Shown here: positions 1 through 64,000 of the stretch, piece by piece
Position numbering within the stretch: the first letter of the stretch is position 1
How the letters are laid out: every line of letters starts with the position of its first letter
NCBI GenBank assembly: GCA_900770385.1
Contig: CAAGKK010000016.1
Span: 12,221-76,220 of the forward strand
Origin: Clostridia bacterium
Lineage (GTDB): Bacteria > Bacillota > Clostridia > TANB77 > CAG-508
Direction: 5' to 3'
DNA length: 64,000 bases
Program-made: the position numbers and the translations under genes
Notes under the pieces: model-generated
Databases searched by the model: none
Seen by the model: only the letters and a program-made list of their open reading frames with translations
What the model was told of the DNA's origin: nothing

Positions 1-7
1 AGATTTT

Positions 8-607
8 ATGGATAAAAAGAAAATGGAAAATTTACGAGAAAGCAATATACAAGATTATATGCAAGCTTGTAAAGCACAAGGAAAAACATGCACAAGGGCA
101 CAGGCAGAAAATTTAGTAGATTCTGCAATCAATGATGCGGCAAGAATAAAAGGTATAAAATCTGGGGCAAATTTACCAGGTGCAGAATTAAAACCAAAAA
201 CACAAACAACACAACAAGAGAAACCTCAATCACAACCACAGCAAGAAACTAATGAGCAGAGAGAAAGAAGAGGTAGAATGACTAGAATAGATGAAGAAAG
301 AAGGAACCAAAGAAAATCTGTGGCACAAAGAAGAAATGAAAGTCAAAGAAAAAGAGAAGAAGAAAAAAGGAAACTTGCAAATGATGAGCATCAAGAAAAT
401 AAGCAGGGTGATAAAGGAGTAAAAGATTCGCAAGGAAGAACAAGAGAGGTAAAAAGAATAAACACAAATCAACCAAGGAGTGGACAAACAAGAACAAATA
501 CAAATAAATCACCAATGGGTGGAACAACAAGAACAAATACAAGTAAATCACCAATAGGTGGACCAACAAATACAAATGTAAATCAAAATAATGGTCCAAT
601 AGTATAA
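8..607 (+). CDS. hypothetical K/R/Q/T-rich low-complexity protein
   Basis: ATG ORF, first of four tightly packed same-strand ORFs (gaps 12-15 nt). Composition is strongly biased. A 39-nt tandem duplication at 488-565 encodes TRTNT(N/S)KSP(M/I)GG. No motif I recognise. Confidence 0.45.
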   Translation: MDKKKMENLRESNIQDYMQACKAQGKTCTRAQAENLVDSAINDAARIKGIKSGANLPGAELKPKTQTTQQEKPQSQPQQETNEQRERRGRMTRIDEERRNQRKSVAQRRNESQRKREEEKRKLANDEHQENKQGDKGVKDSQGRTREVKRINTNQPRSGQTRTNTNKSPMGGTTRTNTSKSPIGGPTNTNVNQNNGPIV

Positions 608-621
608 AAGGAGGGGTCAAT

Positions 622-1149
622 ATGGGGCTAAAAAGTAAAATAGAGATTTTTTGGTCAGAACATAGAGACCCTATTTTATTTTATACAATAATAATAGGAT
701 CAATAATAGTAATAACACAATGTTTAAATTTGGTTGCAAAGGCCAATATAGCACAAAATCAAATAGCAGAAGAAAATAGCAATCAAATAGAAGTAAAAAC
801 ATCACCAAAAGAAGATATAGAAAATAAAAAATTAGTAGAACAATTTTTAGAGTACTGTAAAAACAACAAAATAGAAGAAGCATATAACTTAATTTCAGAT
901 GAGTGTAAAAAAGAAAAATATAAAACACTAGCAGACTTTAAAACAAATTATTATAATAAAATTTTTAATAAAAAGAGAAGTGTAGAAATAAAAAAACAAA
1001 AAAACAATTCATATAAAGTTATATTTTATGAAGATATGCTAGAAAAAGGAAAAGCAGATGAAAATACAAGCATAACAGATTATTATACAATACAAGATAG
1101 CGTAATAGAAATAAAATTAAATATAAATACACAAAACAACATAAAATAA
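622..1149 (+). CDS. hypothetical membrane-anchored protein
   Basis: RBS aaaggagggg lies upstream. One N-terminal TM helix (ILFYTIIIGSIIVITQ). The soluble part resembles the repeated modules of the 447-aa ORF at 2627. Confidence 0.45.
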   Translation: MGLKSKIEIFWSEHRDPILFYTIIIGSIIVITQCLNLVAKANIAQNQIAEENSNQIEVKTSPKEDIENKKLVEQFLEYCKNNKIEEAYNLISDECKKEKYKTLADFKTNYYNKIFNKKRSVEIKKQKNNSYKVIFYEDMLEKGKADENTSITDYYTIQDSVIEIKLNINTQNNIK

Positions 1150-1161
1150 AAAGGAGCAAAA

Positions 1162-2613
1162 ATGTCCGTAAAAGAATATGGAAAAGAAAAACTACAAGGT
1201 TTAAAAGGAAAAGTAGTAACAGCCGTAAAAGCTTTTGCATTAAAATGGGGAACAATAATAGGCGGTGGATTATTATTAATAATTATTCTTACATCTGTAA
1301 TATCATCATTAATTATAAGTGCATTAGGTGGAGATGATGGAGGAAATACAGGAGACTGGGAATCTGCATCAGAAGATTCTTGGGAACAGTTTGTAAGATA
1401 TTTACGCCAATGCGAATATGGAGAAGGAACTACATATAAGAATGCCTCTGGAGTAGATTGCTATAAGGTAATGCCTGACGGAGGTGGTGGTCTTGCAGTT
1501 GGATATGGAGTAGATATTGCTACTCATGGATTAAAATTGAAATCATTAGGTTATTCTATATCAAGTGGATCACTAATACCTGTATCAGTAGTAGATTCAA
1601 TAGAAAAGGAAGAAGAAGAAAAAAAATATAATGATATAGAAAAACTATGTACTGCAAATAATATAAATTTAACAATATTTCAAAAATATGCATTAGTATC
1701 CAGGACATACAATTATGGACTAGAGGGAGGAACAGGACAAGCAACATGGTTCTATATATATCCATCAACATTAACTTTTGTTCAAGCATACAAAAAATAT
1801 TACAACCAATCTAAGGATACAAATTATGGTGATTATACAAAAATGAATTTAAAAAACCAATTATTTATTAACTATATGACATGGCTAGATTATAGAGCTA
1901 CAGGAACACATCCAGGCGGATGGGAAACAAGAAGAAAATCAGAATGGTGTTTGTTTCAAACTGGATATTTCGGATGGGGGCTAAAGAACGGAGGAGCCTA
2001 TCCAAAAGGTTTTGACGAATATTGTATAATATCCGATATTTCTGGAGGAACTCCAGGAAAGACAGGAAAAATAAACAGAGGAGGTGTAGAAGTACAAACA
2101 TACACATCGGCATCTAAAAGAACATATGTCTTATATGATCAAACAAAAGGAAGTTGGAAAGATACAAATTGGGGAACAAGTGGACATACAATAGGACAAT
2201 GGGGATGTCCAGGAGCATCAGGAGCTACTATTTTAACAGCAATGGGATATCCTAAAATGACACCAGATAAATTAAATACTATGTATAATGAAGGAGTATC
2301 CAATGTTATGAGAAGGTATGTAAAATATACTAAACCATATGAATGTGGAAGACTGCCTAATACGACAAATGCTAAAAAGGATATAATAAATTGGTTAAAA
2401 ACTGGCAATCCTGTGCACTTTCATGTAATTGGTCCTAACGGAGGAGGAAGTAATAGATTTGCTTATACAGAACATTGGATGGCATTATTAGATGTAGATG
2501 TGAATGGAAGCAATGTATACTTAGCACCTGGGGCAGGTGGAAAACCAGGATGGTATTCAATAGATGAAGTAACAAAATCATTATGTTGTTATGCAAAAGT
2601 AAGCAAAAAGTAG
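1162..2613 (+). CDS. membrane-anchored bifunctional cell-wall hydrolase (lysozyme-like muramidase + papain-like Cys peptidase), CwlT-like
   Basis: N-terminal TM helix. Lysozyme-like block CEYGEG...DGGGGLAVGYGVD...FQKYALVSRTYNYG. C-terminal Cys/His block GQWGCPGASGATILTAMGY ... YTEHWMALLDVD. The architecture recalls conjugative-element hydrolases such as ICEBs1 CwlT. Confidence 0.6.
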   Translation: MSVKEYGKEKLQGLKGKVVTAVKAFALKWGTIIGGGLLLIIILTSVISSLIISALGGDDGGNTGDWESASEDSWEQFVRYLRQCEYGEGTTYKNASGVDCYKVMPDGGGGLAVGYGVDIATHGLKLKSLGYSISSGSLIPVSVVDSIEKEEEEKKYNDIEKLCTANNINLTIFQKYALVSRTYNYGLEGGTGQATWFYIYPSTLTFVQAYKKYYNQSKDTNYGDYTKMNLKNQLFINYMTWLDYRATGTHPGGWETRRKSEWCLFQTGYFGWGLKNGGAYPKGFDEYCIISDISGGTPGKTGKINRGGVEVQTYTSASKRTYVLYDQTKGSWKDTNWGTSGHTIGQWGCPGASGATILTAMGYPKMTPDKLNTMYNEGVSNVMRRYVKYTKPYECGRLPNTTNAKKDIINWLKTGNPVHFHVIGPNGGGSNRFAYTEHWMALLDVDVNGSNVYLAPGAGGKPGWYSIDEVTKSLCCYAKVSKK

Positions 2614-2626
2614 GAGATAAAAGAAC

Positions 2627-3970
2627 ATGAATAAAAAACAAAAACTGATTTTAGCAATAATGTCATTGATAGTTATTTTTATAATAATATTATTACTAAT
2701 GCTAAATAGTAAAAGTAAAGAAAATATGGAAGTAAATTCAAATGCAGATGAAATAAATATATTTGGAGAAAAAGATTATAATAATACTATATATAAAGAT
2801 TATAATAAAAGTGAAATAAATAAAAAATTAGAAGCACTTGATATTTATTCAAGGTATAACTTAGTGGACTCAATAAGTAATAAATATATTCAAAATACTG
2901 GTTTGCAACAAGCGGATATATTGTTGAAAATGCTTGCTACAGACTATAAGGAGAAATATAAGATTAATAAAGAAAATGTCTTGAAAATCAAAACAGATAT
3001 TCCAATGCTAAAAGGAAAAGAGGAATATAAAACTATATTAACAAGCGCAATTGGAGCACAAGTAGAAAAAAACATATATGTATATATAGTAAAAGGAGTA
3101 GGAAGAGTTACTGGAACAGAAAAGCGATTTGAGTACAATATTTTAATTGAAATAGATGAAGAAGAAGCGACATATGCAATATATCCAGATCAATACATAA
3201 AAGATAAGGAATATGATAAATTAAAAATTGGTAGTACAATTAACTATGATGTAAACAAGATTACAAGAAATGATAATAATGAATTCATGTATGATACAGA
3301 ATCTGATAAGAAGATAGCCAACAGTTATTTTAGTAATTATTCAGAGTTATTAGAATATTATCCAGAAGAAGCATACAATAGATTAGATTCTGAATACAAA
3401 AGTGAAAGATATAAAAGTTTAGAAGCATTTAAGGAATATGTTAGCAAAATATCATATACAATATACACAATGAACATAAATAAATATAAAGTACACAAAA
3501 CAGATAACTATACGGATTATCTTTGCACAGATCAATATAATAATTATTATATATTCAGAGAAAAAGACGGAATAATGAACTATACGGTATTTTTAGATTC
3601 ATACACAGTTGATTTAGATGTGTTTAAAGAAAATTATGAAAAAGCAAGTGATGAAGAAAAAGTATCACTTAATGTTGGTAAATTTAAACAAATGTTAAAT
3701 ACAAAAGATTATAATACAATATATAACAAATTAAATGAAACTTTTAGAAAAAATAACTTTTCTACCGTATCAAAATTAGAAGAATACTTAAAGAAAAATA
3801 CTTATGAAATAAATTCAATAAAAGTAGAAAATAAAAATCAACAAAATGACTATTATGTGTGTGAATGTACACTAGTAGACCAAACCAATACAGAACAAAC
3901 AAAGAAAATGACAATAATGATAAAATTATTAGATAATAATAATTTTTCAATGTCTTTTAGTATAAAATAA
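2627..3970 (+). CDS. hypothetical membrane-anchored protein with internally repeated modules
   Basis: N-terminal TM helix (LILAIMSLIVIFIIILLLML). At least three similar modules (EYYPEEAYNRLDSEYKSERYKSLEAFKEYV; MLNTKDYNTIYNKLNETFRKNNFSTVSKLEEYL). Last gene before a hairpin terminator. Confidence 0.45.
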   Translation: MNKKQKLILAIMSLIVIFIIILLLMLNSKSKENMEVNSNADEINIFGEKDYNNTIYKDYNKSEINKKLEALDIYSRYNLVDSISNKYIQNTGLQQADILLKMLATDYKEKYKINKENVLKIKTDIPMLKGKEEYKTILTSAIGAQVEKNIYVYIVKGVGRVTGTEKRFEYNILIEIDEEEATYAIYPDQYIKDKEYDKLKIGSTINYDVNKITRNDNNEFMYDTESDKKIANSYFSNYSELLEYYPEEAYNRLDSEYKSERYKSLEAFKEYVSKISYTIYTMNINKYKVHKTDNYTDYLCTDQYNNYYIFREKDGIMNYTVFLDSYTVDLDVFKENYEKASDEEKVSLNVGKFKQMLNTKDYNTIYNKLNETFRKNNFSTVSKLEEYLKKNTYEINSIKVENKNQQNDYYVCECTLVDQTNTEQTKKMTIMIKLLDNNNFSMSFSIK

Positions 3971-3977
3971 AAAACTT

Positions 3978-4005
3978 AAACTCTGCCTAAATGCAGAGTT
4001 TAATT
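3978..4005 (+). terminator. hairpin terminator after the 4-gene cluster
   Basis: aaactctgc-ctaaat-gcagagttt is a perfect 9-bp stem. The T tract is short. Confidence 0.55.
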
Positions 4006-4066
4006 GATTATGAGATTTAAATATGTTATAATATAAGTAATTAAATATTGTAGGAGATGGATAAAA

Positions 4067-4273
4067 GTGTTTTGGAAAATCTTAAAATGGTTGGTTATGA
4101 TACCAATTTATGGACTGGGCACTCTGTGGTATATTATCACATCTTGGAAAATTCTTCTAACAATCGCATTAGCAATTCTAACAATATTGATTTGCATATT
4201 TATATGCGATAGCTGGAAAGGACGAATTCCAACAATCGTGATAGCGATAATTATAATTGCTATCATATTATAG
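4067..4273 (+). CDS. small hydrophobic membrane protein
   Basis: GTG start 7 nt after RBS aggagatgg. 68 aa, almost entirely hydrophobic (2-3 TM). Has its own terminator. Confidence 0.4.
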   Translation: MFWKILKWLVMIPIYGLGTLWYIITSWKILLTIALAILTILICIFICDSWKGRIPTIVIAIIIIAIIL

Positions 4274-4296
4274 GAACCTCATTGAGGTTCCTTTTT
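4273..4296 (+). terminator. rho-independent terminator
   Basis: ggaacctc-att-gaggttcc followed by ttttt. Overlaps the stop codon. Confidence 0.8.
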
Positions 4297-4356
4297 CATA
4301 TATAAAAATATAATAAAAAATTAGCATTTGGTTAACATATATTCAAGGAGAAAAAT

Positions 4357-5361
4357 ATGTTTATACCAGATGCTATTTTTTATGAAGAGAATATAAAAGA
4401 ATATGAATTAGGAAAAATACTTTTGCAAAGATATGAAAAACTAAATATACCAATGGTAATAATAGAAAACCATAATAATATAGAGCAGATGAGAAAAAAA
4501 GCAAATAAAGAATTTCCACAAATGAAGCGAAATTTAATTATTGCAACAAGAAAAACGCATAAATATGTAGAAAATCACAAAGTTTCAGATTTTTTAGTAC
4601 CATATACTTCATCTGGATGTATAGCAATGTGTATGTACTGCTATTTAGTATGCAATTATAATAAATGTGCATATTTAAGGTTGTTTGTAAATAGAGAACA
4701 TATGCTGAATAAAATAAAAAGAACAGCACAAAATTCAGAAAAGGAATTAGTGTTTGAAATAGGTAGTAACAGTGATTTAATTTTAGAAAATACAATAACA
4801 GGAAACTTAGAATGGACAATAGAAAATTTTAAAAATGAACCTAAAGGCAAATTAACATTTCCAACAAAATTTGATATGGTTGATCCAATTCTTCCACTAA
4901 ATCATAATGGAAAAATAATAGTAAGGATGAGTTTAAATCCAGAAGAAATAATCAACAAAATAGAATTTGGAACATCCAGATTAAACAATAGAATACAAGC
5001 AATAAATAAGATGGTGGAAGCAGGATATACTGTTGGAGTGCTAATAGCACCTGTTGTTTTAGTAGACAATTGGAAAGAATTATATGAAAACTTATTAAAA
5101 CAAATGTTAGATCAATTAAGCTTAAAGGCAAAAAAAGAAATATTTTTTGAAATAATATTTATGACATATAGCTATGTGCATAATGCAATAAATCACGAAG
5201 CTTTTCCTAATGCTATAGAATTATATAATAAGGAACAAATGATAGGAAGGGGAAGAGGAAAATATGCTTATAGACCTGCAATAAAAGAAGAAGCCAAGAA
5301 ATATATAGAAGAGTTAGTAAAAAAATATTTTCCACAAAATGAGATAAAGTATATTGTGTAA
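4357..5361 (+). CDS. splB: spore photoproduct lyase (radical SAM)
   Basis: N-terminus MFIPDAIFYEEN is typical of SplB. Radical-SAM cluster CIAMCMYC (CxxxCxxC). Length 334 aa. RBS caaggag. Confidence 0.9.
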   Translation: MFIPDAIFYEENIKEYELGKILLQRYEKLNIPMVIIENHNNIEQMRKKANKEFPQMKRNLIIATRKTHKYVENHKVSDFLVPYTSSGCIAMCMYCYLVCNYNKCAYLRLFVNREHMLNKIKRTAQNSEKELVFEIGSNSDLILENTITGNLEWTIENFKNEPKGKLTFPTKFDMVDPILPLNHNGKIIVRMSLNPEEIINKIEFGTSRLNNRIQAINKMVEAGYTVGVLIAPVVLVDNWKELYENLLKQMLDQLSLKAKKEIFFEIIFMTYSYVHNAINHEAFPNAIELYNKEQMIGRGRGKYAYRPAIKEEAKKYIEELVKKYFPQNEIKYIV

Positions 5362-5370
5362 AAATCTAAA

Positions 5371-5667
5371 TTATTCATTATTAACTATTAATTAGATTAT
5401 ATGTATGGGCGGACACAGGGTTCCGCCCATAGCTACGAAGAAATAGCTTATAAATATTCAGCCTACATTTTGAGTACTTTCTTTCCAAATTAGACCCTCC
5501 AAGACAAGGAGTAATCCGTATGCCTCAAAGGGCTGTCGGGCCCTAATTTTCCAAAAAAGTCTCAAAATAGTCTGAATTCTATAAATTATTAATCATTCAT
5601 TATTCACTATTAATTAAATCATATGTAGGGTCGGACGCCTCTGTCCGCCCGTGGCTACGAAGAAATA
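5371..5667 (+). repeat. composite intergenic repeat: A-unit (AT arm + GC hairpin) / 120-nt core / A-unit
   Basis: Hairpins at 5403-5433 (gtatgggcgga-cacagggt-tccgcccatagc) and 5625-5651 (gtagggtcggac-gcctct-gtccgcccg). Each is preceded by tattcattatt(a/c)actattaatta and followed by gctacgaagaaata. The same architecture recurs at 8 other loci in the window. Confidence 0.9.
5457..5576 (+). repeat. 120-nt conserved core with terminal inverted repeats (candidate MITE or structured RNA)
   Basis: TTCAGCCTACATTTTGAG ... CTCAAAATAGTCTGAA termini. Nearly identical copies at 13472-13591(-), 36506-36626 and 61562-61681. Internal GC hairpins GGGCTGTCGGGCCC and CCTCC-N7-GGAG. Confidence 0.85.
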
Positions 5668-5790
5668 CCAAAAATAAAAATATAATAAAGAAAACAAAAA
5701 AGATATTTTATGAAATTACTAAGAACCAAACAGCAATTTAATACTCATAAAAAGCAATAACAAACATATAATTAATATAGGTGATTTTTT

Positions 5791-7032
5791 ATGAAAAGAA
5801 TAATATCAATATTAATTATTTTAATAGTGAGTTTCAATATAGTAAGCTTTGCAGATGATAAAATTGAAGAAGAAAGCTCAAAAGAAGTAAAAGAAGTTAT
5901 ACAAACAGCAGCAGAGGTAAGCAAAAAGCCATCTATTAATTCAAGACAGGCAGTTGTAATGGATAGAAATAGCAAAAGCATTTTATATGGTAAAAATGAA
6001 AATGTTAAAACAAAAATGGCTTCTACTACTAAAATAATGACAGCAATGGTAGTATTGCAAAATACAAACTTGGAAAATACAGTAGAAGTATCAAAAAAAG
6101 CAGCATTAACAGGAGGTTCAAGATTAGGATTAAAAGAAGGAGATAAAATAACAGTAAGAGATTTATTATATGGGCTATTATTAAGGTCTGGAAATGATGC
6201 TGCCGTAGCATTAGCTGAATATGTAGGAGGTAGCATAGAAGGTTTTGCTAAACTAATGAACGAAAATACAATAGGATTAGGATTAAAAAATACACATTTT
6301 GTAACACCACATGGATTGGATCAAGAAGAACATTATACAACAGCATATGAATTAGCTATTATAGCAGACTATGCCTTAAAAAACAAGACATTTGCCCAAA
6401 TAGTAAATACTAAAAACTGCACAATACATATAAATAACTATGCAAAGAATTTAAATAATACCAATGAATTGCTAGGAAATTTAAATGGTGTATATGGCGT
6501 AAAAACAGGCTTTACTAATGGTGCAGGAAGATGCTTGGTAACATCTATTAAAAGAGAAAATTTAGATGTAATTTGTGTGGTTTTAGGTGCAGATACAAAA
6601 AAAGATAGAACAAAAGACAGTGTAAAATTGATTGAATATGTTTTTGGCAATTATAAAACTATAAATTTGACTAAAGATATAGAAGAAGATTTTGAAAAAT
6701 GGAACCAAATTAATAAAAATAGAATATATATAGAAAAAGGAAAAAACAACAATTTAAATCTAGCATTAGAAAAAAAAGAATATACATATCCAATAGAAAA
6801 TAACACAGAAGATAAAATAAAAATGGAGATTCAAGCAAATTTGAATTTAAAAGCACCAGTAAAAAAAGGTACTAAAATAGGGGAACTAACAATATATTAT
6901 AAAGGAGAAATGATAAATAAAATAAACATAGTAAACTTAAACGAGGTAAATAAAAAGAAAATAGAAAATTATATATTAGACTTTGCAAGCAATTATGATA
7001 ATTATTTAGAAAAAATATTTGAAATAAAATAA
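5791..7032 (+). CDS. D-alanyl-D-alanine carboxypeptidase (PBP5/DacF-like serine peptidase S11)
   Basis: Signal peptide. Active-site motifs SxxK (ASTTK), SxN (RSGND) and KTG (VKTGFT). Confidence 0.85.
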   Translation: MKRIISILIILIVSFNIVSFADDKIEEESSKEVKEVIQTAAEVSKKPSINSRQAVVMDRNSKSILYGKNENVKTKMASTTKIMTAMVVLQNTNLENTVEVSKKAALTGGSRLGLKEGDKITVRDLLYGLLLRSGNDAAVALAEYVGGSIEGFAKLMNENTIGLGLKNTHFVTPHGLDQEEHYTTAYELAIIADYALKNKTFAQIVNTKNCTIHINNYAKNLNNTNELLGNLNGVYGVKTGFTNGAGRCLVTSIKRENLDVICVVLGADTKKDRTKDSVKLIEYVFGNYKTINLTKDIEEDFEKWNQINKNRIYIEKGKNNNLNLALEKKEYTYPIENNTEDKIKMEIQANLNLKAPVKKGTKIGELTIYYKGEMINKINIVNLNEVNKKKIENYILDFASNYDNYLEKIFEIK

Positions 7033-7093
7033 AAATAATATTTATGCTTGACTAAACCGTATATTTTTGTTATTATATTAATGTTACAAATGT

Positions 7094-7169
7094 GCGGGAA
7101 TAGCTCAGTTGATAGAGCGCTGCCTTGCCAAGGCAGAGGTCGCGGGTTTGAGCCCCGTTTCCCGCTCCA
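7094..7169 (+). tRNA. tRNA-Gly (anticodon GCC), CCA encoded
   Basis: Cloverleaf folded by hand. Acceptor GCGGGAA/TTCCCGC, anticodon loop TTGCCAA. Unusual D-loop AGTTGATA and T-loop TTTGAGC. Confidence 0.9.
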
Positions 7170-7179
7170 AATATTATAT

Positions 7180-7254
7180 GGCGATATAGCCAAGTGGTAA
7201 GGCACGAGTCTGCAAAACTCCGATTCCCCGGTTCGAATCCGGGTGTCGCCTCCA
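7180..7254 (+). tRNA. tRNA-Cys (anticodon GCA), CCA encoded
   Basis: Acceptor GGCGATA/TGTCGCC, anticodon loop CTGCAAA, T-arm CCCGG-TTCGAAT-CCGGG, discriminator U73. Confidence 0.9.
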
Positions 7255-7295
7255 AATGTGTAAATGCTTTGCATTTACAATTAATAATTAAAAAT
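7247..7295 (+). repeat. left copy of 49-nt direct repeat (starts with the last 8 nt of tRNA-Cys)
   Basis: cgcctccaaatgtgtaaatgctttgcatttacaattaataattaaaaat matches 7782-7830 at 44/49 positions. Confidence 0.85.
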
Positions 7296-7380
7296 GAAGA
7301 GTGAAAAGTGAATAATATGTAAAGGCAAAAGGCATTTACACAATTATTCATTTTTAATTATTAAATATTAACTATTAATT
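7259..7380. repeat. palindromic AT-arm/hairpin element related to the A-units
   Basis: Hairpins tgtaaatgc-ttt-gcatttaca (7259-7279) and tgtaaaggc-aaaa-ggcatttaca (7318-7340). Inverted arms ttaataattaaaaatgaa (7281-7298) / ttcatttttaattattaa (7347-7364). The arms share the aatgaataat motif with the other repeats. Confidence 0.55.
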
Positions 7381-7428
7381 TTATTATTTTAATTCTAAAT
7401 ATTATTTATATCTGAAAGGTTTATATCT

Positions 7429-7779
7429 ATGAAAAATAATCCATTATTAGATCAATCCTTAAGTTTTGCATCTGAAATTATTAAACTGCAGAAAAAACTT
7501 ATAAAAGAGAAAAAAGAAACAATCATTTCCAAACAAATAATTAGAAGTGCTACAAGCATAGGAGCAAATATAAATGAAGCAAATTATGCAAATAGTAAGC
7601 CAGATTTTATATCTAAAATGCATATAGCACTAAAAGAATGTGCTGAAACAGAATATTGGATTAGGCTATTAGAAAAAGCAGAATATATTTCTAAGGAATA
7701 TGCTATAGATGTATTAGCAAAATGTTTATCAATTAAGAAAATGTTGATAGCTTCTTTAAATACAATTAAATCAAAGTGA
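7429..7779 (+). CDS. four-helix bundle protein (23S rRNA intervening-sequence protein family)
   Basis: 116 aa. Family signature RSATSIGANINEA ... DFISKMHIALKECAETEYWIRLL. Confidence 0.85.
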   Translation: MKNNPLLDQSLSFASEIIKLQKKLIKEKKETIISKQIIRSATSIGANINEANYANSKPDFISKMHIALKECAETEYWIRLLEKAEYISKEYAIDVLAKCLSIKKMLIASLNTIKSK

Positions 7780-7781
7780 AA

Positions 7782-7830
7782 CGCCTCCAAATGTGTAAAT
7801 GCAAAGCATTTAAAATTAACAATTAAAAAT
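7782..7830 (+). repeat. right copy of 49-nt direct repeat
   Basis: cgcctccaaatgtgtaaatgcaaagcatttaaaattaacaattaaaaat. The hairpin loop is AAA instead of TTT. Confidence 0.85.
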
Positions 7831-7849
7831 TTCATATAGCATAAAAACA

Positions 7850-7886
7850 CATAAGAGCTAGGACTATAAAAATCCTAGCTCTTATG
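7850..7886 (+). terminator. hairpin terminator
   Basis: cataagagctagga-loop-tcctagctcttatg is a 14-bp stem. The T tract is weak. Confidence 0.6.
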
Positions 7887-8173
7887 CTATTTGGTGATGC
7901 ACAATGCATATGTGCATAATTATTATACTACAATATTTTTAATTTGTAAAATAAAAAATATTTTTTTGTAATTTTTGGTATAAAAATGTCGGAAACCCTT
8001 ACGCAAATAAGAATTTTGTTTATCTTTTTTACATAATGTGTTGAAAAATAATTTAAAATGTTATATAATTGTAATATATGGTCATTTGGCAATGTTGAAG
8101 TACGCAAAACCCAGTTCCGTAAAGGGAAAAAATGGGGTTGGTGTAAAATAAATGTAACACAAAAAATAGCCTA

Positions 8174-8201
8174 TTGACTAATATTTAAAAAAATTTATAA
8201 T
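8174..8201 (+). promoter_or_regulatory. sigma-A-type promoter candidate for the adhesin gene
   Basis: TTGACT (8174-8179), 16-nt spacer, TATAAT (8196-8201). An 11-bp direct repeat ataatatatta occurs twice (8197-8207, 8210-8220). Confidence 0.4.
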
Positions 8202-8243
8202 ATATTAATATAATATATTAAATTATCCAAAGGGGTATGAGAA

Positions 8244-11200
8244 ATGAGAAAGAAAAGAATTTTAACTTTATCTGGAATTTTATTAGGAGTTTTAATGTGC
8301 TTTAACTTTAACAAAGTACAAGCAGTAGACTCCGTTTTTAGTGGTGCAAAGTTAACAAGGGAAACTTTATCAACAGTAGCACAGGCAAATGAACTAAATG
8401 AAATTAAATATCTTGGAATTTCTAAAATTAGGCAATCAGGAAAGTATTATCAATTAGATACTACAACAACAAATGAGGGTAAAAAAGTTTGGAAAATTAC
8501 TAGAAGAGATTCTGCAACTTCTACTACTCCAATTTACGATGAAATATATTATTGTGTAAATGCTACACAAGGATTTATTGGAAATGATAATAGAGTAATG
8601 GCAGAAGGAGCAATAGATGCATATCCAAATCAATATGTAATGAATAATACAAATAAAGATAAAATTTCAAGTCTTAGTGCAGGAGATCTAGGAACAAATT
8701 ATAACAAAGTACTTTGGATATTAGATAATTCATATATACCAGGTAAATCTACAGAAGAAGAAAAGAAAGCATTATTTACAAAAGTAATGCAATATATACA
8801 AAACAATGATGGATATAATAAATTAAATAATATTATATCTCACACACCAGCAAAAGAATTAATAGAAAGTAACATGATAAGCAAAGAAGATAACGACCTT
8901 AATATGACTGACGAAGAAATTGAAATTGCACAACAATTAGCTATATGGTACTTTACTAACACATCAGTTTCAGAATATCACAATACTAAAGGAACTATGA
9001 ACACAATTTATGTGGGAGAAAACAACAAATTAGCACAGTTAAGAACATCTGGCGGTGAATTCTATGTAGAAGATTTTCAAAGGAATTTTTATAGAGGAGC
9101 TTTTAGAGAATGGAAAATGAATGCGTTATTTATGTATTTAATAAATAATGCAAATGCTAATTATAGCAAAGAAGATGTTCCAACAGTTAGTTTAGATTCA
9201 ACAAATGTAATAGTAAGAGAAAGCGCAGATGGAGAAAACTTTATAGCAGGTCCATATAAATTAACAGGAACAAACAAAGAAAAACTAGAAAAAACATATG
9301 AATATAGAACTAATAAAGAAGGCGTTAAATTAGTAGATGAAAAAGAGAAAGAAATAAGCTATTGGTCTGATTATATTGATAAATCTTTCTATATAAGAAT
9401 ACCTAAGAGTCAAGTTACAGAAAAAAATACAAACATAAGCTTAACATTAACATACAAATATAATGATAGAACATTGACATTTTTAACAGATGAAGCAAAT
9501 GCCGATAAAACACAACCGGTTGTTAATGTAAAAGAAGGAGAAATAAGAAAAGATTTAACAACAAATTTAATGTTTAATATAACCGAAATTTCTGTAGAAA
9601 AGAAATGGGACGATTACAATAACCAAGATGGAATAAGACCAGCAACAGTAAAAGTACAATTACTTGAAGATGGAAAAGTAAAAGATACAGTAGAGCTAAG
9701 TAATGATAAATTAACTCATACATGGAATAAATTATTAGCAGATAAAACATATACAGTTGTGGAATTAGATGAAAAAGGACAACAAATTAATGGAATTGGA
9801 AAATATAATAATGCTTATTCAACAACATATGAGAATGATGGTGCAAAAACTATAATAATTAATCAACATACACCAGAAAAAATAAGTAAAACAGTAACAA
9901 AAGTATGGGATGATGCAAACAACCAAGATGGAAATAGACCAAAAGAAATATTTGTTACATTATATAAAGAAGTAAATGGAACAAAAACAGTAGTAGCAGG
10001 ACAAGAAAACATAAAAATAACACAAGGTGAAAATGGTGAATGGAAATATACATGGAATGATTTACCAAAATACGACAATGGAAAAGAAATAAAATATACA
10101 GTAGAAGAAACAGCAATAAATGGATATACACCTGCTTATAGTACAGATACATTTACAATAACAAACAAATATGTTCCAGGAACAGTTAGTAGAACAGTAA
10201 AAAAAGTATGGAGTGACAATAATAACCAAGATGGAATAAGACCAAATACAGTTACAGTACAATTATATGCAGATGGAATAGCAAAAGGAGAAGCAGTTAC
10301 TTTAAATAAAGAAAACAGTTGGACATATACTTGGACAGAACTACCAGAAAAACAAAATGGTACAACAATTAATTATGAAATAAAAGAAATAAAAATAGGA
10401 AATACAGAAGTTGTAGAAAACAAAGCAGGAGAATATACAGTTTCAAGTAGTGTATCTGAAGACAAAATTACAACAACAATAACAAATACTCATACACCAG
10501 CAACAGTAGGAAAAACAGTAAAAAAAGTATGGGATGATAAAGATAATTTAGCTAGACCTACAAGTGTAAAAGTACAATTATATGCAAATGGAACAGCAAA
10601 AGACAGTCCAGTTGAATTAAACAGTGAAAATGGCTGGTCATATACATGGACAAATTTAAATGAAAAACAAGAAGGAAAAACAATAGTATATACAGTAAAA
10701 GAAATTCCTGTAAATGGATATGAAGCAAGTTACAGTGCAGAAAGCTTTGAAAATACAGACACTATTATAATTACAAATAAATATATTTCAATAGATTTTA
10801 GTTTAAGAAAATTTATTACAGCAGTTAATGACACAGAATTAAAATCAGAAGATGGAAAATATTTAAGAGAACCTAAAGTAGATCAAACAGTAATAGGAAC
10901 AAAGGATGCTAGTGGAAACACTATAACAACAGCAATATATAAGCATACAAAAGAACCTATTGCAGTACAAAAAGGAGATACTGTTACATATACAATTAGA
11001 GTATACAACGAAGGTGAAACAGATGGATATGTATCAAAAATAACAGATCATTTACCAGAATGGTTAGAATTTTTACCAGATGATGAATTAAACAAGAAAT
11101 ATTTATGGACTCAAGATACAAATAATAATAGAACAATAACAACAGATATTGCATCAAAAGGAAAAGTTACAGGAGAAGAAATATATTCTCAAAGAGAAAA

Positions 11201-13349
11201 TAAACAAATGTTATCTAAGTATAACAAATCTGGAGATTTAGACTTTATAGATGTACAAATAAAATGTAAAGTAAAAGACACTGTAGTAAATGAACAACTT
11301 ATAACAAATATAGCAGACATATCTGGAATGCAAAATAAAAACGGAGAAGATATCGAAAAAGATATAGATTCTGCAAAAGATAATGTACAACTTCCAACAG
11401 ATGCAGAATTACCAAACTATAAAGGTAAAACTACAAATAAAGATGACTTAACAGATAAAGAATATTACTATGCTGGTCAAGAAGATGATGATGATTTTGA
11501 AAAATTAATTGTTAAAAACTTTGATTTAAGTTTAAGAAAATTTATTATTGCAGTTAACAATACAGAATTAAAATCAGACATAATAGATGGTAGCAAATAT
11601 ACAAGAGAACCAGAAGTAGATGCATCAAAATTAGGAACAAAAGATGCTAATGGAAACATTATAACAACAGCAACATATACTCATCCTAAAACACCAGTAC
11701 AAGTTAAAAAAGGTGATAAAGTTATATATATTATTAGAGTATATAATGAAGGAAGTTTAGCAGGATATGCTACAAAAATTATAGAAAATGTACCAGAAGG
11801 ACTAACTTTTGTAGAAAACAGTGAAACAAATAAAAAATATAGCTGGAAAGTTGAAGATGGAAAATTAACAACAGATTATCTTGCAGATAAAATAATAAAC
11901 CCAGTTTCAGTTGTAGAAACAACAGGTAATAAAAACCTAGATTATAAAGATATAGAAGTAGAATTTGAAGTTACAGCAGAACCTTCAAAGTTTGCAGGAA
12001 AGCTTATTACAAACTGGGCAGAAATTGGTGAAGATAGCAATAATGACATTGATTCTACACCAGGAAATGATGTAAAAACAGAAGATGATATAGACTACGA
12101 ACCATTAGAATTAACATATTTTGATTTAGTTTTAAGAAAATTTATTACTAATGTAAATGGTACAGAATATAATAACAGAGTTCCAGAAGTTGATACTTCA
12201 AAACTAGGAACTGTAGACCCAATAACAGGTGAAAAAATAACAACAGCAACATATACACATACAAAAGATCCAGTTATTGTAGAAACAGGAAGTACAGTAA
12301 TTTATACAATTAGAGTATATAATGAAGGAACAGCAGATGGATATGCAAATGAAATAACAGATGATATACCAGATGGACTAGAATTCTTACCAGAACATGA
12401 AGTAAACTCTGGAAAAGATGGTTACAAATGGGTAATGCTAGATGAAGAAGGAAAAATTACTCAAGATGTTTCAAAGGCTAAAAAAATTACTACAAATTAT
12501 TTATCTGAAAATAATGATCCAACAAAAGTTCTAAGTGGATATAAAGAAGAAAATGGAGCAAAAACATTATCTTACCAAGATGTAAAAGTTGCATTTAAAG
12601 TAATAGAGCCAAAGAATTCTAAGAGAATAGTAATAAATACAGCAGAAATCTCTAAAGCTAGCATGGAGGATATAGATTCAATACCAGGAAATAGCAAAAT
12701 AGAAGAAGATGATATAGACAATGAATATTTAAGAGTAGAAACATTTGACTTAGCACTTAAAAAATGGGTAACAGAAACAAGAGTTACTTATAAAGGAAAA
12801 ACAACCACAACAAAAACAGGATTCACAGCAGATTCGACAGAAATGGCAAAGGTTGATATTGTTGCATCAAGATTAAAATCAACAACAGTTAAATTTGTAT
12901 ACAATATACAAATAATAAATGAAGGTCAAGTAGCAGGAACAGCAACAGAAATAAAAGATTATGTACCATCAGGATTAAAATTCGAAGAAGAAGATAACGC
13001 AGGATGGGTATATGATAAAAAAGATGATTCAGTTACTACTACACAACTAAAAGATAAAGTAATAGAACCAGGAAAAAGTGAAACAGTTCAAATAGTTTTA
13101 ACTTGGAAAAACTCAACAACAAACATGGGAGTAAAAACAAACTGGGCAGAAATAAGTGCAGACAATGGAGATGATGTTGACTCAACACCTAATAACTTTG
13201 ATAAATTAGAAGATGATATAGACGATGCAAAAGTAATACTATCAATTAAAACAGGTAGTGCAAAATTATATATAGCATTAGCAGTAATTTCTATAGCAAT
13301 ATTAGGCGGAGGAACATTTGCAATAAAAAAATATGTAATTGACAAATAA
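8244..13349 (+). CDS. large surface adhesin: thioester domain + 4 CnaB-type + 4 DUF11-type repeats
   Basis: Signal peptide (..NKVQA). Thioester motifs YYC(104)VN and AQQ(231)LAIW. CnaB repeats (KVWDDxNNQDGxRP) at about nt 9588-10790. DUF11/TIGR01451-like modules begin at nt 10794, 11520, 12120 and 12744 (YTIRVYNEG..GY...D.LPEGLEF). C-terminal TM + KKY tail. Confidence 0.8.
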   Translation: MRKKRILTLSGILLGVLMCFNFNKVQAVDSVFSGAKLTRETLSTVAQANELNEIKYLGISKIRQSGKYYQLDTTTTNEGKKVWKITRRDSATSTTPIYDEIYYCVNATQGFIGNDNRVMAEGAIDAYPNQYVMNNTNKDKISSLSAGDLGTNYNKVLWILDNSYIPGKSTEEEKKALFTKVMQYIQNNDGYNKLNNIISHTPAKELIESNMISKEDNDLNMTDEEIEIAQQLAIWYFTNTSVSEYHNTKGTMNTIYVGENNKLAQLRTSGGEFYVEDFQRNFYRGAFREWKMNALFMYLINNANANYSKEDVPTVSLDSTNVIVRESADGENFIAGPYKLTGTNKEKLEKTYEYRTNKEGVKLVDEKEKEISYWSDYIDKSFYIRIPKSQVTEKNTNISLTLTYKYNDRTLTFLTDEANADKTQPVVNVKEGEIRKDLTTNLMFNITEISVEKKWDDYNNQDGIRPATVKVQLLEDGKVKDTVELSNDKLTHTWNKLLADKTYTVVELDEKGQQINGIGKYNNAYSTTYENDGAKTIIINQHTPEKISKTVTKVWDDANNQDGNRPKEIFVTLYKEVNGTKTVVAGQENIKITQGENGEWKYTWNDLPKYDNGKEIKYTVEETAINGYTPAYSTDTFTITNKYVPGTVSRTVKKVWSDNNNQDGIRPNTVTVQLYADGIAKGEAVTLNKENSWTYTWTELPEKQNGTTINYEIKEIKIGNTEVVENKAGEYTVSSSVSEDKITTTITNTHTPATVGKTVKKVWDDKDNLARPTSVKVQLYANGTAKDSPVELNSENGWSYTWTNLNEKQEGKTIVYTVKEIPVNGYEASYSAESFENTDTIIITNKYISIDFSLRKFITAVNDTELKSEDGKYLREPKVDQTVIGTKDASGNTITTAIYKHTKEPIAVQKGDTVTYTIRVYNEGETDGYVSKITDHLPEWLEFLPDDELNKKYLWTQDTNNNRTITTDIASKGKVTGEEIYSQRENKQMLSKYNKSGDLDFIDVQIKCKVKDTVVNEQLITNIADISGMQNKNGEDIEKDIDSAKDNVQLPTDAELPNYKGKTTNKDDLTDKEYYYAGQEDDDDFEKLIVKNFDLSLRKFIIAVNNTELKSDIIDGSKYTREPEVDASKLGTKDANGNIITTATYTHPKTPVQVKKGDKVIYIIRVYNEGSLAGYATKIIENVPEGLTFVENSETNKKYSWKVEDGKLTTDYLADKIINPVSVVETTGNKNLDYKDIEVEFEVTAEPSKFAGKLITNWAEIGEDSNNDIDSTPGNDVKTEDDIDYEPLELTYFDLVLRKFITNVNGTEYNNRVPEVDTSKLGTVDPITGEKITTATYTHTKDPVIVETGSTVIYTIRVYNEGTADGYANEITDDIPDGLEFLPEHEVNSGKDGYKWVMLDEEGKITQDVSKAKKITTNYLSENNDPTKVLSGYKEENGAKTLSYQDVKVAFKVIEPKNSKRIVINTAEISKASMEDIDSIPGNSKIEEDDIDNEYLRVETFDLALKKWVTETRVTYKGKTTTTKTGFTADSTEMAKVDIVASRLKSTTVKFVYNIQIINEGQVAGTATEIKDYVPSGLKFEEEDNAGWVYDKKDDSVTTTQLKDKVIEPGKSETVQIVLTWKNSTTNMGVKTNWAEISADNGDDVDSTPNNFDKLEDDIDDAKVILSIKTGSAKLYIALAVISIAILGGGTFAIKKYVIDK

Positions 13350-13368
13350 AGTTAAACATATATGAAAA

Positions 13369-13398
13369 TTAGCAGACATAAAGTCTGCTAATTTTTTT
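13369..13398 (+). terminator. rho-independent terminator
   Basis: ttagcagac-ataaa-gtctgctaa followed by ttttttt. Confidence 0.85.
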
Positions 13399-13404
13399 AT
13401 AGTA

Positions 13405-13716
13405 TTGTCCGTGCGAAAAAACACAATGAATAATGAAGAATTAATAATTAAAAATGAATAATTTATAGAAATTCAGACTATTTTGAGACTTTTTTGAAAA
13501 ATTAGGGCCCGACAGCCCTTTGAGGCATACGGATTACCCATTGTCTTGGAGGGTCTAATTTGGAGAGAAAGTGCTCAAAATGTAGGCTGAAAAATTTATA
13601 TAGCTATTTCTTTGTAGTAGCTACGGGCGGACACGGGGTTCCGCCCCTACATATATATTATTTATTCTTCATTATTCACTATTAATTAAATTACCTGTAG
13701 GGGCGGACGACTCTAC
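13405..13716 (-). repeat. composite intergenic repeat, inverted orientation, plus an extra truncated + oriented unit
   Basis: Reverse-complement AT arms (aatgaataatgaagaattaataattaaaaatgaataat). Core at 13472-13591. Hairpin ctacgggcggacacggggttccgcccctac (13621-13650). A + oriented unit tattcactattaattaaattacctgtaggggcggacgactctac follows. Confidence 0.85.
13472..13591 (-). repeat. 120-nt core, inverted copy
   Basis: The reverse complement matches 5457-5576 except for a few substitutions (ctttctCtcc; acaaTGGGtaat). Confidence 0.85.
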
Positions 13717-13802
13717 AAAATTTTAAAAATATATATTAATTTCTTGATAAAATGGCATTATTAATATATAATAGTTATGTTATAAATGGGAGGCATATAT
13801 TT

Positions 13803-14453
13803 ATGAAAGAAGAAACAAAAGCAAAGATAAAAGATATTTTTGAATGGATATATTGTATAGTAATTGCAGTTGTACTTGCATTATTAATTAAGTACTATGT
13901 AGGTACTCCAACAGTTGTAAAAATGTCATCTATGTATCCAACATTCAAACAAAATGAGAGATTAATATTAAACAGAATTTATAGAACAATGCATACAACT
14001 CCAAAAAGAGGAGAAGTTATTACTTTTGAATCTCCAAGTGTTACATTTGCAGATTCTGAAAATGCAGATTTAGAAAATCCTGTTGCTAAATATGAAAATG
14101 AGCCAGAAGGATGGTTTGCTAAGTTTGTATACCATGTACTAGAAATTAATAAAACAAGTTATATAAAAAGAGTAATAGCTTTACCAGGAGAGCATTTAGA
14201 AATTAAAAATAACAAGGTTTATATAAATGGAGAAGAACTAAAAGAAGAATATCTTGCAGATGATGTTATAACAGATTCTACAGAAGGAGCTTATATTGAT
14301 TTAGTAGTTCCAGAAGGAACAGTTTTTGTTATGGGAGATAATAGACAACATAGTGGAGATTCTAGAAGATTTGGCTGTGTGCCATTTGATAAAATAGAAA
14401 GTAAAGTATGCTTTAGATTTTGGCCTTTAAATAGATTTGGAGTAATAAAATAA
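13803..14453 (+). CDS. lepB: signal peptidase I
   Basis: Motifs SMYPTF (catalytic Ser), K-box RVIALPGE and GDNRQHSGDSRRFG. Start moved to the ATG at 13803, preceded by gggagg. Confidence 0.85.
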   Translation: MKEETKAKIKDIFEWIYCIVIAVVLALLIKYYVGTPTVVKMSSMYPTFKQNERLILNRIYRTMHTTPKRGEVITFESPSVTFADSENADLENPVAKYENEPEGWFAKFVYHVLEINKTSYIKRVIALPGEHLEIKNNKVYINGEELKEEYLADDVITDSTEGAYIDLVVPEGTVFVMGDNRQHSGDSRRFGCVPFDKIESKVCFRFWPLNRFGVIK

Positions 14454-14470
14454 GATTAAGGAAAATAAGT

Positions 14471-15355
14471 ATGTTTGAAAATTTAATAGGTAATGAAAAA
14501 ACAAAACAAGATTTGAAAACAGTATTACAAAACAATAAAGTTTCACATAGTTATATGTTTATAGGAGATAAAGGAATTGGCAAATATCAATTTGCAAAAG
14601 AATTTGCAAAAGGTATATTATGTTTAAACGAAGAAAAACCATGTGGAAGTTGCAAATCTTGTATAGAATTTAACAACAACAATAATCCAGATTATAAATA
14701 TATAGGTTTAGAAGATGAATCTAGCATAAAAATAGAAGCTATTAGAAAAATGCAAGAAAAAGTTCAAGAATTACCTATTGTATCTAGTAAAAAAGTTTAT
14801 ATTATAGATGATAGCGAATATATGACAAAAGAAGCGCAAAATTGTTTATTAAAAACAATAGAAGAGCCGCCAGAATTTGTAACAGTAATATTAATAACAT
14901 CAAATGAGAATAAAATATTAAATACTATAAAATCAAGGTGTTTGAAAATATATTTTAGTAATATAAATAATAACGAGTTAAAACAATTTTTAATGGACAA
15001 ATATAAAATAAATAATATATCAGAAAACATGTTGAGAGCTTATAATGGAAGTATTGGAAAAGCACTTAAAATACATGAAAATGAAGAATTATACAAGCAA
15101 ATAGAAGCGGTATTTAATAATATTGAAAACTATAATATAATTACAGCAATAAAAAATTTAGAAGTTTTGTATAAAGCAAAAGAAAACATAAATGAGTTGT
15201 TAGATTATATAAATGTACTGTTAATATATAAAGCAAAAGATAATGTTAAATATGTAGATTATATAAAAGAAGTAGAGAATACAAAAAGAAAATTAAATTC
15301 AAATTGTAATTACGATATGAGCATAGATTCATTATTATTTAAAATTTGGCAATAA
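14471..15355 (+). CDS. holB: DNA polymerase III subunit delta'
   Basis: HSYMFIGDKGIGK Walker-like loop and zinc module CGSCKSC. Followed by yaaT, as in Bacillus. Confidence 0.8.
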   Translation: MFENLIGNEKTKQDLKTVLQNNKVSHSYMFIGDKGIGKYQFAKEFAKGILCLNEEKPCGSCKSCIEFNNNNNPDYKYIGLEDESSIKIEAIRKMQEKVQELPIVSSKKVYIIDDSEYMTKEAQNCLLKTIEEPPEFVTVILITSNENKILNTIKSRCLKIYFSNINNNELKQFLMDKYKINNISENMLRAYNGSIGKALKIHENEELYKQIEAVFNNIENYNIITAIKNLEVLYKAKENINELLDYINVLLIYKAKDNVKYVDYIKEVENTKRKLNSNCNYDMSIDSLLFKIWQ

Positions 15356-15366
15356 GGAGGAAAATA

Positions 15367-16239
15367 TTGAACAGAGAAATTATAGGAGTAAAATTTAAAA
15401 AATTAGGTAAAATATATTTCTTTGATCCTAAAAAAGAAAAACTTAATAGAGGAGATTTAGTAATAGTAGAAACAGCAAATGGAATAGAATTTGCCGAAGT
15501 TGTAGTAGCAAATAAAGAAATGCCAGAAGAAAAATTAGTAAATCCACTAAAATCAATAATTAGAAAAGCGAATTATAAAGATATAAAACATAATGAAGAA
15601 AACAAGAAAAAAGAAAAAGAGGCATTTAAAAAAGCAGAAGAATTAATAAAACAACATAATTTAAACATGAATTTAACAGAGGTTGAATATACATTTGATA
15701 ATAGCAAATTATTATTCTATTTTACAGCAGATGGTAGAATTGATTTTAGAGATTTAGTAAAAGACTTAGCTGCTATATATAAAACTAGAATAGAATTAAG
15801 ACAAATAGGGGTTAGAGATCAAGTTAGAAAAATTGGAGGAAATGGTGTTTGCGGTAGAGAATTATGCTGTTGCACATTTTTAGATAATTTTGATTCTGTA
15901 TCAATAAAAATGGCAAAAGAACAAAATATAGCATTAACACCATCTAAAATTTCTGGAAATTGTGGTAGACTTATGTGCTGCTTAAAATATGAGCAAGAAG
16001 TATATGAAGAAAAACTTTCAAGACTTCCAAAAGTTGGAGCAATAGTTAAAGTAGAAGATGAGGGAGAAGGAATAGTAGACTCTATAGAGATTTTAAAAGA
16101 AAAAATAAGAGTAAAATTTAAAGATAAAGATGGTTTTTACTATAGAAAATACGATGCAAAAGATGTAAAAATTATTAAAGATGTAGAAGACAAAAATGAA
16201 GACATAGAAGATGAAGAATTAAAAAAATTAGAAGAATAA
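15367..16239 (+). CDS. yaaT: PSP1-domain stage 0 sporulation protein YaaT/RicT
   Basis: Cys clusters GVCGRELCCCTFL and GNCGRLMCCLKYE. Start placed at TTG 15367, 7 nt after AAGGAGG. The ORF-track ATG at 15346 overlaps holB and lacks an RBS. Confidence 0.8.
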   Translation: MNREIIGVKFKKLGKIYFFDPKKEKLNRGDLVIVETANGIEFAEVVVANKEMPEEKLVNPLKSIIRKANYKDIKHNEENKKKEKEAFKKAEELIKQHNLNMNLTEVEYTFDNSKLLFYFTADGRIDFRDLVKDLAAIYKTRIELRQIGVRDQVRKIGGNGVCGRELCCCTFLDNFDSVSIKMAKEQNIALTPSKISGNCGRLMCCLKYEQEVYEEKLSRLPKVGAIVKVEDEGEGIVDSIEILKEKIRVKFKDKDGFYYRKYDAKDVKIIKDVEDKNEDIEDEELKKLEE

Positions 16240-16259
16240 AATGAAAGAAGGTGAAAAAA

Positions 16260-16430
16260 ATGGCTTATAAAATAACAGATGCTTGTATATCTTGTGGAGC
16301 ATGTGCATCAGCATGTCCTGTAGAATGCATAAAACAAGGAGATTCTAAATACGAAATAAATCAAGATGCTTGTATATCTTGTGGAACTTGTAGTAGTGTT
16401 TGCCCAGTAGAAGCTCCAGTTGAGGAATAA
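16260..16430 (+). CDS. fdx: clostridial-type 2x[4Fe-4S] ferredoxin (56 aa, below ORF-track cutoff)
   Basis: Hand translation: MAYKITDACISCGACASACPVECIKQGDSKYEINQDACISCGTCSSVCPVEAPVEE. Two CxxCxxCxxxCP motifs. RBS gaaggtg. Confidence 0.85.
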   Translation: MAYKITDACISCGACASACPVECIKQGDSKYEINQDACISCGTCSSVCPVEAPVEE

Positions 16431-16436
16431 GAATTT

Positions 16437-16468
16437 AAAGCTGGTGGATATATATCCACCAGCTTTTT
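16437..16468 (+). terminator. rho-independent terminator
   Basis: aaagctggtggata-ta-tatccaccagcttt, with the T run continuing. Confidence 0.85.
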
Positions 16469-16488
16469 ATATAGTAGAAAATTTCTTT

Positions 16489-16518
16489 CTACGGGCGGAC
16501 ACAGGGTTTCGCCCCTAC
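16489..16518 (-). repeat. solo REP-like hairpin unit between convergent genes
   Basis: ctacgggcggacacagggtttcgcccctac followed by atatatattatt (reverse-oriented A-unit). Confidence 0.75.
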
Positions 16519-16525
16519 ATATATA

Positions 16526-17476
16526 TTATTTGTTTGTTAATTCCTCTAAATCTAATAATTCTTGCCATCTTTTATCTACTTCTTTTTGGAATTCTTCTAT
16601 CATCCATTCATTTCCAGGTTTAAACATGTGTTTAAATCTTTTTTGTGGTCTTAAAAATTCTTCAACAGGAAGTTTTTTTGCTGGCTTATATGTTATTTTA
16701 TATTTTCCATCTTCTACTTCATATAATGGCCAATAACATGTGTCTACAGCTAGTTTATTTATTTTCATTAAATCATCTGTTGAATATCCCCATCCTCTTG
16801 GGCATGGAGCAAGTACATTTAAGAAACAAGCGCCTTTGGTATATATAGCTTTTTCTGATTTTTCGTACAAATCTTTAAAGTTTGTCATAGCAGCTGTTTG
16901 AGCAACATAAGGTAAATGATGCCCAGCCATTACTTTAGTTAAATCTTTTCTTATTTGCATTTTACCAGGAATTACACTTCCGGCAGGAGAGGTTGTTGTA
17001 TCTGCAAAATGAGGTGTTGCAGAAGATCTTTGTATGCCGGTATTCATATATGCACCATTATCGTAACATACATAAACCATATCATGACCTCTTTCCATTG
17101 CACCAGAAAGACTTTGTAATCCTATATCATAAGTTCCACCATCACCACCAAATGCAATAAATTTTGTATTTTCATCTTTTGGTAGTTTTCCTTGTTTTTT
17201 TAATGAAACATAAGCAGCTTCCGCACCAGATAATGTAGCTCCAGCACATTCAAAAGCTGTATGTATAAAAGAATCTGTCCAAGCAGTATAAGGATAAATA
17301 AATGTAGAAACTTCCATACATCCTGTTGCATTACAGATAACTGCATGGTCATCTTCATGTAATGCACGAAGCACCATTCTTCCAACAACAGGTGCACCAC
17401 AACCTGCACACATTCTATGTCCTGCTGTGAATCTAGAAGGTTTATTTGCTATTACTTCTTTTAAATTATAAGGCAT
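16526..17476 (-). CDS. porB: 2-oxoacid:ferredoxin oxidoreductase beta subunit (TPP-binding)
   Basis: GGDGGTYDIG TPP motif and N-terminal Cys cluster CAGCG. Start moved to ATG 17476 (MPYNLKEV), 9 nt after GGGAGG and 2 nt after the porA stop. Confidence 0.85.
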   Translation of the reverse strand: MPYNLKEVIANKPSRFTAGHRMCAGCGAPVVGRMVLRALHEDDHAVICNATGCMEVSTFIYPYTAWTDSFIHTAFECAGATLSGAEAAYVSLKKQGKLPKDENTKFIAFGGDGGTYDIGLQSLSGAMERGHDMVYVCYDNGAYMNTGIQRSSATPHFADTTTSPAGSVIPGKMQIRKDLTKVMAGHHLPYVAQTAAMTNFKDLYEKSEKAIYTKGACFLNVLAPCPRGWGYSTDDLMKINKLAVDTCYWPLYEVEDGKYKITYKPAKKLPVEEFLRPQKRFKHMFKPGNEWMIEEFQKEVDKRWQELLDLEELTNK

Positions 17477-17477
17477 A

Positions 17478-18668
17478 TTATTTTTCCTCCCTTCTAACAC
17501 CTAAATATCTATAAGGGTCTTCTATTTTTTTACTTAAATCAAGCTTTGCTAAATCTTCGAAAACTGAATTTATATCTTCAGCCTTTGTATCTCTACCACC
17601 AATACCATAAATATAATTTACAGTAGGTACAAATACTTGGTTTGTAAACATTGCAGAAGTTATATCTTCAAACAATGCTCCACCAGCAGCATTTAAAGAA
17701 TCTGCCTTATCTAAAACAGCAATAGCTTTAGCATTTTTTAAAGCGTCAGCAATTTCTTCAGCAGGGAATGGTCTAAACATACGAATCTTTACAAGACCTG
17801 CTTTTATTCCCTGTTTTCTTAAATTATCTACAACAAATTTTGTTGTTCCAGCAGTTGAATTCATACAAACAATAATATAATCTGCATCTTGAGATTTATA
17901 TTCCTCAAAGAAAGAATAATTTCTTCCTGTTAATTTTGCAAAATCTTCTGATACTTCTTTTATTACATTTTTTGCATTTTTCATTGCTTCAGCTTGTTGA
18001 TATTTATGTTCAAATAAATATGCTTGTAAATCTAATGGTCCAACTGCAATAGGTTCTTTTTTATTTAACAAGTAATGTTCAGGATGATATTCTCCAACAA
18101 ATTCTTTTACTTTAGAGTCTTCTATTAATTCAATATTTTCTATAGAATGTGAAGTTATAAAACCATCTTGGCAAATCATTATTGGTAGCATAACATCTTT
18201 ATGTTCTGCTATTCTATTAGCCATAATTGTGTTATCATAAGCTTCTTGATTATTTTCGCTAAATAACATAATCCATCCACTATCACGAACTCCCATTGCA
18301 TCTGAATGATCATTATGTATATTTAGTGGACCAGATACAGCTCTATTTACTAAAGATAATACAATAGGCAATCTAAGGCTTGAAGCTATGTAAATCATTT
18401 CCCACATAAGAGAAAGACCATTTGCAGATGTAGCTGTCATAGCTCTAGCTCCTGCAGCTTCTGCTCCAATACAAGCGCTCATAGCACTATGTTCACTTTC
18501 AACAGCAACAAATTCGGTATCAACCAAACCATTGCTTACAAAAGTTGAAAAATATTGTGGTATTTCAGTAGAAGGTGTTATAGGAAATGCTGCAACAACA
18601 TCTGGGTTTATTTGTTTCATTGCAGTAGCAACAGCTTCATTACCACTTAAGCGTTCTCTAATACTCAT
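17478..18668 (-). CDS. porA: 2-oxoacid:ferredoxin oxidoreductase alpha subunit
   Basis: N-terminus LSGNEAVA..A...NPDVVAAFPITPSTEI is typical of POR_N. 396 aa. Confidence 0.85.
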   Translation of the reverse strand: MSIRERLSGNEAVATAMKQINPDVVAAFPITPSTEIPQYFSTFVSNGLVDTEFVAVESEHSAMSACIGAEAAGARAMTATSANGLSLMWEMIYIASSLRLPIVLSLVNRAVSGPLNIHNDHSDAMGVRDSGWIMLFSENNQEAYDNTIMANRIAEHKDVMLPIMICQDGFITSHSIENIELIEDSKVKEFVGEYHPEHYLLNKKEPIAVGPLDLQAYLFEHKYQQAEAMKNAKNVIKEVSEDFAKLTGRNYSFFEEYKSQDADYIIVCMNSTAGTTKFVVDNLRKQGIKAGLVKIRMFRPFPAEEIADALKNAKAIAVLDKADSLNAAGGALFEDITSAMFTNQVFVPTVNYIYGIGGRDTKAEDINSVFEDLAKLDLSKKIEDPYRYLGVRREEK

Positions 18669-18695
18669 AATTTTTAATCCTTTCTATTTTTAATT

Positions 18696-18977
18696 TTATT
18701 GCATCGTGATTGCTCCGAATGGACATACTTTTGCACAAACACCACAACCTTTGCAATAATCATAGTCGAAATCTTCTCTTTTTTGTTCTTTATTTACAGG
18801 TATAGCATCATCTGGACAAACTGGAAAACATAAACCGCATTGTTTACATTTTTCAGATAAGAAAATTGGTTTAGAAGATCTCCAATCTCCTGTTTTAAAT
18901 TCTTTAGCATTACCAGCTTTGTATATATTACCACCAATTGTTAAATCTTCTGCTGGTGTGTTAGGTGAAATTTTCAT
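18696..18977 (-). CDS. porD: 2-oxoacid:ferredoxin oxidoreductase delta subunit (2x[4Fe-4S])
   Basis: CKQCGLCFPVCP and CKGCGVCAKVCP motifs. 93 aa. Confidence 0.85.
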   Translation of the reverse strand: MKISPNTPAEDLTIGGNIYKAGNAKEFKTGDWRSSKPIFLSEKCKQCGLCFPVCPDDAIPVNKEQKREDFDYDYCKGCGVCAKVCPFGAITMQ

Positions 18978-18996
18978 AAGATGTACCTCCTTAATA

Positions 18997-19578
18997 TTAA
19001 TTTATTTGTTTAATTTCCTTAAGTGCAACTTTTAAAGCGTTCATATTACCTTCGATTACTTCAGGTTTTTTTGCAAATTTATGTTTAAAAGAACCTTCCA
19101 TATCTTTAATTAATTCATCATCTGTCATAACACCAGAAATTTTAACAATTCCAGCCAACATTGGAACATTTGGAAAATATTTTCCTAGTGCATCAACAGA
19201 AATTTTTCTTGCATCTAATGTATAAACGTTTCCTTTGTAATCTTTTAATAAGTCTTTAATTTCATTTTCTGATTTTGTTGTATTAATAATAATTCCGCCG
19301 TTTTCTTTTAAACCAGCTGTTACAGGAACTGTTTCTAATAAAGTGTCATCTACTACTACTACAAAATCTGGCTCATAAATATTAGAATGTATTGTAATAG
19401 GGTTATTGCTTATTCTGTTGTAAGCAGTAATAGGAGCGCCCATTCTTTCTGGTCCATATTCAGGAAACCCTTGAATATATTTTCCCGTATTAAAAGCAGC
19501 ATCGGCTAGTAAAAGTGAAGCAGTTTTAGCACCTTGACCTCCTCTACCATGCCATCTGATTTCAATTAAATCATTCAT
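18997..19578 (-). CDS. porG: 2-oxoacid:ferredoxin oxidoreductase gamma subunit
   Basis: EIRWHGRGGQGAKTASLLLA..A signature. First gene of the gamma-delta-alpha-beta operon. Confidence 0.85.
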   Translation of the reverse strand: MNDLIEIRWHGRGGQGAKTASLLLADAAFNTGKYIQGFPEYGPERMGAPITAYNRISNNPITIHSNIYEPDFVVVVDDTLLETVPVTAGLKENGGIIINTTKSENEIKDLLKDYKGNVYTLDARKISVDALGKYFPNVPMLAGIVKISGVMTDDELIKDMEGSFKHKFAKKPEVIEGNMNALKVALKEIKQIN

Positions 19579-19639
19579 GTATTAACCTCCTTTTATGAAA
19601 TAAAAAATTGAATAAATATTGCTAAATATTAGCATATTA

Positions 19640-19668
19640 AGTATATGATTAATTGTAAAAAAAGTCAA
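19640..19668 (-). promoter_or_regulatory. sigma-A-type promoter candidate for the por operon
   Basis: On the minus strand: TTGACT, 17 nt, TATACT. Confidence 0.45.
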
Positions 19669-19746
19669 ATTTATACTCTATATTCTATTGAAATAGAATA
19701 TAATTTATAATATAATTTACATATAAAATAAACAGGAGAAAAAGAA

Positions 19747-20961
19747 ATGAAATTTAAAACACAAAAAGGTTCAATCTCATTATTAGTATTAATAACAGTA
19801 TTATTTTATTCTAGTTTTTTACTTTTACTTTATGCTAAAAATTTGAATAAAACTACAACTTTGGTGGAAAAAGTAAGAAACATGAAAACAGCATATATAA
19901 ATTCAACTCTAGAAGATGCATATGAACAAATTTTAAATAAAAATACTCAGGGAAGTATAAAAGAAGTTTCTAGTAAAAATAATACAGATACTTCAGTATT
20001 GGAGATTAATAATACAAACCAAGTAACATTGGCTGATTATAGGATTTATGGAGAAGAATATCAAGAAACTGAGAGTATAGAAGGAACAGGCACTCAATAT
20101 TTAGATACAGGTTTAGTAGATACAGAAGGTTGGAATGCAGAAATAGAATTTGACCTATCTAAGTTTGGATCTTCAGTATCAAAATGGTCAGAAATTATAG
20201 GAACTAATGTACAACTAAATGGAACATATTATAGATCATATTTTGCAATAAATAATAGTCATAGTTTTGTTCTAGATGTATACAGTGATTATAATAACTC
20301 AACACATTTAGCAGAGTTAAATAAAAAATATAATGTAAAAGCTTCAACATTTTCTGGTAATGGCTATTTAATAGTAAATGATACAACATATAAAACAACA
20401 AGTGTAACTTTTTCAGCACATGATGGAGCAGAAGAGATTAGCATATTCAAGAAAAATGTTAATGGTAAAAACTCAATAGCCTCAGGTAAGATTTATTATT
20501 GCAAATTTTATGATGCTTCTAAAAACTTAATAAGGGATTTTGTTCCTTGTTATAATAAATCAAGAGGGACAGTTGGAATGTATGATTTAGTAAATAATAA
20601 ATTCCATCCAGGAAGTGGAACAGGGGCTTTTAAAAAAGGTAATGATATAACAGAAAACAGATTATCTAATATAAATGTTGGAGATTTAATTACAGATGAA
20701 GCAGATGCAAATAGTGGAAAATATAAAATAGAAATTAAAGTCACAAACAAAAGTGGAGAAACATATAGTAAATATATATATTTGAATAAACCTTTACTAT
20801 CTGGAGAATATATAGATTATGCTACCAAGAAGGTAGTAAGGAATGATAATACAGCAGAAGATATTGAATTACCCGAAATTACAACATATAATGAATATAC
20901 AAAAATAGAAGTAATAACAAAAACAAAAACACCAGAATTAAAGATAACATACAAAAAATAA
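19747..20961 (+). CDS. hypothetical secreted protein with pseudopilin-like N-terminus
   Basis: N-terminus MKFKTQKG/SISLLVLITVLFYSSFLLLLYA resembles a prepilin-type leader + hydrophobic helix but lacks Glu+5. The C-terminal part contains GKIYYCKFYD..NLIRDFVPCYN...GMYDLVNNKFH. Confidence 0.45.
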   Translation: MKFKTQKGSISLLVLITVLFYSSFLLLLYAKNLNKTTTLVEKVRNMKTAYINSTLEDAYEQILNKNTQGSIKEVSSKNNTDTSVLEINNTNQVTLADYRIYGEEYQETESIEGTGTQYLDTGLVDTEGWNAEIEFDLSKFGSSVSKWSEIIGTNVQLNGTYYRSYFAINNSHSFVLDVYSDYNNSTHLAELNKKYNVKASTFSGNGYLIVNDTTYKTTSVTFSAHDGAEEISIFKKNVNGKNSIASGKIYYCKFYDASKNLIRDFVPCYNKSRGTVGMYDLVNNKFHPGSGTGAFKKGNDITENRLSNINVGDLITDEADANSGKYKIEIKVTNKSGETYSKYIYLNKPLLSGEYIDYATKKVVRNDNTAEDIELPEITTYNEYTKIEVITKTKTPELKITYKK

Positions 20962-21026
20962 ATAAAGTTGGATTTATGGTATTTATTAAATTATGCCATA
21001 CATCCAATTTTTATATGGAGGAAGTA

Positions 21027-21539
21027 ATGAAAATAAATATAGTAATGGTAGAACCAGAAATACCACAAAATACAGGTAATATTGCAAGAACATGTGCAGC
21101 AATAGGAGCAAAACTTCATCTTGTAAAACCATTAGGTTTTAGTATAGATGATAAGCATTTAAAAAGAGCAGGCTTAGACTATTGGGATAAGCTAGATATA
21201 GAAATACATGAAAATTTAAATGATTTCTTGAATAAATATGCTAATAGAGAAGATGGAAAAATTAAATCTAATGTATTTTTAGCAAGTACAAAATCACAAA
21301 AAACATATGCAGATATTGATTATAATGAATTTGAAGAAATATTTTTATTATTTGGTAAAGAAACAAAAGGATTACCAGAAAATTTAATAGAAAACAACAT
21401 GAAACAAGCAATTAGAATACCAATGAAAGAAGGCTTGCGTTCTTTAAATTTATCAAATTCAGTAGCAATAATAGCATATGAAGTATTGAGACAAGTAGGA
21501 TTTGATAAATTGAAACAAACAAGTACATATTTTAGTTAA
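21027..21539 (+). CDS. trmL: tRNA (cytidine/uridine-2'-O)-methyltransferase TrmL (SpoU family)
   Basis: MKINIVMVEPEIPQNTGNIARTCAA...LHLVKPLGF..DDK.LKRAGLDYW. Start moved to ATG 21027 after ggaggaag. Confidence 0.85.
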   Translation: MKINIVMVEPEIPQNTGNIARTCAAIGAKLHLVKPLGFSIDDKHLKRAGLDYWDKLDIEIHENLNDFLNKYANREDGKIKSNVFLASTKSQKTYADIDYNEFEEIFLLFGKETKGLPENLIENNMKQAIRIPMKEGLRSLNLSNSVAIIAYEVLRQVGFDKLKQTSTYFS

Positions 21540-21566
21540 AAATATAAATATTAATAGGAGAGAAGT

Positions 21567-22124
21567 ATGCCAGAATTATTAGATACATTTGATGAAAATG
21601 GAAATAAAACAGGAACAATTATTAAAGGCGAAAAAACAACAGACTATGTTAAATGCTGTTCATGTTTTGTTGTTAATAGCAAAAATCAAGTTTTAATTGA
21701 GAAAAGAGGAAAAACAGTCTTAGATGCAGGAAAATTAGACTTATGTTCAGGTCATATTAGATCAAATGAAACATCAACCCAAGGAATGATAAGAGAATTA
21801 ATAGAAGAACTTGGAATTACTCAAGAAGAAGCAATGAAACTTAAAAAAATTGGCAATCTAAAGGTAGATTTTAATAAAGTTGGTGGCAATTTTAAATGTA
21901 TTACAGATATGTTTATGTTAAAAAGAACAAATGACACTTTAAAATTACAAGATGAAGAAGTTAAAGGTATAGAATATTATGATTTAGAAGAAGCTTTAGA
22001 GTTAATAAGAACAGGTAAAACAAGATTACCATATGATGAAACATATGAAAATATTTTTAGAAAATTAAAGCAAGAATTAGGAATAATTCCTAAAGAAGAA
22101 AATAAAAATATTATGGAAAAATAA
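21567..22124 (+). CDS. NUDIX hydrolase
   Basis: Nudix box GHIRSNETSTQGMIRELIEELGI (GX5EX7REUXEEXGU). Confidence 0.8.
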   Translation: MPELLDTFDENGNKTGTIIKGEKTTDYVKCCSCFVVNSKNQVLIEKRGKTVLDAGKLDLCSGHIRSNETSTQGMIRELIEELGITQEEAMKLKKIGNLKVDFNKVGGNFKCITDMFMLKRTNDTLKLQDEEVKGIEYYDLEEALELIRTGKTRLPYDETYENIFRKLKQELGIIPKEENKNIMEK

Positions 22125-22153
22125 GTTAAAATGCCAATAAAGGTATACATAAT

Positions 22154-22182
22154 TTGACAAAAGTAATAATAAGTAGTATAAT
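22154..22182 (+). promoter_or_regulatory. consensus sigma-A promoter
   Basis: TTGACA (22154-22159), 17 nt, TATAAT (22177-22182). Confidence 0.65.
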
Positions 22183-22340
22183 ATTATTTATGGCGCGTTT
22201 AAAAGTGCCCAAAAGGAGAGTGTTTATTTATTTTAAACGACAATATAAAATACTACACAAAAGAAATATTTAAACTATTTAGAATTACTTTTATAGGGTT
22301 ATTAATTATACTAGGTATTATTTTAATAAAATATAAACCT

Positions 22341-23213
22341 ATGTACAAAGTTAAATTAGGTAATAAAAATATTGGATATATAAGTGAAAAGCAAGAAGTA
22401 GATTCTTATATAAATTCTATAATTGAATCAGAAAAAAATGTAGCATTTGTAGATTTTAAAGAAGACAATATTAATTATGAATTACAATTAGTTAATAGAA
22501 ATGAATATCAAGAAAGTACAAATTTAAAAGATCAAGTAAAAGATAATATTGAAATTCAATATACAACATATGCCATTACAAATAACGGAAAAAACATAAC
22601 ATATGCGTCAACAATGGAAGATGCAGAAATGGTTATAGATAGTTTAAAAGAACAAAAAAAGCAAACAGACGAATTAGGAATATTACAAGTTTATTCTAGC
22701 AATTATGAAGAAATAAAACCAGAAGACATAGATGATATTACAAAAAAAGTTGAAAACGAAATAGAAGAAAACAAAAATAGTATAAAAGTGGCAAAAGTAA
22801 ATAATACTGTAAAAAAAATAAATACAAGTATTTTTACAGTAAAACCTATAAGTGGTACAATAACATCTAGATATGGATATAGAAGTTCACCTGGGGGAAT
22901 AGGCAGCACAAACCATAAAGGACTAGATATATCTGCAAAACATGGAAGCACAATTAAGGCAGCAGCAACAGGAACAGTAAAATTTGCGGGATATAAAGGA
23001 AGTTTAGGTAACCTAGTTATTATAGAAAGTGGAAATGGAATAGAAACATATTACGGACACTGTAGTGCTTTATATGTTTCCAAAGGACAAAAGGTATCAG
23101 CAGGAGATAAAATTGCAGCAGTTGGTAAAACAGGAGCTGCAACAGGACCACATCTACATTTAGAAATACATGTTAATGGGAAAGTTGTTAATCCACAAAA
23201 ATATATATATTAA
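22341..23213 (+). CDS. M23 family metallopeptidase (LytM-type); true start probably upstream
   Basis: HKGLDI, YGHCS and GPHLHLEIH motifs. The coordinates are those of the first ATG. The in-frame upstream region (22203-22340) encodes a TM helix and follows a strong RBS (see findings). Confidence 0.8.
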   Translation: MYKVKLGNKNIGYISEKQEVDSYINSIIESEKNVAFVDFKEDNINYELQLVNRNEYQESTNLKDQVKDNIEIQYTTYAITNNGKNITYASTMEDAEMVIDSLKEQKKQTDELGILQVYSSNYEEIKPEDIDDITKKVENEIEENKNSIKVAKVNNTVKKINTSIFTVKPISGTITSRYGYRSSPGGIGSTNHKGLDISAKHGSTIKAAATGTVKFAGYKGSLGNLVIIESGNGIETYYGHCSALYVSKGQKVSAGDKIAAVGKTGAATGPHLHLEIHVNGKVVNPQKYIY

Positions 23214-23221
23214 AAACAAAA

Positions 23222-23259
23222 AAACACAAATTGAGTATTAATACAATTTGTGTTTTTTT
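23222..23259 (+). terminator. rho-independent terminator
   Basis: aacacaaattg-loop-caatttgtgtt followed by ttttt. Confidence 0.8.
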
Positions 23260-23294
23260 ATAATTTATTGCTACGAAAAAATTCTTTATAAATA

Positions 23295-23328
23295 TTCAGC
23301 CTACATTTTGAGCACTTTCTTTCCAAAT
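23295..23328 (+). repeat. 5' fragment of the 120-nt core
   Basis: ttcagcctacattttgagcactttctttccaaat is identical to the start of the other cores, then diverges. Confidence 0.8.
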
Positions 23329-23344
23329 AATTTCATTGTAATTA

Positions 23345-23434
23345 GTATTTGGAATTTCGTATTTGGCGGTATATAGAAAATTCTTCGAAGTATTTTAACT
23401 ATACTCAAAATACCAAACACAAAACACCAAATAC
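23345..23434. repeat. second palindromic repeat family (GTATTTGG... / ...CCAAATAC arms)
   Basis: Left arm gtatttggaatttcgtatttgg, right arm ccaaacacaaaacaccaaatac. A similar element lies at 40829-40924 and a half copy at 36405-36460. Confidence 0.6.
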
Positions 23435-23545
23435 ATTTAAATTATTAATTATTAATTATTCATCATTCACTATTAATTAAATCATATGTATGGGCGGACG
23501 CATCTGTCCGCCCGTTGCCCAATTTGTAACAAAATAAAAAAAGTC

Positions 23546-23574
23546 TTGAAATTGGTAATTGCATAATATATAAT
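23546..23574 (+). promoter_or_regulatory. sigma-A-type promoter candidate for adhE
   Basis: TTGAAA, 17 nt, TATAAT. Confidence 0.5.
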
Positions 23575-23606
23575 AATTTGGAAATAATATTAAGAGGAGG
23601 AATATT

Positions 23607-26216
23607 ATGGCAAAAGATATAAGCGAAGAAGAGAAGCTTGAAATAAAGAATATGATAGATAGCCTAGTAGAAAGAGCTAAAAAGGCATCAGAAGAATATT
23701 TAAAGTTAGATCAAAAAACAGTAGATAATATTATAAAAGAAATGTCTATGGCAGGTTTGGAAAACCATATGAAATTAGCTAAGATGGCAGTAGAAGAAAC
23801 AGGTAGAGGTATTTATGAAGATAAAATTACTAAAAACATGTTTGCAACTGAATACATTTATCATAATATAAAATACGGTAAAACAGTTGGAGTTATTTCA
23901 GAAAATGAAGAAGAAGGATACGAAGAAATAGCAGAACCAATTGGAATAATTGCAGGTGTTACACCTGTTACAAATCCTACTTCTACTACAATGTTTAAAT
24001 CTATTATTGCTGCTAAAACTAGAAATGTTATTATTTTTGGTTTTCACCCATCTGCACAAAAATGTAGCGTTGAAGCAGCAACTATAGTAAGAGATGCTGC
24101 AATAAAAGCAGGAGCACCAAAAGATTGTATACTATGGATAGATAAACCTTCTGTAGAGGCTACTAACCAATTAATGCATCATCCAGATGTTAATTTAATA
24201 TTAGCTACAGGCGGTACTGGTATGGTTAAGGCAGCTTATTCTTGTGGAAAACCAGCACTAGGTGTTGGACCTGGAAATGTGCCTTGCTATATTGAAAAAA
24301 GTGCAAAACTAAAAACATCTGTAAACGATTTAGTTATGTCTAAATCATTCGATAATGGTATGATTTGTGCATCAGAGCAAGCTGTTATAGTAGATGAAGA
24401 TATTGCATGGGATTTTGAAGCATTAATGAAAGAAGCAGGATGTTATTTTGTATCAGAAGAAGAAAAAGAAAGATTACAAAAAGCTATGTTTGATCCAGAA
24501 AAAGGTAATACTCTAATAGGTTCAATAGCAGGCCAAAGCCCATATAATATAGCTAAAATGGCAGATATTGAAGTACCAAAAGATGCAAAAGTATTAGTAG
24601 TATACGAAACAGGTGTTGGAGAAGAACATCCTTTTTCTAGAGAAAAATTAAGTCCAGTATTGGCATATTATAAAGTTAAAAACAGTGATGAAGGAATTGA
24701 ATTAGCAGAAAAATTATTGGAATTTGGTGGATTAGGACATTCAGCAGCAATTCATTCTGAAAATAATGATATAATTGAAAAATTTTCTGAAAGAGTAAAA
24801 GTTGGAAGAATAATTGTAAATTCACCATCAACACATGGAGCAATAGGAGACATATATAACACAAATATGCCATCTTTAACATTAGGTTGTGGATCATTTG
24901 GTGGAAATTCAACAACATCAAATGTATCTTCAGTAAATTTAATAAATATTAAAAGAGTAGCCAAAAGGAGGGTAAATATGCAGTGGTTTAAAGTTCCAGA
25001 AAAAATATATTTTGAAGCAGGTTCAATTGCTTATTTAGAAAAAATGCCAAACATTACAAAAGCATTTATAGTAACAGATGAATCAATGGTTAAATTAGGA
25101 TATGTAGATAAAATTTTATATCATTTAAGAAAAAGAAATGAATATGTACATTCTGAAATATTTTCAGATGTAGAATCAGATCCATCTTTTGCAACAATTA
25201 AAAGAGGAGTTGCTGCAATGAATAACTTTAAACCAGATGTTATTATTGCATTAGGTGGAGGAAGTGCAATAGATGCAGCCAAAGGAATGTGGCTATTTTA
25301 CGAGTATCCAGAAGCAGATGTTGAAGGTATGAAATTAAAATTTATGGATATTAGAAAAAGAACATATAAGTTTCCTAAATTAGGAATAAAAGCAAAGATG
25401 GTTGCAATACCAACAACATCAGGAACAGGTTCAGAAGTAACTTCTTTTGCAGTTATATCTGATAAAGAAAAAAATATGAAGTATCCATTAGCAGATTATG
25501 AGTTAACACCAGATGTAGCAATTATAGATCCAGATTTAGTAATGTCTCTTCCAAAAACAATTACAGCAGATACAGGCATGGATGTTTTAACACATGCAAT
25601 TGAAGCTTATGTTTCTAATATGGCATCAGACTATACAGATGGATTATCAGAAAAAGCAGCAGAGCTAGTGTTTAATTATTTAAAAGAAGCATATGAACAT
25701 GGAGATAATAAAACTGCAAGAGAAAAAATGCATAATGCAAGTTGTATAGCAGGTATGTCATTTACAAATGCTTTTTTAGGATTAAATCACTCTATAGCAC
25801 ATAAATTAGGAGGAGAATTTCATATAGCTCATGGTAGAGCAAATGCAATATTGCTTCCATATGTTATAAAATATAACAGCCAAAAGCCTACTAAATTTGT
25901 GTCATTCCCTAAATATGAATACTTTATTGCAGATGAAAAATATGCAAACTTAGCAAGAAAATTGGGCTTAAACGCATCTACTACAGAAGAAGGAGTAAAT
26001 TCTTTAATAAAAGCAATACAAAAATTAAATGAAGAATTAAATGAACCAAAATCTATTAAAGAAGCGGGAATAGATGAAAAAGAATTTTTAGCAAAGGTTG
26101 ATGAACTAGCAGATAAAGCATTTTCAGATCAATGTACAACTGCTAACCCAAGAGTACCATTAGTACCAGAAATAAAACAAATCTTATTAGATGCATATTA
26201 TGGAACAGAAATATAA
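23607..26216 (+). CDS. adhE: bifunctional acetaldehyde-CoA/alcohol dehydrogenase
   Basis: 869 aa. N-terminal aldehyde dehydrogenase (catalytic Cys in NGMICASEQ) fused to an iron-type ADH (GGGSAIDAAK, His cluster AHKLGGEFHIAHG). Confidence 0.9.
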   Translation: MAKDISEEEKLEIKNMIDSLVERAKKASEEYLKLDQKTVDNIIKEMSMAGLENHMKLAKMAVEETGRGIYEDKITKNMFATEYIYHNIKYGKTVGVISENEEEGYEEIAEPIGIIAGVTPVTNPTSTTMFKSIIAAKTRNVIIFGFHPSAQKCSVEAATIVRDAAIKAGAPKDCILWIDKPSVEATNQLMHHPDVNLILATGGTGMVKAAYSCGKPALGVGPGNVPCYIEKSAKLKTSVNDLVMSKSFDNGMICASEQAVIVDEDIAWDFEALMKEAGCYFVSEEEKERLQKAMFDPEKGNTLIGSIAGQSPYNIAKMADIEVPKDAKVLVVYETGVGEEHPFSREKLSPVLAYYKVKNSDEGIELAEKLLEFGGLGHSAAIHSENNDIIEKFSERVKVGRIIVNSPSTHGAIGDIYNTNMPSLTLGCGSFGGNSTTSNVSSVNLINIKRVAKRRVNMQWFKVPEKIYFEAGSIAYLEKMPNITKAFIVTDESMVKLGYVDKILYHLRKRNEYVHSEIFSDVESDPSFATIKRGVAAMNNFKPDVIIALGGGSAIDAAKGMWLFYEYPEADVEGMKLKFMDIRKRTYKFPKLGIKAKMVAIPTTSGTGSEVTSFAVISDKEKNMKYPLADYELTPDVAIIDPDLVMSLPKTITADTGMDVLTHAIEAYVSNMASDYTDGLSEKAAELVFNYLKEAYEHGDNKTAREKMHNASCIAGMSFTNAFLGLNHSIAHKLGGEFHIAHGRANAILLPYVIKYNSQKPTKFVSFPKYEYFIADEKYANLARKLGLNASTTEEGVNSLIKAIQKLNEELNEPKSIKEAGIDEKEFLAKVDELADKAFSDQCTTANPRVPLVPEIKQILLDAYYGTEI

Positions 26217-26270
26217 AAAAATGTAAATAATACACATACTTCGACATTTTTCTTATTGCCGAAGTTGTAT

Positions 26271-26312
26271 AATACTTCTATTGGCTTTAAAAAGTCAATA
26301 GAAGTATTATTA
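26271..26312 (+). terminator. hairpin after adhE
   Basis: aatacttctattg-12 nt-caatagaagtatt is a 13-bp stem. The U tract is poor. Confidence 0.55.
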
Positions 26313-26343
26313 TGCGGGGACGCAAAAATCTAAGGAGCAAATT

Positions 26344-26823
26344 ATGCAAGAGAAAAGTTTTAGAGAACTACGGAAGGTAGTAGAAACACTCAGCAAATTC
26401 ACAGAAAGAGATTGGGAGGTGTTGTATAAGCATCTGAATATAGATGTAACACCACAACAACAGACTGTTAGTAGAAGTGAGCGATTTTATAACTTAATGA
26501 AGGAGTTGGGAATACCAGCTAACCTTAAAGGCTATAATTATCTCATTGAAGCAATTTCTATACTGCTGACAGACAAAGAAATGTATGATGGAGCCATAAC
26601 TAAGGAATTATATCCTGCAATCGCAAAGAAGTATAAAACAACTTCTAGCAGGGTAGAACGGGCAATCAGACATGCAATAGAAGTAGCAACAGACCGAGCG
26701 AGTGTTGAAATAATGTATAAAATATTTGGCATGACAGCTTCGGCGGACTCCGGAAGGCTTACAAATTCGGAGTTTATCTATGGAGCAGCAAATTATATAG
26801 AATTGCTGGAATCCAGAGAATAG
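26344..26823 (+). CDS. stand-alone Spo0A C-terminal (DNA-binding) domain protein, no receiver domain
   Basis: ELGIPANLKGYNYLIEAISILL...ITKELYPAIAKKYKTTSSRVERAIRHAIEVA closely parallels the Spo0A effector domain. Only about 50 unrelated residues precede it. The gene is visibly more GC-rich than its neighbours. Confidence 0.8.
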   Translation: MQEKSFRELRKVVETLSKFTERDWEVLYKHLNIDVTPQQQTVSRSERFYNLMKELGIPANLKGYNYLIEAISILLTDKEMYDGAITKELYPAIAKKYKTTSSRVERAIRHAIEVATDRASVEIMYKIFGMTASADSGRLTNSEFIYGAANYIELLESRE

Positions 26824-26829
26824 TCCCTA

Positions 26830-26868
26830 AAGATGCTAAAGTTAATTCTTTAGCATCTTGTTTTTTTT
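26830..26868 (+). terminator. rho-independent terminator
   Basis: aagatgctaaag-ttaatt-ctttagcatctt followed by g + tttttttt. Confidence 0.85.
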
Positions 26869-36404: not shown

Positions 36405-36712
36405 ATAATTTCATTTTCCAAACATCAAAACACAAAATAACTAATACATAAATTATTAAATATTAACTATTCATTTTTCAATATTAATTAAATACTATAA
36501 AAATATTCAGCCTACATTTTGAGTACTTTCTTTCCAAATTAGACCCTCCAAGACAAGGGGGTAATCCGTATGCCTCAAAGGGCTGTCGGGCCCTAATTTT
36601 CCAAAAAAGTCTCAAAATAGTCTGAACTCTATAAATTATTAATTGTTAATTATTCATCATTCATTATTAATTAAATTATATGTAGGGGCGGAACCCTGTG
36701 TCCGCCCGAATA
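36405..36712 (+). repeat. composite repeat (second-family half copy + AT arm without hairpin + core + A-unit)
   Basis: The core is at 36506-36626. The right hairpin is gtaggggcggaaccctgtgtccgcccg (36682-36708). The left arm runs straight into the core with no GC hairpin. Confidence 0.85.
36506..36626 (+). repeat. 120-nt core copy (121 nt)
   Basis: Matches 5457-5576 except acaaGGGGGtaat. Confidence 0.85.
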
Positions 36713-36732
36713 TGAAAATCAAATACAAAATA

Positions 36733-37227
36733 TTATTCATCTATTTTAGAAGTGCAATGAGCACATTTGGTTGCTTTAAAGGGTATTTCAGATAAACAAT
36801 AAGGACATAATTTTGTTTTTGGTTCTTCTTCAACAGTTTCTTTTTTGTTTTTAGAAGTTAATTTTTTAAATAACGAAACATTTTGTTTGTCTGCAATTTT
36901 TGACCACTTTTCTAATTCTTTTTTCTTAGCTTCTTCAAATTTTTTATTTAATTTATTGATATACTTAATAACCAAGAATAAAGTAAATGCTACAATTAAA
37001 AAATTAACTAATGCAGATATAAAAGAACCATATTTAACAGATGAATTACCTATATGAAATACTAAATCTGAAAAATCCATTTTTCCTGTAAAGCTATTAA
37101 TTAGTGGCATAATAATATCATTTACTAAGGAATTTACAATACTTTGAAAAGCACTACCTATAATAACACCAATTGCTAAATCAATAATATTTCCTTTTAG
37201 AGCAAACTCTTTAAATTCTTTTAACAT
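36733..37227 (-). CDS. mscL: large-conductance mechanosensitive channel with C-terminal zinc-ribbon extension
   Basis: [27 protein letters not shown] is the MscL signature. The C-terminus carries CPYC-X11-CAHC. Start placed at ATG 37227 (GGAGG + 5 nt). The track start at 37239 is a TTG inside the RBS. Confidence 0.85.
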
Positions 37228-37377
37228 AACTACCTCCAATATAAAAATTAATATTATATTATTCTAAATGTAGAAAAAAGTCAAATTTAGGTTAATTGAA
37301 TATTTTAAAATACAAATTATCTAATATAGACTTATTTTTTCTATGGTGGTATAATGTAAACTATAGGAGAATACTAA

Positions 37378-40300
37378 ATGAATGAAATAGCTAATATATT
37401 AACTCAAAATGAAAAATTTAAAGACATTGTAAAAGAGATAAAATTAAATACCACCCCAATATCTATATTGGGGTTAGTTGATGTTGCAAAAATACAATTT
37501 GCTAGCGCTCTATTAGAGCAAACTAATAAAAAAATATGTATAATTACTTACAATGAGATACAAGCTAAAAATTTATTAAAGAATTTAAATTATTTTAATA
37601 AGAAGGTTGTATATTTTCCTAAAAAAGAAATAGTAACTTATGATTATGATGTAGAAAGCAAAGATTTAATATATGAAAGAATGGATGCTTTAAATAAAAT
37701 TTATACTAATGAGGCTCAAATTATAGTTACAACAATTGAAGCATGCATGCAAGAAATGATTGCAAAAAAAGATTTGTTTTCTAATATTATTAGTTTTGAA
37801 TTTGATAAAAATTATAATTTTGAAGAAATAAAACAAAAGTTAGTTAACCTAGGTTATGAAAGAGTAGATTTAATAGAGGGAAAAGGTCAATTTAGTATAA
37901 GAGGAGATATTTTAGACATTGCCTTAACCGAAAATAAAGGTGTAAGAATAGAATTCTGGGGAGATGAAATAGATTCTATAAGATATTTTAATATATCTTC
38001 ACAAAGATCAATAGAAGAAATAAAAAAAATAAATATATATCCAGCACATGAATATGTATTAAATAATTCAATAGATGAAGTATGCAAAAAAATAGAAGAA
38101 ACAAAAGAAGATTTTCCATATTTAGAAGAGGCAATTAATAATGATATAGAACAAATAAAAAGTGGAAATTATATATCAAAAATAGATAAATATATTAAAT
38201 GCTTTTATAACCAAAGAAATACAATACTAGATTACTTGTTAAAAGATACTATTACTTTTGTAGATGAGATTGGAAAAGTTAAAGCTAGAGTAAATAACAT
38301 ATTATTAGATAATAAGTCACTAATAACAGTATTATTAGAAAAGAAAAAATTTGTGCCTCAAATTATTGAAAATTTAAAAGATTTCGAACATATTGATATA
38401 GATTTAAAAAATAGACAAATAGTGTATTTAGAAAATCAAGATTTACCATTAAATAGGCCAAATAGTTTTAGCTTTACATATAAAGAATTGAATTTTTACA
38501 AAGCAAATACAGAAGCACTTATAGAAAAAATAGAAACAGGACTAAATGATAATAAAAAAATAATAGTTTTGGCAGGAAATGAAGAAAGCTGTAATAAACT
38601 ATGTAATTTGCTTTTAGAAAAAAATATTCCATATAAATTTGAAAAGAAATTAGAGAATGATATTTCAAATAAAGGAGTATTGGTAACAACAGGAATATTA
38701 TCTTCTGGTTTTGAGTGCTTTGATACTGGGTTAATTGTAATCACAGGAGAAGAACTTTTTTATAGTGAAAAAAAGAAAAGAAAAAAGGCAGTTTCAGCAT
38801 TCAAACAAGGAGAAAAAGTTGTATTTGCAGATTTAAAACCTGGTGATTATGTTGTGCATAAAACTCATGGAATTGGACAGTTTATAGGAGTAAATACCAT
38901 AAAAACACTTGATATAACAAAAGATTATATAAAGATCAAGTATAAGGGAGAAGACTATTTATATGTTCCAACAAATGATTTAGATAATATAAGAAAATAT
39001 ATTGGTGGAGGAGAAGCAGAACCAAGGTTAAATAAATTAGGCAGCAAAGAGTGGGAAAAAACAAAAGCTAAAGTTAAAAATAATCTAAGAGAAGTTGCTC
39101 AAAATTTAATAGAGTTATATGCTAAAAGAAAAAAAGCAAAAGGTTTTACATTTACCAAAGATACTCCATGGCAAACACAATTTGAAAATGATTTTCCATA
39201 TACAGAAACAGATGACCAATTAAGATGTATTAGTGAAGTAAAAAAAGATATGGAAAAACCTCTTCCAATGGATAGACTTTTATGTGGAGATGTTGGATAT
39301 GGAAAAACAGAAGTAGCAATGCGTGCAGCTTTTAAAGCTGTTATGGATCAAAAACAAGTAGCGTACCTAGTGCCAACTACTGTTTTAGCAAACCAACAGT
39401 ATGAAGCATTTAAAGAGAGAATGCAAGAGTTCCCAATAAGAATAGAATTATTAAATAGATTTAGAACACTAAAAGAACAAAAAGAAGTAATAAGAAAGCT
39501 AAAATTAGGAGAAATAGATATTGTTATAGGAACTCATAGAATACTTAGCAAAGATATAGAGTTTAAAGATTTAGGATTATTAATAATTGATGAAGAGCAT
39601 AGATTTGGTGTAAAAGATAAAGAGAAAATAAAAGAATTAAAAGAAACTATAGATGTTTTAACAATGACTGCAACTCCAATTCCAAGAACTTTGCATATGT
39701 CGATTGTAGGAATTAGAGATATGTCTGTTATTTACGAACCACCTCAAAATAGAAAACCTGTTCAAACATATGTGTTAGAGTATGATAAAGAAGTAATAAC
39801 AGAGGCAATAACAAAAGAATTAGAAAGAGATGGGCAAGTATTTTATTTATTTAATAATGTAGAAGGTATAATTAGAAAAGCAGATGAAGTACAGGACTTG
39901 GTTCCAGAAGCAAAGGTTGGATTTGCACATGGAAAAATGACAGGAAAAGAACTAGAAGATATAATGCAGGAATTCGTTGAGGGAAAAATTAATGTGTTAG
40001 TTTGTACAACAATTCTTGAATCAGGTATTGATATACCTAATGCAAATACTATTATTGTAGAAAATGCAGATAGACTTGGTTTAGCACAGCTATATCAAAT
40101 AAGAGGAAGAGTTGGTAGAAGTAATAGTCAAGCATATGCTTATATTACATATAAAAAAGAAAAAATGTTATCAGAAATAGCGGATAAAAGATTAAAAGCA
40201 ATTAAAGAATTTACAGAGTTTGGCTCAGGATTTAAAATTGCAATGAGAGACTTAGAAATAAGAGGGGCTGGTAGTTTATTAGGAGAAATACAGCATGGAC

Positions 40301-40821
40301 ATATGGATCAAGTTGGATATGATACATATTGCAAGTTGTTAGACGAGGTTGTAAAAGACATGCAAGGAGTAGAATACCAAGAAGAAAAAGATGTTCAAAT
40401 AGACTTAAATGTATCAAGTTATATTCCAGATGAATACATAGAAAATACTGCACAAAAAATAGAAGTATATCAAAACATTGCATTATCTAAAAATGAGGAA
40501 GATATACAAGATGTCATAGATGAAATAACAGATAGATATGGAAATATTCCAAAGGAATTAGAAAATTTATTAGATATTGCAAGAATAAAAAATCTATGTA
40601 AAGAAAAGAATATAATTAAGATTACTCAAAAGCAAAATAATATTGTATTTTTCTTTAATATAAATGATTTTGATACTGCAATAATAGATGTGTTAGTAAA
40701 AGAATATAAAGATGATATAAGATTTTCACCAGGAGCAGAGCCATATATTACATTGAAGAATAAAGAAGAAAATGCAAAAGTAATTTTAAAGAAAGCAAAA
40801 GAATTTTTAATAAAAATATAA
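37378..40821 (+). CDS. mfd: transcription-repair coupling factor
   Basis: 1147 aa. Helicase motifs GDVGYGKTEV, DEEHRFG and QLYQIRGRVGRS. UvrB-homology N-terminus. Confidence 0.9.
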   Translation: MNEIANILTQNEKFKDIVKEIKLNTTPISILGLVDVAKIQFASALLEQTNKKICIITYNEIQAKNLLKNLNYFNKKVVYFPKKEIVTYDYDVESKDLIYERMDALNKIYTNEAQIIVTTIEACMQEMIAKKDLFSNIISFEFDKNYNFEEIKQKLVNLGYERVDLIEGKGQFSIRGDILDIALTENKGVRIEFWGDEIDSIRYFNISSQRSIEEIKKINIYPAHEYVLNNSIDEVCKKIEETKEDFPYLEEAINNDIEQIKSGNYISKIDKYIKCFYNQRNTILDYLLKDTITFVDEIGKVKARVNNILLDNKSLITVLLEKKKFVPQIIENLKDFEHIDIDLKNRQIVYLENQDLPLNRPNSFSFTYKELNFYKANTEALIEKIETGLNDNKKIIVLAGNEESCNKLCNLLLEKNIPYKFEKKLENDISNKGVLVTTGILSSGFECFDTGLIVITGEELFYSEKKKRKKAVSAFKQGEKVVFADLKPGDYVVHKTHGIGQFIGVNTIKTLDITKDYIKIKYKGEDYLYVPTNDLDNIRKYIGGGEAEPRLNKLGSKEWEKTKAKVKNNLREVAQNLIELYAKRKKAKGFTFTKDTPWQTQFENDFPYTETDDQLRCISEVKKDMEKPLPMDRLLCGDVGYGKTEVAMRAAFKAVMDQKQVAYLVPTTVLANQQYEAFKERMQEFPIRIELLNRFRTLKEQKEVIRKLKLGEIDIVIGTHRILSKDIEFKDLGLLIIDEEHRFGVKDKEKIKELKETIDVLTMTATPIPRTLHMSIVGIRDMSVIYEPPQNRKPVQTYVLEYDKEVITEAITKELERDGQVFYLFNNVEGIIRKADEVQDLVPEAKVGFAHGKMTGKELEDIMQEFVEGKINVLVCTTILESGIDIPNANTIIVENADRLGLAQLYQIRGRVGRSNSQAYAYITYKKEKMLSEIADKRLKAIKEFTEFGSGFKIAMRDLEIRGAGSLLGEIQHGHMDQVGYDTYCKLLDEVVKDMQGVEYQEEKDVQIDLNVSSYIPDEYIENTAQKIEVYQNIALSKNEEDIQDVIDEITDRYGNIPKELENLLDIARIKNLCKEKNIIKITQKQNNIVFFFNINDFDTAIIDVLVKEYKDDIRFSPGAEPYITLKNKEENAKVILKKAKEFLIKI

Positions 40822-40828
40822 TTTATAA

Positions 40829-40924
40829 GCATTTGGAATTTAATATTTAGAATTTTGTAATATAAAAAAGATTTTAGAACTAATTTTAATATAGCCAAAC
40901 ACCAATTTCTAAACACCAAATACC
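40829..40924. repeat. second palindromic repeat family copy
   Basis: gcatttggaatttaatatttagaatttt ... ccaaacaccaatttctaaacaccaaatacc are imperfect inverted arms around an AT-rich centre. Confidence 0.55.
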
Positions 40925-40944
40925 AGTATAAGGAGAGAATTTAA

Positions 40945-41739
40945 ATGCAAATAATTACAAGTAAAGATAATGAAATTATTAAAAATATAAGAAAACTAAA
41001 AGAAAAGAAATATAGAGACATAAATAATGAATATTTAATAGAAGGAATTAAATTATTAAAAGAAGCAATAGAGGAAAAAGTTAAAATAAAAGTAATTGTA
41101 ATTTGTGAGGAATGTACTAAAGAAGGAATGATAGATAACAAACTTTTATATGAAATTGCAAAATATAACTGCATATATGTAAATGAAAAAGTTTTTGCTT
41201 TGTTAACAGATGTACAAAATCCACAAGGTGTGCTAGCAGTAATTGAAAAGAAAAATAAAGAAGAAGATATAAATTATAAGGAAGATATTATTGTTGCTTT
41301 AGATGGAATACAAGATCCAGGTAATTTAGGAACAATATTAAGAACAATAGATAGTGTAGGTATTTCACAGGTTATAGTTTCAAAAGAGACAGCAGATAGT
41401 TATAATCCTAAAGTTGTTCGTTCTACAATGGGAGCAATATTTAGGGTAAATGTGATAGAAAGTGAAGATTTATTAAAAACACTAAAAAATCTTAAAAAGC
41501 ATAAATACCAAATAATGGCTACTTCACTGGATACAGATAATAACATATATGATGTTGATTATAATAAAAAGGTAATTGTAATAGGAAATGAAGCAAACGG
41601 TGTATCAAAAGAAATATTAGAATATGCAGATGAAAAGATTAAGATTCCTATGCTAGGAAAAACAGAAAGCTTAAATGCATCTGTTGCAACTTCAATAATT
41701 TTATATGAATATGTAAGAAGAAAATTAAATAATATATAG
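40945..41739 (+). CDS. TrmH/SpoU family RNA 2'-O-methyltransferase (RlmB/YsgA-like)
   Basis: LDGIQDPGNLGTILRT, IGNEANGVS and ESLNASVATSIILYE motifs. Confidence 0.8.
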   Translation: MQIITSKDNEIIKNIRKLKEKKYRDINNEYLIEGIKLLKEAIEEKVKIKVIVICEECTKEGMIDNKLLYEIAKYNCIYVNEKVFALLTDVQNPQGVLAVIEKKNKEEDINYKEDIIVALDGIQDPGNLGTILRTIDSVGISQVIVSKETADSYNPKVVRSTMGAIFRVNVIESEDLLKTLKNLKKHKYQIMATSLDTDNNIYDVDYNKKVIVIGNEANGVSKEILEYADEKIKIPMLGKTESLNASVATSIILYEYVRRKLNNI

Positions 41740-41777
41740 AACAAATCGGCCGATTTGAATTTTAAAATGCAAAGAGA

Positions 41778-41814
41778 AAATCCCAACTAAGATTATAATT
41801 CTTGGTTGGGATTT
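41778..41814. terminator. bidirectional hairpin between convergent genes
   Basis: aaatcccaac ... gttgggattt is a 10-bp stem enclosing the stop codon of the minus-strand gene. Confidence 0.55.
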
Positions 41815-42344
41815 GTTAATAAATCTATTATTTTTGGATATATATTAATTGCATTTTCTTTCCAATTATCTGAGATAAATTTTGCTTGTTCACGAGAAGC
41901 GGCAAATGTAGAAACTTCAAAAATATTTTTATTATTTTCAACTACTTTACATTTAACTGTGAATTCTTTTTCACTATGTGGAACAAATTCAGAAACAATA
42001 GAAATTTCTTCTTCTATAGATTCTAATTCACCTTTAATAGTTTGATCTATTTTTAGCTTTATAATACCGGGAACTAGTTCTTTTGTTAATCCTAAGGCAT
42101 TTTTTCCAGCGGAGGTAATTCTGTACAAATTGTCAGTTGCATTTTCTGGAGTATATATTTCTATATATTTATTTTCTAATAAATCTAATAAGAATTGTTG
42201 AAAATAAAAATAATTCATATCTGTAATAGATAAAACAAGTTGCAATAATTCAGCATTATTTACTGGTTTATTTACTGTATTTAGAATATATAAAATTAGT
42301 ACTTTATTCTGAGCTAAAGTTTCATTATCAGATGTTAGCTTCAT
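41793..42344 (-). CDS. DUF4364-family putative transcriptional regulator
   Basis: The N-terminal pattern LAQNKVLILYILNTVNKPVNNAELLQLVL....NYFYFQQFLLDLLENKYI matches my recollection of DUF4364. Confidence 0.55.
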   Translation of the reverse strand: MKLTSDNETLAQNKVLILYILNTVNKPVNNAELLQLVLSITDMNYFYFQQFLLDLLENKYIEIYTPENATDNLYRITSAGKNALGLTKELVPGIIKLKIDQTIKGELESIEEEISIVSEFVPHSEKEFTVKCKVVENNKNIFEVSTFAASREQAKFISDNWKENAINIYPKIIDLLTNPNQEL

Positions 42345-42366
42345 TGCTTATCTCCATTCTTTCATT

Positions 42367-42975
42367 TTAGTTATTATTAAATGATATATATTTTTCAATT
42401 TCGTTCCATACAGCTTCACTGTATATTTTTTTTGAAGAAGAAAAAGGAAGAATAACATCATTGTCGTTTGCTTCTAAACTATTTCTTAAATCATTTACAT
42501 ATGAATTAACCTTTGTAGGAGCAATTTTATCAGCTTTATTTGCTAAAACAATGTAATTATGCCCAATACTTCTAATGTAATTAAACATTAATATATCATT
42601 ATCAGAAGGCTTATGCCTAATATCTATTAAAAGAATAATTAGGTTTATATTTTTTCTTGTGAAAAGGTATTCTTCAATAAATTCAGAAACCTTTTCTTGT
42701 TCCTGCTTAGACATTTTACTATATCCATAACCAGGTAAATCTACAAAATAAAATTTGGAATCTATATCATAGAAATTAATTTGTCTTGTTTTTCCTGGTT
42801 GACTACTTGTTCTTGCTAAAGATTTTCTATTTACTAATGTATTTATAAATGATGATTTACCTACATTAGATTTTCCAGCTAAAACAATTTCAGGCAAATT
42901 GCTTTTTGGATATTGTTTTGGACCAACAGCAGAAATTTCAAATTTTGGATTTTTTACAATCATATTTTTCTCCAT
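42367..42975 (-). CDS. engB: ribosome biogenesis GTP-binding protein YsxC/EngB
   Basis: G1 GKSNVGKSSFIN, G3 DLPGYG, G4 NKADK. Confidence 0.85.
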   Translation of the reverse strand: MEKNMIVKNPKFEISAVGPKQYPKSNLPEIVLAGKSNVGKSSFINTLVNRKSLARTSSQPGKTRQINFYDIDSKFYFVDLPGYGYSKMSKQEQEKVSEFIEEYLFTRKNINLIILLIDIRHKPSDNDILMFNYIRSIGHNYIVLANKADKIAPTKVNSYVNDLRNSLEANDNDVILPFSSSKKIYSEAVWNEIEKYISFNNN

Positions 42976-42989
42976 TTCATTGTTTGTGT

Positions 42990-44282
42990 TTAGTGTTTTT
43001 TATTTGGTATTAATTTTTCTACTCCACCCATATATGGTCTTAAAACTTCTGGAATGTTTATACTTCCGTCTTGATTATAGTTATTTTCTAATAAAGCAAT
43101 AAGCATACGAGGAGGAGCAACTACTGTATTATTTAATGTGTGTGCTAAATAATTTCCTTTTTCACCTTTTATACGAATGCTTAATCTTCTACTTTGGGCA
43201 TCTGTTAAATTTGAACAACTTCCTACTTCAAAGTATTTTTGTTGTCTTGGACTCCAAGCTTCTACATCAACACTTTTTGCTTTTAAATCTGCCAAATCCC
43301 CACTGCAACATTCTAGTGTACGAACAGGAATATCCATACTTCTAAATAATTCAACTGTATATGACCATAGTTTGTTATACCAATTGTAACTATCTTCTGG
43401 TTCACATACAACTATCATTTCTTGTTTTTCAAATTGATGAATTCTGTATACACCGCGTTCTTCAATTCCATGAGCGCCTTTTTCTTTTCTAAAGCATGGA
43501 GAATAAGAAGTCATTGTATAAGGCATGTTTTCTTTAGCTAATATTTGACCTTTAAATTTTCCTATCATAGAATGCTCACTAGTACCAATTAAATATAAGT
43601 TTTCACCTTCTATTTTGTACATCATTGCATCCATTTCTTCAAAACTCATAACTCCATCTACAACTTCAGAGCGTATCATATATGGCGGAATACAATATGT
43701 AAAACCTTTATTTATCATAAAATCCCTTGCATAAGATAATACAGCAGAATGAAGTCTTGCCATATCACCCATTAGATAATAAAAACCATTCCCTGCTACA
43801 CGACGAGCAGAGTCTAAATCTAAGCCACAAAAACTTTCCATTATATCTGCATGATAAGGTATTTCATAATCTGGAACAATAGGTTCTCCAAATTTTTCTA
43901 TTTCTACATTTTGAGAATCATCTTTTCCAACAGGAACAGAATCATGAATTATGTTTGGAATTTTCATCATTCTTGATTTTATTTCTTCAGAATATTGTTC
44001 TTCTAATTTTTCGTTTTCTAGTAATTCATTATTAATTTCTTGAACTTTATATTTAATATTTTCTGCTTCTTCTTTCTTTCCTTCTTTCATTAAGATACCA
44101 ATTTGATTACTTAATGTTTTTCTTTCATTTCTAAGTTCATCACCATGCATCATTGTTTGTCTATTTTTTATATCTAAATCGATTACTTCATCAACTAAAG
44201 GTAATTTATAATCTTGAAATTTTTTCTTTATATTTTCTTTAACTTTGTCTGGATTTTCTCTTAAAAATTTTATATCAATCAT
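42990..44282 (-). CDS. serS: serine--tRNA ligase
   Basis: MIDIKFLRENPD start, N-terminal coiled coil, class II motifs (FRKE..G.HG..RVHQFEK; GSCSN..DAQSRR). Confidence 0.9.
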   Translation of the reverse strand: MIDIKFLRENPDKVKENIKKKFQDYKLPLVDEVIDLDIKNRQTMMHGDELRNERKTLSNQIGILMKEGKKEEAENIKYKVQEINNELLENEKLEEQYSEEIKSRMMKIPNIIHDSVPVGKDDSQNVEIEKFGEPIVPDYEIPYHADIMESFCGLDLDSARRVAGNGFYYLMGDMARLHSAVLSYARDFMINKGFTYCIPPYMIRSEVVDGVMSFEEMDAMMYKIEGENLYLIGTSEHSMIGKFKGQILAKENMPYTMTSYSPCFRKEKGAHGIEERGVYRIHQFEKQEMIVVCEPEDSYNWYNKLWSYTVELFRSMDIPVRTLECCSGDLADLKAKSVDVEAWSPRQQKYFEVGSCSNLTDAQSRRLSIRIKGEKGNYLAHTLNNTVVAPPRMLIALLENNYNQDGSINIPEVLRPYMGGVEKLIPNKKH

Positions 44283-44294
44283 TATATGCTCCTT

Positions 44295-44555
44295 TTATTT
44301 TAAAAAATTGTTAGTTAAGTTTTCTACTAACTCAAATCTGTGCTTTTGTCCTGTAATATTATCAGGTCTTTTAGGTATTTCTTCTAAAAACATTTTTTCA
44401 GGACGAACCTATATATTTTTTGAATCATCTCTTTTATATAAAGGTTTATATACAACCATTCTTTCTTGATTTTCCGAATCATAAGCAATATTTTCTACAA
44501 AATAATAATTTCCTTTAAAATGTCTATAAACTTTTCCAATTTCTACAGTATTCAT
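44295..44555 (-). pseudogene. DUF1653-family gene interrupted by an in-frame TAG (codon 49)
   Basis: Hand translation: MNTVEIGKVYRHFKGNYYFVENIAYDSENQERMVVYKPLYKRDDSKNI*VRPEKMFLEEIPKRPDNITGQKHRFELVENLTNNFLK. RBS GGAGG + 6 nt. The TAG is at 44409-44411. Confidence 0.65.
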
Positions 44556-44706
44556 ACAAACCTCCTATAGCAATATTATGTATTGTATTTTATCATTTTT
44601 GCATAAAAAAAGCAATAGGAGACCCAAATACAAAAGTTTTATTTGAATAAATAATGCAAGAATAGCATATAATAATACAAATTTACAATTAAGGAGAAAT
44701 TTGTAT

Positions 44707-44991
44707 ATGCAAGAAGAATTTGTAAGAGAAATTAAAATAAAAGAAAAAAGTAAAGAAGAGCTAAATGTTATATTAGTACAAAGCATTATAAAAACAAATA
44801 ATGAATTAATTAATGCAAGAAAAAATTATGAATTTGCAGAAGGAGAGTTAATAGATTATTATTTATATCAAATAAAAGCAAATCAAGCAAAGCTAAATTA
44901 TCTAATAAAGAAATCAAAAGCAAATGGTATAACTATAGATAGAATAAAACAAATTGAACTAAAGAATATAAATTATAATGATGCAATATAA
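44707..44991 (+). CDS. yaaL: DUF2508 family protein (YaaL-like)
   Basis: Small helical protein immediately upstream of bofA, as in Bacillus. The pattern NARKNYEFAEGELIDYYLYQIKANQAKLNYLIKKSK fits DUF2508. ATG 44707 follows aaggaga. Confidence 0.6.
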   Translation: MQEEFVREIKIKEKSKEELNVILVQSIIKTNNELINARKNYEFAEGELIDYYLYQIKANQAKLNYLIKKSKANGITIDRIKQIELKNINYNDAI

Positions 44992-45041
44992 ATTATGAAT
45001 AAAATAAAAAGACAAGTCATAATATTTATAAAGAATAAGGA

Positions 45042-45314
45042 ATGGTGATTGACTTGGATTTTAATAGTATAATTGCTTTTGTTGCATGTATTTTTTTTAT
45101 ATTTATTGTTAGTAAAATTTTTATTGTTCCTATTAAGATTATATTAAAACTAATTTTAAATTCTATATTGGGAGGAGTTACTATATTTTTAATTAATGCA
45201 ATAGGTGGCTTGTTTGGTTTTCATATTGGTATAAATATAATAACATCTATTTTTGTAGGATTATTAGGAATGCCAGGAGTAATAGCTATAATATTAATAA
45301 AATTATTATTTTAA
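45042..45314 (+). CDS. bofA: pro-sigma-K processing inhibitor BofA
   Basis: 90 aa with 2 TM helices. Gly-rich C-terminal helix NSILGGVTIFLINAIGGLFGFHIGINIITSIFVGLLGMPGV. Confidence 0.75.
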   Translation: MVIDLDFNSIIAFVACIFFIFIVSKIFIVPIKIILKLILNSILGGVTIFLINAIGGLFGFHIGINIITSIFVGLLGMPGVIAIILIKLLF

Positions 45315-45433
45315 AGAATATTGTTGAAAAATATCTAAAAATATAATATAATCTACAATGTAAATAAGTTATGTTAAGAATAGTATAATATTCTTAAAAA
45401 ATTATTTGCAATATTTACAAGGAGGCATAATAT

Positions 45434-46777
45434 ATGTCAAAAGTGTTTGTTCTACGCACACATGCATTACTTTCTTCTCGGACAAGTACTTTGAAATTTG
45501 GAGATGACAACGAGATTGTCATACCAATCGGAGTATTGGAAGAATTAAAAAATGTGCAAGAAGGATCATTTGAAAAAAAGCGGATTGCTAGGGAATTACT
45601 AGAATATATCAATAGTTTTCCTGCTTTAAAGCTAATATCTGAAAGTGGAGTTGAACAGAAAAATGGTAGCATACTAAGAGTATGTAACCAATACAAAGGT
45701 ACAGCTATACATTTTGAAGATTTGGGAAAATCAGGAAATGAAACACTTGATATCTGCGTTGGCATTAGAGATCAAGAAAAGAAAGATGTAGTCTTGGTAA
45801 CAAACAATCCAGTGTTACAGTTCAGGGCTAGAATGCAATCAATAAGGGCCGAAAACTTTAAGGATGAAATATTTCCTAAATTAAAAGATCAGTATACTGG
45901 AAGAGGTAAAATTTTTGTATCTAAAAGTGATATTGATTCATTTTATGAAAATGGATTTATCAGATATGCAGAAATTGCTGAATATAATCAAGAAGATTTT
46001 GTACCAAACAAATTCTTTATTATAACAGATAGTATTAATTCAGCTTTGGGAGTTTGCAAGGAAGATAAAATTGTAAAACTTAAATATCAAGATAAATATC
46101 CATATGGAATAACACCCAAGAATGTAGGTCAAAAGTTTATGCTTGAAGCACTACAAGACGAAGATTGCCCACTAATTATTATTAAAGGCAGTGCAGGAAC
46201 TGGCAAAACATTTTGCGCTTTGGCAGCAGGATTAGAGAATACTTTTAATAATAACAAGTATTCAAGAATTCTTGTTACACGATCTGTAACAGCAAGTGAG
46301 CAATACGGATTTTTACCAGGAGACATTGAAGAAAAGTTATCTCCATACTTGGCAGGAATAAAAGATAATTTGTCAATATTGTGTAATGCTGATAAAAAAT
46401 CAAGAGATTTTAAAACTTCAGAAAAAGACGCAATAGAAAGAGGAGAATACTTCTTCGAAAAAGGTATTGTGCAAATACAGGCAATAGGATTTTTAAGAGG
46501 TCGTTCTATAGTTGATACTTATTTTATTATAGATGAGACTCAAAATATTGAGCCGGCTACAATAAAATCAATAGTAACAAGAGCGGCAGAAGGTTCAAAA
46601 TTTATATTTTTAGGTGATCCGACACAAATAGATAACCAAAATTTAACTGAAAGATTAAATGGATTAGTATATCTTTCAGAAAAAATGAAAGGAAATCATT
46701 TGTGTGCGCAAGTTACATTACTTGAAAATGAATCAGTAAGAAGTGAACTTGCAAAAGAAGCAGCAAAAATCTTGTAA
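45434..46777 (+). CDS. PIN-domain + PhoH-like ATPase (YlaK-like)
   Basis: N-terminal PIN-like region. Walker A GSAGTGKTFCALAAG. IIDETQN Walker B-like. GDPTQID. Confidence 0.85.
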   Translation: MSKVFVLRTHALLSSRTSTLKFGDDNEIVIPIGVLEELKNVQEGSFEKKRIARELLEYINSFPALKLISESGVEQKNGSILRVCNQYKGTAIHFEDLGKSGNETLDICVGIRDQEKKDVVLVTNNPVLQFRARMQSIRAENFKDEIFPKLKDQYTGRGKIFVSKSDIDSFYENGFIRYAEIAEYNQEDFVPNKFFIITDSINSALGVCKEDKIVKLKYQDKYPYGITPKNVGQKFMLEALQDEDCPLIIIKGSAGTGKTFCALAAGLENTFNNNKYSRILVTRSVTASEQYGFLPGDIEEKLSPYLAGIKDNLSILCNADKKSRDFKTSEKDAIERGEYFFEKGIVQIQAIGFLRGRSIVDTYFIIDETQNIEPATIKSIVTRAAEGSKFIFLGDPTQIDNQNLTERLNGLVYLSEKMKGNHLCAQVTLLENESVRSELAKEAAKIL

Positions 46778-46782
46778 AAAGC

Positions 46783-46816
46783 AAGCAACCATCATGTGTT
46801 TCATGATGGTTGCTTT
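46783..46816. terminator. bidirectional rho-independent terminator
   Basis: aagcaaccatcatg-tgttt-catgatggttgctt is a 14-bp stem. Confidence 0.8.
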
Positions 46817-46824
46817 ACTATATT

Positions 46825-47088
46825 TTAATGTAAATTATTGCATAATATAACAATAATGAAAGTTATATAAATAAACGCAAATAAGGAAAGACCAACTATT
46901 CCTGTAATAAGACCAGCTTTTCCTAATTTACTTCCTGTTTGTTTATTTGCTTTTATTCCAAAAACAATACCTAATATTCCTGTAGGTAAGCTAATATACC
47001 AAAATAAAGCAGATATAATTGATATAATTCCTAAAGTCAAAGCAGCAACACCTTTACATGTAGTTTTTTTTGTTTCTATTTCACTCAT
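46825..47088 (-). CDS. DUF4190-type small membrane protein
   Basis: 87 aa. The TM pattern GIISIISALFWYISLPTGILGIVFGIKANKQ is typical of DUF4190. Confidence 0.55.
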   Translation of the reverse strand: MSEIETKKTTCKGVAALTLGIISIISALFWYISLPTGILGIVFGIKANKQTGSKLGKAGLITGIVGLSLFAFIYITFIIVILCNNLH

Positions 47089-47158
47089 AATAAAATCCTC
47101 CTATTCTAAATCTAATACACTATTACATATCCTCATAAAGTGGAACTATAGATGATTT

Positions 47159-49201
47159 TTATTTATTATTATTTTTAGTTTCTTTTTCTCTTAACTTTAA
47201 TTCACTTAATTGTTTTAAGTTATCTAAAGAGTTTACTTTTATCATATCTTCTGAAATTGTGTATAAATTGTTACCAATATATGCACCTCTTAATAATCTA
47301 GTATTATTATAAGAAGAATATCTTGATGATGTACCTTCATGTACTACTTTGCCTTTTAAAGTAATGCCATCCTTTAAGTTTATGTTATAAACTAAATATC
47401 CTTCAGATAAATATTGTTTACCATAGCTTGTATAAGAGTTTACAATAGAAGAATATGAATCAGATGAATTTGTTATTTCAAAATCTTCTGCATAGTTATT
47501 AACTGGAATAGCTAATAATTCTTTTTCTTTAGAGAATAATAATGCTTTATGATTTGTTAATATAGCAGATGTTGTTCTGCTATCTCCGATAACTGTACTA
47601 GAAATTTGTGTTGGATTATTTGGGTCAGAAACATCAAACAATGCCATTTTCATTCCAACTATTCTAGATGAGGTAAAAGTTACTCTTCCAAAACTATTTC
47701 TATTTACAGTTTCTTTTGTTTCCATACCAATACCAATAATATGGTTTTCATCGTAAGGATGTAAATATGTACTGTATCCTGGAATTTTTAATTCTCCTAA
47801 TACTTTTGGAGTAGTAGGTTCTGATAAATCTATTACATATAAAGGATCTACTGTTCTGTAAGTTACTAAATATGCTTTATTTCCAAAGAATCTTGAAGAA
47901 TACATATTTTCACCTTTAGCTAGATATGAAGTTTGTCCTATTTTTTCTAAATTATCATTAAATACTACAACTTTAGAACCATTTGTGTTATATAATGCAA
48001 CTCTTAAATTTCCATTATACTCATCTAATGAAAATTGATTTATAGTTTTTCCGGTTTCTTTTGCTTTTGCACTATATTTTATAGAACCATTATCTAAAAT
48101 ATTGAATTTATATATAGTTGTTGAAGTATCGCTATCTGATGAAGAACTAGAATAATCTGAAAGTCCTAAAATACCTTTAAATCCAAATATTGCTGAAAGT
48201 GGAGTGTAATCATTAGAATATTTATAACTTTGGTTTAATAAGTAAATATTATTTTGTGATACATAAGCATTACTAATATCTATTAAATAAGATTGTAAAT
48301 TAATATTTTCAGTAGGGTTGTCTAAATCTAGAGTTGAAATCAAAGTTTGATTATTTGTTTTAATATCTTTTAAATATTTAATATCCTTTAGTTTAATATC
48401 AATTTTGTTATTATCTTCATAATAATATGTAGCAATGTCATCTTTATTGTTATCATCTTTTCTAAGTTTTCCTGAAGAAATAACATATAATTTGTTATTT
48501 ATACATCTTGATGTATAATATGGTTCATATAAAGTATATGTTTTTACTCTTTTAGGAGTAGTCTTATCTTGAATATCATATACATCTACAATTGTATTAT
48601 TTGTGTTATTATATCTATAAGAATTAGCAGAGATATAATAATCAGAAATAATTACAAGTTTATTATTGTATAACATTAAATCTACAGGTGTTCCCTGAGA
48701 AACAGTTATTTTAGAAGCTACCCTAATATTTTCTGGATCTTCAGAATTTGTGATTATAACATCATTATCTGAAAGAGAATAAAGATATTTACCATCATTT
48801 TTTATTATATCTGCTTCATCCACATTTTCTACTTGTATATTAGTAGTAGAATAGTCATTTGATGAGAAAGACTTTGTTGATTCAGCATCTGCAGAATTTG
48901 TAGTAGCATCTATTGTTAAACCATCTTTAATAGAAGATGGTGCAGATGATATAGTACCTTTGGCTATACCAGATGATGATGTATAAGCTGATGAAAATAA
49001 TGAGGTTGGCATTCCTAATACATATAATAAACCATTAAAAGAATTAGTTGATTCTCCTTTATAAATTTTACTTAATTGAGATTTTGATTTTATAGATTTT
49101 AGTTGTGTTTTAGAATCTATTTTATAAATAACACAGCCTATAACTGTAATAAATATAAGTAGGATCGCTAAAACAATTACAATCGTTTTGCGTTTTTTCA
49201 A
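47159..49201 (-). CDS. secreted beta-propeller domain protein (PF09826-like)
   Basis: N-terminal anchor. The motif YSTTNIQVENVDEADIIKNDGKYLYSL is characteristic of this family. 680 aa. Confidence 0.65.
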   Translation of the reverse strand: MKKRKTIVIVLAILLIFITVIGCVIYKIDSKTQLKSIKSKSQLSKIYKGESTNSFNGLLYVLGMPTSLFSSAYTSSSGIAKGTISSAPSSIKDGLTIDATTNSADAESTKSFSSNDYSTTNIQVENVDEADIIKNDGKYLYSLSDNDVIITNSEDPENIRVASKITVSQGTPVDLMLYNNKLVIISDYYISANSYRYNNTNNTIVDVYDIQDKTTPKRVKTYTLYEPYYTSRCINNKLYVISSGKLRKDDNNKDDIATYYYEDNNKIDIKLKDIKYLKDIKTNNQTLISTLDLDNPTENINLQSYLIDISNAYVSQNNIYLLNQSYKYSNDYTPLSAIFGFKGILGLSDYSSSSSDSDTSTTIYKFNILDNGSIKYSAKAKETGKTINQFSLDEYNGNLRVALYNTNGSKVVVFNDNLEKIGQTSYLAKGENMYSSRFFGNKAYLVTYRTVDPLYVIDLSEPTTPKVLGELKIPGYSTYLHPYDENHIIGIGMETKETVNRNSFGRVTFTSSRIVGMKMALFDVSDPNNPTQISSTVIGDSRTTSAILTNHKALLFSKEKELLAIPVNNYAEDFEITNSSDSYSSIVNSYTSYGKQYLSEGYLVYNINLKDGITLKGKVVHEGTSSRYSSYNNTRLLRGAYIGNNLYTISEDMIKVNSLDNLKQLSELKLREKETKNNNK

Positions 49202-49288
49202 AAAAATTCCTCCTTTTACTTAAATTCTAATTAAATTTTAACATAGTGAAAAATTAAAAGCAATAAATTTATATTATTCATTTCGTTT

Positions 49289-49318
49289 TTACGGGCGGAA
49301 CTCTGTGTCCGCCCGTAA
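49289..49318. repeat. solo REP-like hairpin 3 nt downstream of the glmS stop
   Basis: ttacgggcggaactctgtgtccgcccgtaa, preceded by attattcatttcg arm remnants. Confidence 0.75.
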
Positions 49319-49320
49319 AC

Positions 49321-51141
49321 TTATTCAACTGTAACTGATTTTGCCAAATTTCTTGGTTTATCAACATCTAAATTTCTTTTTTTAGCAATGTAGTAAGAAA
49401 GCAATTGTAGAGGAATAACAGAAAGTATGGGACTTAAATATTTATCTATTTCTGGAATTGATATTATATAATCAAAATCTTTATTTAACTTTTGATTAGT
49501 AATAATAATTGTTTTTGCACCTCTAGATATAACCTCTTGAACATTACTTATAGATTTTTCTAAAAGTTTTTTGTCTGTAATTATACTTATTACAGGAAAA
49601 CCATTTTCTATTAAAGCAATAGGTCCATGCTTTAATTCACCACCTGCATAAGCTTCTGAATGTATATAAGATATTTCTTTTAATTTTAAAGAGCCTTCCA
49701 TTGCAACAGGGTAATCAATTCCTCTTCCAATAAAGAATAAATCTTTTACATTATAAATATCTTCTGCAAGGTTTTTTATGTTTTGACAATTTTTTAAGGT
49801 TTCTTCAACTTTATTTGGCAATAAAAGTATTTGTTTCTTTAAATCATCTATAATAATATCATCTGCACTTTTCAATATTTGAGCAATATATAATGCAATT
49901 ATGTTCAATAAAACAACTTGAGCTGTATAAGCTTTTGTAGAAGCAACAGCAATTTCTGGACCTGCATGTGTGTATATATATAAATCTGCTTCTCTAGTAA
50001 TAGAGCTACCTATTACATTTGATAAAGCAAGTGTTGTTGCACCTTTTTCTTTTGCCAATTTTAATGCCTGGATAGTATCAGCTGTTTCACCTGATTGACT
50101 AATAAAAATAGCAAGAGTATTTTTATTTACTAAAGGATTTCTGTATCTAAATTCTGAAGCCATGTCTACTTCTACAGGTATTTTACATAGATTCTCGAAA
50201 ATAGGTTTTACAGCTAACCCTGCATGCATTGCAGTTCCACAAGCAACAATAAATATTTTATTTATATTAGATAAAAAGTCTTTAGATAAAGTTATATTAT
50301 CTAATTCTATTTGTTCTTTGTTTAATTTAAATCCTATAGTTTCTCTTATAGAAACCACTTGTTCATTTATTTCTTTTAGCATAAAATCTTCATAACCATT
50401 TTTCTCGATAGAAGAAGAATCCCAAGAAATTTTTTCTATTTTTTTAGTTATTGCATTTAAATCTTTATCATAAAAATTTAATTTATTTGAAAAAACTTCA
50501 ACAATTTCATTATCTTCTAAAAGATAAAAGTTTTTAGTATAACTTAAGATTGCTGGGATATCAGAAGCAATATAATTACTATCTTCAGATGTTCCAATTA
50601 CTAAAGGACTATCTTTTTTTGCTACAACAATTCTATCTGGATAATCTTCACATAAGACTTCTATTGCATAACTTCCTTCTAAATCCTTGCAAGTAAGGCT
50701 AATAGATTTTAGAAGGTCATTTCCAGAAGTATAATAGTAGCTAATTAAGTTTGGTATAACTTCTGTATCAGTTTCAGAAATAAATTTATAACCATTATCC
50801 ATCAAAAATTTTTTTATATCACTATAATTTTCAATAATACCATTATGAACTACACTAAATTTGTGTGTACTATCAAGATGAGGATGTGAATTTATTTGGC
50901 TTGGCTTACCGTGAGTTGCCCATCGAGTATGAGCAATACCAATATTAGATGTATAATTTTTATCCTCAAGTAAATTTACTAAATTTTTTACTCTTCCTTT
51001 GTCTTTTGTAACTATAATCTTTGAATTTTCTATTGTAGAAATTCCAGCAGAATCATAGCCTCTGTATTCTAGTCTTGTTAATCCGTCTAATAATATAGGT
51101 ACAGCTTTTTGCGTTCCTATATATCCTACTATTCCGCACAT
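49321..51141 (-). CDS. glmS: glutamine--fructose-6-phosphate aminotransferase
   Basis: MCGIVGYIG N-terminal nucleophile. Two SIS domains. C-terminus KSVTVE. 606 aa. Confidence 0.92.
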   Translation of the reverse strand: MCGIVGYIGTQKAVPILLDGLTRLEYRGYDSAGISTIENSKIIVTKDKGRVKNLVNLLEDKNYTSNIGIAHTRWATHGKPSQINSHPHLDSTHKFSVVHNGIIENYSDIKKFLMDNGYKFISETDTEVIPNLISYYYTSGNDLLKSISLTCKDLEGSYAIEVLCEDYPDRIVVAKKDSPLVIGTSEDSNYIASDIPAILSYTKNFYLLEDNEIVEVFSNKLNFYDKDLNAITKKIEKISWDSSSIEKNGYEDFMLKEINEQVVSIRETIGFKLNKEQIELDNITLSKDFLSNINKIFIVACGTAMHAGLAVKPIFENLCKIPVEVDMASEFRYRNPLVNKNTLAIFISQSGETADTIQALKLAKEKGATTLALSNVIGSSITREADLYIYTHAGPEIAVASTKAYTAQVVLLNIIALYIAQILKSADDIIIDDLKKQILLLPNKVEETLKNCQNIKNLAEDIYNVKDLFFIGRGIDYPVAMEGSLKLKEISYIHSEAYAGGELKHGPIALIENGFPVISIITDKKLLEKSISNVQEVISRGAKTIIITNQKLNKDFDYIISIPEIDKYLSPILSVIPLQLLSYYIAKKRNLDVDKPRNLAKSVTVE

Positions 51142-51171
51142 ATTAATTTAAACCTCCATTTTAAAAATTAA

Positions 51172-51316
51172 AGGCGTACTACACAATAATAATTTTGTTT
51201 TAGTATTGCTACTAGTTTTTGTATATTATTTAATGACAGTAGTAATGCCATAAAGCTATCCGCCGAATATTTCGATAAGCTTTATCCTCGTTAGGCATAT
51301 TGCCCCTGGCGCTAAA
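51172..51316 (-). ncRNA. glmS ribozyme (GlcN6P-dependent self-cleaving riboswitch)
   Basis: The minus strand reads A/GCGCCAGGGGCAAUAUGCCUAACGAGGAUAAAGCUUAUCGAAAUAUUCGGCGGAUAGCUUUAUGG... This matches the conserved AGCGCCAG...GACGAGG...UCGAA...CGGCGGAU core. It lies directly upstream of glmS. The 3' boundary is approximate. Confidence 0.85.
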
Positions 51317-51449
51317 ATAAAACTCCTTTCTAAAAATTTGCCTTTGATTTATTATATTATAAGAAAAACAAATTTGGCAACATTATATATTTATTTTTGT
51401 TAAATTATATGTTATAAATAAATTATAAAATATTCAGGGGAGAAAACAA

Positions 51450-53645
51450 ATGAAGAAAAATAAGATATTATTAATATTATTAGCTTTTATAATTATGATA
51501 TTGTTATCATCAAAAGTAGAAGCAAATAGCGGCACATATTCTATAGATGAACTAAATATGGATGTAATACTTCAAAAAGATGGTAGCTTAAAAATAAATG
51601 AAAGGCTTACATATAAATTTAATGGATCTTTTAATGGTATTTATATTACAATACCATATGGGATAAATGATAATAAATATGATAAAATAAGAGCACAAAC
51701 ATCATTAATAAATGATAGCTTTTATAATGCTGTATCTTATAAAATAGATAGTGTATATGTAGGAAACAATAAGTATCAACAAGCATATTCTGCAGTAAAT
51801 GGAGAAAGAGGAGTATACACAATAGAAAATGATTATTCAAAGAAAATAGATAAAATAAAAGTGTATTCACCTACATCAAAGGCTATAAAGACCTTTACTA
51901 TATCTTATACACTGAATAATCTTGCAGTAAAACATAATGATATAGGGGAGATATATTATAACTTCATTGGTGGAGATTGGGATAAATCAATAAAGAAGGT
52001 TAATATTAACATTAACTTACCAAATAATTCTAGTAGAGACAACTTATACGCATTTGCACATGGACCTAGTAATGGAGTTGTTAAAATAGAAGATAAAAAT
52101 AATATAAACTTATATGCAGAAAATGTTGGAAAGAAAAATTATATTGCAGGAAGAATATTATTTGACAAGTCTAACATACCAAACAGTAATAAAGTTAGTA
52201 ATAAAACAGCTTTAGATTCTATAATGCAAGAAGAAAAAGCAATTTATAAGGAAGTTAATAAAAAATACGAGTTTAATAATAAATTATTAATATTTGCAAT
52301 AGTATTGCTAGTGTACTGGCTAATATTAATGCTTATATTTGAAAGGGATAGAAAATATACAGTTGGAAGCAATGATGAAGAAATGTTCGAAAAATATAAT
52401 CCATTAATTGCAGGATGTTTACAAGGAAATAGAAATGTATTACCTAGAGATATTATTGCAGTAATATTAGACTTAATTAATAAGAAATACTTAAATTTAC
52501 GAATAGAACCACATGTAGAAAAAGAAGATTCAATATTAGAAAAAGTTAAATATGGAAAAGAAAAAAGAAAGTATGATTATTATATATCTATAAACAAAGA
52601 ATCAGACTATAAACCTGACGAAATAGAAACATACATACTAGATTGGGTAATGATAAAAACAAATTTAAACTTAATTGATAGGCTAGAAGAAATACCAAAA
52701 ACAGAAATTGCATCACAAAAATTTGAAAAGTTAGATGAAAAAGCAATGGAAGAATTAAATCAATTAGGAGCCAATAAAGCAACGGTACCATGGATTATTA
52801 AAGCACTAAATAATGTAATATTTGTGATTGGAATAGTTTTAAGTTTAATTAATATAAAAAATGCAATATCAATTGTAAATGAAGGTTTTTTACCAATTAT
52901 AATATATTTTTTAATGATAGCAGCACCAGCACTTTTATTTTTAATGATTATACCAATAAAAATATATTACTATACTAAAAAATCTGTAAATAAACTGGTA
53001 CAAAAAATTAATGGCCAAAAAATAACAATTACTACAATAAGTATAATTTTAATATTTACTTTTATAATGGTTATTACAATGATTTTTAGTAAAAATCAAA
53101 TAGCATTAGTAACAGAATTACTTATAGGAGTCTCAACACTAATAATTCTAACAGATAATTTAATGACGAAAAATGATCCAATAATAACAGAAGATTATAG
53201 TAGATTAAATGCTTTGAAATATAAAATTGAAAACTATTCTATGATGCAAGATAAAGATGTAAATCAAGTTGTTTTGTGGGAAAAATATTTAGCTTATGCT
53301 GTATCTTTTGGAATTGCAAATAAAATTTCAAAGTATATTAAACCTATGCTTGAAAATGAAAATATTAGTTCCATGATTAATGACAATATAATGTCACAAT
53401 ATATTTTTAATGATTATGATTATTTTATAATGAATGTAAAATCAATATCAGAATTAAGAACAAATGATATGATTAGTAATATTAATGATGCAATGGGAAG
53501 TTTCTCAGGAGGAGACGGTGGACGGTGGCAGTTTCTCTGGCGGTGGAGGCTTTTCAGGCGGTGGTGGTGCCGGCCGGCGGTGGTGGCGCCTTCTAAAAGA
53601 AATGGCATTTGTCATTTCTTTTTTTTATTAAATATGATACAATAA
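51450..53645 (+). CDS. DUF2207-family membrane protein; C-terminal Gly-rich tail out of frame
   Basis: Signal peptide. N-terminal block YSIDELNMDVILQKDGSLKINERLTYKFNGSFNGIY is typical of DUF2207. Multiple TM helices. The last 40 codons of the ORF (RWQFLWRWRLFRRWW...) look like a GGN repeat read in the wrong frame. Confidence 0.7.
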   Translation: MKKNKILLILLAFIIMILLSSKVEANSGTYSIDELNMDVILQKDGSLKINERLTYKFNGSFNGIYITIPYGINDNKYDKIRAQTSLINDSFYNAVSYKIDSVYVGNNKYQQAYSAVNGERGVYTIENDYSKKIDKIKVYSPTSKAIKTFTISYTLNNLAVKHNDIGEIYYNFIGGDWDKSIKKVNININLPNNSSRDNLYAFAHGPSNGVVKIEDKNNINLYAENVGKKNYIAGRILFDKSNIPNSNKVSNKTALDSIMQEEKAIYKEVNKKYEFNNKLLIFAIVLLVYWLILMLIFERDRKYTVGSNDEEMFEKYNPLIAGCLQGNRNVLPRDIIAVILDLINKKYLNLRIEPHVEKEDSILEKVKYGKEKRKYDYYISINKESDYKPDEIETYILDWVMIKTNLNLIDRLEEIPKTEIASQKFEKLDEKAMEELNQLGANKATVPWIIKALNNVIFVIGIVLSLINIKNAISIVNEGFLPIIIYFLMIAAPALLFLMIIPIKIYYYTKKSVNKLVQKINGQKITITTISIILIFTFIMVITMIFSKNQIALVTELLIGVSTLIILTDNLMTKNDPIITEDYSRLNALKYKIENYSMMQDKDVNQVVLWEKYLAYAVSFGIANKISKYIKPMLENENISSMINDNIMSQYIFNDYDYFIMNVKSISELRTNDMISNINDAMGSFSGGDGGRWQFLWRWRLFRRWWCRPAVVAPSKRNGICHFFFLLNMIQ

Positions 53646-53659
53646 ATTTGGTGAAGAAA

Positions 53660-55444
53660 ATGTTTGATATTGAAGCAGAGATAAAAAAACTTCCTAATAA
53701 ACCTGGTGTGTATATAATGCACGATAAAGATGATAAAATAATTTATGTAGGAAAAGCGATATCTCTAAAAAATAGAGTAAAACAATATTTTAGAAAAAAT
53801 AATAAAACAGCAAGAATAGAAAAAATGGTTTCTTTAATAGATCATTTTGAGTATATTGTTGTTGATAATGAAGCAGAAGCATTAATTTTAGAGTGCAATT
53901 TAATAAAGAAAAATAGACCTAAATTTAATGTTCTTTTAAAAGATGATAAAACATACCCATATATAAAAATTGATTTAAAATCCGATTATCCAAATGTTTC
54001 AATAACTAGAAAAATTCAAAATGATGGAAATAAATATTTTGGACCTTATGCTAATCCTGGTAGTGCAAAAGAAATGGTAGATTTTATAAAACAGAAATTT
54101 AAAATTAGACAATGCAAAAATTTTAAATCAAACAAGAGAGTATGCTTAAATTACCATATAGGAAGATGTTTAGGTCCATGTGTTAATAATGTTTCTAAAG
54201 AAGAATATAGAAAACAAATAGATGAAATAATAGATTTATTAGATGGAAAGATTAATAAAATTACTAAAAAACTAAAACAAGAAATAGAAGAAACGGCAAC
54301 TAAACAAGAATATGAAAAAGCAGCATATTTAAGAGACAAAATGATTGCAATAGAAAATATTTCACAAAAACAAAAAGTATCTAATATAAATGAAAATTCT
54401 ATTGATGTAATTGGAATAGCTAAAAACGAAACAGGCACAGTGTGTATAGAAATGTTCTTTGTAAGGCAAAGCAAAATGATAGGAAGAAAAAATTATTTAT
54501 ATAATAATTTAGAAGACACAGATACAAAAGAGATTTTAACAGAATTTGTAAAACAATATTATATAAAAAATGAAAATGTTCCAAGTAAAATCATGATTAG
54601 TGAAGAAATATTAGACAAAGATATTTTAGAAAAAATACTTTCAGAAGATGCAAACAGAAAAATAGAAATAAGGCATCCTCAAAAAGGAGAAAAACTAAGA
54701 TTTATTGAAATGGCTGTAAATAATGCTAAAGTCACATTAGAAAACAAAACTAATAATAAGTACAATATTTTAAATGAATTAAAAGAACTATTAAATCTAG
54801 AAAAACTACCAAGAAAAATTGAATGCTATGATATTTCTAATTTATCAGGAACAAATATGGTAGCAGGAATGTGTGTACTATTAGATGGAGCAATAAACAA
54901 AAAATTATCAAGAAGGTTTAAAATAAAAACAATATACGCACAAGATGATCCAGCATGTATGAATGAAGTTATAACTAGAAGGCTAAAACATTCATTAGAA
55001 AATAATAAAAGTGGTTTTGGAAGATTACCAGATGTTATATTTGTAGATGGTGGTATAACACAAATAAAGGCTGCTAAAGAAGCAATAAAAAAATACAATT
55101 TAAATATACCTGTGTATGGTATGGTAAAAAATGATAAACATACAACTAGAGCATTAATAAATGAAAAAAGAGAAGAGTATAATTTATCAGAAGAATTAAT
55201 GAATTTAATAACAAGATTTCAAGATACTGTTCATGATACAGCAATAGAATATCATAGAAAACTAAGAGATAAAGATATAACAAAATCAAAATTAGATGAT
55301 GTACATGGTATAGGTAAAGTGAAAAAACAAGAATTATTAAAAAAATTTGGAGGAATAAAACAGATAAAAGAAGCATCAATAGAGGATTTAACGAAAATTA
55401 AAGGAATAAATCAAGAATTAGCAGAAAAACTAAAGAATATGTAA
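53660..55444 (+). CDS. uvrC: excinuclease ABC subunit C
   Basis: GIY-YIG block PGVYIMHDKDDKIIYVGKA. UvrBC domain. C-terminal (HhH)2. Start moved to ATG 53660 (MFDIEAEIKKLP). Confidence 0.9.
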   Translation: MFDIEAEIKKLPNKPGVYIMHDKDDKIIYVGKAISLKNRVKQYFRKNNKTARIEKMVSLIDHFEYIVVDNEAEALILECNLIKKNRPKFNVLLKDDKTYPYIKIDLKSDYPNVSITRKIQNDGNKYFGPYANPGSAKEMVDFIKQKFKIRQCKNFKSNKRVCLNYHIGRCLGPCVNNVSKEEYRKQIDEIIDLLDGKINKITKKLKQEIEETATKQEYEKAAYLRDKMIAIENISQKQKVSNINENSIDVIGIAKNETGTVCIEMFFVRQSKMIGRKNYLYNNLEDTDTKEILTEFVKQYYIKNENVPSKIMISEEILDKDILEKILSEDANRKIEIRHPQKGEKLRFIEMAVNNAKVTLENKTNNKYNILNELKELLNLEKLPRKIECYDISNLSGTNMVAGMCVLLDGAINKKLSRRFKIKTIYAQDDPACMNEVITRRLKHSLENNKSGFGRLPDVIFVDGGITQIKAAKEAIKKYNLNIPVYGMVKNDKHTTRALINEKREEYNLSEELMNLITRFQDTVHDTAIEYHRKLRDKDITKSKLDDVHGIGKVKKQELLKKFGGIKQIKEASIEDLTKIKGINQELAEKLKNM

Positions 55445-55523
55445 AAAAACAAAGTACGATTATTGTAATAAAAGTTCTACCAATGAGTATATTTATATTA
55501 TAAATATATTTAGGAGGAAGTTT

Positions 55524-55718
55524 ATGGATATTACAAAAGAAGGTTACATATTATCAAGAAATATAATTAAAATTACAAGAAGAAAAAATACAATAGGAGA
55601 ATTTATAAAAAAGAACAAAATTACAATTAGCGTTATTTCGTTTTTTAGTATATTAATATTGATAGAAGGAATATTAATAAGTAAATTTATAGAATTATTG
55701 CTTGATTTAAGCATATAA
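55524..55718 (+). CDS. hypothetical small membrane protein
   Basis: RBS taggagg. 64 aa with one TM helix. Confidence 0.4.
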   Translation: MDITKEGYILSRNIIKITRRKNTIGEFIKKNKITISVISFFSILILIEGILISKFIELLLDLSI

Positions 55719-55793
55719 AACTGGAAAAAATAAAAAAAATATGTTAAAATATAAAGGTATTGTATAGAAAGGAGATATACATGCCTTTTTTGC

Positions 55794-56672
55794 ATGTATA
55801 GAATAAATATGAATATTGCAAATAATTGGGAAGATTATGAAATACTAGATATGGCAAATGGAGAAAAACTAGAAAGATGGGGAAACATTTTTTTAGTTAG
55901 ACCAGACCCACAAATAATTTGGAAAAATAAAAGCTTTCCAGATAGATGGAATAATGTAAATGCAAAATATCATAGAAGTAAAACAGGCGGTGGAGGATGG
56001 AAATATAATGGAAATTTACCATCTGCTTGGAAAATTAAATATAAAAATTTAACTTTTAATATAAAACCAATGGGATTTAAGCATACAGGTTTATTTCCAG
56101 AACAAGCTGTAAATTGGGATTGGATGATTGACAAAATAAAAAATGAAAAAAGAGAAATAAAAGTTTTAAATTTATTTGCCTATACAGGAGGAGCAACTGT
56201 TGCATGTCTTTCAGCAGGAGCAAGTGTATGTCATGTAGATAGTTCAAAGGGAATGGTAACATGGGCAAAAGAAAATGTAGTATCGTCTGGATTAGAAAAA
56301 GCAAGTGTAAGATATATTATTGATGATGTAGTTAAATTTGTAAATAGAGAAATAAGAAGAGGACATACATATGATGCAATTATTATGGATCCTCCATCAT
56401 ATGGAAGAGGAACAAATGGTGAAGTATGGAAATTCGAAGATAATATTTATGATTTAATAGAATTATGTAATAAAGTTTTATCTGATAATCCACTATTTTT
56501 CTTAATAAATTCATACACTACAGGAACATCATCTAAAGTATTAGAGAATATTTTAAAAATGAATATAGATAAAAAATATAAAGGTAAGTTTTCATCAGGT
56601 GAAATTGGACTTCCTATGAAAGATTCAGATTTAGTTTTGCCTTGTGGAATATTTGCTAAATGGGAAAAATAA
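55794..56672 (+). CDS. class I SAM-dependent (rRNA-type, RlmI/RlmK-like) methyltransferase
   Basis: LNLFAYTGGATVA (motif I) and IIMDPPSYGRG (motif IV). The start is uncertain (ATG 55794 or 55809) and neither has its own RBS. Confidence 0.7.
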   Translation: MYRINMNIANNWEDYEILDMANGEKLERWGNIFLVRPDPQIIWKNKSFPDRWNNVNAKYHRSKTGGGGWKYNGNLPSAWKIKYKNLTFNIKPMGFKHTGLFPEQAVNWDWMIDKIKNEKREIKVLNLFAYTGGATVACLSAGASVCHVDSSKGMVTWAKENVVSSGLEKASVRYIIDDVVKFVNREIRRGHTYDAIIMDPPSYGRGTNGEVWKFEDNIYDLIELCNKVLSDNPLFFLINSYTTGTSSKVLENILKMNIDKKYKGKFSSGEIGLPMKDSDLVLPCGIFAKWEK

Positions 56673-56697
56673 GTTCATCTATTATGAAAGGAACAAA

Positions 56698-57381
56698 ATG
56701 AAACAATTAAAAGTATTATACGAAGACAATCATATAATCGTTGTAGAAAAACCACCTAATATACCATCTCAAGGTGATAAAACAAACGACGAAAATATGC
56801 TAGATATAATAAAAGGATATATAAAAGAAAAATATAATAAGCCAGGCAATGTATATGTAGGTTTAGTTCATCGCTTAGATAGACCAGTTGGTGGCGTTAT
56901 GGTATTTGCTAAAACTTCTAAAGCTGCATCAAGATTGAGTGAACAAGTAAGAAATAAGATATTTAAAAAAGAATACTTGGCAATAGTAGATGGAAAGCTA
57001 GAAAATAAATCGGGAACTTTGGAAGATTATTTATTAAAAAATGAAAAAAATAATATGAGCAAAGTAGTGCCAGAAAATACTAAAAATGCTAAATATGCAA
57101 AACTAGATTATGAAGTATTAAAATATGATAGTGATATAAATTTATCAGTATTAAAAGTACTTTTACATACTGGAAGGCACCATCAAATAAGAGTACAATT
57201 AGCCAATTGTGGTCATAGTATTTGTGGAGATCAAAAATATGGAACAAGGGGCAGAGGAAAACAAATTTCTCTTTGGGCATATAGTTTAACAATTGTACAT
57301 CCGATTACGAAAGAAGAAATGAAGTTTGAAGATGTACCAGAAAAAATAGGACCATGGAGTATATTAAAAGATATTATGTAA
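56698..57381 (+). CDS. RluA-family pseudouridine synthase
   Basis: VHRLDRPVGGVMVFAKT catalytic Asp motif. HTGRHHQIRVQLA. Start moved to ATG 56698. Confidence 0.85.
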   Translation: MKQLKVLYEDNHIIVVEKPPNIPSQGDKTNDENMLDIIKGYIKEKYNKPGNVYVGLVHRLDRPVGGVMVFAKTSKAASRLSEQVRNKIFKKEYLAIVDGKLENKSGTLEDYLLKNEKNNMSKVVPENTKNAKYAKLDYEVLKYDSDINLSVLKVLLHTGRHHQIRVQLANCGHSICGDQKYGTRGRGKQISLWAYSLTIVHPITKEEMKFEDVPEKIGPWSILKDIM

Positions 57382-57388
57382 TTTTTAC

Positions 57389-57431
57389 AAAACGCAGTTA
57401 TTTATTTATGAAAATAATAATTGCGTTTTTT
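57389..57431 (+). terminator. rho-independent terminator
   Basis: aaaacgcagttatt ... aataattgcgtttt followed by tt. One G-U pair. Confidence 0.75.
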
Positions 57432-57515
57432 ATATATTAAAAAAAGTGTTTACATATACAAAATAAAAATAATACAAAAAAATAATATAAAATGACCTCA
57501 ACAAAGAGGTAAGAA

Positions 57516-58121
57516 ATGATTGATAAAATTTGTAATTATTTAACTAATAAAATAAGAAAACAAATTCCAGAATTTACTGATGAAAAAGCAGAAGAAATAA
57601 ATTATGGATTACAATTACTAATTGGAGAGCTACCTAAAACATTTATATTTATTTTAATTTCTATATTATTAGGAGTATTTAAAGAATTTCTAATAACTAT
57701 AATAGTAATATTTCCTTATAGAGCATTTTCTGGAGGATTTCATTTAAAGACACATTTGGGATGTATATTAGGTACTAGTATGTTCTATTGTGGAATAGCA
57801 TATATTAGTAAGTTTAGCTTATTTAGCTATAATATAAAATATGTACTAACTATTTTAATTTGGATATTTGGAATATTAATGTGTAGATTATATGCACCAG
57901 CAGATACAGAAAATGTTCCAATTCTAAGAAAAAAAGAAAGAAAAACAAAAAGAATATTATCATACATTGTTTTAACAATTACTCTAATAATAGGAGCAGT
58001 TATTAAAAATAATACAATAAGTAACATTATTATTTTAGGCATGCTAGTTCAAAGTATAATGATATCTAAACTTGCATATAGAATAACAAATAATAAATAT
58101 GGTTATGAAGTATATAATTAA
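57516..58121 (+). CDS. agrB: accessory gene regulator B (AgrD-processing membrane peptidase)
   Basis: Multi-TM. Conserved YRAFSGGFHLKTHLGCILGT (His/Cys catalytic pair region). Confidence 0.85.
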   Translation: MIDKICNYLTNKIRKQIPEFTDEKAEEINYGLQLLIGELPKTFIFILISILLGVFKEFLITIIVIFPYRAFSGGFHLKTHLGCILGTSMFYCGIAYISKFSLFSYNIKYVLTILIWIFGILMCRLYAPADTENVPILRKKERKTKRILSYIVLTITLIIGAVIKNNTISNIIILGMLVQSIMISKLAYRITNNKYGYEVYN

Positions 58122-58192
58122 ATATAGATAATAAGAGTGTGTGCCGGCACAATTCGAATTATAAATAAAACCAAATTTAGGAGGAAAATGTT

Positions 58193-58312
58193 ATGTTAAA
58201 ATTATTAGCAAGAGTTGCGGAAAAATATGCTAAATCAACAAATACTGCATGTTTACTATTTGGCTGGTGGCATCAACCTAAAATGCCAGCATCTTTAATA
58301 AAAAAAGATTAA
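58193..58312 (+). CDS. agrD: autoinducing peptide precursor AgrD (39 aa, below ORF-track cutoff)
   Basis: Hand translation: MLKLLARVAEKYAKSTNTACLLFGWWHQPKMPASLIKKD. AGGAGG lies 8 nt upstream. Amphipathic leader, single Cys, conserved QPKMP..L recognition tail. Immediately downstream of agrB. Confidence 0.8.
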   Translation: MLKLLARVAEKYAKSTNTACLLFGWWHQPKMPASLIKKD

Positions 58313-58350
58313 TAATAGCTATATAAGAAGAGAAGAGCCCACTTCTCTTT

Positions 58351-59700
58351 TTATATATTATATATTTCAAGTTGTTGCTTAAATAATCTTTCGTTTTTTG
58401 TTGTATATAAATTTAAATTATTGTTTCTTTTTAATATTTGCCTTACTTCCCATAAGCCTAAACCAGTATTTTTAGGCTTAGTAGAATAGTTCTTTTCAAA
58501 TATTTTATCTGTATCTATGGTTTTATCTTTATAAGTGTTTTCTACTATTAATAATTGCCTATTATGTTTTTCATCTTTTCTAATATGAATATAAACATTC
58601 TTTTCGTTACACTCTTGTGCAGCTTCTATTGCATTATCTAATAATATACCTAATATTCTAGTAAATTCATATATTTTCATAGGTAAAGCGTTTAAATCTG
58701 TAAACACCTCAACACTCATGCTTATGTTTAAGTTTGCTGCTTTATCATATTTAGAAGTAATTAAAGCATAAATTGCAGGATTATTAATTATGTCTGGATT
58801 TAAGGCTGTTAAATTATTTACTTTAACAACATCTTTTTGAATTTGATTATAATAATTTGTTAAACCTTCCATATCTTTAGTGTGCACATATCCGCCAATT
58901 GTGCAAATTATATTTGTAAAATCATGTCTAAAGCCTCTAATATCATCTTGGGCCAATTTTAAAATTCTATTATGTTCTTTTTCTTGTTCTAAATTTAAAT
59001 AAGTTAATTCTAATTCTGTGGTCTTGGATATGGTATATATACTTAATAGAAAATATGCAATTAATGTAATATTACTAAAAATTACAATATATATTGGTAA
59101 ACGGTCTAAATAAAACCCTGTAATTAAAAATTGTGAAAATATGGTAAATATTGCAATTATATAATTGACAATTACAATGTGTTTGCTTTTTTTACTTATA
59201 TAATCAAATATTTTGATCTGAAGCTTAAAGTATTTAATTATTAAATATATGAGAAAAACATTAAATTGTACTAATAAACCAACAAGTAATCTAAATGCAG
59301 GAACATATAATAATTCTAAAACATTAAAGTTTAATATTAGTGAAAGTATTTTAGTTATTAAGGATTCACAGAGTACATTTATAGAAATAGATATAATCAT
59401 ACACAATATAGACTTAAAAATAGATATATGAAGTATTAAGTGAACACTTAATATTATTACAACTAAATTTAAAATTGATTTTATAGGATTAGGAATAAAT
59501 ATATTAGAAAGATATACAAATATAGAAAAGAAAGCAATATATATTTTTCTTTCTTTGTTGCCTATATTTAGGTTTAAAACAGTAGTAAACAATGAAAGGT
59601 CTATTAAAGATTCAATAAAACCTATTGGCAAAACAATAATATTTGTCAATAATTCATTTTCAGTTGTTAGAGCTGTCCAAATTGTTTGAAATATTTCCAT
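58351..59700 (-). CDS. agrC: AgrC-like (HPK10) sensor histidine kinase
   Basis: 6-7 N-terminal TM helices. H-box RGFRHDFTNI. GHKL ATPase (LDNAIEA, KNTGLGLW). Overlaps the upstream regulator gene by 41 nt. Confidence 0.8.
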   Translation of the reverse strand: MEIFQTIWTALTTENELLTNIIVLPIGFIESLIDLSLFTTVLNLNIGNKERKIYIAFFSIFVYLSNIFIPNPIKSILNLVVIILSVHLILHISIFKSILCMIISISINVLCESLITKILSLILNFNVLELLYVPAFRLLVGLLVQFNVFLIYLIIKYFKLQIKIFDYISKKSKHIVIVNYIIAIFTIFSQFLITGFYLDRLPIYIVIFSNITLIAYFLLSIYTISKTTELELTYLNLEQEKEHNRILKLAQDDIRGFRHDFTNIICTIGGYVHTKDMEGLTNYYNQIQKDVVKVNNLTALNPDIINNPAIYALITSKYDKAANLNISMSVEVFTDLNALPMKIYEFTRILGILLDNAIEAAQECNEKNVYIHIRKDEKHNRQLLIVENTYKDKTIDTDKIFEKNYSTKPKNTGLGLWEVRQILKRNNNLNLYTTKNERLFKQQLEIYNI

Positions 59701-60391
59701 TTTTTAAAACCTCCATTAACCCATTTTTATATTTGGGCCCTATTTCACAAGATATAGAATTGCGAAATGTAATTATATTTTTATTTATATTAATATTTGA
59801 AATATTATTTGTATTTGCGATATAAGATTTATGACACCTTACAAATGTGTCTGGCAGTATAGATTCAATTTTATTAAAAGAATTATATGTTTCATAATTC
59901 TTAGAATCTGTACAAAAAATTAGTTTCATTCCATCTTTTTTTATATAATTAATTTCAGAATTATTAATAACTAACTTATTATCGATGCGTATAAAATTTT
60001 TATTCGAAAACTTCATATCTTCCAATAATCTATTTAAAGTTACATCCAACCTTTCTATAGTAATAGGCTTTGGTAAGTAATCAAAAGTTTTTACTGAGTA
60101 AGCAAGTAAAGAATACTCTAAATGACCAGTAGAAAATATAATATAAATATTTTTATTGTTTTCTCTAATTTTTTTTGCTAATTGAATTCCAGAAATATTT
60201 GAATTTAGATTAATATCTAAAATAATAACATCAACGGTGTGATTATTTATAAAATCAAAAACATCTTTTGCATTATCTGAGGAAAATGCAACTTGAGCTT
60301 CAATATCATTTTTTATAAATAGACTTTCTAACATTCCTTTCATTTTTGATAAGATATTTAAATTATCATCACAAAGAACGAAATTCAACAT
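59660..60391 (-). CDS. agrA: LytTR-family response regulator (AgrA-like)
   Basis: Receiver domain (VLCDDN ... DVIILDINL) plus C-terminal LytTR domain (FVRCHKSYIAN). Confidence 0.8.
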   Translation of the reverse strand: MLNFVLCDDNLNILSKMKGMLESLFIKNDIEAQVAFSSDNAKDVFDFINNHTVDVIILDINLNSNISGIQLAKKIRENNKNIYIIFSTGHLEYSLLAYSVKTFDYLPKPITIERLDVTLNRLLEDMKFSNKNFIRIDNKLVINNSEINYIKKDGMKLIFCTDSKNYETYNSFNKIESILPDTFVRCHKSYIANTNNISNININKNIITFRNSISCEIGPKYKNGLMEVLKNGNISNNLDSSNN

Positions 60392-60696
60392 ATTAATTCC
60401 TCCATATAATACGATATTATATCAAGGTACTATTTTATCTTTTGTAAGTGTTTGCTAAGACATAAGTTGACAGGATATAAAATATTGCCTAAATTTTCCA
60501 ATTTTACAAACAATATAAAACATAATCAAAATATTGTCAAGAAAATAATAGGTTAAAAAAGGGAAATTAAAGTAAAGAAAAGCAATTAAAAACAATTTTA
60601 AAATAAATCTAAATAAAACCTAAAGCATAAATTAGAAGGTATTTTTTAATTAATTAATTCATATTATTAAACAATATATAATATGGAGGTTATACA

Positions 60697-61512
60697 ATGA
60701 ATTCAAAATTTAAAATCTTTATATACATTATTGTTGCTATATTTTTAATTTTAGTTAGTATAAAAATTGCAAATAACAAAAGCAACAAATTAACAGTGCA
60801 AACTAGCAGTTCAGCTGCATTTTCAAATACTAAAATTGGGTGGGGAATAAAGAGAAACAAGAATCATAGTCAACCAGATTTAGGAAAAAAGAACAAAGAA
60901 TTAATAGAAAAATATAAAGGTTATGCAATGGGAAACAGTAATGAAAAAAGAGTATATTTAACATTTGATTTAGGTTATGAGGCAGGTTATACAAATAAAA
61001 TATTAGATATATTAAAGGAAAATAATGTAAATGCTACATTTTTTATTACAGCACACTATGTAAATACTGCTTCTGATATAGTACAAAGAATGATAGATGA
61101 AGGGCATATTATAGGAAATCATACCGTAAATCACAAAAGTATGCCAGATTTGAGCTCAGAAGAGCTAAAAAAAGAAATAATGGATTTACATACAGCAGTT
61201 TATAATAAGTTTAATTATGAAATGACATATATGAGACCTCCCAAAGGAGAATATAGTGAAAGAACCTTATGCGAAGTTACAAATTTAGGATATACACCTG
61301 TAATGTGGAGCTTTGCATATGCAGATTGGGATGAAAAAAAACAACCATCAAATAATGAAGGAAAAAAGAAAATTATTGAAAATATGCATAATGGAGAAAT
61401 TATGCTATTACATGCTACTTCAAAAACAAATATGGAGATATTGGATGAGGTTATTAAACAAATAAAAAATATGGGGTATGAATTTAAATCTATTAATGAA
61501 TTTATAATGTAG
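60697..61512 (+). CDS. pdaA: delta-lactam-biosynthetic de-N-acetylase (polysaccharide deacetylase)
   Basis: WGIKRNKNHSQPD...VYLTFDLGYEAGYT...GHIIGNHTVNH closely parallels B. subtilis PdaA. N-terminal anchor. Confidence 0.85.
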   Translation: MNSKFKIFIYIIVAIFLILVSIKIANNKSNKLTVQTSSSAAFSNTKIGWGIKRNKNHSQPDLGKKNKELIEKYKGYAMGNSNEKRVYLTFDLGYEAGYTNKILDILKENNVNATFFITAHYVNTASDIVQRMIDEGHIIGNHTVNHKSMPDLSSEELKKEIMDLHTAVYNKFNYEMTYMRPPKGEYSERTLCEVTNLGYTPVMWSFAYADWDEKKQPSNNEGKKKIIENMHNGEIMLLHATSKTNMEILDEVIKQIKNMGYEFKSINEFIM

Positions 61513-61766
61513 GGGAGGAACCCTGTGTCCGCCCGTGCTACGAAGGGAAACTTTAACAATATTCAGCCTACATTTTGAGCACTTTCTTTCCAAATTAGAC
61601 CCTCCAAGACAAGGAGTAATCCGTATGCCTCAAAGGGCTGTCGGGCCCTAATTTTTCAAAAAAGTCTCAAAATAGTCTGAACTCTATAAATTATAAATTA
61701 TTAACTATTCATTATTCACTATTAATTAAATCATATGTAGGGGCGGATGCCTCTGTCCGCCCGAAA
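61506..61766 (+). repeat. composite repeat (A-unit / core / A-unit)
   Basis: Hairpins gtaggggaggaaccctgtgtccgcccg (61509-61535, containing the pdaA TAG stop) and gtaggggcggatgcctctgtccgcccg (61737-61763, ending 1 nt before the yqfC RBS). Confidence 0.9.
61562..61681 (+). repeat. 120-nt core copy
   Basis: Nearly identical to 5457-5576. Confidence 0.85.
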
Positions 61767-61779
61767 AGGAGCTGATGAA

Positions 61780-62061
61780 ATGAAAAATAGAAAACCTAAG
61801 AAATATACAAAACTAGATAGTTTATTGGAAATGCCAAGAGAAGTAGTTTCAACAGATGTAAAAATAACAATATTTGGATTTAACGAAATATTAATAGAAA
61901 ACTATAAAAATATTTTAGAATATGAAGACATATTTATAAAAATAAATGTATTTGATGGAACTATTAATATTCATGGGTTTAATTTAAAACTAGAACAAAT
62001 GACAGATGAAGATATAAAAGTAACAGGAAAAATTGATAGTATCGATTTTGAAGAAGTCTAA
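61780..62061 (+). CDS. yqfC: YabP/YqfC-family sporulation protein
   Basis: 93 aa. LEMPREVVSTDVKITIFGFNEILIENYKNILEYED pattern. Followed by yqfD. Start at ATG 61780 after aaaggag. Confidence 0.8.
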   Translation: MKNRKPKKYTKLDSLLEMPREVVSTDVKITIFGFNEILIENYKNILEYEDIFIKINVFDGTINIHGFNLKLEQMTDEDIKVTGKIDSIDFEEV

Positions 62062-62078
62062 AATAAGGAGGAATTATT

Positions 62079-63266
62079 TTGCTTATAAAAATATTATTTT
62101 ATTACTTGTTTGGATATTTAAATATTACAATAGAAGGTTTTTTTATAGAAAGATTTATAAATATGTGTGCAAGTAAAAATATATTTTTATGGAATGTAAA
62201 TAGGATAAATTCCAGTATTTTAAAAGCAAATATTAGCATTAATGATTTTAAAAAAATAAAAGAAATCACTAAAAAATCAAAATGTAGAATTAAAATAAAT
62301 AAGAAAAGTGGATTACCATTTTTTATAAATAAGTATAAAAAAAGAAAAATACTTTTAATATTACTAATACCAATAATATTTTTTATTATGATATCTTCAA
62401 TGTATGTATGGAATGTTCATATAAGTGTAAATGGAGATTTTAACAAAGAAGAATTAATAAATCAATTAAAAGAAGAAGGACTAGAAAGAGGAAAATTAAA
62501 AGCAAATATCGATACAAAAGATATAATAACTAATATAAGACTAAAAAGAGAAGATATATCATGGATGGAAATTAACTTAAAAGGAACAAATGCAGTTGTA
62601 AATATTGTGAAAGCAGATAAAAAACCAGATATTATTAATGAAAATGAGTATTGCGACATTGTTTCAGACAAAAAGGGAGTTATTACAAAGATTACAGCTC
62701 AAAAAGGTACACCTTTGGTAAAAGTTGGAGATATTGTAGAAGAAGGAACAAAATTAATTGCAGGTTCTATGCAAGGAAAATATACGGATATTAGATATGT
62801 TCATGCACAAGGAGAAGTAAAAGCGAAGGTTTGGTATACTAAAAGAAAAAGTTCAAATTATACTAGGGAAATAAGTAAAAAAACAGGAAATGAAGCAAAA
62901 AGATATAATATAAGTTTTAATAATTTTAAAATAAATTTATATAAAACTCTTCCAAATTTTGAAAAGTATGATACAATAAGTGAGGATAAACAGCTAAAAA
63001 TATTTTCAAATTTTTATTTGCCAATTTCAATACAAAAAACAGTATATAAAGAAGAGAAAACAGAAAAAATTACTTACGGAAAAGTGGAATTACAGAATAT
63101 TTTAATAAAAGAATTAGAGCAAGAATTTGAAAAAGAAAACATTAACAAAGACAATATAACAAAGAAAACAGTAAATGTATATCAAACAAATGAAAATACA
63201 TTAGAAATAGAACTTACATATGAAGTTCAAGAAACAATAGGAACTGAAGAAAAAATAAACTTTTAA
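62079..63266 (+). CDS. yqfD: sporulation protein YqfD
   Basis: 395 aa. N-terminus FGYLNITIEGFFIERFINMC is typical of YqfD. One central TM helix. TTG start after aaggagg. Confidence 0.8.
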   Translation: MLIKILFYYLFGYLNITIEGFFIERFINMCASKNIFLWNVNRINSSILKANISINDFKKIKEITKKSKCRIKINKKSGLPFFINKYKKRKILLILLIPIIFFIMISSMYVWNVHISVNGDFNKEELINQLKEEGLERGKLKANIDTKDIITNIRLKREDISWMEINLKGTNAVVNIVKADKKPDIINENEYCDIVSDKKGVITKITAQKGTPLVKVGDIVEEGTKLIAGSMQGKYTDIRYVHAQGEVKAKVWYTKRKSSNYTREISKKTGNEAKRYNISFNNFKINLYKTLPNFEKYDTISEDKQLKIFSNFYLPISIQKTVYKEEKTEKITYGKVELQNILIKELEQEFEKENINKDNITKKTVNVYQTNENTLEIELTYEVQETIGTEEKINF

Positions 63267-63280
63267 AGGAGATATTTGAG

Positions 63281-64000
63281 ATGGAAGAAAGAAGTTTAAG
63301 AGTCTATGAGCAAAAAACATTCTTTTCAAAATTGGGAACAACATTAAGCAAATTTTTAGTACCTACAAGAGTAGGATTTAATAGTATGATGATTTCTGTA
63401 AAAAGAAATAATTTACTTAAAGCTTATGAAACATTTGAAAATTATGAAGATGTTGATAAAGAAAAAAAAGAAAGCTTAAACAAAAAATATGAAGATACTT
63501 TTACATTGTACTTAGAATCAATAGATAAATATGTTATGGATTCAATTTACAAAAAAGTAAAAAATGGAACTGCTAGTCCTTTTGAAGAAGAGGCACTTTC
63601 TAATTATTATATGGTTACTCATTTAAAAGAAAAGCAATATTTAGAATATAAATATAGAAAACAAAAATATTTATTAGAATTAGACTATGAAACAGTTAAA
63701 AATACTAATAAAGAAAAATTAAAACAAAAGTATATACATTTTTATATACAAAAAATGGACATATTATATAAAGGAATATTGAAAAATTATTCAATACAAC
63801 TAGCAGATAATTTAAAAACATCTGCTAATGATAAATATGAAATATATGACAAAGTATTTGATACAGTAGAAGAATATATTAATAATATTCTAAATTTAAA
63901 ATTGAAAGAAGAAAATTCTCAAATATCAAAAGAAATATTAGAACAATATGATAAATATGCAAAATTCTTAGCTGGCAAATTTGACTCTATAGACATAATA
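63281..64000 (+). CDS. hypothetical protein, 5' part (runs off the window)
   Basis: ATG 63281 follows aaaggaga. The frame stays open for 240 codons to the window edge (MEERSLRVYEQKTFFSKLG...). K/E/Y-rich and helical. Absent from the ORF track because it has no stop. Confidence 0.5.
   Translation, partial: MEERSLRVYEQKTFFSKLGTTLSKFLVPTRVGFNSMMISVKRNNLLKAYETFENYEDVDKEKKESLNKKYEDTFTLYLESIDKYVMDSIYKKVKNGTASPFEEEALSNYYMVTHLKEKQYLEYKYRKQKYLLELDYETVKNTNKEKLKQKYIHFYIQKMDILYKGILKNYSIQLADNLKTSANDKYEIYDKVFDTVEEYINNILNLKLKEENSQISKEILEQYDKYAKFLAGKFDSIDII

What the first reader, a model, noticed from the sequence alone, without database searches (positions are those of the whole stretch)
5371..5667. Dense composite intergenic repeat family built from REP-like GTAG hairpins (9 loci in 64 kb)
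Unit A has three parts: an AT-rich arm (TATTCATTATTCACTATTAATTAAATCATAT), a GC hairpin GTAGGGGCGGA(C)-loop-(G)TCCGCCCGTAG, and GCTACGAAGAAATA. At 5371-5667 two A-units in direct orientation flank a 120-nt core. Full, partial or solo versions occur at 13405-13716(-), 16489-16518, 23270-23522, 27224-27350, 28842-28925, 36405-36712, 49289-49318 and 61506-61766. All are intergenic. The hairpins are the only GC-rich DNA in these spacers. A 5' GTAG followed by a GC-rich palindrome is the defining signature of REP elements mobilised by RAYT (IS200/IS605-type Y1) transposases. Those are described mainly in Proteobacteria, and I know of no described family with this architecture in a low-GC spore former. 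No transposase gene lies in this window.
Basis: partly seen in the sequence, partly recalled or inferred. Interest (0 to 1): 0.8.

Follow-up and report, generated by a model that had tools for sequence, protein, structure and literature searches.

The report
REP hairpin arrays in gut Clostridia
The GC-rich hairpins scattered between genes of this AT-rich, spore-forming gut bacterium are REP elements, a known kind of short repeat tied to RAYT transposases, arranged here in unusual same-direction arrays with a conserved 120-base module that vary from strain to strain.

Summary
The window holds 12 GTAG-tagged GC hairpins (GGGCGGA-N8-TCCGCCC), where chance predicts none. All are intergenic, and there are five copies of a roughly 120-nt structured core.

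The hairpins fit the REP type that the literature assigns to RAYT/TnpAREP subclass 2.4 (Bertels group 4): a GTAG foot, three G-C pairs at the stem base, and "double-foot" variants. The identical hairpin lies in frame inside RAYT-like genes of related low-GC gut Clostridia. The same hairpin type also turned up in many phyla.

The composites are BIME-like mosaics: REPs in direct orientation joined by two linker types, one short and AT-rich, one about 200 nt long and carrying the core. Panels of strains show these spacers are the main intergenic indel sites. Arrays collapse by recombination between direct repeats, and linkers are swapped at the same site. A syntenic outgroup lacks REPs at two occupied sites, so REPs were gained there.

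No RAYT was found in about 800 kb (redundant) of this species' DNA. It is also missing from the murG-topA position where three relatives carry one. Current mobilisation is therefore unproven.

Verdict: a new variant of a known kind, of moderate interest.

The parts
5371..5667 (+). Composite array: AT arm, REP, tail, 120-nt core, AT arm, REP, tail
   Evidence: strain alleles with only one unit
5403..5428 (+). REP (tag GTAT, stem GGGCGGA/TCCGCCC). Loop CACAGGGT is inverted; second foot CTAC at 5433-5436
5457..5576 (+). Canonical 120-nt core with terminal inverted repeat TTCAGCCTACATTTTGAG / CTCAAAATAGTCTGAA
   Evidence: a 127-nt stretch containing it (5452-5578) folds with z -4.8 (+ strand) and -5.1 (- strand) as DNA
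5625..5650 (+). REP, loop type b (GTAG GGTCGGACGCCTCTGTCCGCCC)
13405..13716 (-). Composite in reverse orientation (decayed REP, AT arm, core, tail, REP), followed by a + oriented AT arm and a truncated REP at 13697-13716
13472..13591 (-). Canonical core
   Evidence: (I1, I2)
13625..13650 (-). REP, loop type a (GTAG GGGCGGAACCCCGTGTCCGCCC on the - strand)
16474..16518 (-). Solo REP (16493-16518) followed on its own (-) strand by an AT-rich GTAG...CTAC hairpin (16474-16492), between convergent genes
23270..23522 (+). Tail, variant core (23295-~23430), AT arm, REP (23488-23513, tag GTAT, loop type b)
27241..27347 (+). Direct REP doublet (27241-27267 and 27322-27347) joined by the short AT linker, inside the gatC-gatA spacer
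28846..28922 (+). Decayed REP remnant (28846-28874) and degenerate REP (28897-28922) in the gatA-gatB spacer
36415..36712 (+). Fragment of a variant long linker, AT arm, canonical core (36506-36626), AT arm, REP (36682-36707, loop type a)
   Evidence: (L186 shows a different left part at the same site)
49289..49318 (+). Solo REP with TTAC/GTAA feet and a 12-bp stem, downstream of glmS
61506..61766 (+). Composite: REP (61509-61534; its TAG is the deacetylase stop codon), tail, core (61562-61681), AT arm, REP (61737-61762)

Best explanation
The GC hairpins are REP elements of the GTAG-tagged class that goes with RAYT/TnpAREP transposases of subclass 2.4 (Bertels group 4).

In this lineage of low-GC, spore-forming gut Clostridia they colonised intergenic spacers. 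Most lie downstream of genes, with the GTAG strand on the coding strand, which is probably also the leading strand.

They became organised into BIME-like mosaics. REPs in direct orientation are joined by a small set of linkers:
- a short AT-rich linker of about 55 nt;
- a long linker of about 200 nt, made of the tail, a 120-nt hairpin-forming core and an AT arm.

Shown by comparing strains: arrays shrink by recombination or slippage between direct REPs, and linker types are exchanged at the same site, probably by gene conversion. Shown against an outgroup: new sites acquired REPs.

Inferred, not shown: new copies arise when a RAYT cleaves and rejoins single-stranded DNA at the GTAG-plus-hairpin signal.

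Whether this species still has its RAYT is open. It may now hold REPs that persist and rearrange by recombination alone.
For: (1) Anatomy. Nine of 12 copies have GTAG at the stem foot and two have GTAT. Stems are 7-8 bp and start with GGG/CCC. Some copies have a second CTAC foot. This matches the 'long' and 'double foot' REPs of subclass 2.4.

(2) Enzyme link. Relatives L029, L162 and L052 (plus L070, which passes at domain level only) carry RAYT-like genes matching NCBIfam NF047646 at E 1e-15 to 1e-18, with motifs NH[VI]H, WQ and Y..NNP. The best PDB match is 4ER8, E. coli TnpAREP. The window's type-b REP sits in frame inside those genes in L029 and L162.

(3) More than chance and extragenic.

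(4) Orientation and placement. In about 37 REP-bearing spacers of the species, 26 REPs between tandem genes have the tag on the coding strand, 8 have it antisense, and only 2 lie in divergent spacers. GC skew is positive over most of the window (13 of 16 4-kb bins, cumulative skew rising throughout).

(5) Gain of sites. The syntenic outgroup L211 has no REP in the deacetylase-yabP spacer or the recO-SRP RNA spacer, and only two decayed REPs in the DUF3048-era spacer.

(6) Dynamics. Among 10 strains over 20 kb, nearly all the intergenic indels of 15 nt or more lie in REP spacers. Deletion junctions fall at different points of the repeated unit. Canonical core, variant core and coreless alleles occupy the same site.
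Against: No RAYT was found in about 800 kb of redundant DNA from this species. The murG-topA interval that holds a RAYT in L165 and L208 (and, on the topA side, L209) holds none in L196.

The RAYT genes of the closest relatives (L208, L209, L137) contain a different REP type, GGGTCGGCG...CGACGACCC, which is absent from the window.

REP doublets here are direct, not inverted as in REPINs and BIMEs.

Core copies at about 20 sites are at least 95% identical. That suggests recent spread of a larger unit, which simple REP biology does not explain.
Confidence: 0.7

Rival explanations
1. The unit of about 225 nt (core, AT arm, REP), or the whole REP-core-REP composite, is an active non-autonomous IS200/IS605-type element (a MITE or PATE). 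Its subterminal hairpins serve as left and right ends, it moves as a block, and it prefers to land just 3' of an existing REP.
For: Direct hairpins flanking a conserved interior resemble the left and right ends of IS200/IS605. Core copies are at least 95% identical at about 20 sites and were found only in this species. In every copy with a recognisable right flank the order is core, AT arm, REP. Indels at S1 (L004), S9 and S10 all begin after one TCCGCCC and end after the next.
Against: The left boundary varies, and the left REP and tail are missing at about 5 sites. Other junctions lie elsewhere: within GTAGGGGCGGA at S5 and within AAATTATT in L002. These junctions mostly coincide with long identical stretches between the repeats (clearest at S5 and S9), as expected for recombination. 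The sister lineage L210 already has the composite at S9, so the solo allele there is a deletion. No autonomous parent, TnpA or TnpB was seen, and there was no Rfam, plasmid, phage or viral-contig match.
Confidence: 0.15
2. The elements are kept mainly as RNA or regulatory devices. The hairpins would stabilise or punctuate mRNAs, for example inside gatCAB, and the core would be a small structured RNA.
For: Most tags are on the coding strand and most copies lie downstream of genes. Copies lie inside an operon next to ribosome-binding sites. The composite folds well: z = -4.2 on the + strand and -5.7 on the - strand as RNA.
Against: No T tract follows the hairpins, and the terminator scan does not pick them. 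Several lie downstream of separate, proper terminators. Presence, copy number and linker type differ freely between strains at the same gene pair. There is no Rfam match. The core shows too little variation to test covariation. There is no consistent neighbouring gene.
Confidence: 0.1
3. Chance similarity of low-complexity AT-rich spacers, or an assembly artefact.
For: None beyond the AT richness of the arms.
Against: Zero hits in 100 shuffles against 11 observed. The same loci appear in many independent assemblies.
Confidence: 0.01

Closest known systems
REP sequences associated with TnpAREP/RAYT subclass 2.4 (Quentin et al. 2018, PMC6006769), equal to RAYT group 4 (Bertels et al. 2017, PMC5581495)
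   Same: 5' GT[AG]G foot; stem base of three G-C pairs; double-foot GTAG...CTAC variants; REPs inserted in frame in the RAYT gene (seen here in relatives); extragenic location, mostly between tandem or convergent genes.
   Different: The host is a 27% GC spore-forming member of the Clostridia; the papers I read name no Firmicutes for this REP class. Density is high at 12 per 64 kb, whereas Bertels reports only about 14 occurrences per replicon of the 16-mers flanking group 4 genes. REPs lie in direct arrays. No RAYT has yet been found in this species.
BIMEs of Escherichia coli (mosaics of REPs with conserved linker motifs)
   Same: REPs combined with a small set of recurring linker motifs; the number of units varies between strains.
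   Different: BIME REPs alternate in orientation, while these are direct. The linkers here are very AT-rich, and one type carries a 120-nt hairpin-forming module. Protein binding, known for BIMEs from my own knowledge (IHF, gyrase), is untested here.
REPINs (inverted REP doublets, Bertels and Rainey 2011)
   Same: REP-based units larger than a single REP that exist as sequence populations within a genome.
   Different: REPINs are two inverted REPs that fold together. Here the doublets are direct, and only one head-to-head pair exists (13625 and 13697).
IS200/IS605-derived MITEs (PATEs), and MITE-like stem-loop repeats of Firmicutes such as bcr1, RUP and EFAR
   Same: Non-coding units of 120-300 nt that form hairpins, sit between genes, and show presence/absence differences between strains.
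   Different: No fixed ends, no target-site signature and no autonomous parent were found. The unit always ends in a REP.

Membership tests
REP (GTAG-tagged repetitive extragenic palindromes) | Unpaired 5' GT[AG]G tetranucleotide at the foot of the hairpin | tested here: met
   GTAG in 9 of 12 copies, GTAT in 2, TTAC in 1
REP (GTAG-tagged repetitive extragenic palindromes) | Short GC-rich palindrome (20-40 bp) that folds as single-stranded DNA | tested here: met
   7-12 bp stems; -8 to -14 kcal/mol as DNA; z -2.9 to -7 for intact copies
REP (GTAG-tagged repetitive extragenic palindromes) | High copy number and extragenic location | tested here: met
   12 copies in 64 kb, all intergenic; about 37 REP-bearing spacers in the sampled DNA of the species. 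A whole-genome count was not possible.
REP/RAYT system (REPtron) | A RAYT (TnpAREP) gene in the same genome, flanked by or containing the REP | tested here: inconclusive
   None in about 800 kb of redundant DNA, and absent at the murG-topA site. Present with the same REP in relatives L029 and L162. The complete genome was not available.
RAYT subclass 2.4 (for the relatives' proteins) | [quoted passage not shown] | tested here: met
   PNHVHMII, WQRNYYEH and Y(M/I)(Q/K)NNP, with inserts [18 protein letters not shown] and GSSRTPTPT. NF047646 E 1e-15 to 1e-18 but below its 80-bit cut-off. Best PDB hit 4ER8, E = 6.6e-5.
REP/RAYT system | Cleavage and rejoining of single-stranded REP DNA by the RAYT | not testable with these tools
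   Needs biochemistry
REPIN | Two REPs in inverted orientation that fold into one long hairpin | tested here: not met
   Doublets at 5403/5625, 27241/27322 and 61509/61737 are direct
BIME | Mosaic of REPs with a limited set of conserved linkers | tested here: met
   Short AT linker and long core-bearing linker recur at many sites and are exchanged between strains
BIME | Successive REPs in alternating orientation | tested here: not met
   Direct orientation in all arrays except one junction
IS200/IS605-type MITE (PATE) | Constant left and right ends with subterminal hairpins, and insertion next to a fixed short target | tested here: not met
   The left boundary varies and the left hairpin is optional. 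Indel junctions fall at several positions.
Intrinsic terminator | GC hairpin followed by a T tract | tested here: not met
   The terminator scan did not pick the REPs in the scanned stretch (5000-24000); the true terminators lie beside them. The flanks printed for all 12 REPs show no T tract.
Known RNA families (Rfam 15) | Match to a covariance model | tested here: not met
   Only glmS and two tRNAs in the window; nothing on the composite at E up to 10 apart from one chance snoRNA hit

The most novel reading that the evidence does not exclude
The module of about 225 nt (120-nt hairpin core, AT arm, one REP) is a young REP-tailed mobile element specific to this species. It would be mobilised in trans by a subclass 2.4 RAYT and would land next to existing REPs. 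If the RAYT has been lost, it would spread only by gene conversion. Either way this would be a way for REPs to carry cargo that differs from REPINs and BIMEs.
Probability: 0.2. Interest if true: 0.7.

Novelty: new variant of a known kind. Interest (0 to 1): 0.5.

Why it matters
REP/RAYT systems have been studied almost entirely in Proteobacteria, with surveys reaching Cyanobacteria and Bacteroidetes. This case places a dense REP population in very AT-rich, spore-forming gut Clostridia. The GC hairpins stand out sharply there, and thousands of metagenome assemblies give a ready-made strain panel.

That panel makes three things visible directly: gain of REPs at new sites, collapse of arrays, and swapping of linkers. 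It also offers a possible natural case of REPs that outlive their transposase.

REPs sit inside operons such as gatCAB, and one supplies a stop codon. They may therefore affect gene expression in common gut bacteria, but that is untested.

Tried and rejected
- **Rfam.** Searched at gathering and at permissive thresholds; nothing on the repeats.
- **Plasmids, phages and viral contigs.** No match to the composite or the core, so it does not match any plasmid, phage or viral contig in these collections (no IS library was available).
- **Genome-collection scan with the hairpin pattern.** It therefore did not give a census of this organism, but it did lead to the RAYT link.
- **Hunt for this species' RAYT.** I fetched the contigs of eight RAYT relatives (P0002, P0004, P0005, P0009, P0010, P0043, P0055, and L029 from the scan). 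All belong to other species. Matching contig lengths from two protein searches found nothing.
- **Covariation in the core.** The 24 distinct copies are too alike to test it.
- **Naming the organism.** Cluster look-up and protein search gave no names.
- **Literature search by sequence string.** Nothing relevant.
- **Terminator and promoter reading.** Not supported.
- **TnpB guide RNA (omega RNA) remnant.** Considered for the core. No TnpB, no Rfam hit and no fixed right-end geometry, so judged unlikely.

Full report

It runs: AT-rich arm, GTAT plus hairpin GGGCGGA-CACAGGGT-TCCGCCC (5407-5428), tail GCTACGAAGAAATA, a 120-nt core (5457-5576), a second AT arm, GTAG plus hairpin (5629-5650), and a second tail.

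The pattern GGGCGGA-N8-TCCGCCC with up to two mismatches occurs 11 times in the window. It occurred 0 times in 100 dinucleotide-preserving shuffles. A twelfth copy with a 9-nt loop lies at 27245. The repeat finder recovers the same families and shows four canonical cores that are 94-99% alike, plus a variant.

All 12 hairpins are intergenic. They are the only perfect GC-rich palindromes in the window.

The window is 27% GC. It encodes spore photoproduct lyase, YabP and YqfD, so "low-GC spore former" is right. Identical proteins occur in many human gut metagenome assemblies. No source gave the organism a name.

**2. What the hairpins are**

Matches came from many phyla. The loops were not random: CCTATGTG occurred 15 times, CCTGCGTG 12 times and CCCATGTG 9 times. 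So this is a widespread hairpin type, not a private invention of this genome.

I clustered the ORFs around the hits. In three loci the hairpin lies inside a conserved gene. One of them is L029, an uncultured Clostridium sp. with 25% GC. That gene encodes a Y1 HUH protein with these features:
- N-terminus ...SIRLKDY.YS..G.Y(Y/F)ITIC...
- HUH motif PNH(V/I)H
- WQR.YY(E/D)HIIRNE
- Y...NP

These proteins match NCBIfam NF047646 "REP-associated tyrosine transposase" at E 1e-15 to 1e-18, below the model's own 80-bit cut-off. Two of the three match Pfam Y1_Tnp weakly; the L029 protein does not. The best solved structure for a close relative, P0002, is 4ER8, E. coli TnpAREP.

In L029 the window's type-b hairpin GTAGGGGCGGACGCCTCTGTCCGCCCG is read in frame as VGADASVRP. 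The family is large. One search found 2,799 relatives and another 7,097, some named "REP element-mobilizing transposase RayT".

Quentin et al. 2018 (PMC6006769) describe exactly this for TnpAREP subclass 2.4, which equals Bertels group 4:
- motifs NH[IFV]H, WQ and YIxNNP;
- REPs whose stem base is three G-C pairs, or "double foot" REPs with GTAG...CTAC;
- uniquely, REPs inserted in frame within the transposase gene;
- hosts "Cyanobacteria, Bacteroidetes and various phyla".

The window's hairpins meet the REP criteria. They have a GTAG foot and a GGG/CCC stem base, and the tail GCTAC supplies a second foot. That second foot also explains why the loop of 5407 is inverted: read on the minus strand, it has its own GTAG tag.

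**3. Relatives**

I fetched RAYT loci from seven other low-GC gut Clostridia: L127, L137, L158, L162, L165, L208 and L209. Each has GTAG hairpins in spacers and inside the RAYT gene. In most (not L158), the gene holds one REP in + orientation near nt 145-230 and one in - orientation near nt 325-410.

Type b occurs in L029, L137, L162 and L165, with a near-copy (one stem mismatch) in L209. A type a-like REP occurs in L158. A third type, GGGTCGGCG...CGACGACCC, is common in the RAYT genes of the closest relatives but absent from the window. None of these species has the 120-nt core.

**4. The transposase in this species**

I could not find it. tblastn with four RAYTs against the window plus about 800 kb of redundant DNA from this species found nothing.

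L196 belongs to the window's species. It aligns with L208 and L209 at 78% identity across topA, and with L208 at 69% across murG. In L208 the RAYT lies between murG and topA; L209 shares the RAYT-to-topA side but has different genes upstream. In L165 it lies just after murG. In L196 that interval holds only a 106-aa ORF.

So the gene is missing from its position in relatives. Whether it lies elsewhere needs the full genome. Quentin et al. note that genomes with REPs but no tnpAREP are suspected cases of gene loss.

**5. The composites**

Copies from about 20 further sites of the species show a constant order: core, then CTCTATAAATTATTAAT, AT arm, GTAG and REP. This unit usually follows another REP plus the tail GCTACGAAGAAATA..TTATAAATA. 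At about five sites it does not.

A second way of joining REPs is a short AT linker of about 55 nt, as at 27268-27321.

The cores are at least 95% identical: 24 distinct sequences among 43 occurrences. A variant core shares the first 34 nt and the right-hand junction but has a different interior.

The core-containing stretch 5452-5578 (127 nt) folds into a long imperfect hairpin on either strand, with z about -5 as DNA. It matches no Rfam family, plasmid, phage or viral contig.

The arrangement is closest to E. coli BIMEs, that is, REPs plus a small set of linkers. The difference is that these REPs are direct rather than alternating.

**6. Dynamics among strains**

- **SPL-PBP spacer.** One strain keeps only the right unit, with the junction in AAATTATT. 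Another keeps the left arm and left hairpin fused to the right tail, with the junction in TCCGCCC. At least one of these must be a deletion.
- **gatC-gatA spacer.** Four allele sequences have two REPs and four have one (ten strains plus the window). The junction lies inside TGTAGGGGCGGA, the longest identical stretch.
- **Deacetylase-yabP spacer.** Six strains have one REP (52 nt). The window and three other strains have the composite (278 nt).
- **M23-adhE spacer.** Four states occur at one site: variant core, canonical core, or no core with an extra REP that is either inverted or direct. A second site also shows both core types in different strains (L196 and L187 versus L197 and L198).
- **Just beyond the window (L148-L153).** The DUF3048-era spacer and the spacer between recO and the SRP RNA gene vary in the same ways.

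In a 10-strain alignment of 20 kb, the intergenic indels of 15 nt or more are, with one exception, in REP spacers. The exception is a 1.7-kb gene insertion.

Junction positions differ from case to case and mostly fall on long shared stretches (clearest at the gatC-gatA and deacetylase-yabP spacers). This fits recombination or slippage between direct repeats, plus gene conversion, better than transposition with fixed ends.

**7. Polarity**

An outgroup (L211-L215) has a deacetylase 78% identical to the window's and the same gene order over 18 kb.
- It has no REP between the deacetylase gene and yabP, and the gene ends in TAA.
- It has no REP between recO and the SRP RNA gene.
- It has two decayed direct REPs, and no core, in the DUF3048-era spacer.

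A nearer lineage, L210 (86% identical), already has the composite at the deacetylase site.

Three conclusions follow:
- REPs were gained at two or more sites after the split from the outgroup.
- The composite at the deacetylase-yabP site is old, and the solo allele there is a deletion.
- The core is absent from the outgroup's syntenic region and from every other species examined, which points to a newer addition within this lineage.

**8. Orientation and function**

Across about 37 REP-bearing spacers, REPs between tandem genes have the tag on the coding strand in 26 cases and on the antisense strand in 8. Three lie between convergent genes, two between divergent genes, and six could not be oriented. 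The spacer count is approximate because the de-duplication was crude.

GC skew is positive on the + strand in 13 of the 16 4-kb bins, and the cumulative skew rises throughout. The tag strand is therefore probably the template of the lagging strand. That is the bias known for IS608-type Y1 enzymes (my own knowledge, and the abstract of PMC6006769). It cannot be separated here from co-orientation with transcription.

The terminator scan (run on 5000-24000) did not pick the REPs there, and several REPs follow separate, proper terminators. A role in mRNA stability is possible but untested.

**9. Verdict**

The hairpins are a new member of a known kind: subclass 2.4-type REPs, here in low-GC Clostridia. 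The papers I read name no Firmicutes for this REP class.

The direct, BIME-like arrays with a 120-nt core are a new variant. RAYT-driven spread is inferred from relatives and is unproven for this genome.

Interest is moderate. The system is well suited to population-level study of how REPs are born, decay and possibly outlive their transposase.

Noticed in passing
loci L007-L126: The motif GTAG-GGGCGGAC-CYRYGT-GTCCGCCC recurs, with a few favoured loops, in Acidobacteriota, Chloroflexota, delta-proteobacteria, Bacteroidota, Oscillospirales, cyanobacteria, Nitrospinota and others. It looks like a REP type shared across phyla, with some double-foot copies (L059, L099, L101, L108).
   Followed up: partly
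L137 10145-10350; L208 10145-10350; L162 10151-10403; L029 6850-7133: [quoted passage not shown] They form an inverted pair that brackets the HUH-coding segment. In L029, L127 and L165 the gene appears frameshifted or truncated at the second REP.
   Followed up: partly
window 61509-61512: The TAG of the REP's GTAG tag is the stop codon of the polysaccharide deacetylase gene. The outgroup (L211) has no REP there and ends the gene with TAA and a different final pair of residues.
   Followed up: yes
L196 736-1341 compared with L208 9575-12976: In the window's species the murG-topA interval lacks the RAYT, a prepilin-peptidase-like gene and two other ORFs that are present in a relative. A 106-aa ORF lies there instead.
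   Followed up: partly
window 7245-7830: A gene of the 23S_rRNA_IVP family (PF05635, 7429-7779) is flanked by direct repeats of about 45 nt (GCCTCCAAATGTGTAAATGC...GCATTTA.AATTAA). The first repeat starts in the 3' end of the tRNA at 7180-7251. The gene is absent in strain L002, so it looks like a small insertion at a tRNA end.
   Followed up: partly
window 7342-7389: An AT-arm-like sequence (AATTATTCATTTTTAATTATTAAATATTAACTATTAATT) with no REP beside it, next to the tRNA genes.
   Followed up: no
window 16474-16492; also L149 near 16180: An AT-rich hairpin with GTAG...CTAC feet (GTAGAAAATTTCTTTCTAC) lies next to REPs at several sites. It looks like a double-foot REP whose GC stem has been replaced by A/T.
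   Followed up: no
window 51175-51324 (-): A glmS ribozyme lies upstream of glmS (Rfam, 79 bits). The solo REP at 49289-49318 lies just downstream of the same gene.
   Followed up: no
window 51450-53645: The DUF2207 gene is absent in strains L148 and L150, where glmS is followed directly by uvrC.
   Followed up: no
L140 17905-19488: A 1.7-kb insertion carrying an Mbeg1-like/lipase gene lies after gatB in one strain only.
   Followed up: no
window 8244-13349: A Cna_B surface protein of 1,701 aa has internal repeats of about 300 nt and 600-730 nt. Its length varies between strains from 1,666 to 1,909 aa.
   Followed up: no
window 1-3970 and L001/L002 1-9614: Conjugation-type genes (TraC-like, DUF87/TraG ATPase) lie just upstream of the window. 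The genes at the window's start differ between strains; L002 has a CHAP/lysozyme gene instead.
   Followed up: no
L149 18804-18899 (about 7 kb beyond the window end): A small SRP RNA lies upstream of dnaX. The REP array in that spacer sits between recO and this RNA gene.
   Followed up: yes

Follow-up and report, generated by a model that had tools for sequence, protein, structure and literature searches.

A probable non-autonomous foldback DNA repeat with a conserved tip, embedded in a strain-variable REP-like mosaic of a sporulating clostridial bacterium

The window analyzed here, a 64-kb stretch of DNA with a GC content of 27%, carries genes for spore photoproduct lyase, YabP, YqfD, Spo0A and GatCAB along with other housekeeping genes, and we therefore assign it to the chromosome of a sporulating clostridial bacterium. 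An earlier note on this DNA had reported four full copies of an element of about 120 nt and an additional 34-nt 5' piece; our data bear out this count at a level far above chance (Table 1). The 18-mer TTCAGCCTACATTTTGAG, taken from the 5' end of the core, occurs exactly five times in the window (at 5457+, 13591-, 23295+, 36506+, and 61562+), compared to 0.08 occurrences expected from shuffles; five occurrences were reached in none of 100 shuffled sequences. A covariance model of the family described below found only the four full copies to be significant in the window (80-92 bits; E of about 1e-16 to 1e-19). Every core copy in the window is intergenic, and the copies are near-identical (mean identity of 96.5%), with only about four differing sites among the four full cores. 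The number of cores in the entire genome was extrapolated from the four copies per 64 kb of the window and from at least three copies on a 204-kb contig.

Table 1. Positions of the core copies and of the repeat modules associated with them in the window
Feature	Position	Strand	Remarks
Core copy 1	5457..5576	+	120-nt foldback with long imperfect stem and conserved asymmetric tip; 91.9 bits
Core copy 2	13472..13591	-	Inverted orientation; 80.3 bits; same copy carried by L043 and L061
Core copy 3	36506..36626	+	121 nt; GGGGG variant; 86.8 bits
Core copy 4	61562..61681	+	92.3 bits; within the 228-nt polymorphic cassette
Upstream REP hairpin of copy 1	5403-5429	+	With tail/linker TAGCTACGAAGAAATAGCTTATAAATA at 5430-5456; repeat families D3, D5, D12
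Downstream block of copy 1	5577..5668	+	AT-rich 5577-5624, REP hairpin 5625-5651, REP tail 5652-5668; families D1, D3
REP and tail preceding copy 2	13592..13650	-	Hairpin 13650-13624, tail 13623-13592
Chimeric element	23268..23514	+	Truncated REP tail, core nt 1-34 (23295-23328), 'Z' hairpin body, AT module and REP (23488-23514)
Two core-less REP units, gatC-gatA spacer	27241..27348	+	One unit only in other strains
AT-rich module and REP after copy 3	36627..36708	+	REP hairpin 36682-36708
Resident GTAG-headed REP-like hairpin, site A	61509..61535	+	Overlaps the TAG stop codon of the deacetylase gene
Polymorphic cassette, site A	61536..61763	+	REP tail (TGCTACGAAG..), core, AT-rich module, GTAG-REP hairpin

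The 34-nt piece, which had been read as a 5' fragment of the element, turned out to be something else, namely the 5' arm of the core joined to another type of hairpin body, that of the 'Z' family (GTATTTGG..CCAAATAC). The truncated REP tail of this chimeric element is located directly 3' of an intrinsic terminator. A fusion of the same 5' arm with a Z body recurs in another species, an uncultured Clostridium sp. (L002); apart from this one variant element, a scan of representative genomes with the 18-mer yielded chance matches only, so that either the source species or its element is missing from them.

The ends of the core had been described as terminal inverted repeats. The pairings TTCAG/CTGAA and TTTTGAG/CTCAAAA do exist, but they are the base of one long hairpin, and the second, internal inverted pair noted before (AAATTAG/CTAATTT) is present as well and predicted to lie in the same long hairpin. 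For the plus strand of the core, the predicted fold has a free energy of -32.4 kcal/mol (z of -3.9 compared to shuffles), and for the minus strand -43.6 kcal/mol (z of -5.9); in the subfamily present in the window, G-U pairs give the minus strand the better fold. Within the core, the previously proposed CTCC/GGAG hairpin was found, and the variable site indeed retains its potential for pairing, either as U-A or as U-G. A second GC hairpin read from the same segment (GGGC-TGTCGG-GCCC) is not conserved by the relatives of the element; the conserved local hairpin of the tip is instead GCCT-CAAA-GGGC.

Consistent with the earlier statement that the core harbors no ORF longer than 8 codons, we detected no long ORF in it. 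In the window copies, an SD-like AAGGAG can be read from the sequence, followed after 8 nt by an ATG and an ORF of 8 codons in the tip. Since this frame is not kept in the type-2 tips defined below, in which it is shifted and conservation is at the nucleotide level, we regard the ORF as non-coding and rejected the tip as a small-peptide gene. Domain V of group II introns was likewise considered and rejected: the CCGUAUGC..UGUCGG segment resembles it, but the required pairing was found to be missing upon inspection. Inspection also gave no convincing match to a CsrA site, a sigma-70 promoter in the tip, or motifs of the dif, parS or chi type.

The core is not a free-standing element. It is part of a mosaic of about 228 nt that is composed of a REP tail, the core itself, an AT-rich module and a GTAG-headed REP-like hairpin. 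Each core is preceded by the tail (T/C)(A/G)GCTACGAAGAAATAGC-TTATAAAT and followed by the AT-rich module TATAAATTATTAAT..TTCATTATTCACTATTAATTAAATCATAT and then by a REP hairpin reading GTAGGGGCGGA-N7-8-TCCGCCCG. Hairpins of the form (T)GTAGGGGCGGA-N7-8-TCCGCCC(G) are found at least 12 times in the 64 kb, mostly on the plus strand, and their position is always between genes or overlapping stop codons. The REP tail GTAG-CTACGAAGAAATA.C is found repeatedly in the company of REPs, as are the AT modules, and the tail is part of the REP unit, since it follows REPs even in places that lack a core. In the set of about 27 distinct loci, the cassette always has a REP foot as its right end. Its left end comprises a full REP plus tail in about 19 of these loci and a variably truncated tail in about 8; the cassettes with a truncated tail are located several times directly 3' of an intrinsic terminator.

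REPs associated with RAYTs possess a GTAG head joined to a GC palindrome (PMC2817692, Table 1 therein), and the REP hairpins of the window share this format. The resemblance to the REP/BIME/REPIN systems and their RAYTs (TnpA_REP, a Y1 HUH enzyme) of E. coli, Pseudomonas and Stenotrophomonas (SMAG) extends further. The hairpins flanking the core are short, GC-rich, GTAG-headed palindromes of high copy number that occupy extragenic sites, both intergenic and within operons, and they are clustered into mosaics with conserved linkers and a variable number of units. These systems differ from the one described here in several respects: the host is a sporulating low-GC Firmicute, the REPs in the window cassettes are arranged directly and do not alternate as in the BIMEs of E. 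coli, and a RAYT gene has so far not been found in the window or the related loci.

For a comparison between near-identical strains, we used contigs encoding an identical deacetylase protein together with metagenome contigs sharing 97-100% identity with the window. Strains of 97-99.9% identity can have or lack the mosaic at orthologous sites; both cassettes and single REPs have been gained or lost among them, and at least six orthologous sites are polymorphic; these data bear out the earlier suggestion that a dispersed repeat has recently spread. At site A, the location of core copy 4, three states were observed: no REP, a REP only, and a REP plus cassette. The site without REP is represented by L037, which reads ..ATAATGTAG directly followed by GAGCTGATG.., while L005, L009, L010, L011, L012, and L014 carry a 30-nt REP exactly after GTAG, and the window, L006, L007, L008, and L013 contain the REP together with the 228-nt cassette. 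The resident REP of the window lies directly 3' of the GTAG that is already present in the REP-less L037. The cassette is inserted exactly after the 3' foot of this resident REP (..GTCCGCCCG) and ends in ..GTCCGCCCG, immediately followed by AAAAGGAGC. The junctions at site A are GTAG/REP and CCGCCCG/cassette..CCGCCCG/flank, with no duplication. Site B (DUF3048 gene / era) shows the same arrangement, its cassette abutting the 3' foot of a resident REP exactly and terminating in a second REP foot. Site B and site C (recO / SRP RNA), both of which are located downstream of the window end, are independently filled or empty.

Differences between strains were also found at the other core copies. Copy 1 is missing at the orthologous site in L043, and the boundaries of this indel fall in AT modules, with a 9-nt direct repeat, TAAATTATT. 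In L019, a short AT stretch and a REP stand in place of the whole block of about 264 nt containing copy 3, and an extra core copy is present at about 40.8 kb of the window, where the window itself has a different hairpin element; at both of these places, whole intergenic blocks have been exchanged between strains. The gatC-gatA spacer contains one or two REP units, depending on the strain. The units that are gained or lost are blocks of about 81-290 nt, bounded either by REPs or by AT modules. A target-site duplication of fixed length was not found at any of the empty/filled pairs compared; the repeats shared at their junctions are variable and measure 9-22 nt. Repeats of this kind create strain-level markers.

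These data bear directly on the proposal, made in the earlier note, that the core is a candidate MITE. A classical MITE would be an internally deleted IS whose terminal inverted repeats are bound by a DDE transposase and which, in this case, would duplicate a TATAAAT-like target. The size of about 120 nt, the terminal inverted repeats, the AT-rich targets and the near-identity of the copies are all features expected of such an element, and TATAAAT-like boxes do adjoin most copies on both sides, as had been observed. However, these boxes lie 1 to 3 nt away from the core ends and are often unlike each other (e.g., TAACAAT versus TATAAAT), and no empty site differs from its filled counterpart by the 120-nt core alone. 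In relatives that share the same interior, the presumptive terminal repeats are completely different in sequence and only their complementarity is kept, which is the reverse of the usual MITE pattern. One tip-less hairpin (L100) can be interpreted as an empty target site that bears a T6A6 duplication, but it stands alone against about 110 tip-bearing copies; with the same numbers in mind, we rejected insertion of the tip into pre-existing hairpins as the main mode of spread. An autonomous IS with the same termini was found neither in the window nor in about 0.95 Mb of related loci, nor in the collections of plasmids, phages and viral contigs searched, and a related transposase gene was not found in the 0.95 Mb. 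With a cassette of about 228 nt as the unit, a free stem sequence, no fixed target duplication and no autonomous partner detected in the DNA covered, it is highly improbable that the core is a classical MITE.

The strain differences could alternatively be produced with no dedicated enzyme at all. The repeats would then spread and be lost by homologous, slipped or homology-facilitated illegitimate recombination between REP and AT modules, perhaps including the exchange of whole intergenic alleles between strains, and the arms would stay complementary through template-switching during replication (quasipalindrome correction). The junctions always fall inside shared repeats, either of 9-12 nt (AT module or REP arm) or of 10-22 nt (REP), and variants specific to a strain, e.g., GCAGGCGCC in L009, occur in both the left and the right REP of a cassette. 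The exchange of whole intergenic blocks and the variable left ends of the cassettes also speak for such a process. The difference between L037 and L005, a precise step of 30 nt immediately behind GTAG that involves no more than 1 nt of microhomology, is difficult to reconcile with it, and recombination on its own leaves unexplained both the seeding of the cassette into at least 27 unrelated intergenic loci and the conservation of the tip sequence across species. As the sole source of the observed pattern, we consider recombination conceivable but rather doubtful.

To place the core in a wider context, metagenomes were scanned with a 22-mer from its centre, which yielded 96 stretches, and a covariance model search of 0.58 Mb recovered about 110 copies, some of them with tips in which the 22-mer is missing. 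Because the related loci had been chosen by the 22-mer, the conservation of this particular stretch is partly a matter of construction, an effect that is mitigated in part by the divergent tips found by the model. The window core is a local, recently amplified subfamily of a large family in low-GC clostridia-like bacteria. Its roughly 110 relatives, which stem from other low-GC metagenomic bacteria, have a common plan: a stem of 30-50 bp carries an asymmetric tip of about 50 nt (..CCTCC..GCCTCAAAGGGCTGTCG..), in which GCCTCAAAGGGCTGTCG is near-invariant. In most of the stretches recovered with the 22-mer, the same centre is surrounded by completely different arms, and the two arms of each copy are mutually complementary. 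The tips can be grouped into type 1 (CTCCCTCCAGGTCAAGGGGTAATCCGTATGCCTCAAAGGGCTGTCGGGCAG), type 1b (..CCGTTGCCTTGGGAGGGCTGTCG..), and type 2 (CTCCTCCAAGCCTCCGAAGACTCCATGGGCCTCAAAGGGCTGTCGTTCACC). They possess one to three CCTCC motifs and are bordered by A6/T6 runs on either side. CTAC, which is GTAG on the other strand, is present at one foot in 67 of 102 copies, and nesting of one hairpin within another occurs in the wider family.

The complementarity of the arms was analyzed in two alignments. The first of these showed double-sided changes in 15 of the 19 stem pairs, with 227 double-change cells compared to 51 in shuffles, a value that none of 500 shuffles matched. In the model alignment of 110 copies, 18 of the 19 stem pairs had undergone double-sided change and 97% of the cells were paired; the 386 double-change cells, compared to 79 in shuffles, were again reached in none of 500. 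Pairing dropped to 49-58% when the stem alignment was slid as a control. The changes in the stem lead from one Watson-Crick pair to another, and one-sided or G-U states are almost absent. Since the arms are near-perfect Watson-Crick complements that lack G-U intermediates, the complementarity of the stem looks as if it were held at the DNA level, and selection on an RNA helix appears to be its less likely source. No double-sided covariation was found in the helices of the tip in the 110-copy model alignment: the GCCU/GGGC helix never varies, helix P2 (CUCC/GGRG) exhibits one-sided changes only, to U-A or U-G, and the CCG/CGG helix is poorly paired (77%). The tip is conserved as a sequence, which suggests that it might be read base by base by a protein or by a partner nucleic acid. 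This pattern of conservation is inverted with respect to that of the usual small mobile repeats, as the centre is fixed across species while the arms drift and yet stay paired. It is also of practical relevance, as strong "covariation" can arise from the maintenance of a palindrome at the DNA level and be mistaken for RNA structure.

A structured RNA under structural selection had been the second proposal of the earlier note. A functional RNA residing on a repeat might be transcribed and then released through cutting of the long perfect stem (e.g., by RNase III), which would free a tip sRNA of about 55 nt whose CCUCC motifs could pair with Shine-Dalgarno sequences; in a variant of this idea, the GC-rich tip between an A-run and a T-run would serve as a bidirectional terminator or insulator. 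The conservation of the tip sequence across elements with unrelated stems, its one to three CCTCC motifs and the A6/T6 flanks in the wider family are all compatible with such a function. As to structure, both strands fold far better than shuffles, the minus strand of the window subfamily gains through its G-U pairs, and P2 keeps its pairing in a form (U-A/U-G) that is workable only in plus-strand RNA; however, covariation is confined to the stem, whose changes almost never pass via G-U, unlike those of typical RNA helices. Evidence for a preferred strand conflicts. Window-type copies are mostly co-oriented with genes (15:3), several of them being the same locus in different strains, but the wider family has no bias (19 copies in the direction of the genes, 23 against it), does not avoid divergent promoter regions (9 copies between divergent and 7 between convergent genes), and shows no clear asymmetry between the strands in its wobble mismatches (87 versus 57). 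A terminator-like GGGC..GCCC followed by a T-run was called in copy 4; a convincing promoter or terminator was not found at the element, and promoter-like matches are no more frequent than expected by chance. Although an RNA role of the element or its tip is possible as judged from the sequence, these data do not favor structural selection on an RNA, and we hold an explanation of the element by such a molecule to be unlikely.

The Rfam check that had been recommended for the core produced nothing at the gathering threshold and nothing better than E=3, so that the core matches no Rfam family, a further point against a structured RNA; for the relatives, spurious sub-threshold matches to miRNA precursors were the only result. 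BLAST searches of plasmids and phages returned no match to the element, and scans of viral contigs returned either nothing or chance matches in high-GC contigs only. A full-text literature search for sequence strings of the tip returned no papers, and the core does not resemble Clop-1 or Clot-1, two stem-loop families of clostridia (PMC2267715), in sequence. The family is apparently undescribed. Its fixed tip with a free stem, the REP-cassette context in a Firmicute and the three-state site appear to be new.

By kind, the element sits with the REP/BIME/REPIN and MITE-like small mobile sequences. Like a REPIN, it forms a long hairpin with a spacer between two arms that co-vary, in this case very strongly; yet its arms are not copies of the REP of the genome, and the spacer of about 50 nt is its most conserved part, whereas it is the least conserved part in REPINs. 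Correia elements (CREE/NEMIS) of Neisseria, ERIC, RUP, BOX and bcr1 of B. cereus are likewise intergenic long hairpins of 100-160 nt that are polymorphic between strains. They differ in having conserved terminal inverted repeats and defined duplications (TA for Correia, TTTAT for bcr1), while the elements described here have a free stem, a fixed centre and no fixed duplication. Correia-like and MITE repeats can carry promoter, terminator or RNase III functions. Integron attC sites and the ends of IS200/IS605 elements (PATEs) are comparable in that structure is conserved while sequence varies, and insertion occurs beside a short motif with no duplication. Such sites are recognized as folded single strands. 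The attC sites have a conserved hairpin base and a variable centre, the opposite of the core family. No integrase or TnpA/TnpB gene was present near the core copies among the ORFs scanned.

Taken together, we consider it probable that the core is a non-autonomous foldback (palindromic) DNA repeat of REPIN/BIME-like character, which is embedded in a REP mosaic and would be moved in trans by a putative enzyme. Movement would proceed through single-stranded hairpin DNA and would be catalyzed in trans by a HUH/Y1 (RAYT or IS200/IS605-like) enzyme cutting at REP feet, so that any segment between two direct REPs could be lifted and pasted beside another REP. The precise GTAG/REP and REP-foot/cassette junctions fit the logic of HUH/Y1 single-strand transposases (IS200/IS605, RAYT); the single REP 3' of a pre-existing GTAG is what the logic of IS200/IS605 predicts. 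Further gains and losses may result from homologous or slipped recombination between REP and AT modules. The complementarity of the arms might be kept by hairpin-templated correction at the DNA level, for which template switching at quasipalindromes is a known process, or by the need to fold during transfer. Our confidence in the core as a DNA repeat is moderate, and that in the assignment of a candidate HUH/Y1 enzyme is low, since no gene for the latter was found in the DNA covered, several indels resemble recombination products and the left ends of the cassettes are variable. Variable left ends and non-uniform indel boundaries are not predicted for a precise cut-and-paste enzyme; such boundaries fit recombination, or else copying that proceeds with a fixed 3' end.

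Group 1 RAYTs have been reported in Clostridia (PMC5581495). In our search for a partner enzyme, no transposase, including those of the Y1/RAYT type, was found among the 30 window ORFs scanned. A tblastn search for Y1, RAYT or IS200 proteins in about 0.95 Mb of related loci was also negative, although this is a weak negative. A RAYT gene flanked by REPs was not found in the DNA sampled from the window and the related loci, and clustering of ORFs across about 800 kb for recurrent neighbors of the element gave housekeeping genes only.

A more far-reaching proposal is that the family constitutes a new type of self-propagating hairpin element with the tip as its functional module, or that the tip is a widespread clostridial small RNA residing on mobile hairpins; we judge this to be distinctly improbable. 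In a self-propagating element, the tip might serve some putative machinery as a site of recognition or priming, either in ssDNA or in RNA, and at each round of copying the second arm might be made anew from the first by fold-back (snap-back) synthesis. Snap-back synthesis would jointly explain the perfect but drifting arms, the fixed 3' and variable 5' ends of the cassettes and the nesting of hairpins within hairpins. Should the tip turn out to be a functional RNA, or else a recognition site of a new type, a new class of elements would thereby be defined.

The biology of REPs, BIMEs and REPINs has been worked out almost entirely in Proteobacteria, and here GTAG-headed REPs are found to change in a sporulating gut Clostridium. 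With a REP that directly follows a pre-existing GTAG, the three-state site provides a natural setting in which Y1-type mobilization of single strands can be studied in Firmicutes. Such repeats are also of practical concern, as they break metagenomic assemblies.

Several of the contigs included in this analysis terminate inside these repeats.

The locus of the fourth full copy of the core, the ~120-nt foldback repeat, is polymorphic and was found in three states (window 61509-61535 compared with the near-identical strains L037 and L005): L037 lacks the REP hairpin, L005 carries the REP alone, and the window carries the REP together with the ~228-nt core cassette. The REP hairpin at this site is 30 nt long and lies exactly 3' of a GTAG in which the final sense codon (ATG) of a deacetylase gene meets its stop codon (TAG). 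This position fits an IS200/RAYT-type target logic. Strain-dependent variation was also found in the spacers of the gatCAB operon, which hold one or two REP units and AT modules of differing length. In bacteria that possess the other stem families, REPs with a GTAG head occur as well; their type is related (GTAGGGGCGAAC....GTTCGTCC), and they include a tandem array with a period of ~70 nt.

A second hairpin repeat family, termed Z, follows the pattern ..GTATTTGG..GTATTTGG....CCAAACAC..CCAAATAC... At the intergenic site that holds a Z hairpin in the window (40830-40925), the near-identical strain L019 carries the core cassette. The element at position 23295 is a chimera, with the 5' arm of the core joined to a Z body; uncultured Clostridium sp. 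UMGS1781 (L002), a different species, has the same chimera.

Some elements of the wider family, which has a common ~50-nt tip on unrelated stems, are nested, with one entire hairpin element located at the apex of another hairpin that encloses it. The outer hairpin is of the same kind as the inner one and covaries, and the inner element is flanked by similar direct repeats of ~12 nt (TTTAGTRNSTAC). The AT-rich module of the window (e.g., 5580-5624), TTCATTATTCACTATTAATTAA, resembles the flanks (TTCATTATTCCTTATTCATTAAT) of Clot-1, a published stem-loop family of C. tetani (PMC2267715 supplement), and may represent a wider clostridial AT-rich repeat motif.

Features of the window and of related loci
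Feature	Position	Strand	Remarks
23S-rRNA-intervening-sequence-type protein gene	7429-7779		PF05635
REP units	27224-27348, 28880-28923		spacers of gatCAB operon
Related-type GTAG-headed REPs	L094 about 1-400; also L052, L050, L086
Nested hairpin elements	L023, L050, L030, L085, L016, L029
Z family hairpin	40830-40925
Z family hairpin	23329-23425
Z family hairpin	L002 1-145
glmS ribozyme/riboswitch	51175-51324	(-)	79 bits
glmS gene	49321-51141		ribozyme/riboswitch upstream
Surface protein, 1701 aa	8244-13349		Cna_B, thioester, DUF11 domains
Tandem coding repeats, 3 x 39 nt	472-588		separate from surface protein

Near-identical strains differ at further loci. The PF05635 gene lies directly downstream of tRNA-Gly and tRNA-Cys between 34-nt direct repeats (7254-7287 and 7789-7822), and L043 carries at this site a different insert of 138 nt with the tRNA 3' end duplicated; the locus (7254-7822) looks like a small island targeted to tRNA. 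A 262-nt segment upstream of serS (44294-44557) is cleanly absent from L019; read by eye, its minus strand appears to contain a small ORF (MNTVEIGKVYRHFKGNYYF..), and the Rfam search yielded no T-box ahead of serS. Between glmS and uvrC, a DUF2207 membrane-protein gene (51450-53645) is present in the window, L006, L008, L009 and L010 and missing from L005 and L007, a presence/absence difference of 2.2 kb. The ribozyme/riboswitch preceding glmS is ordinary, and the 1701-aa surface protein contains internal repeats that are long.
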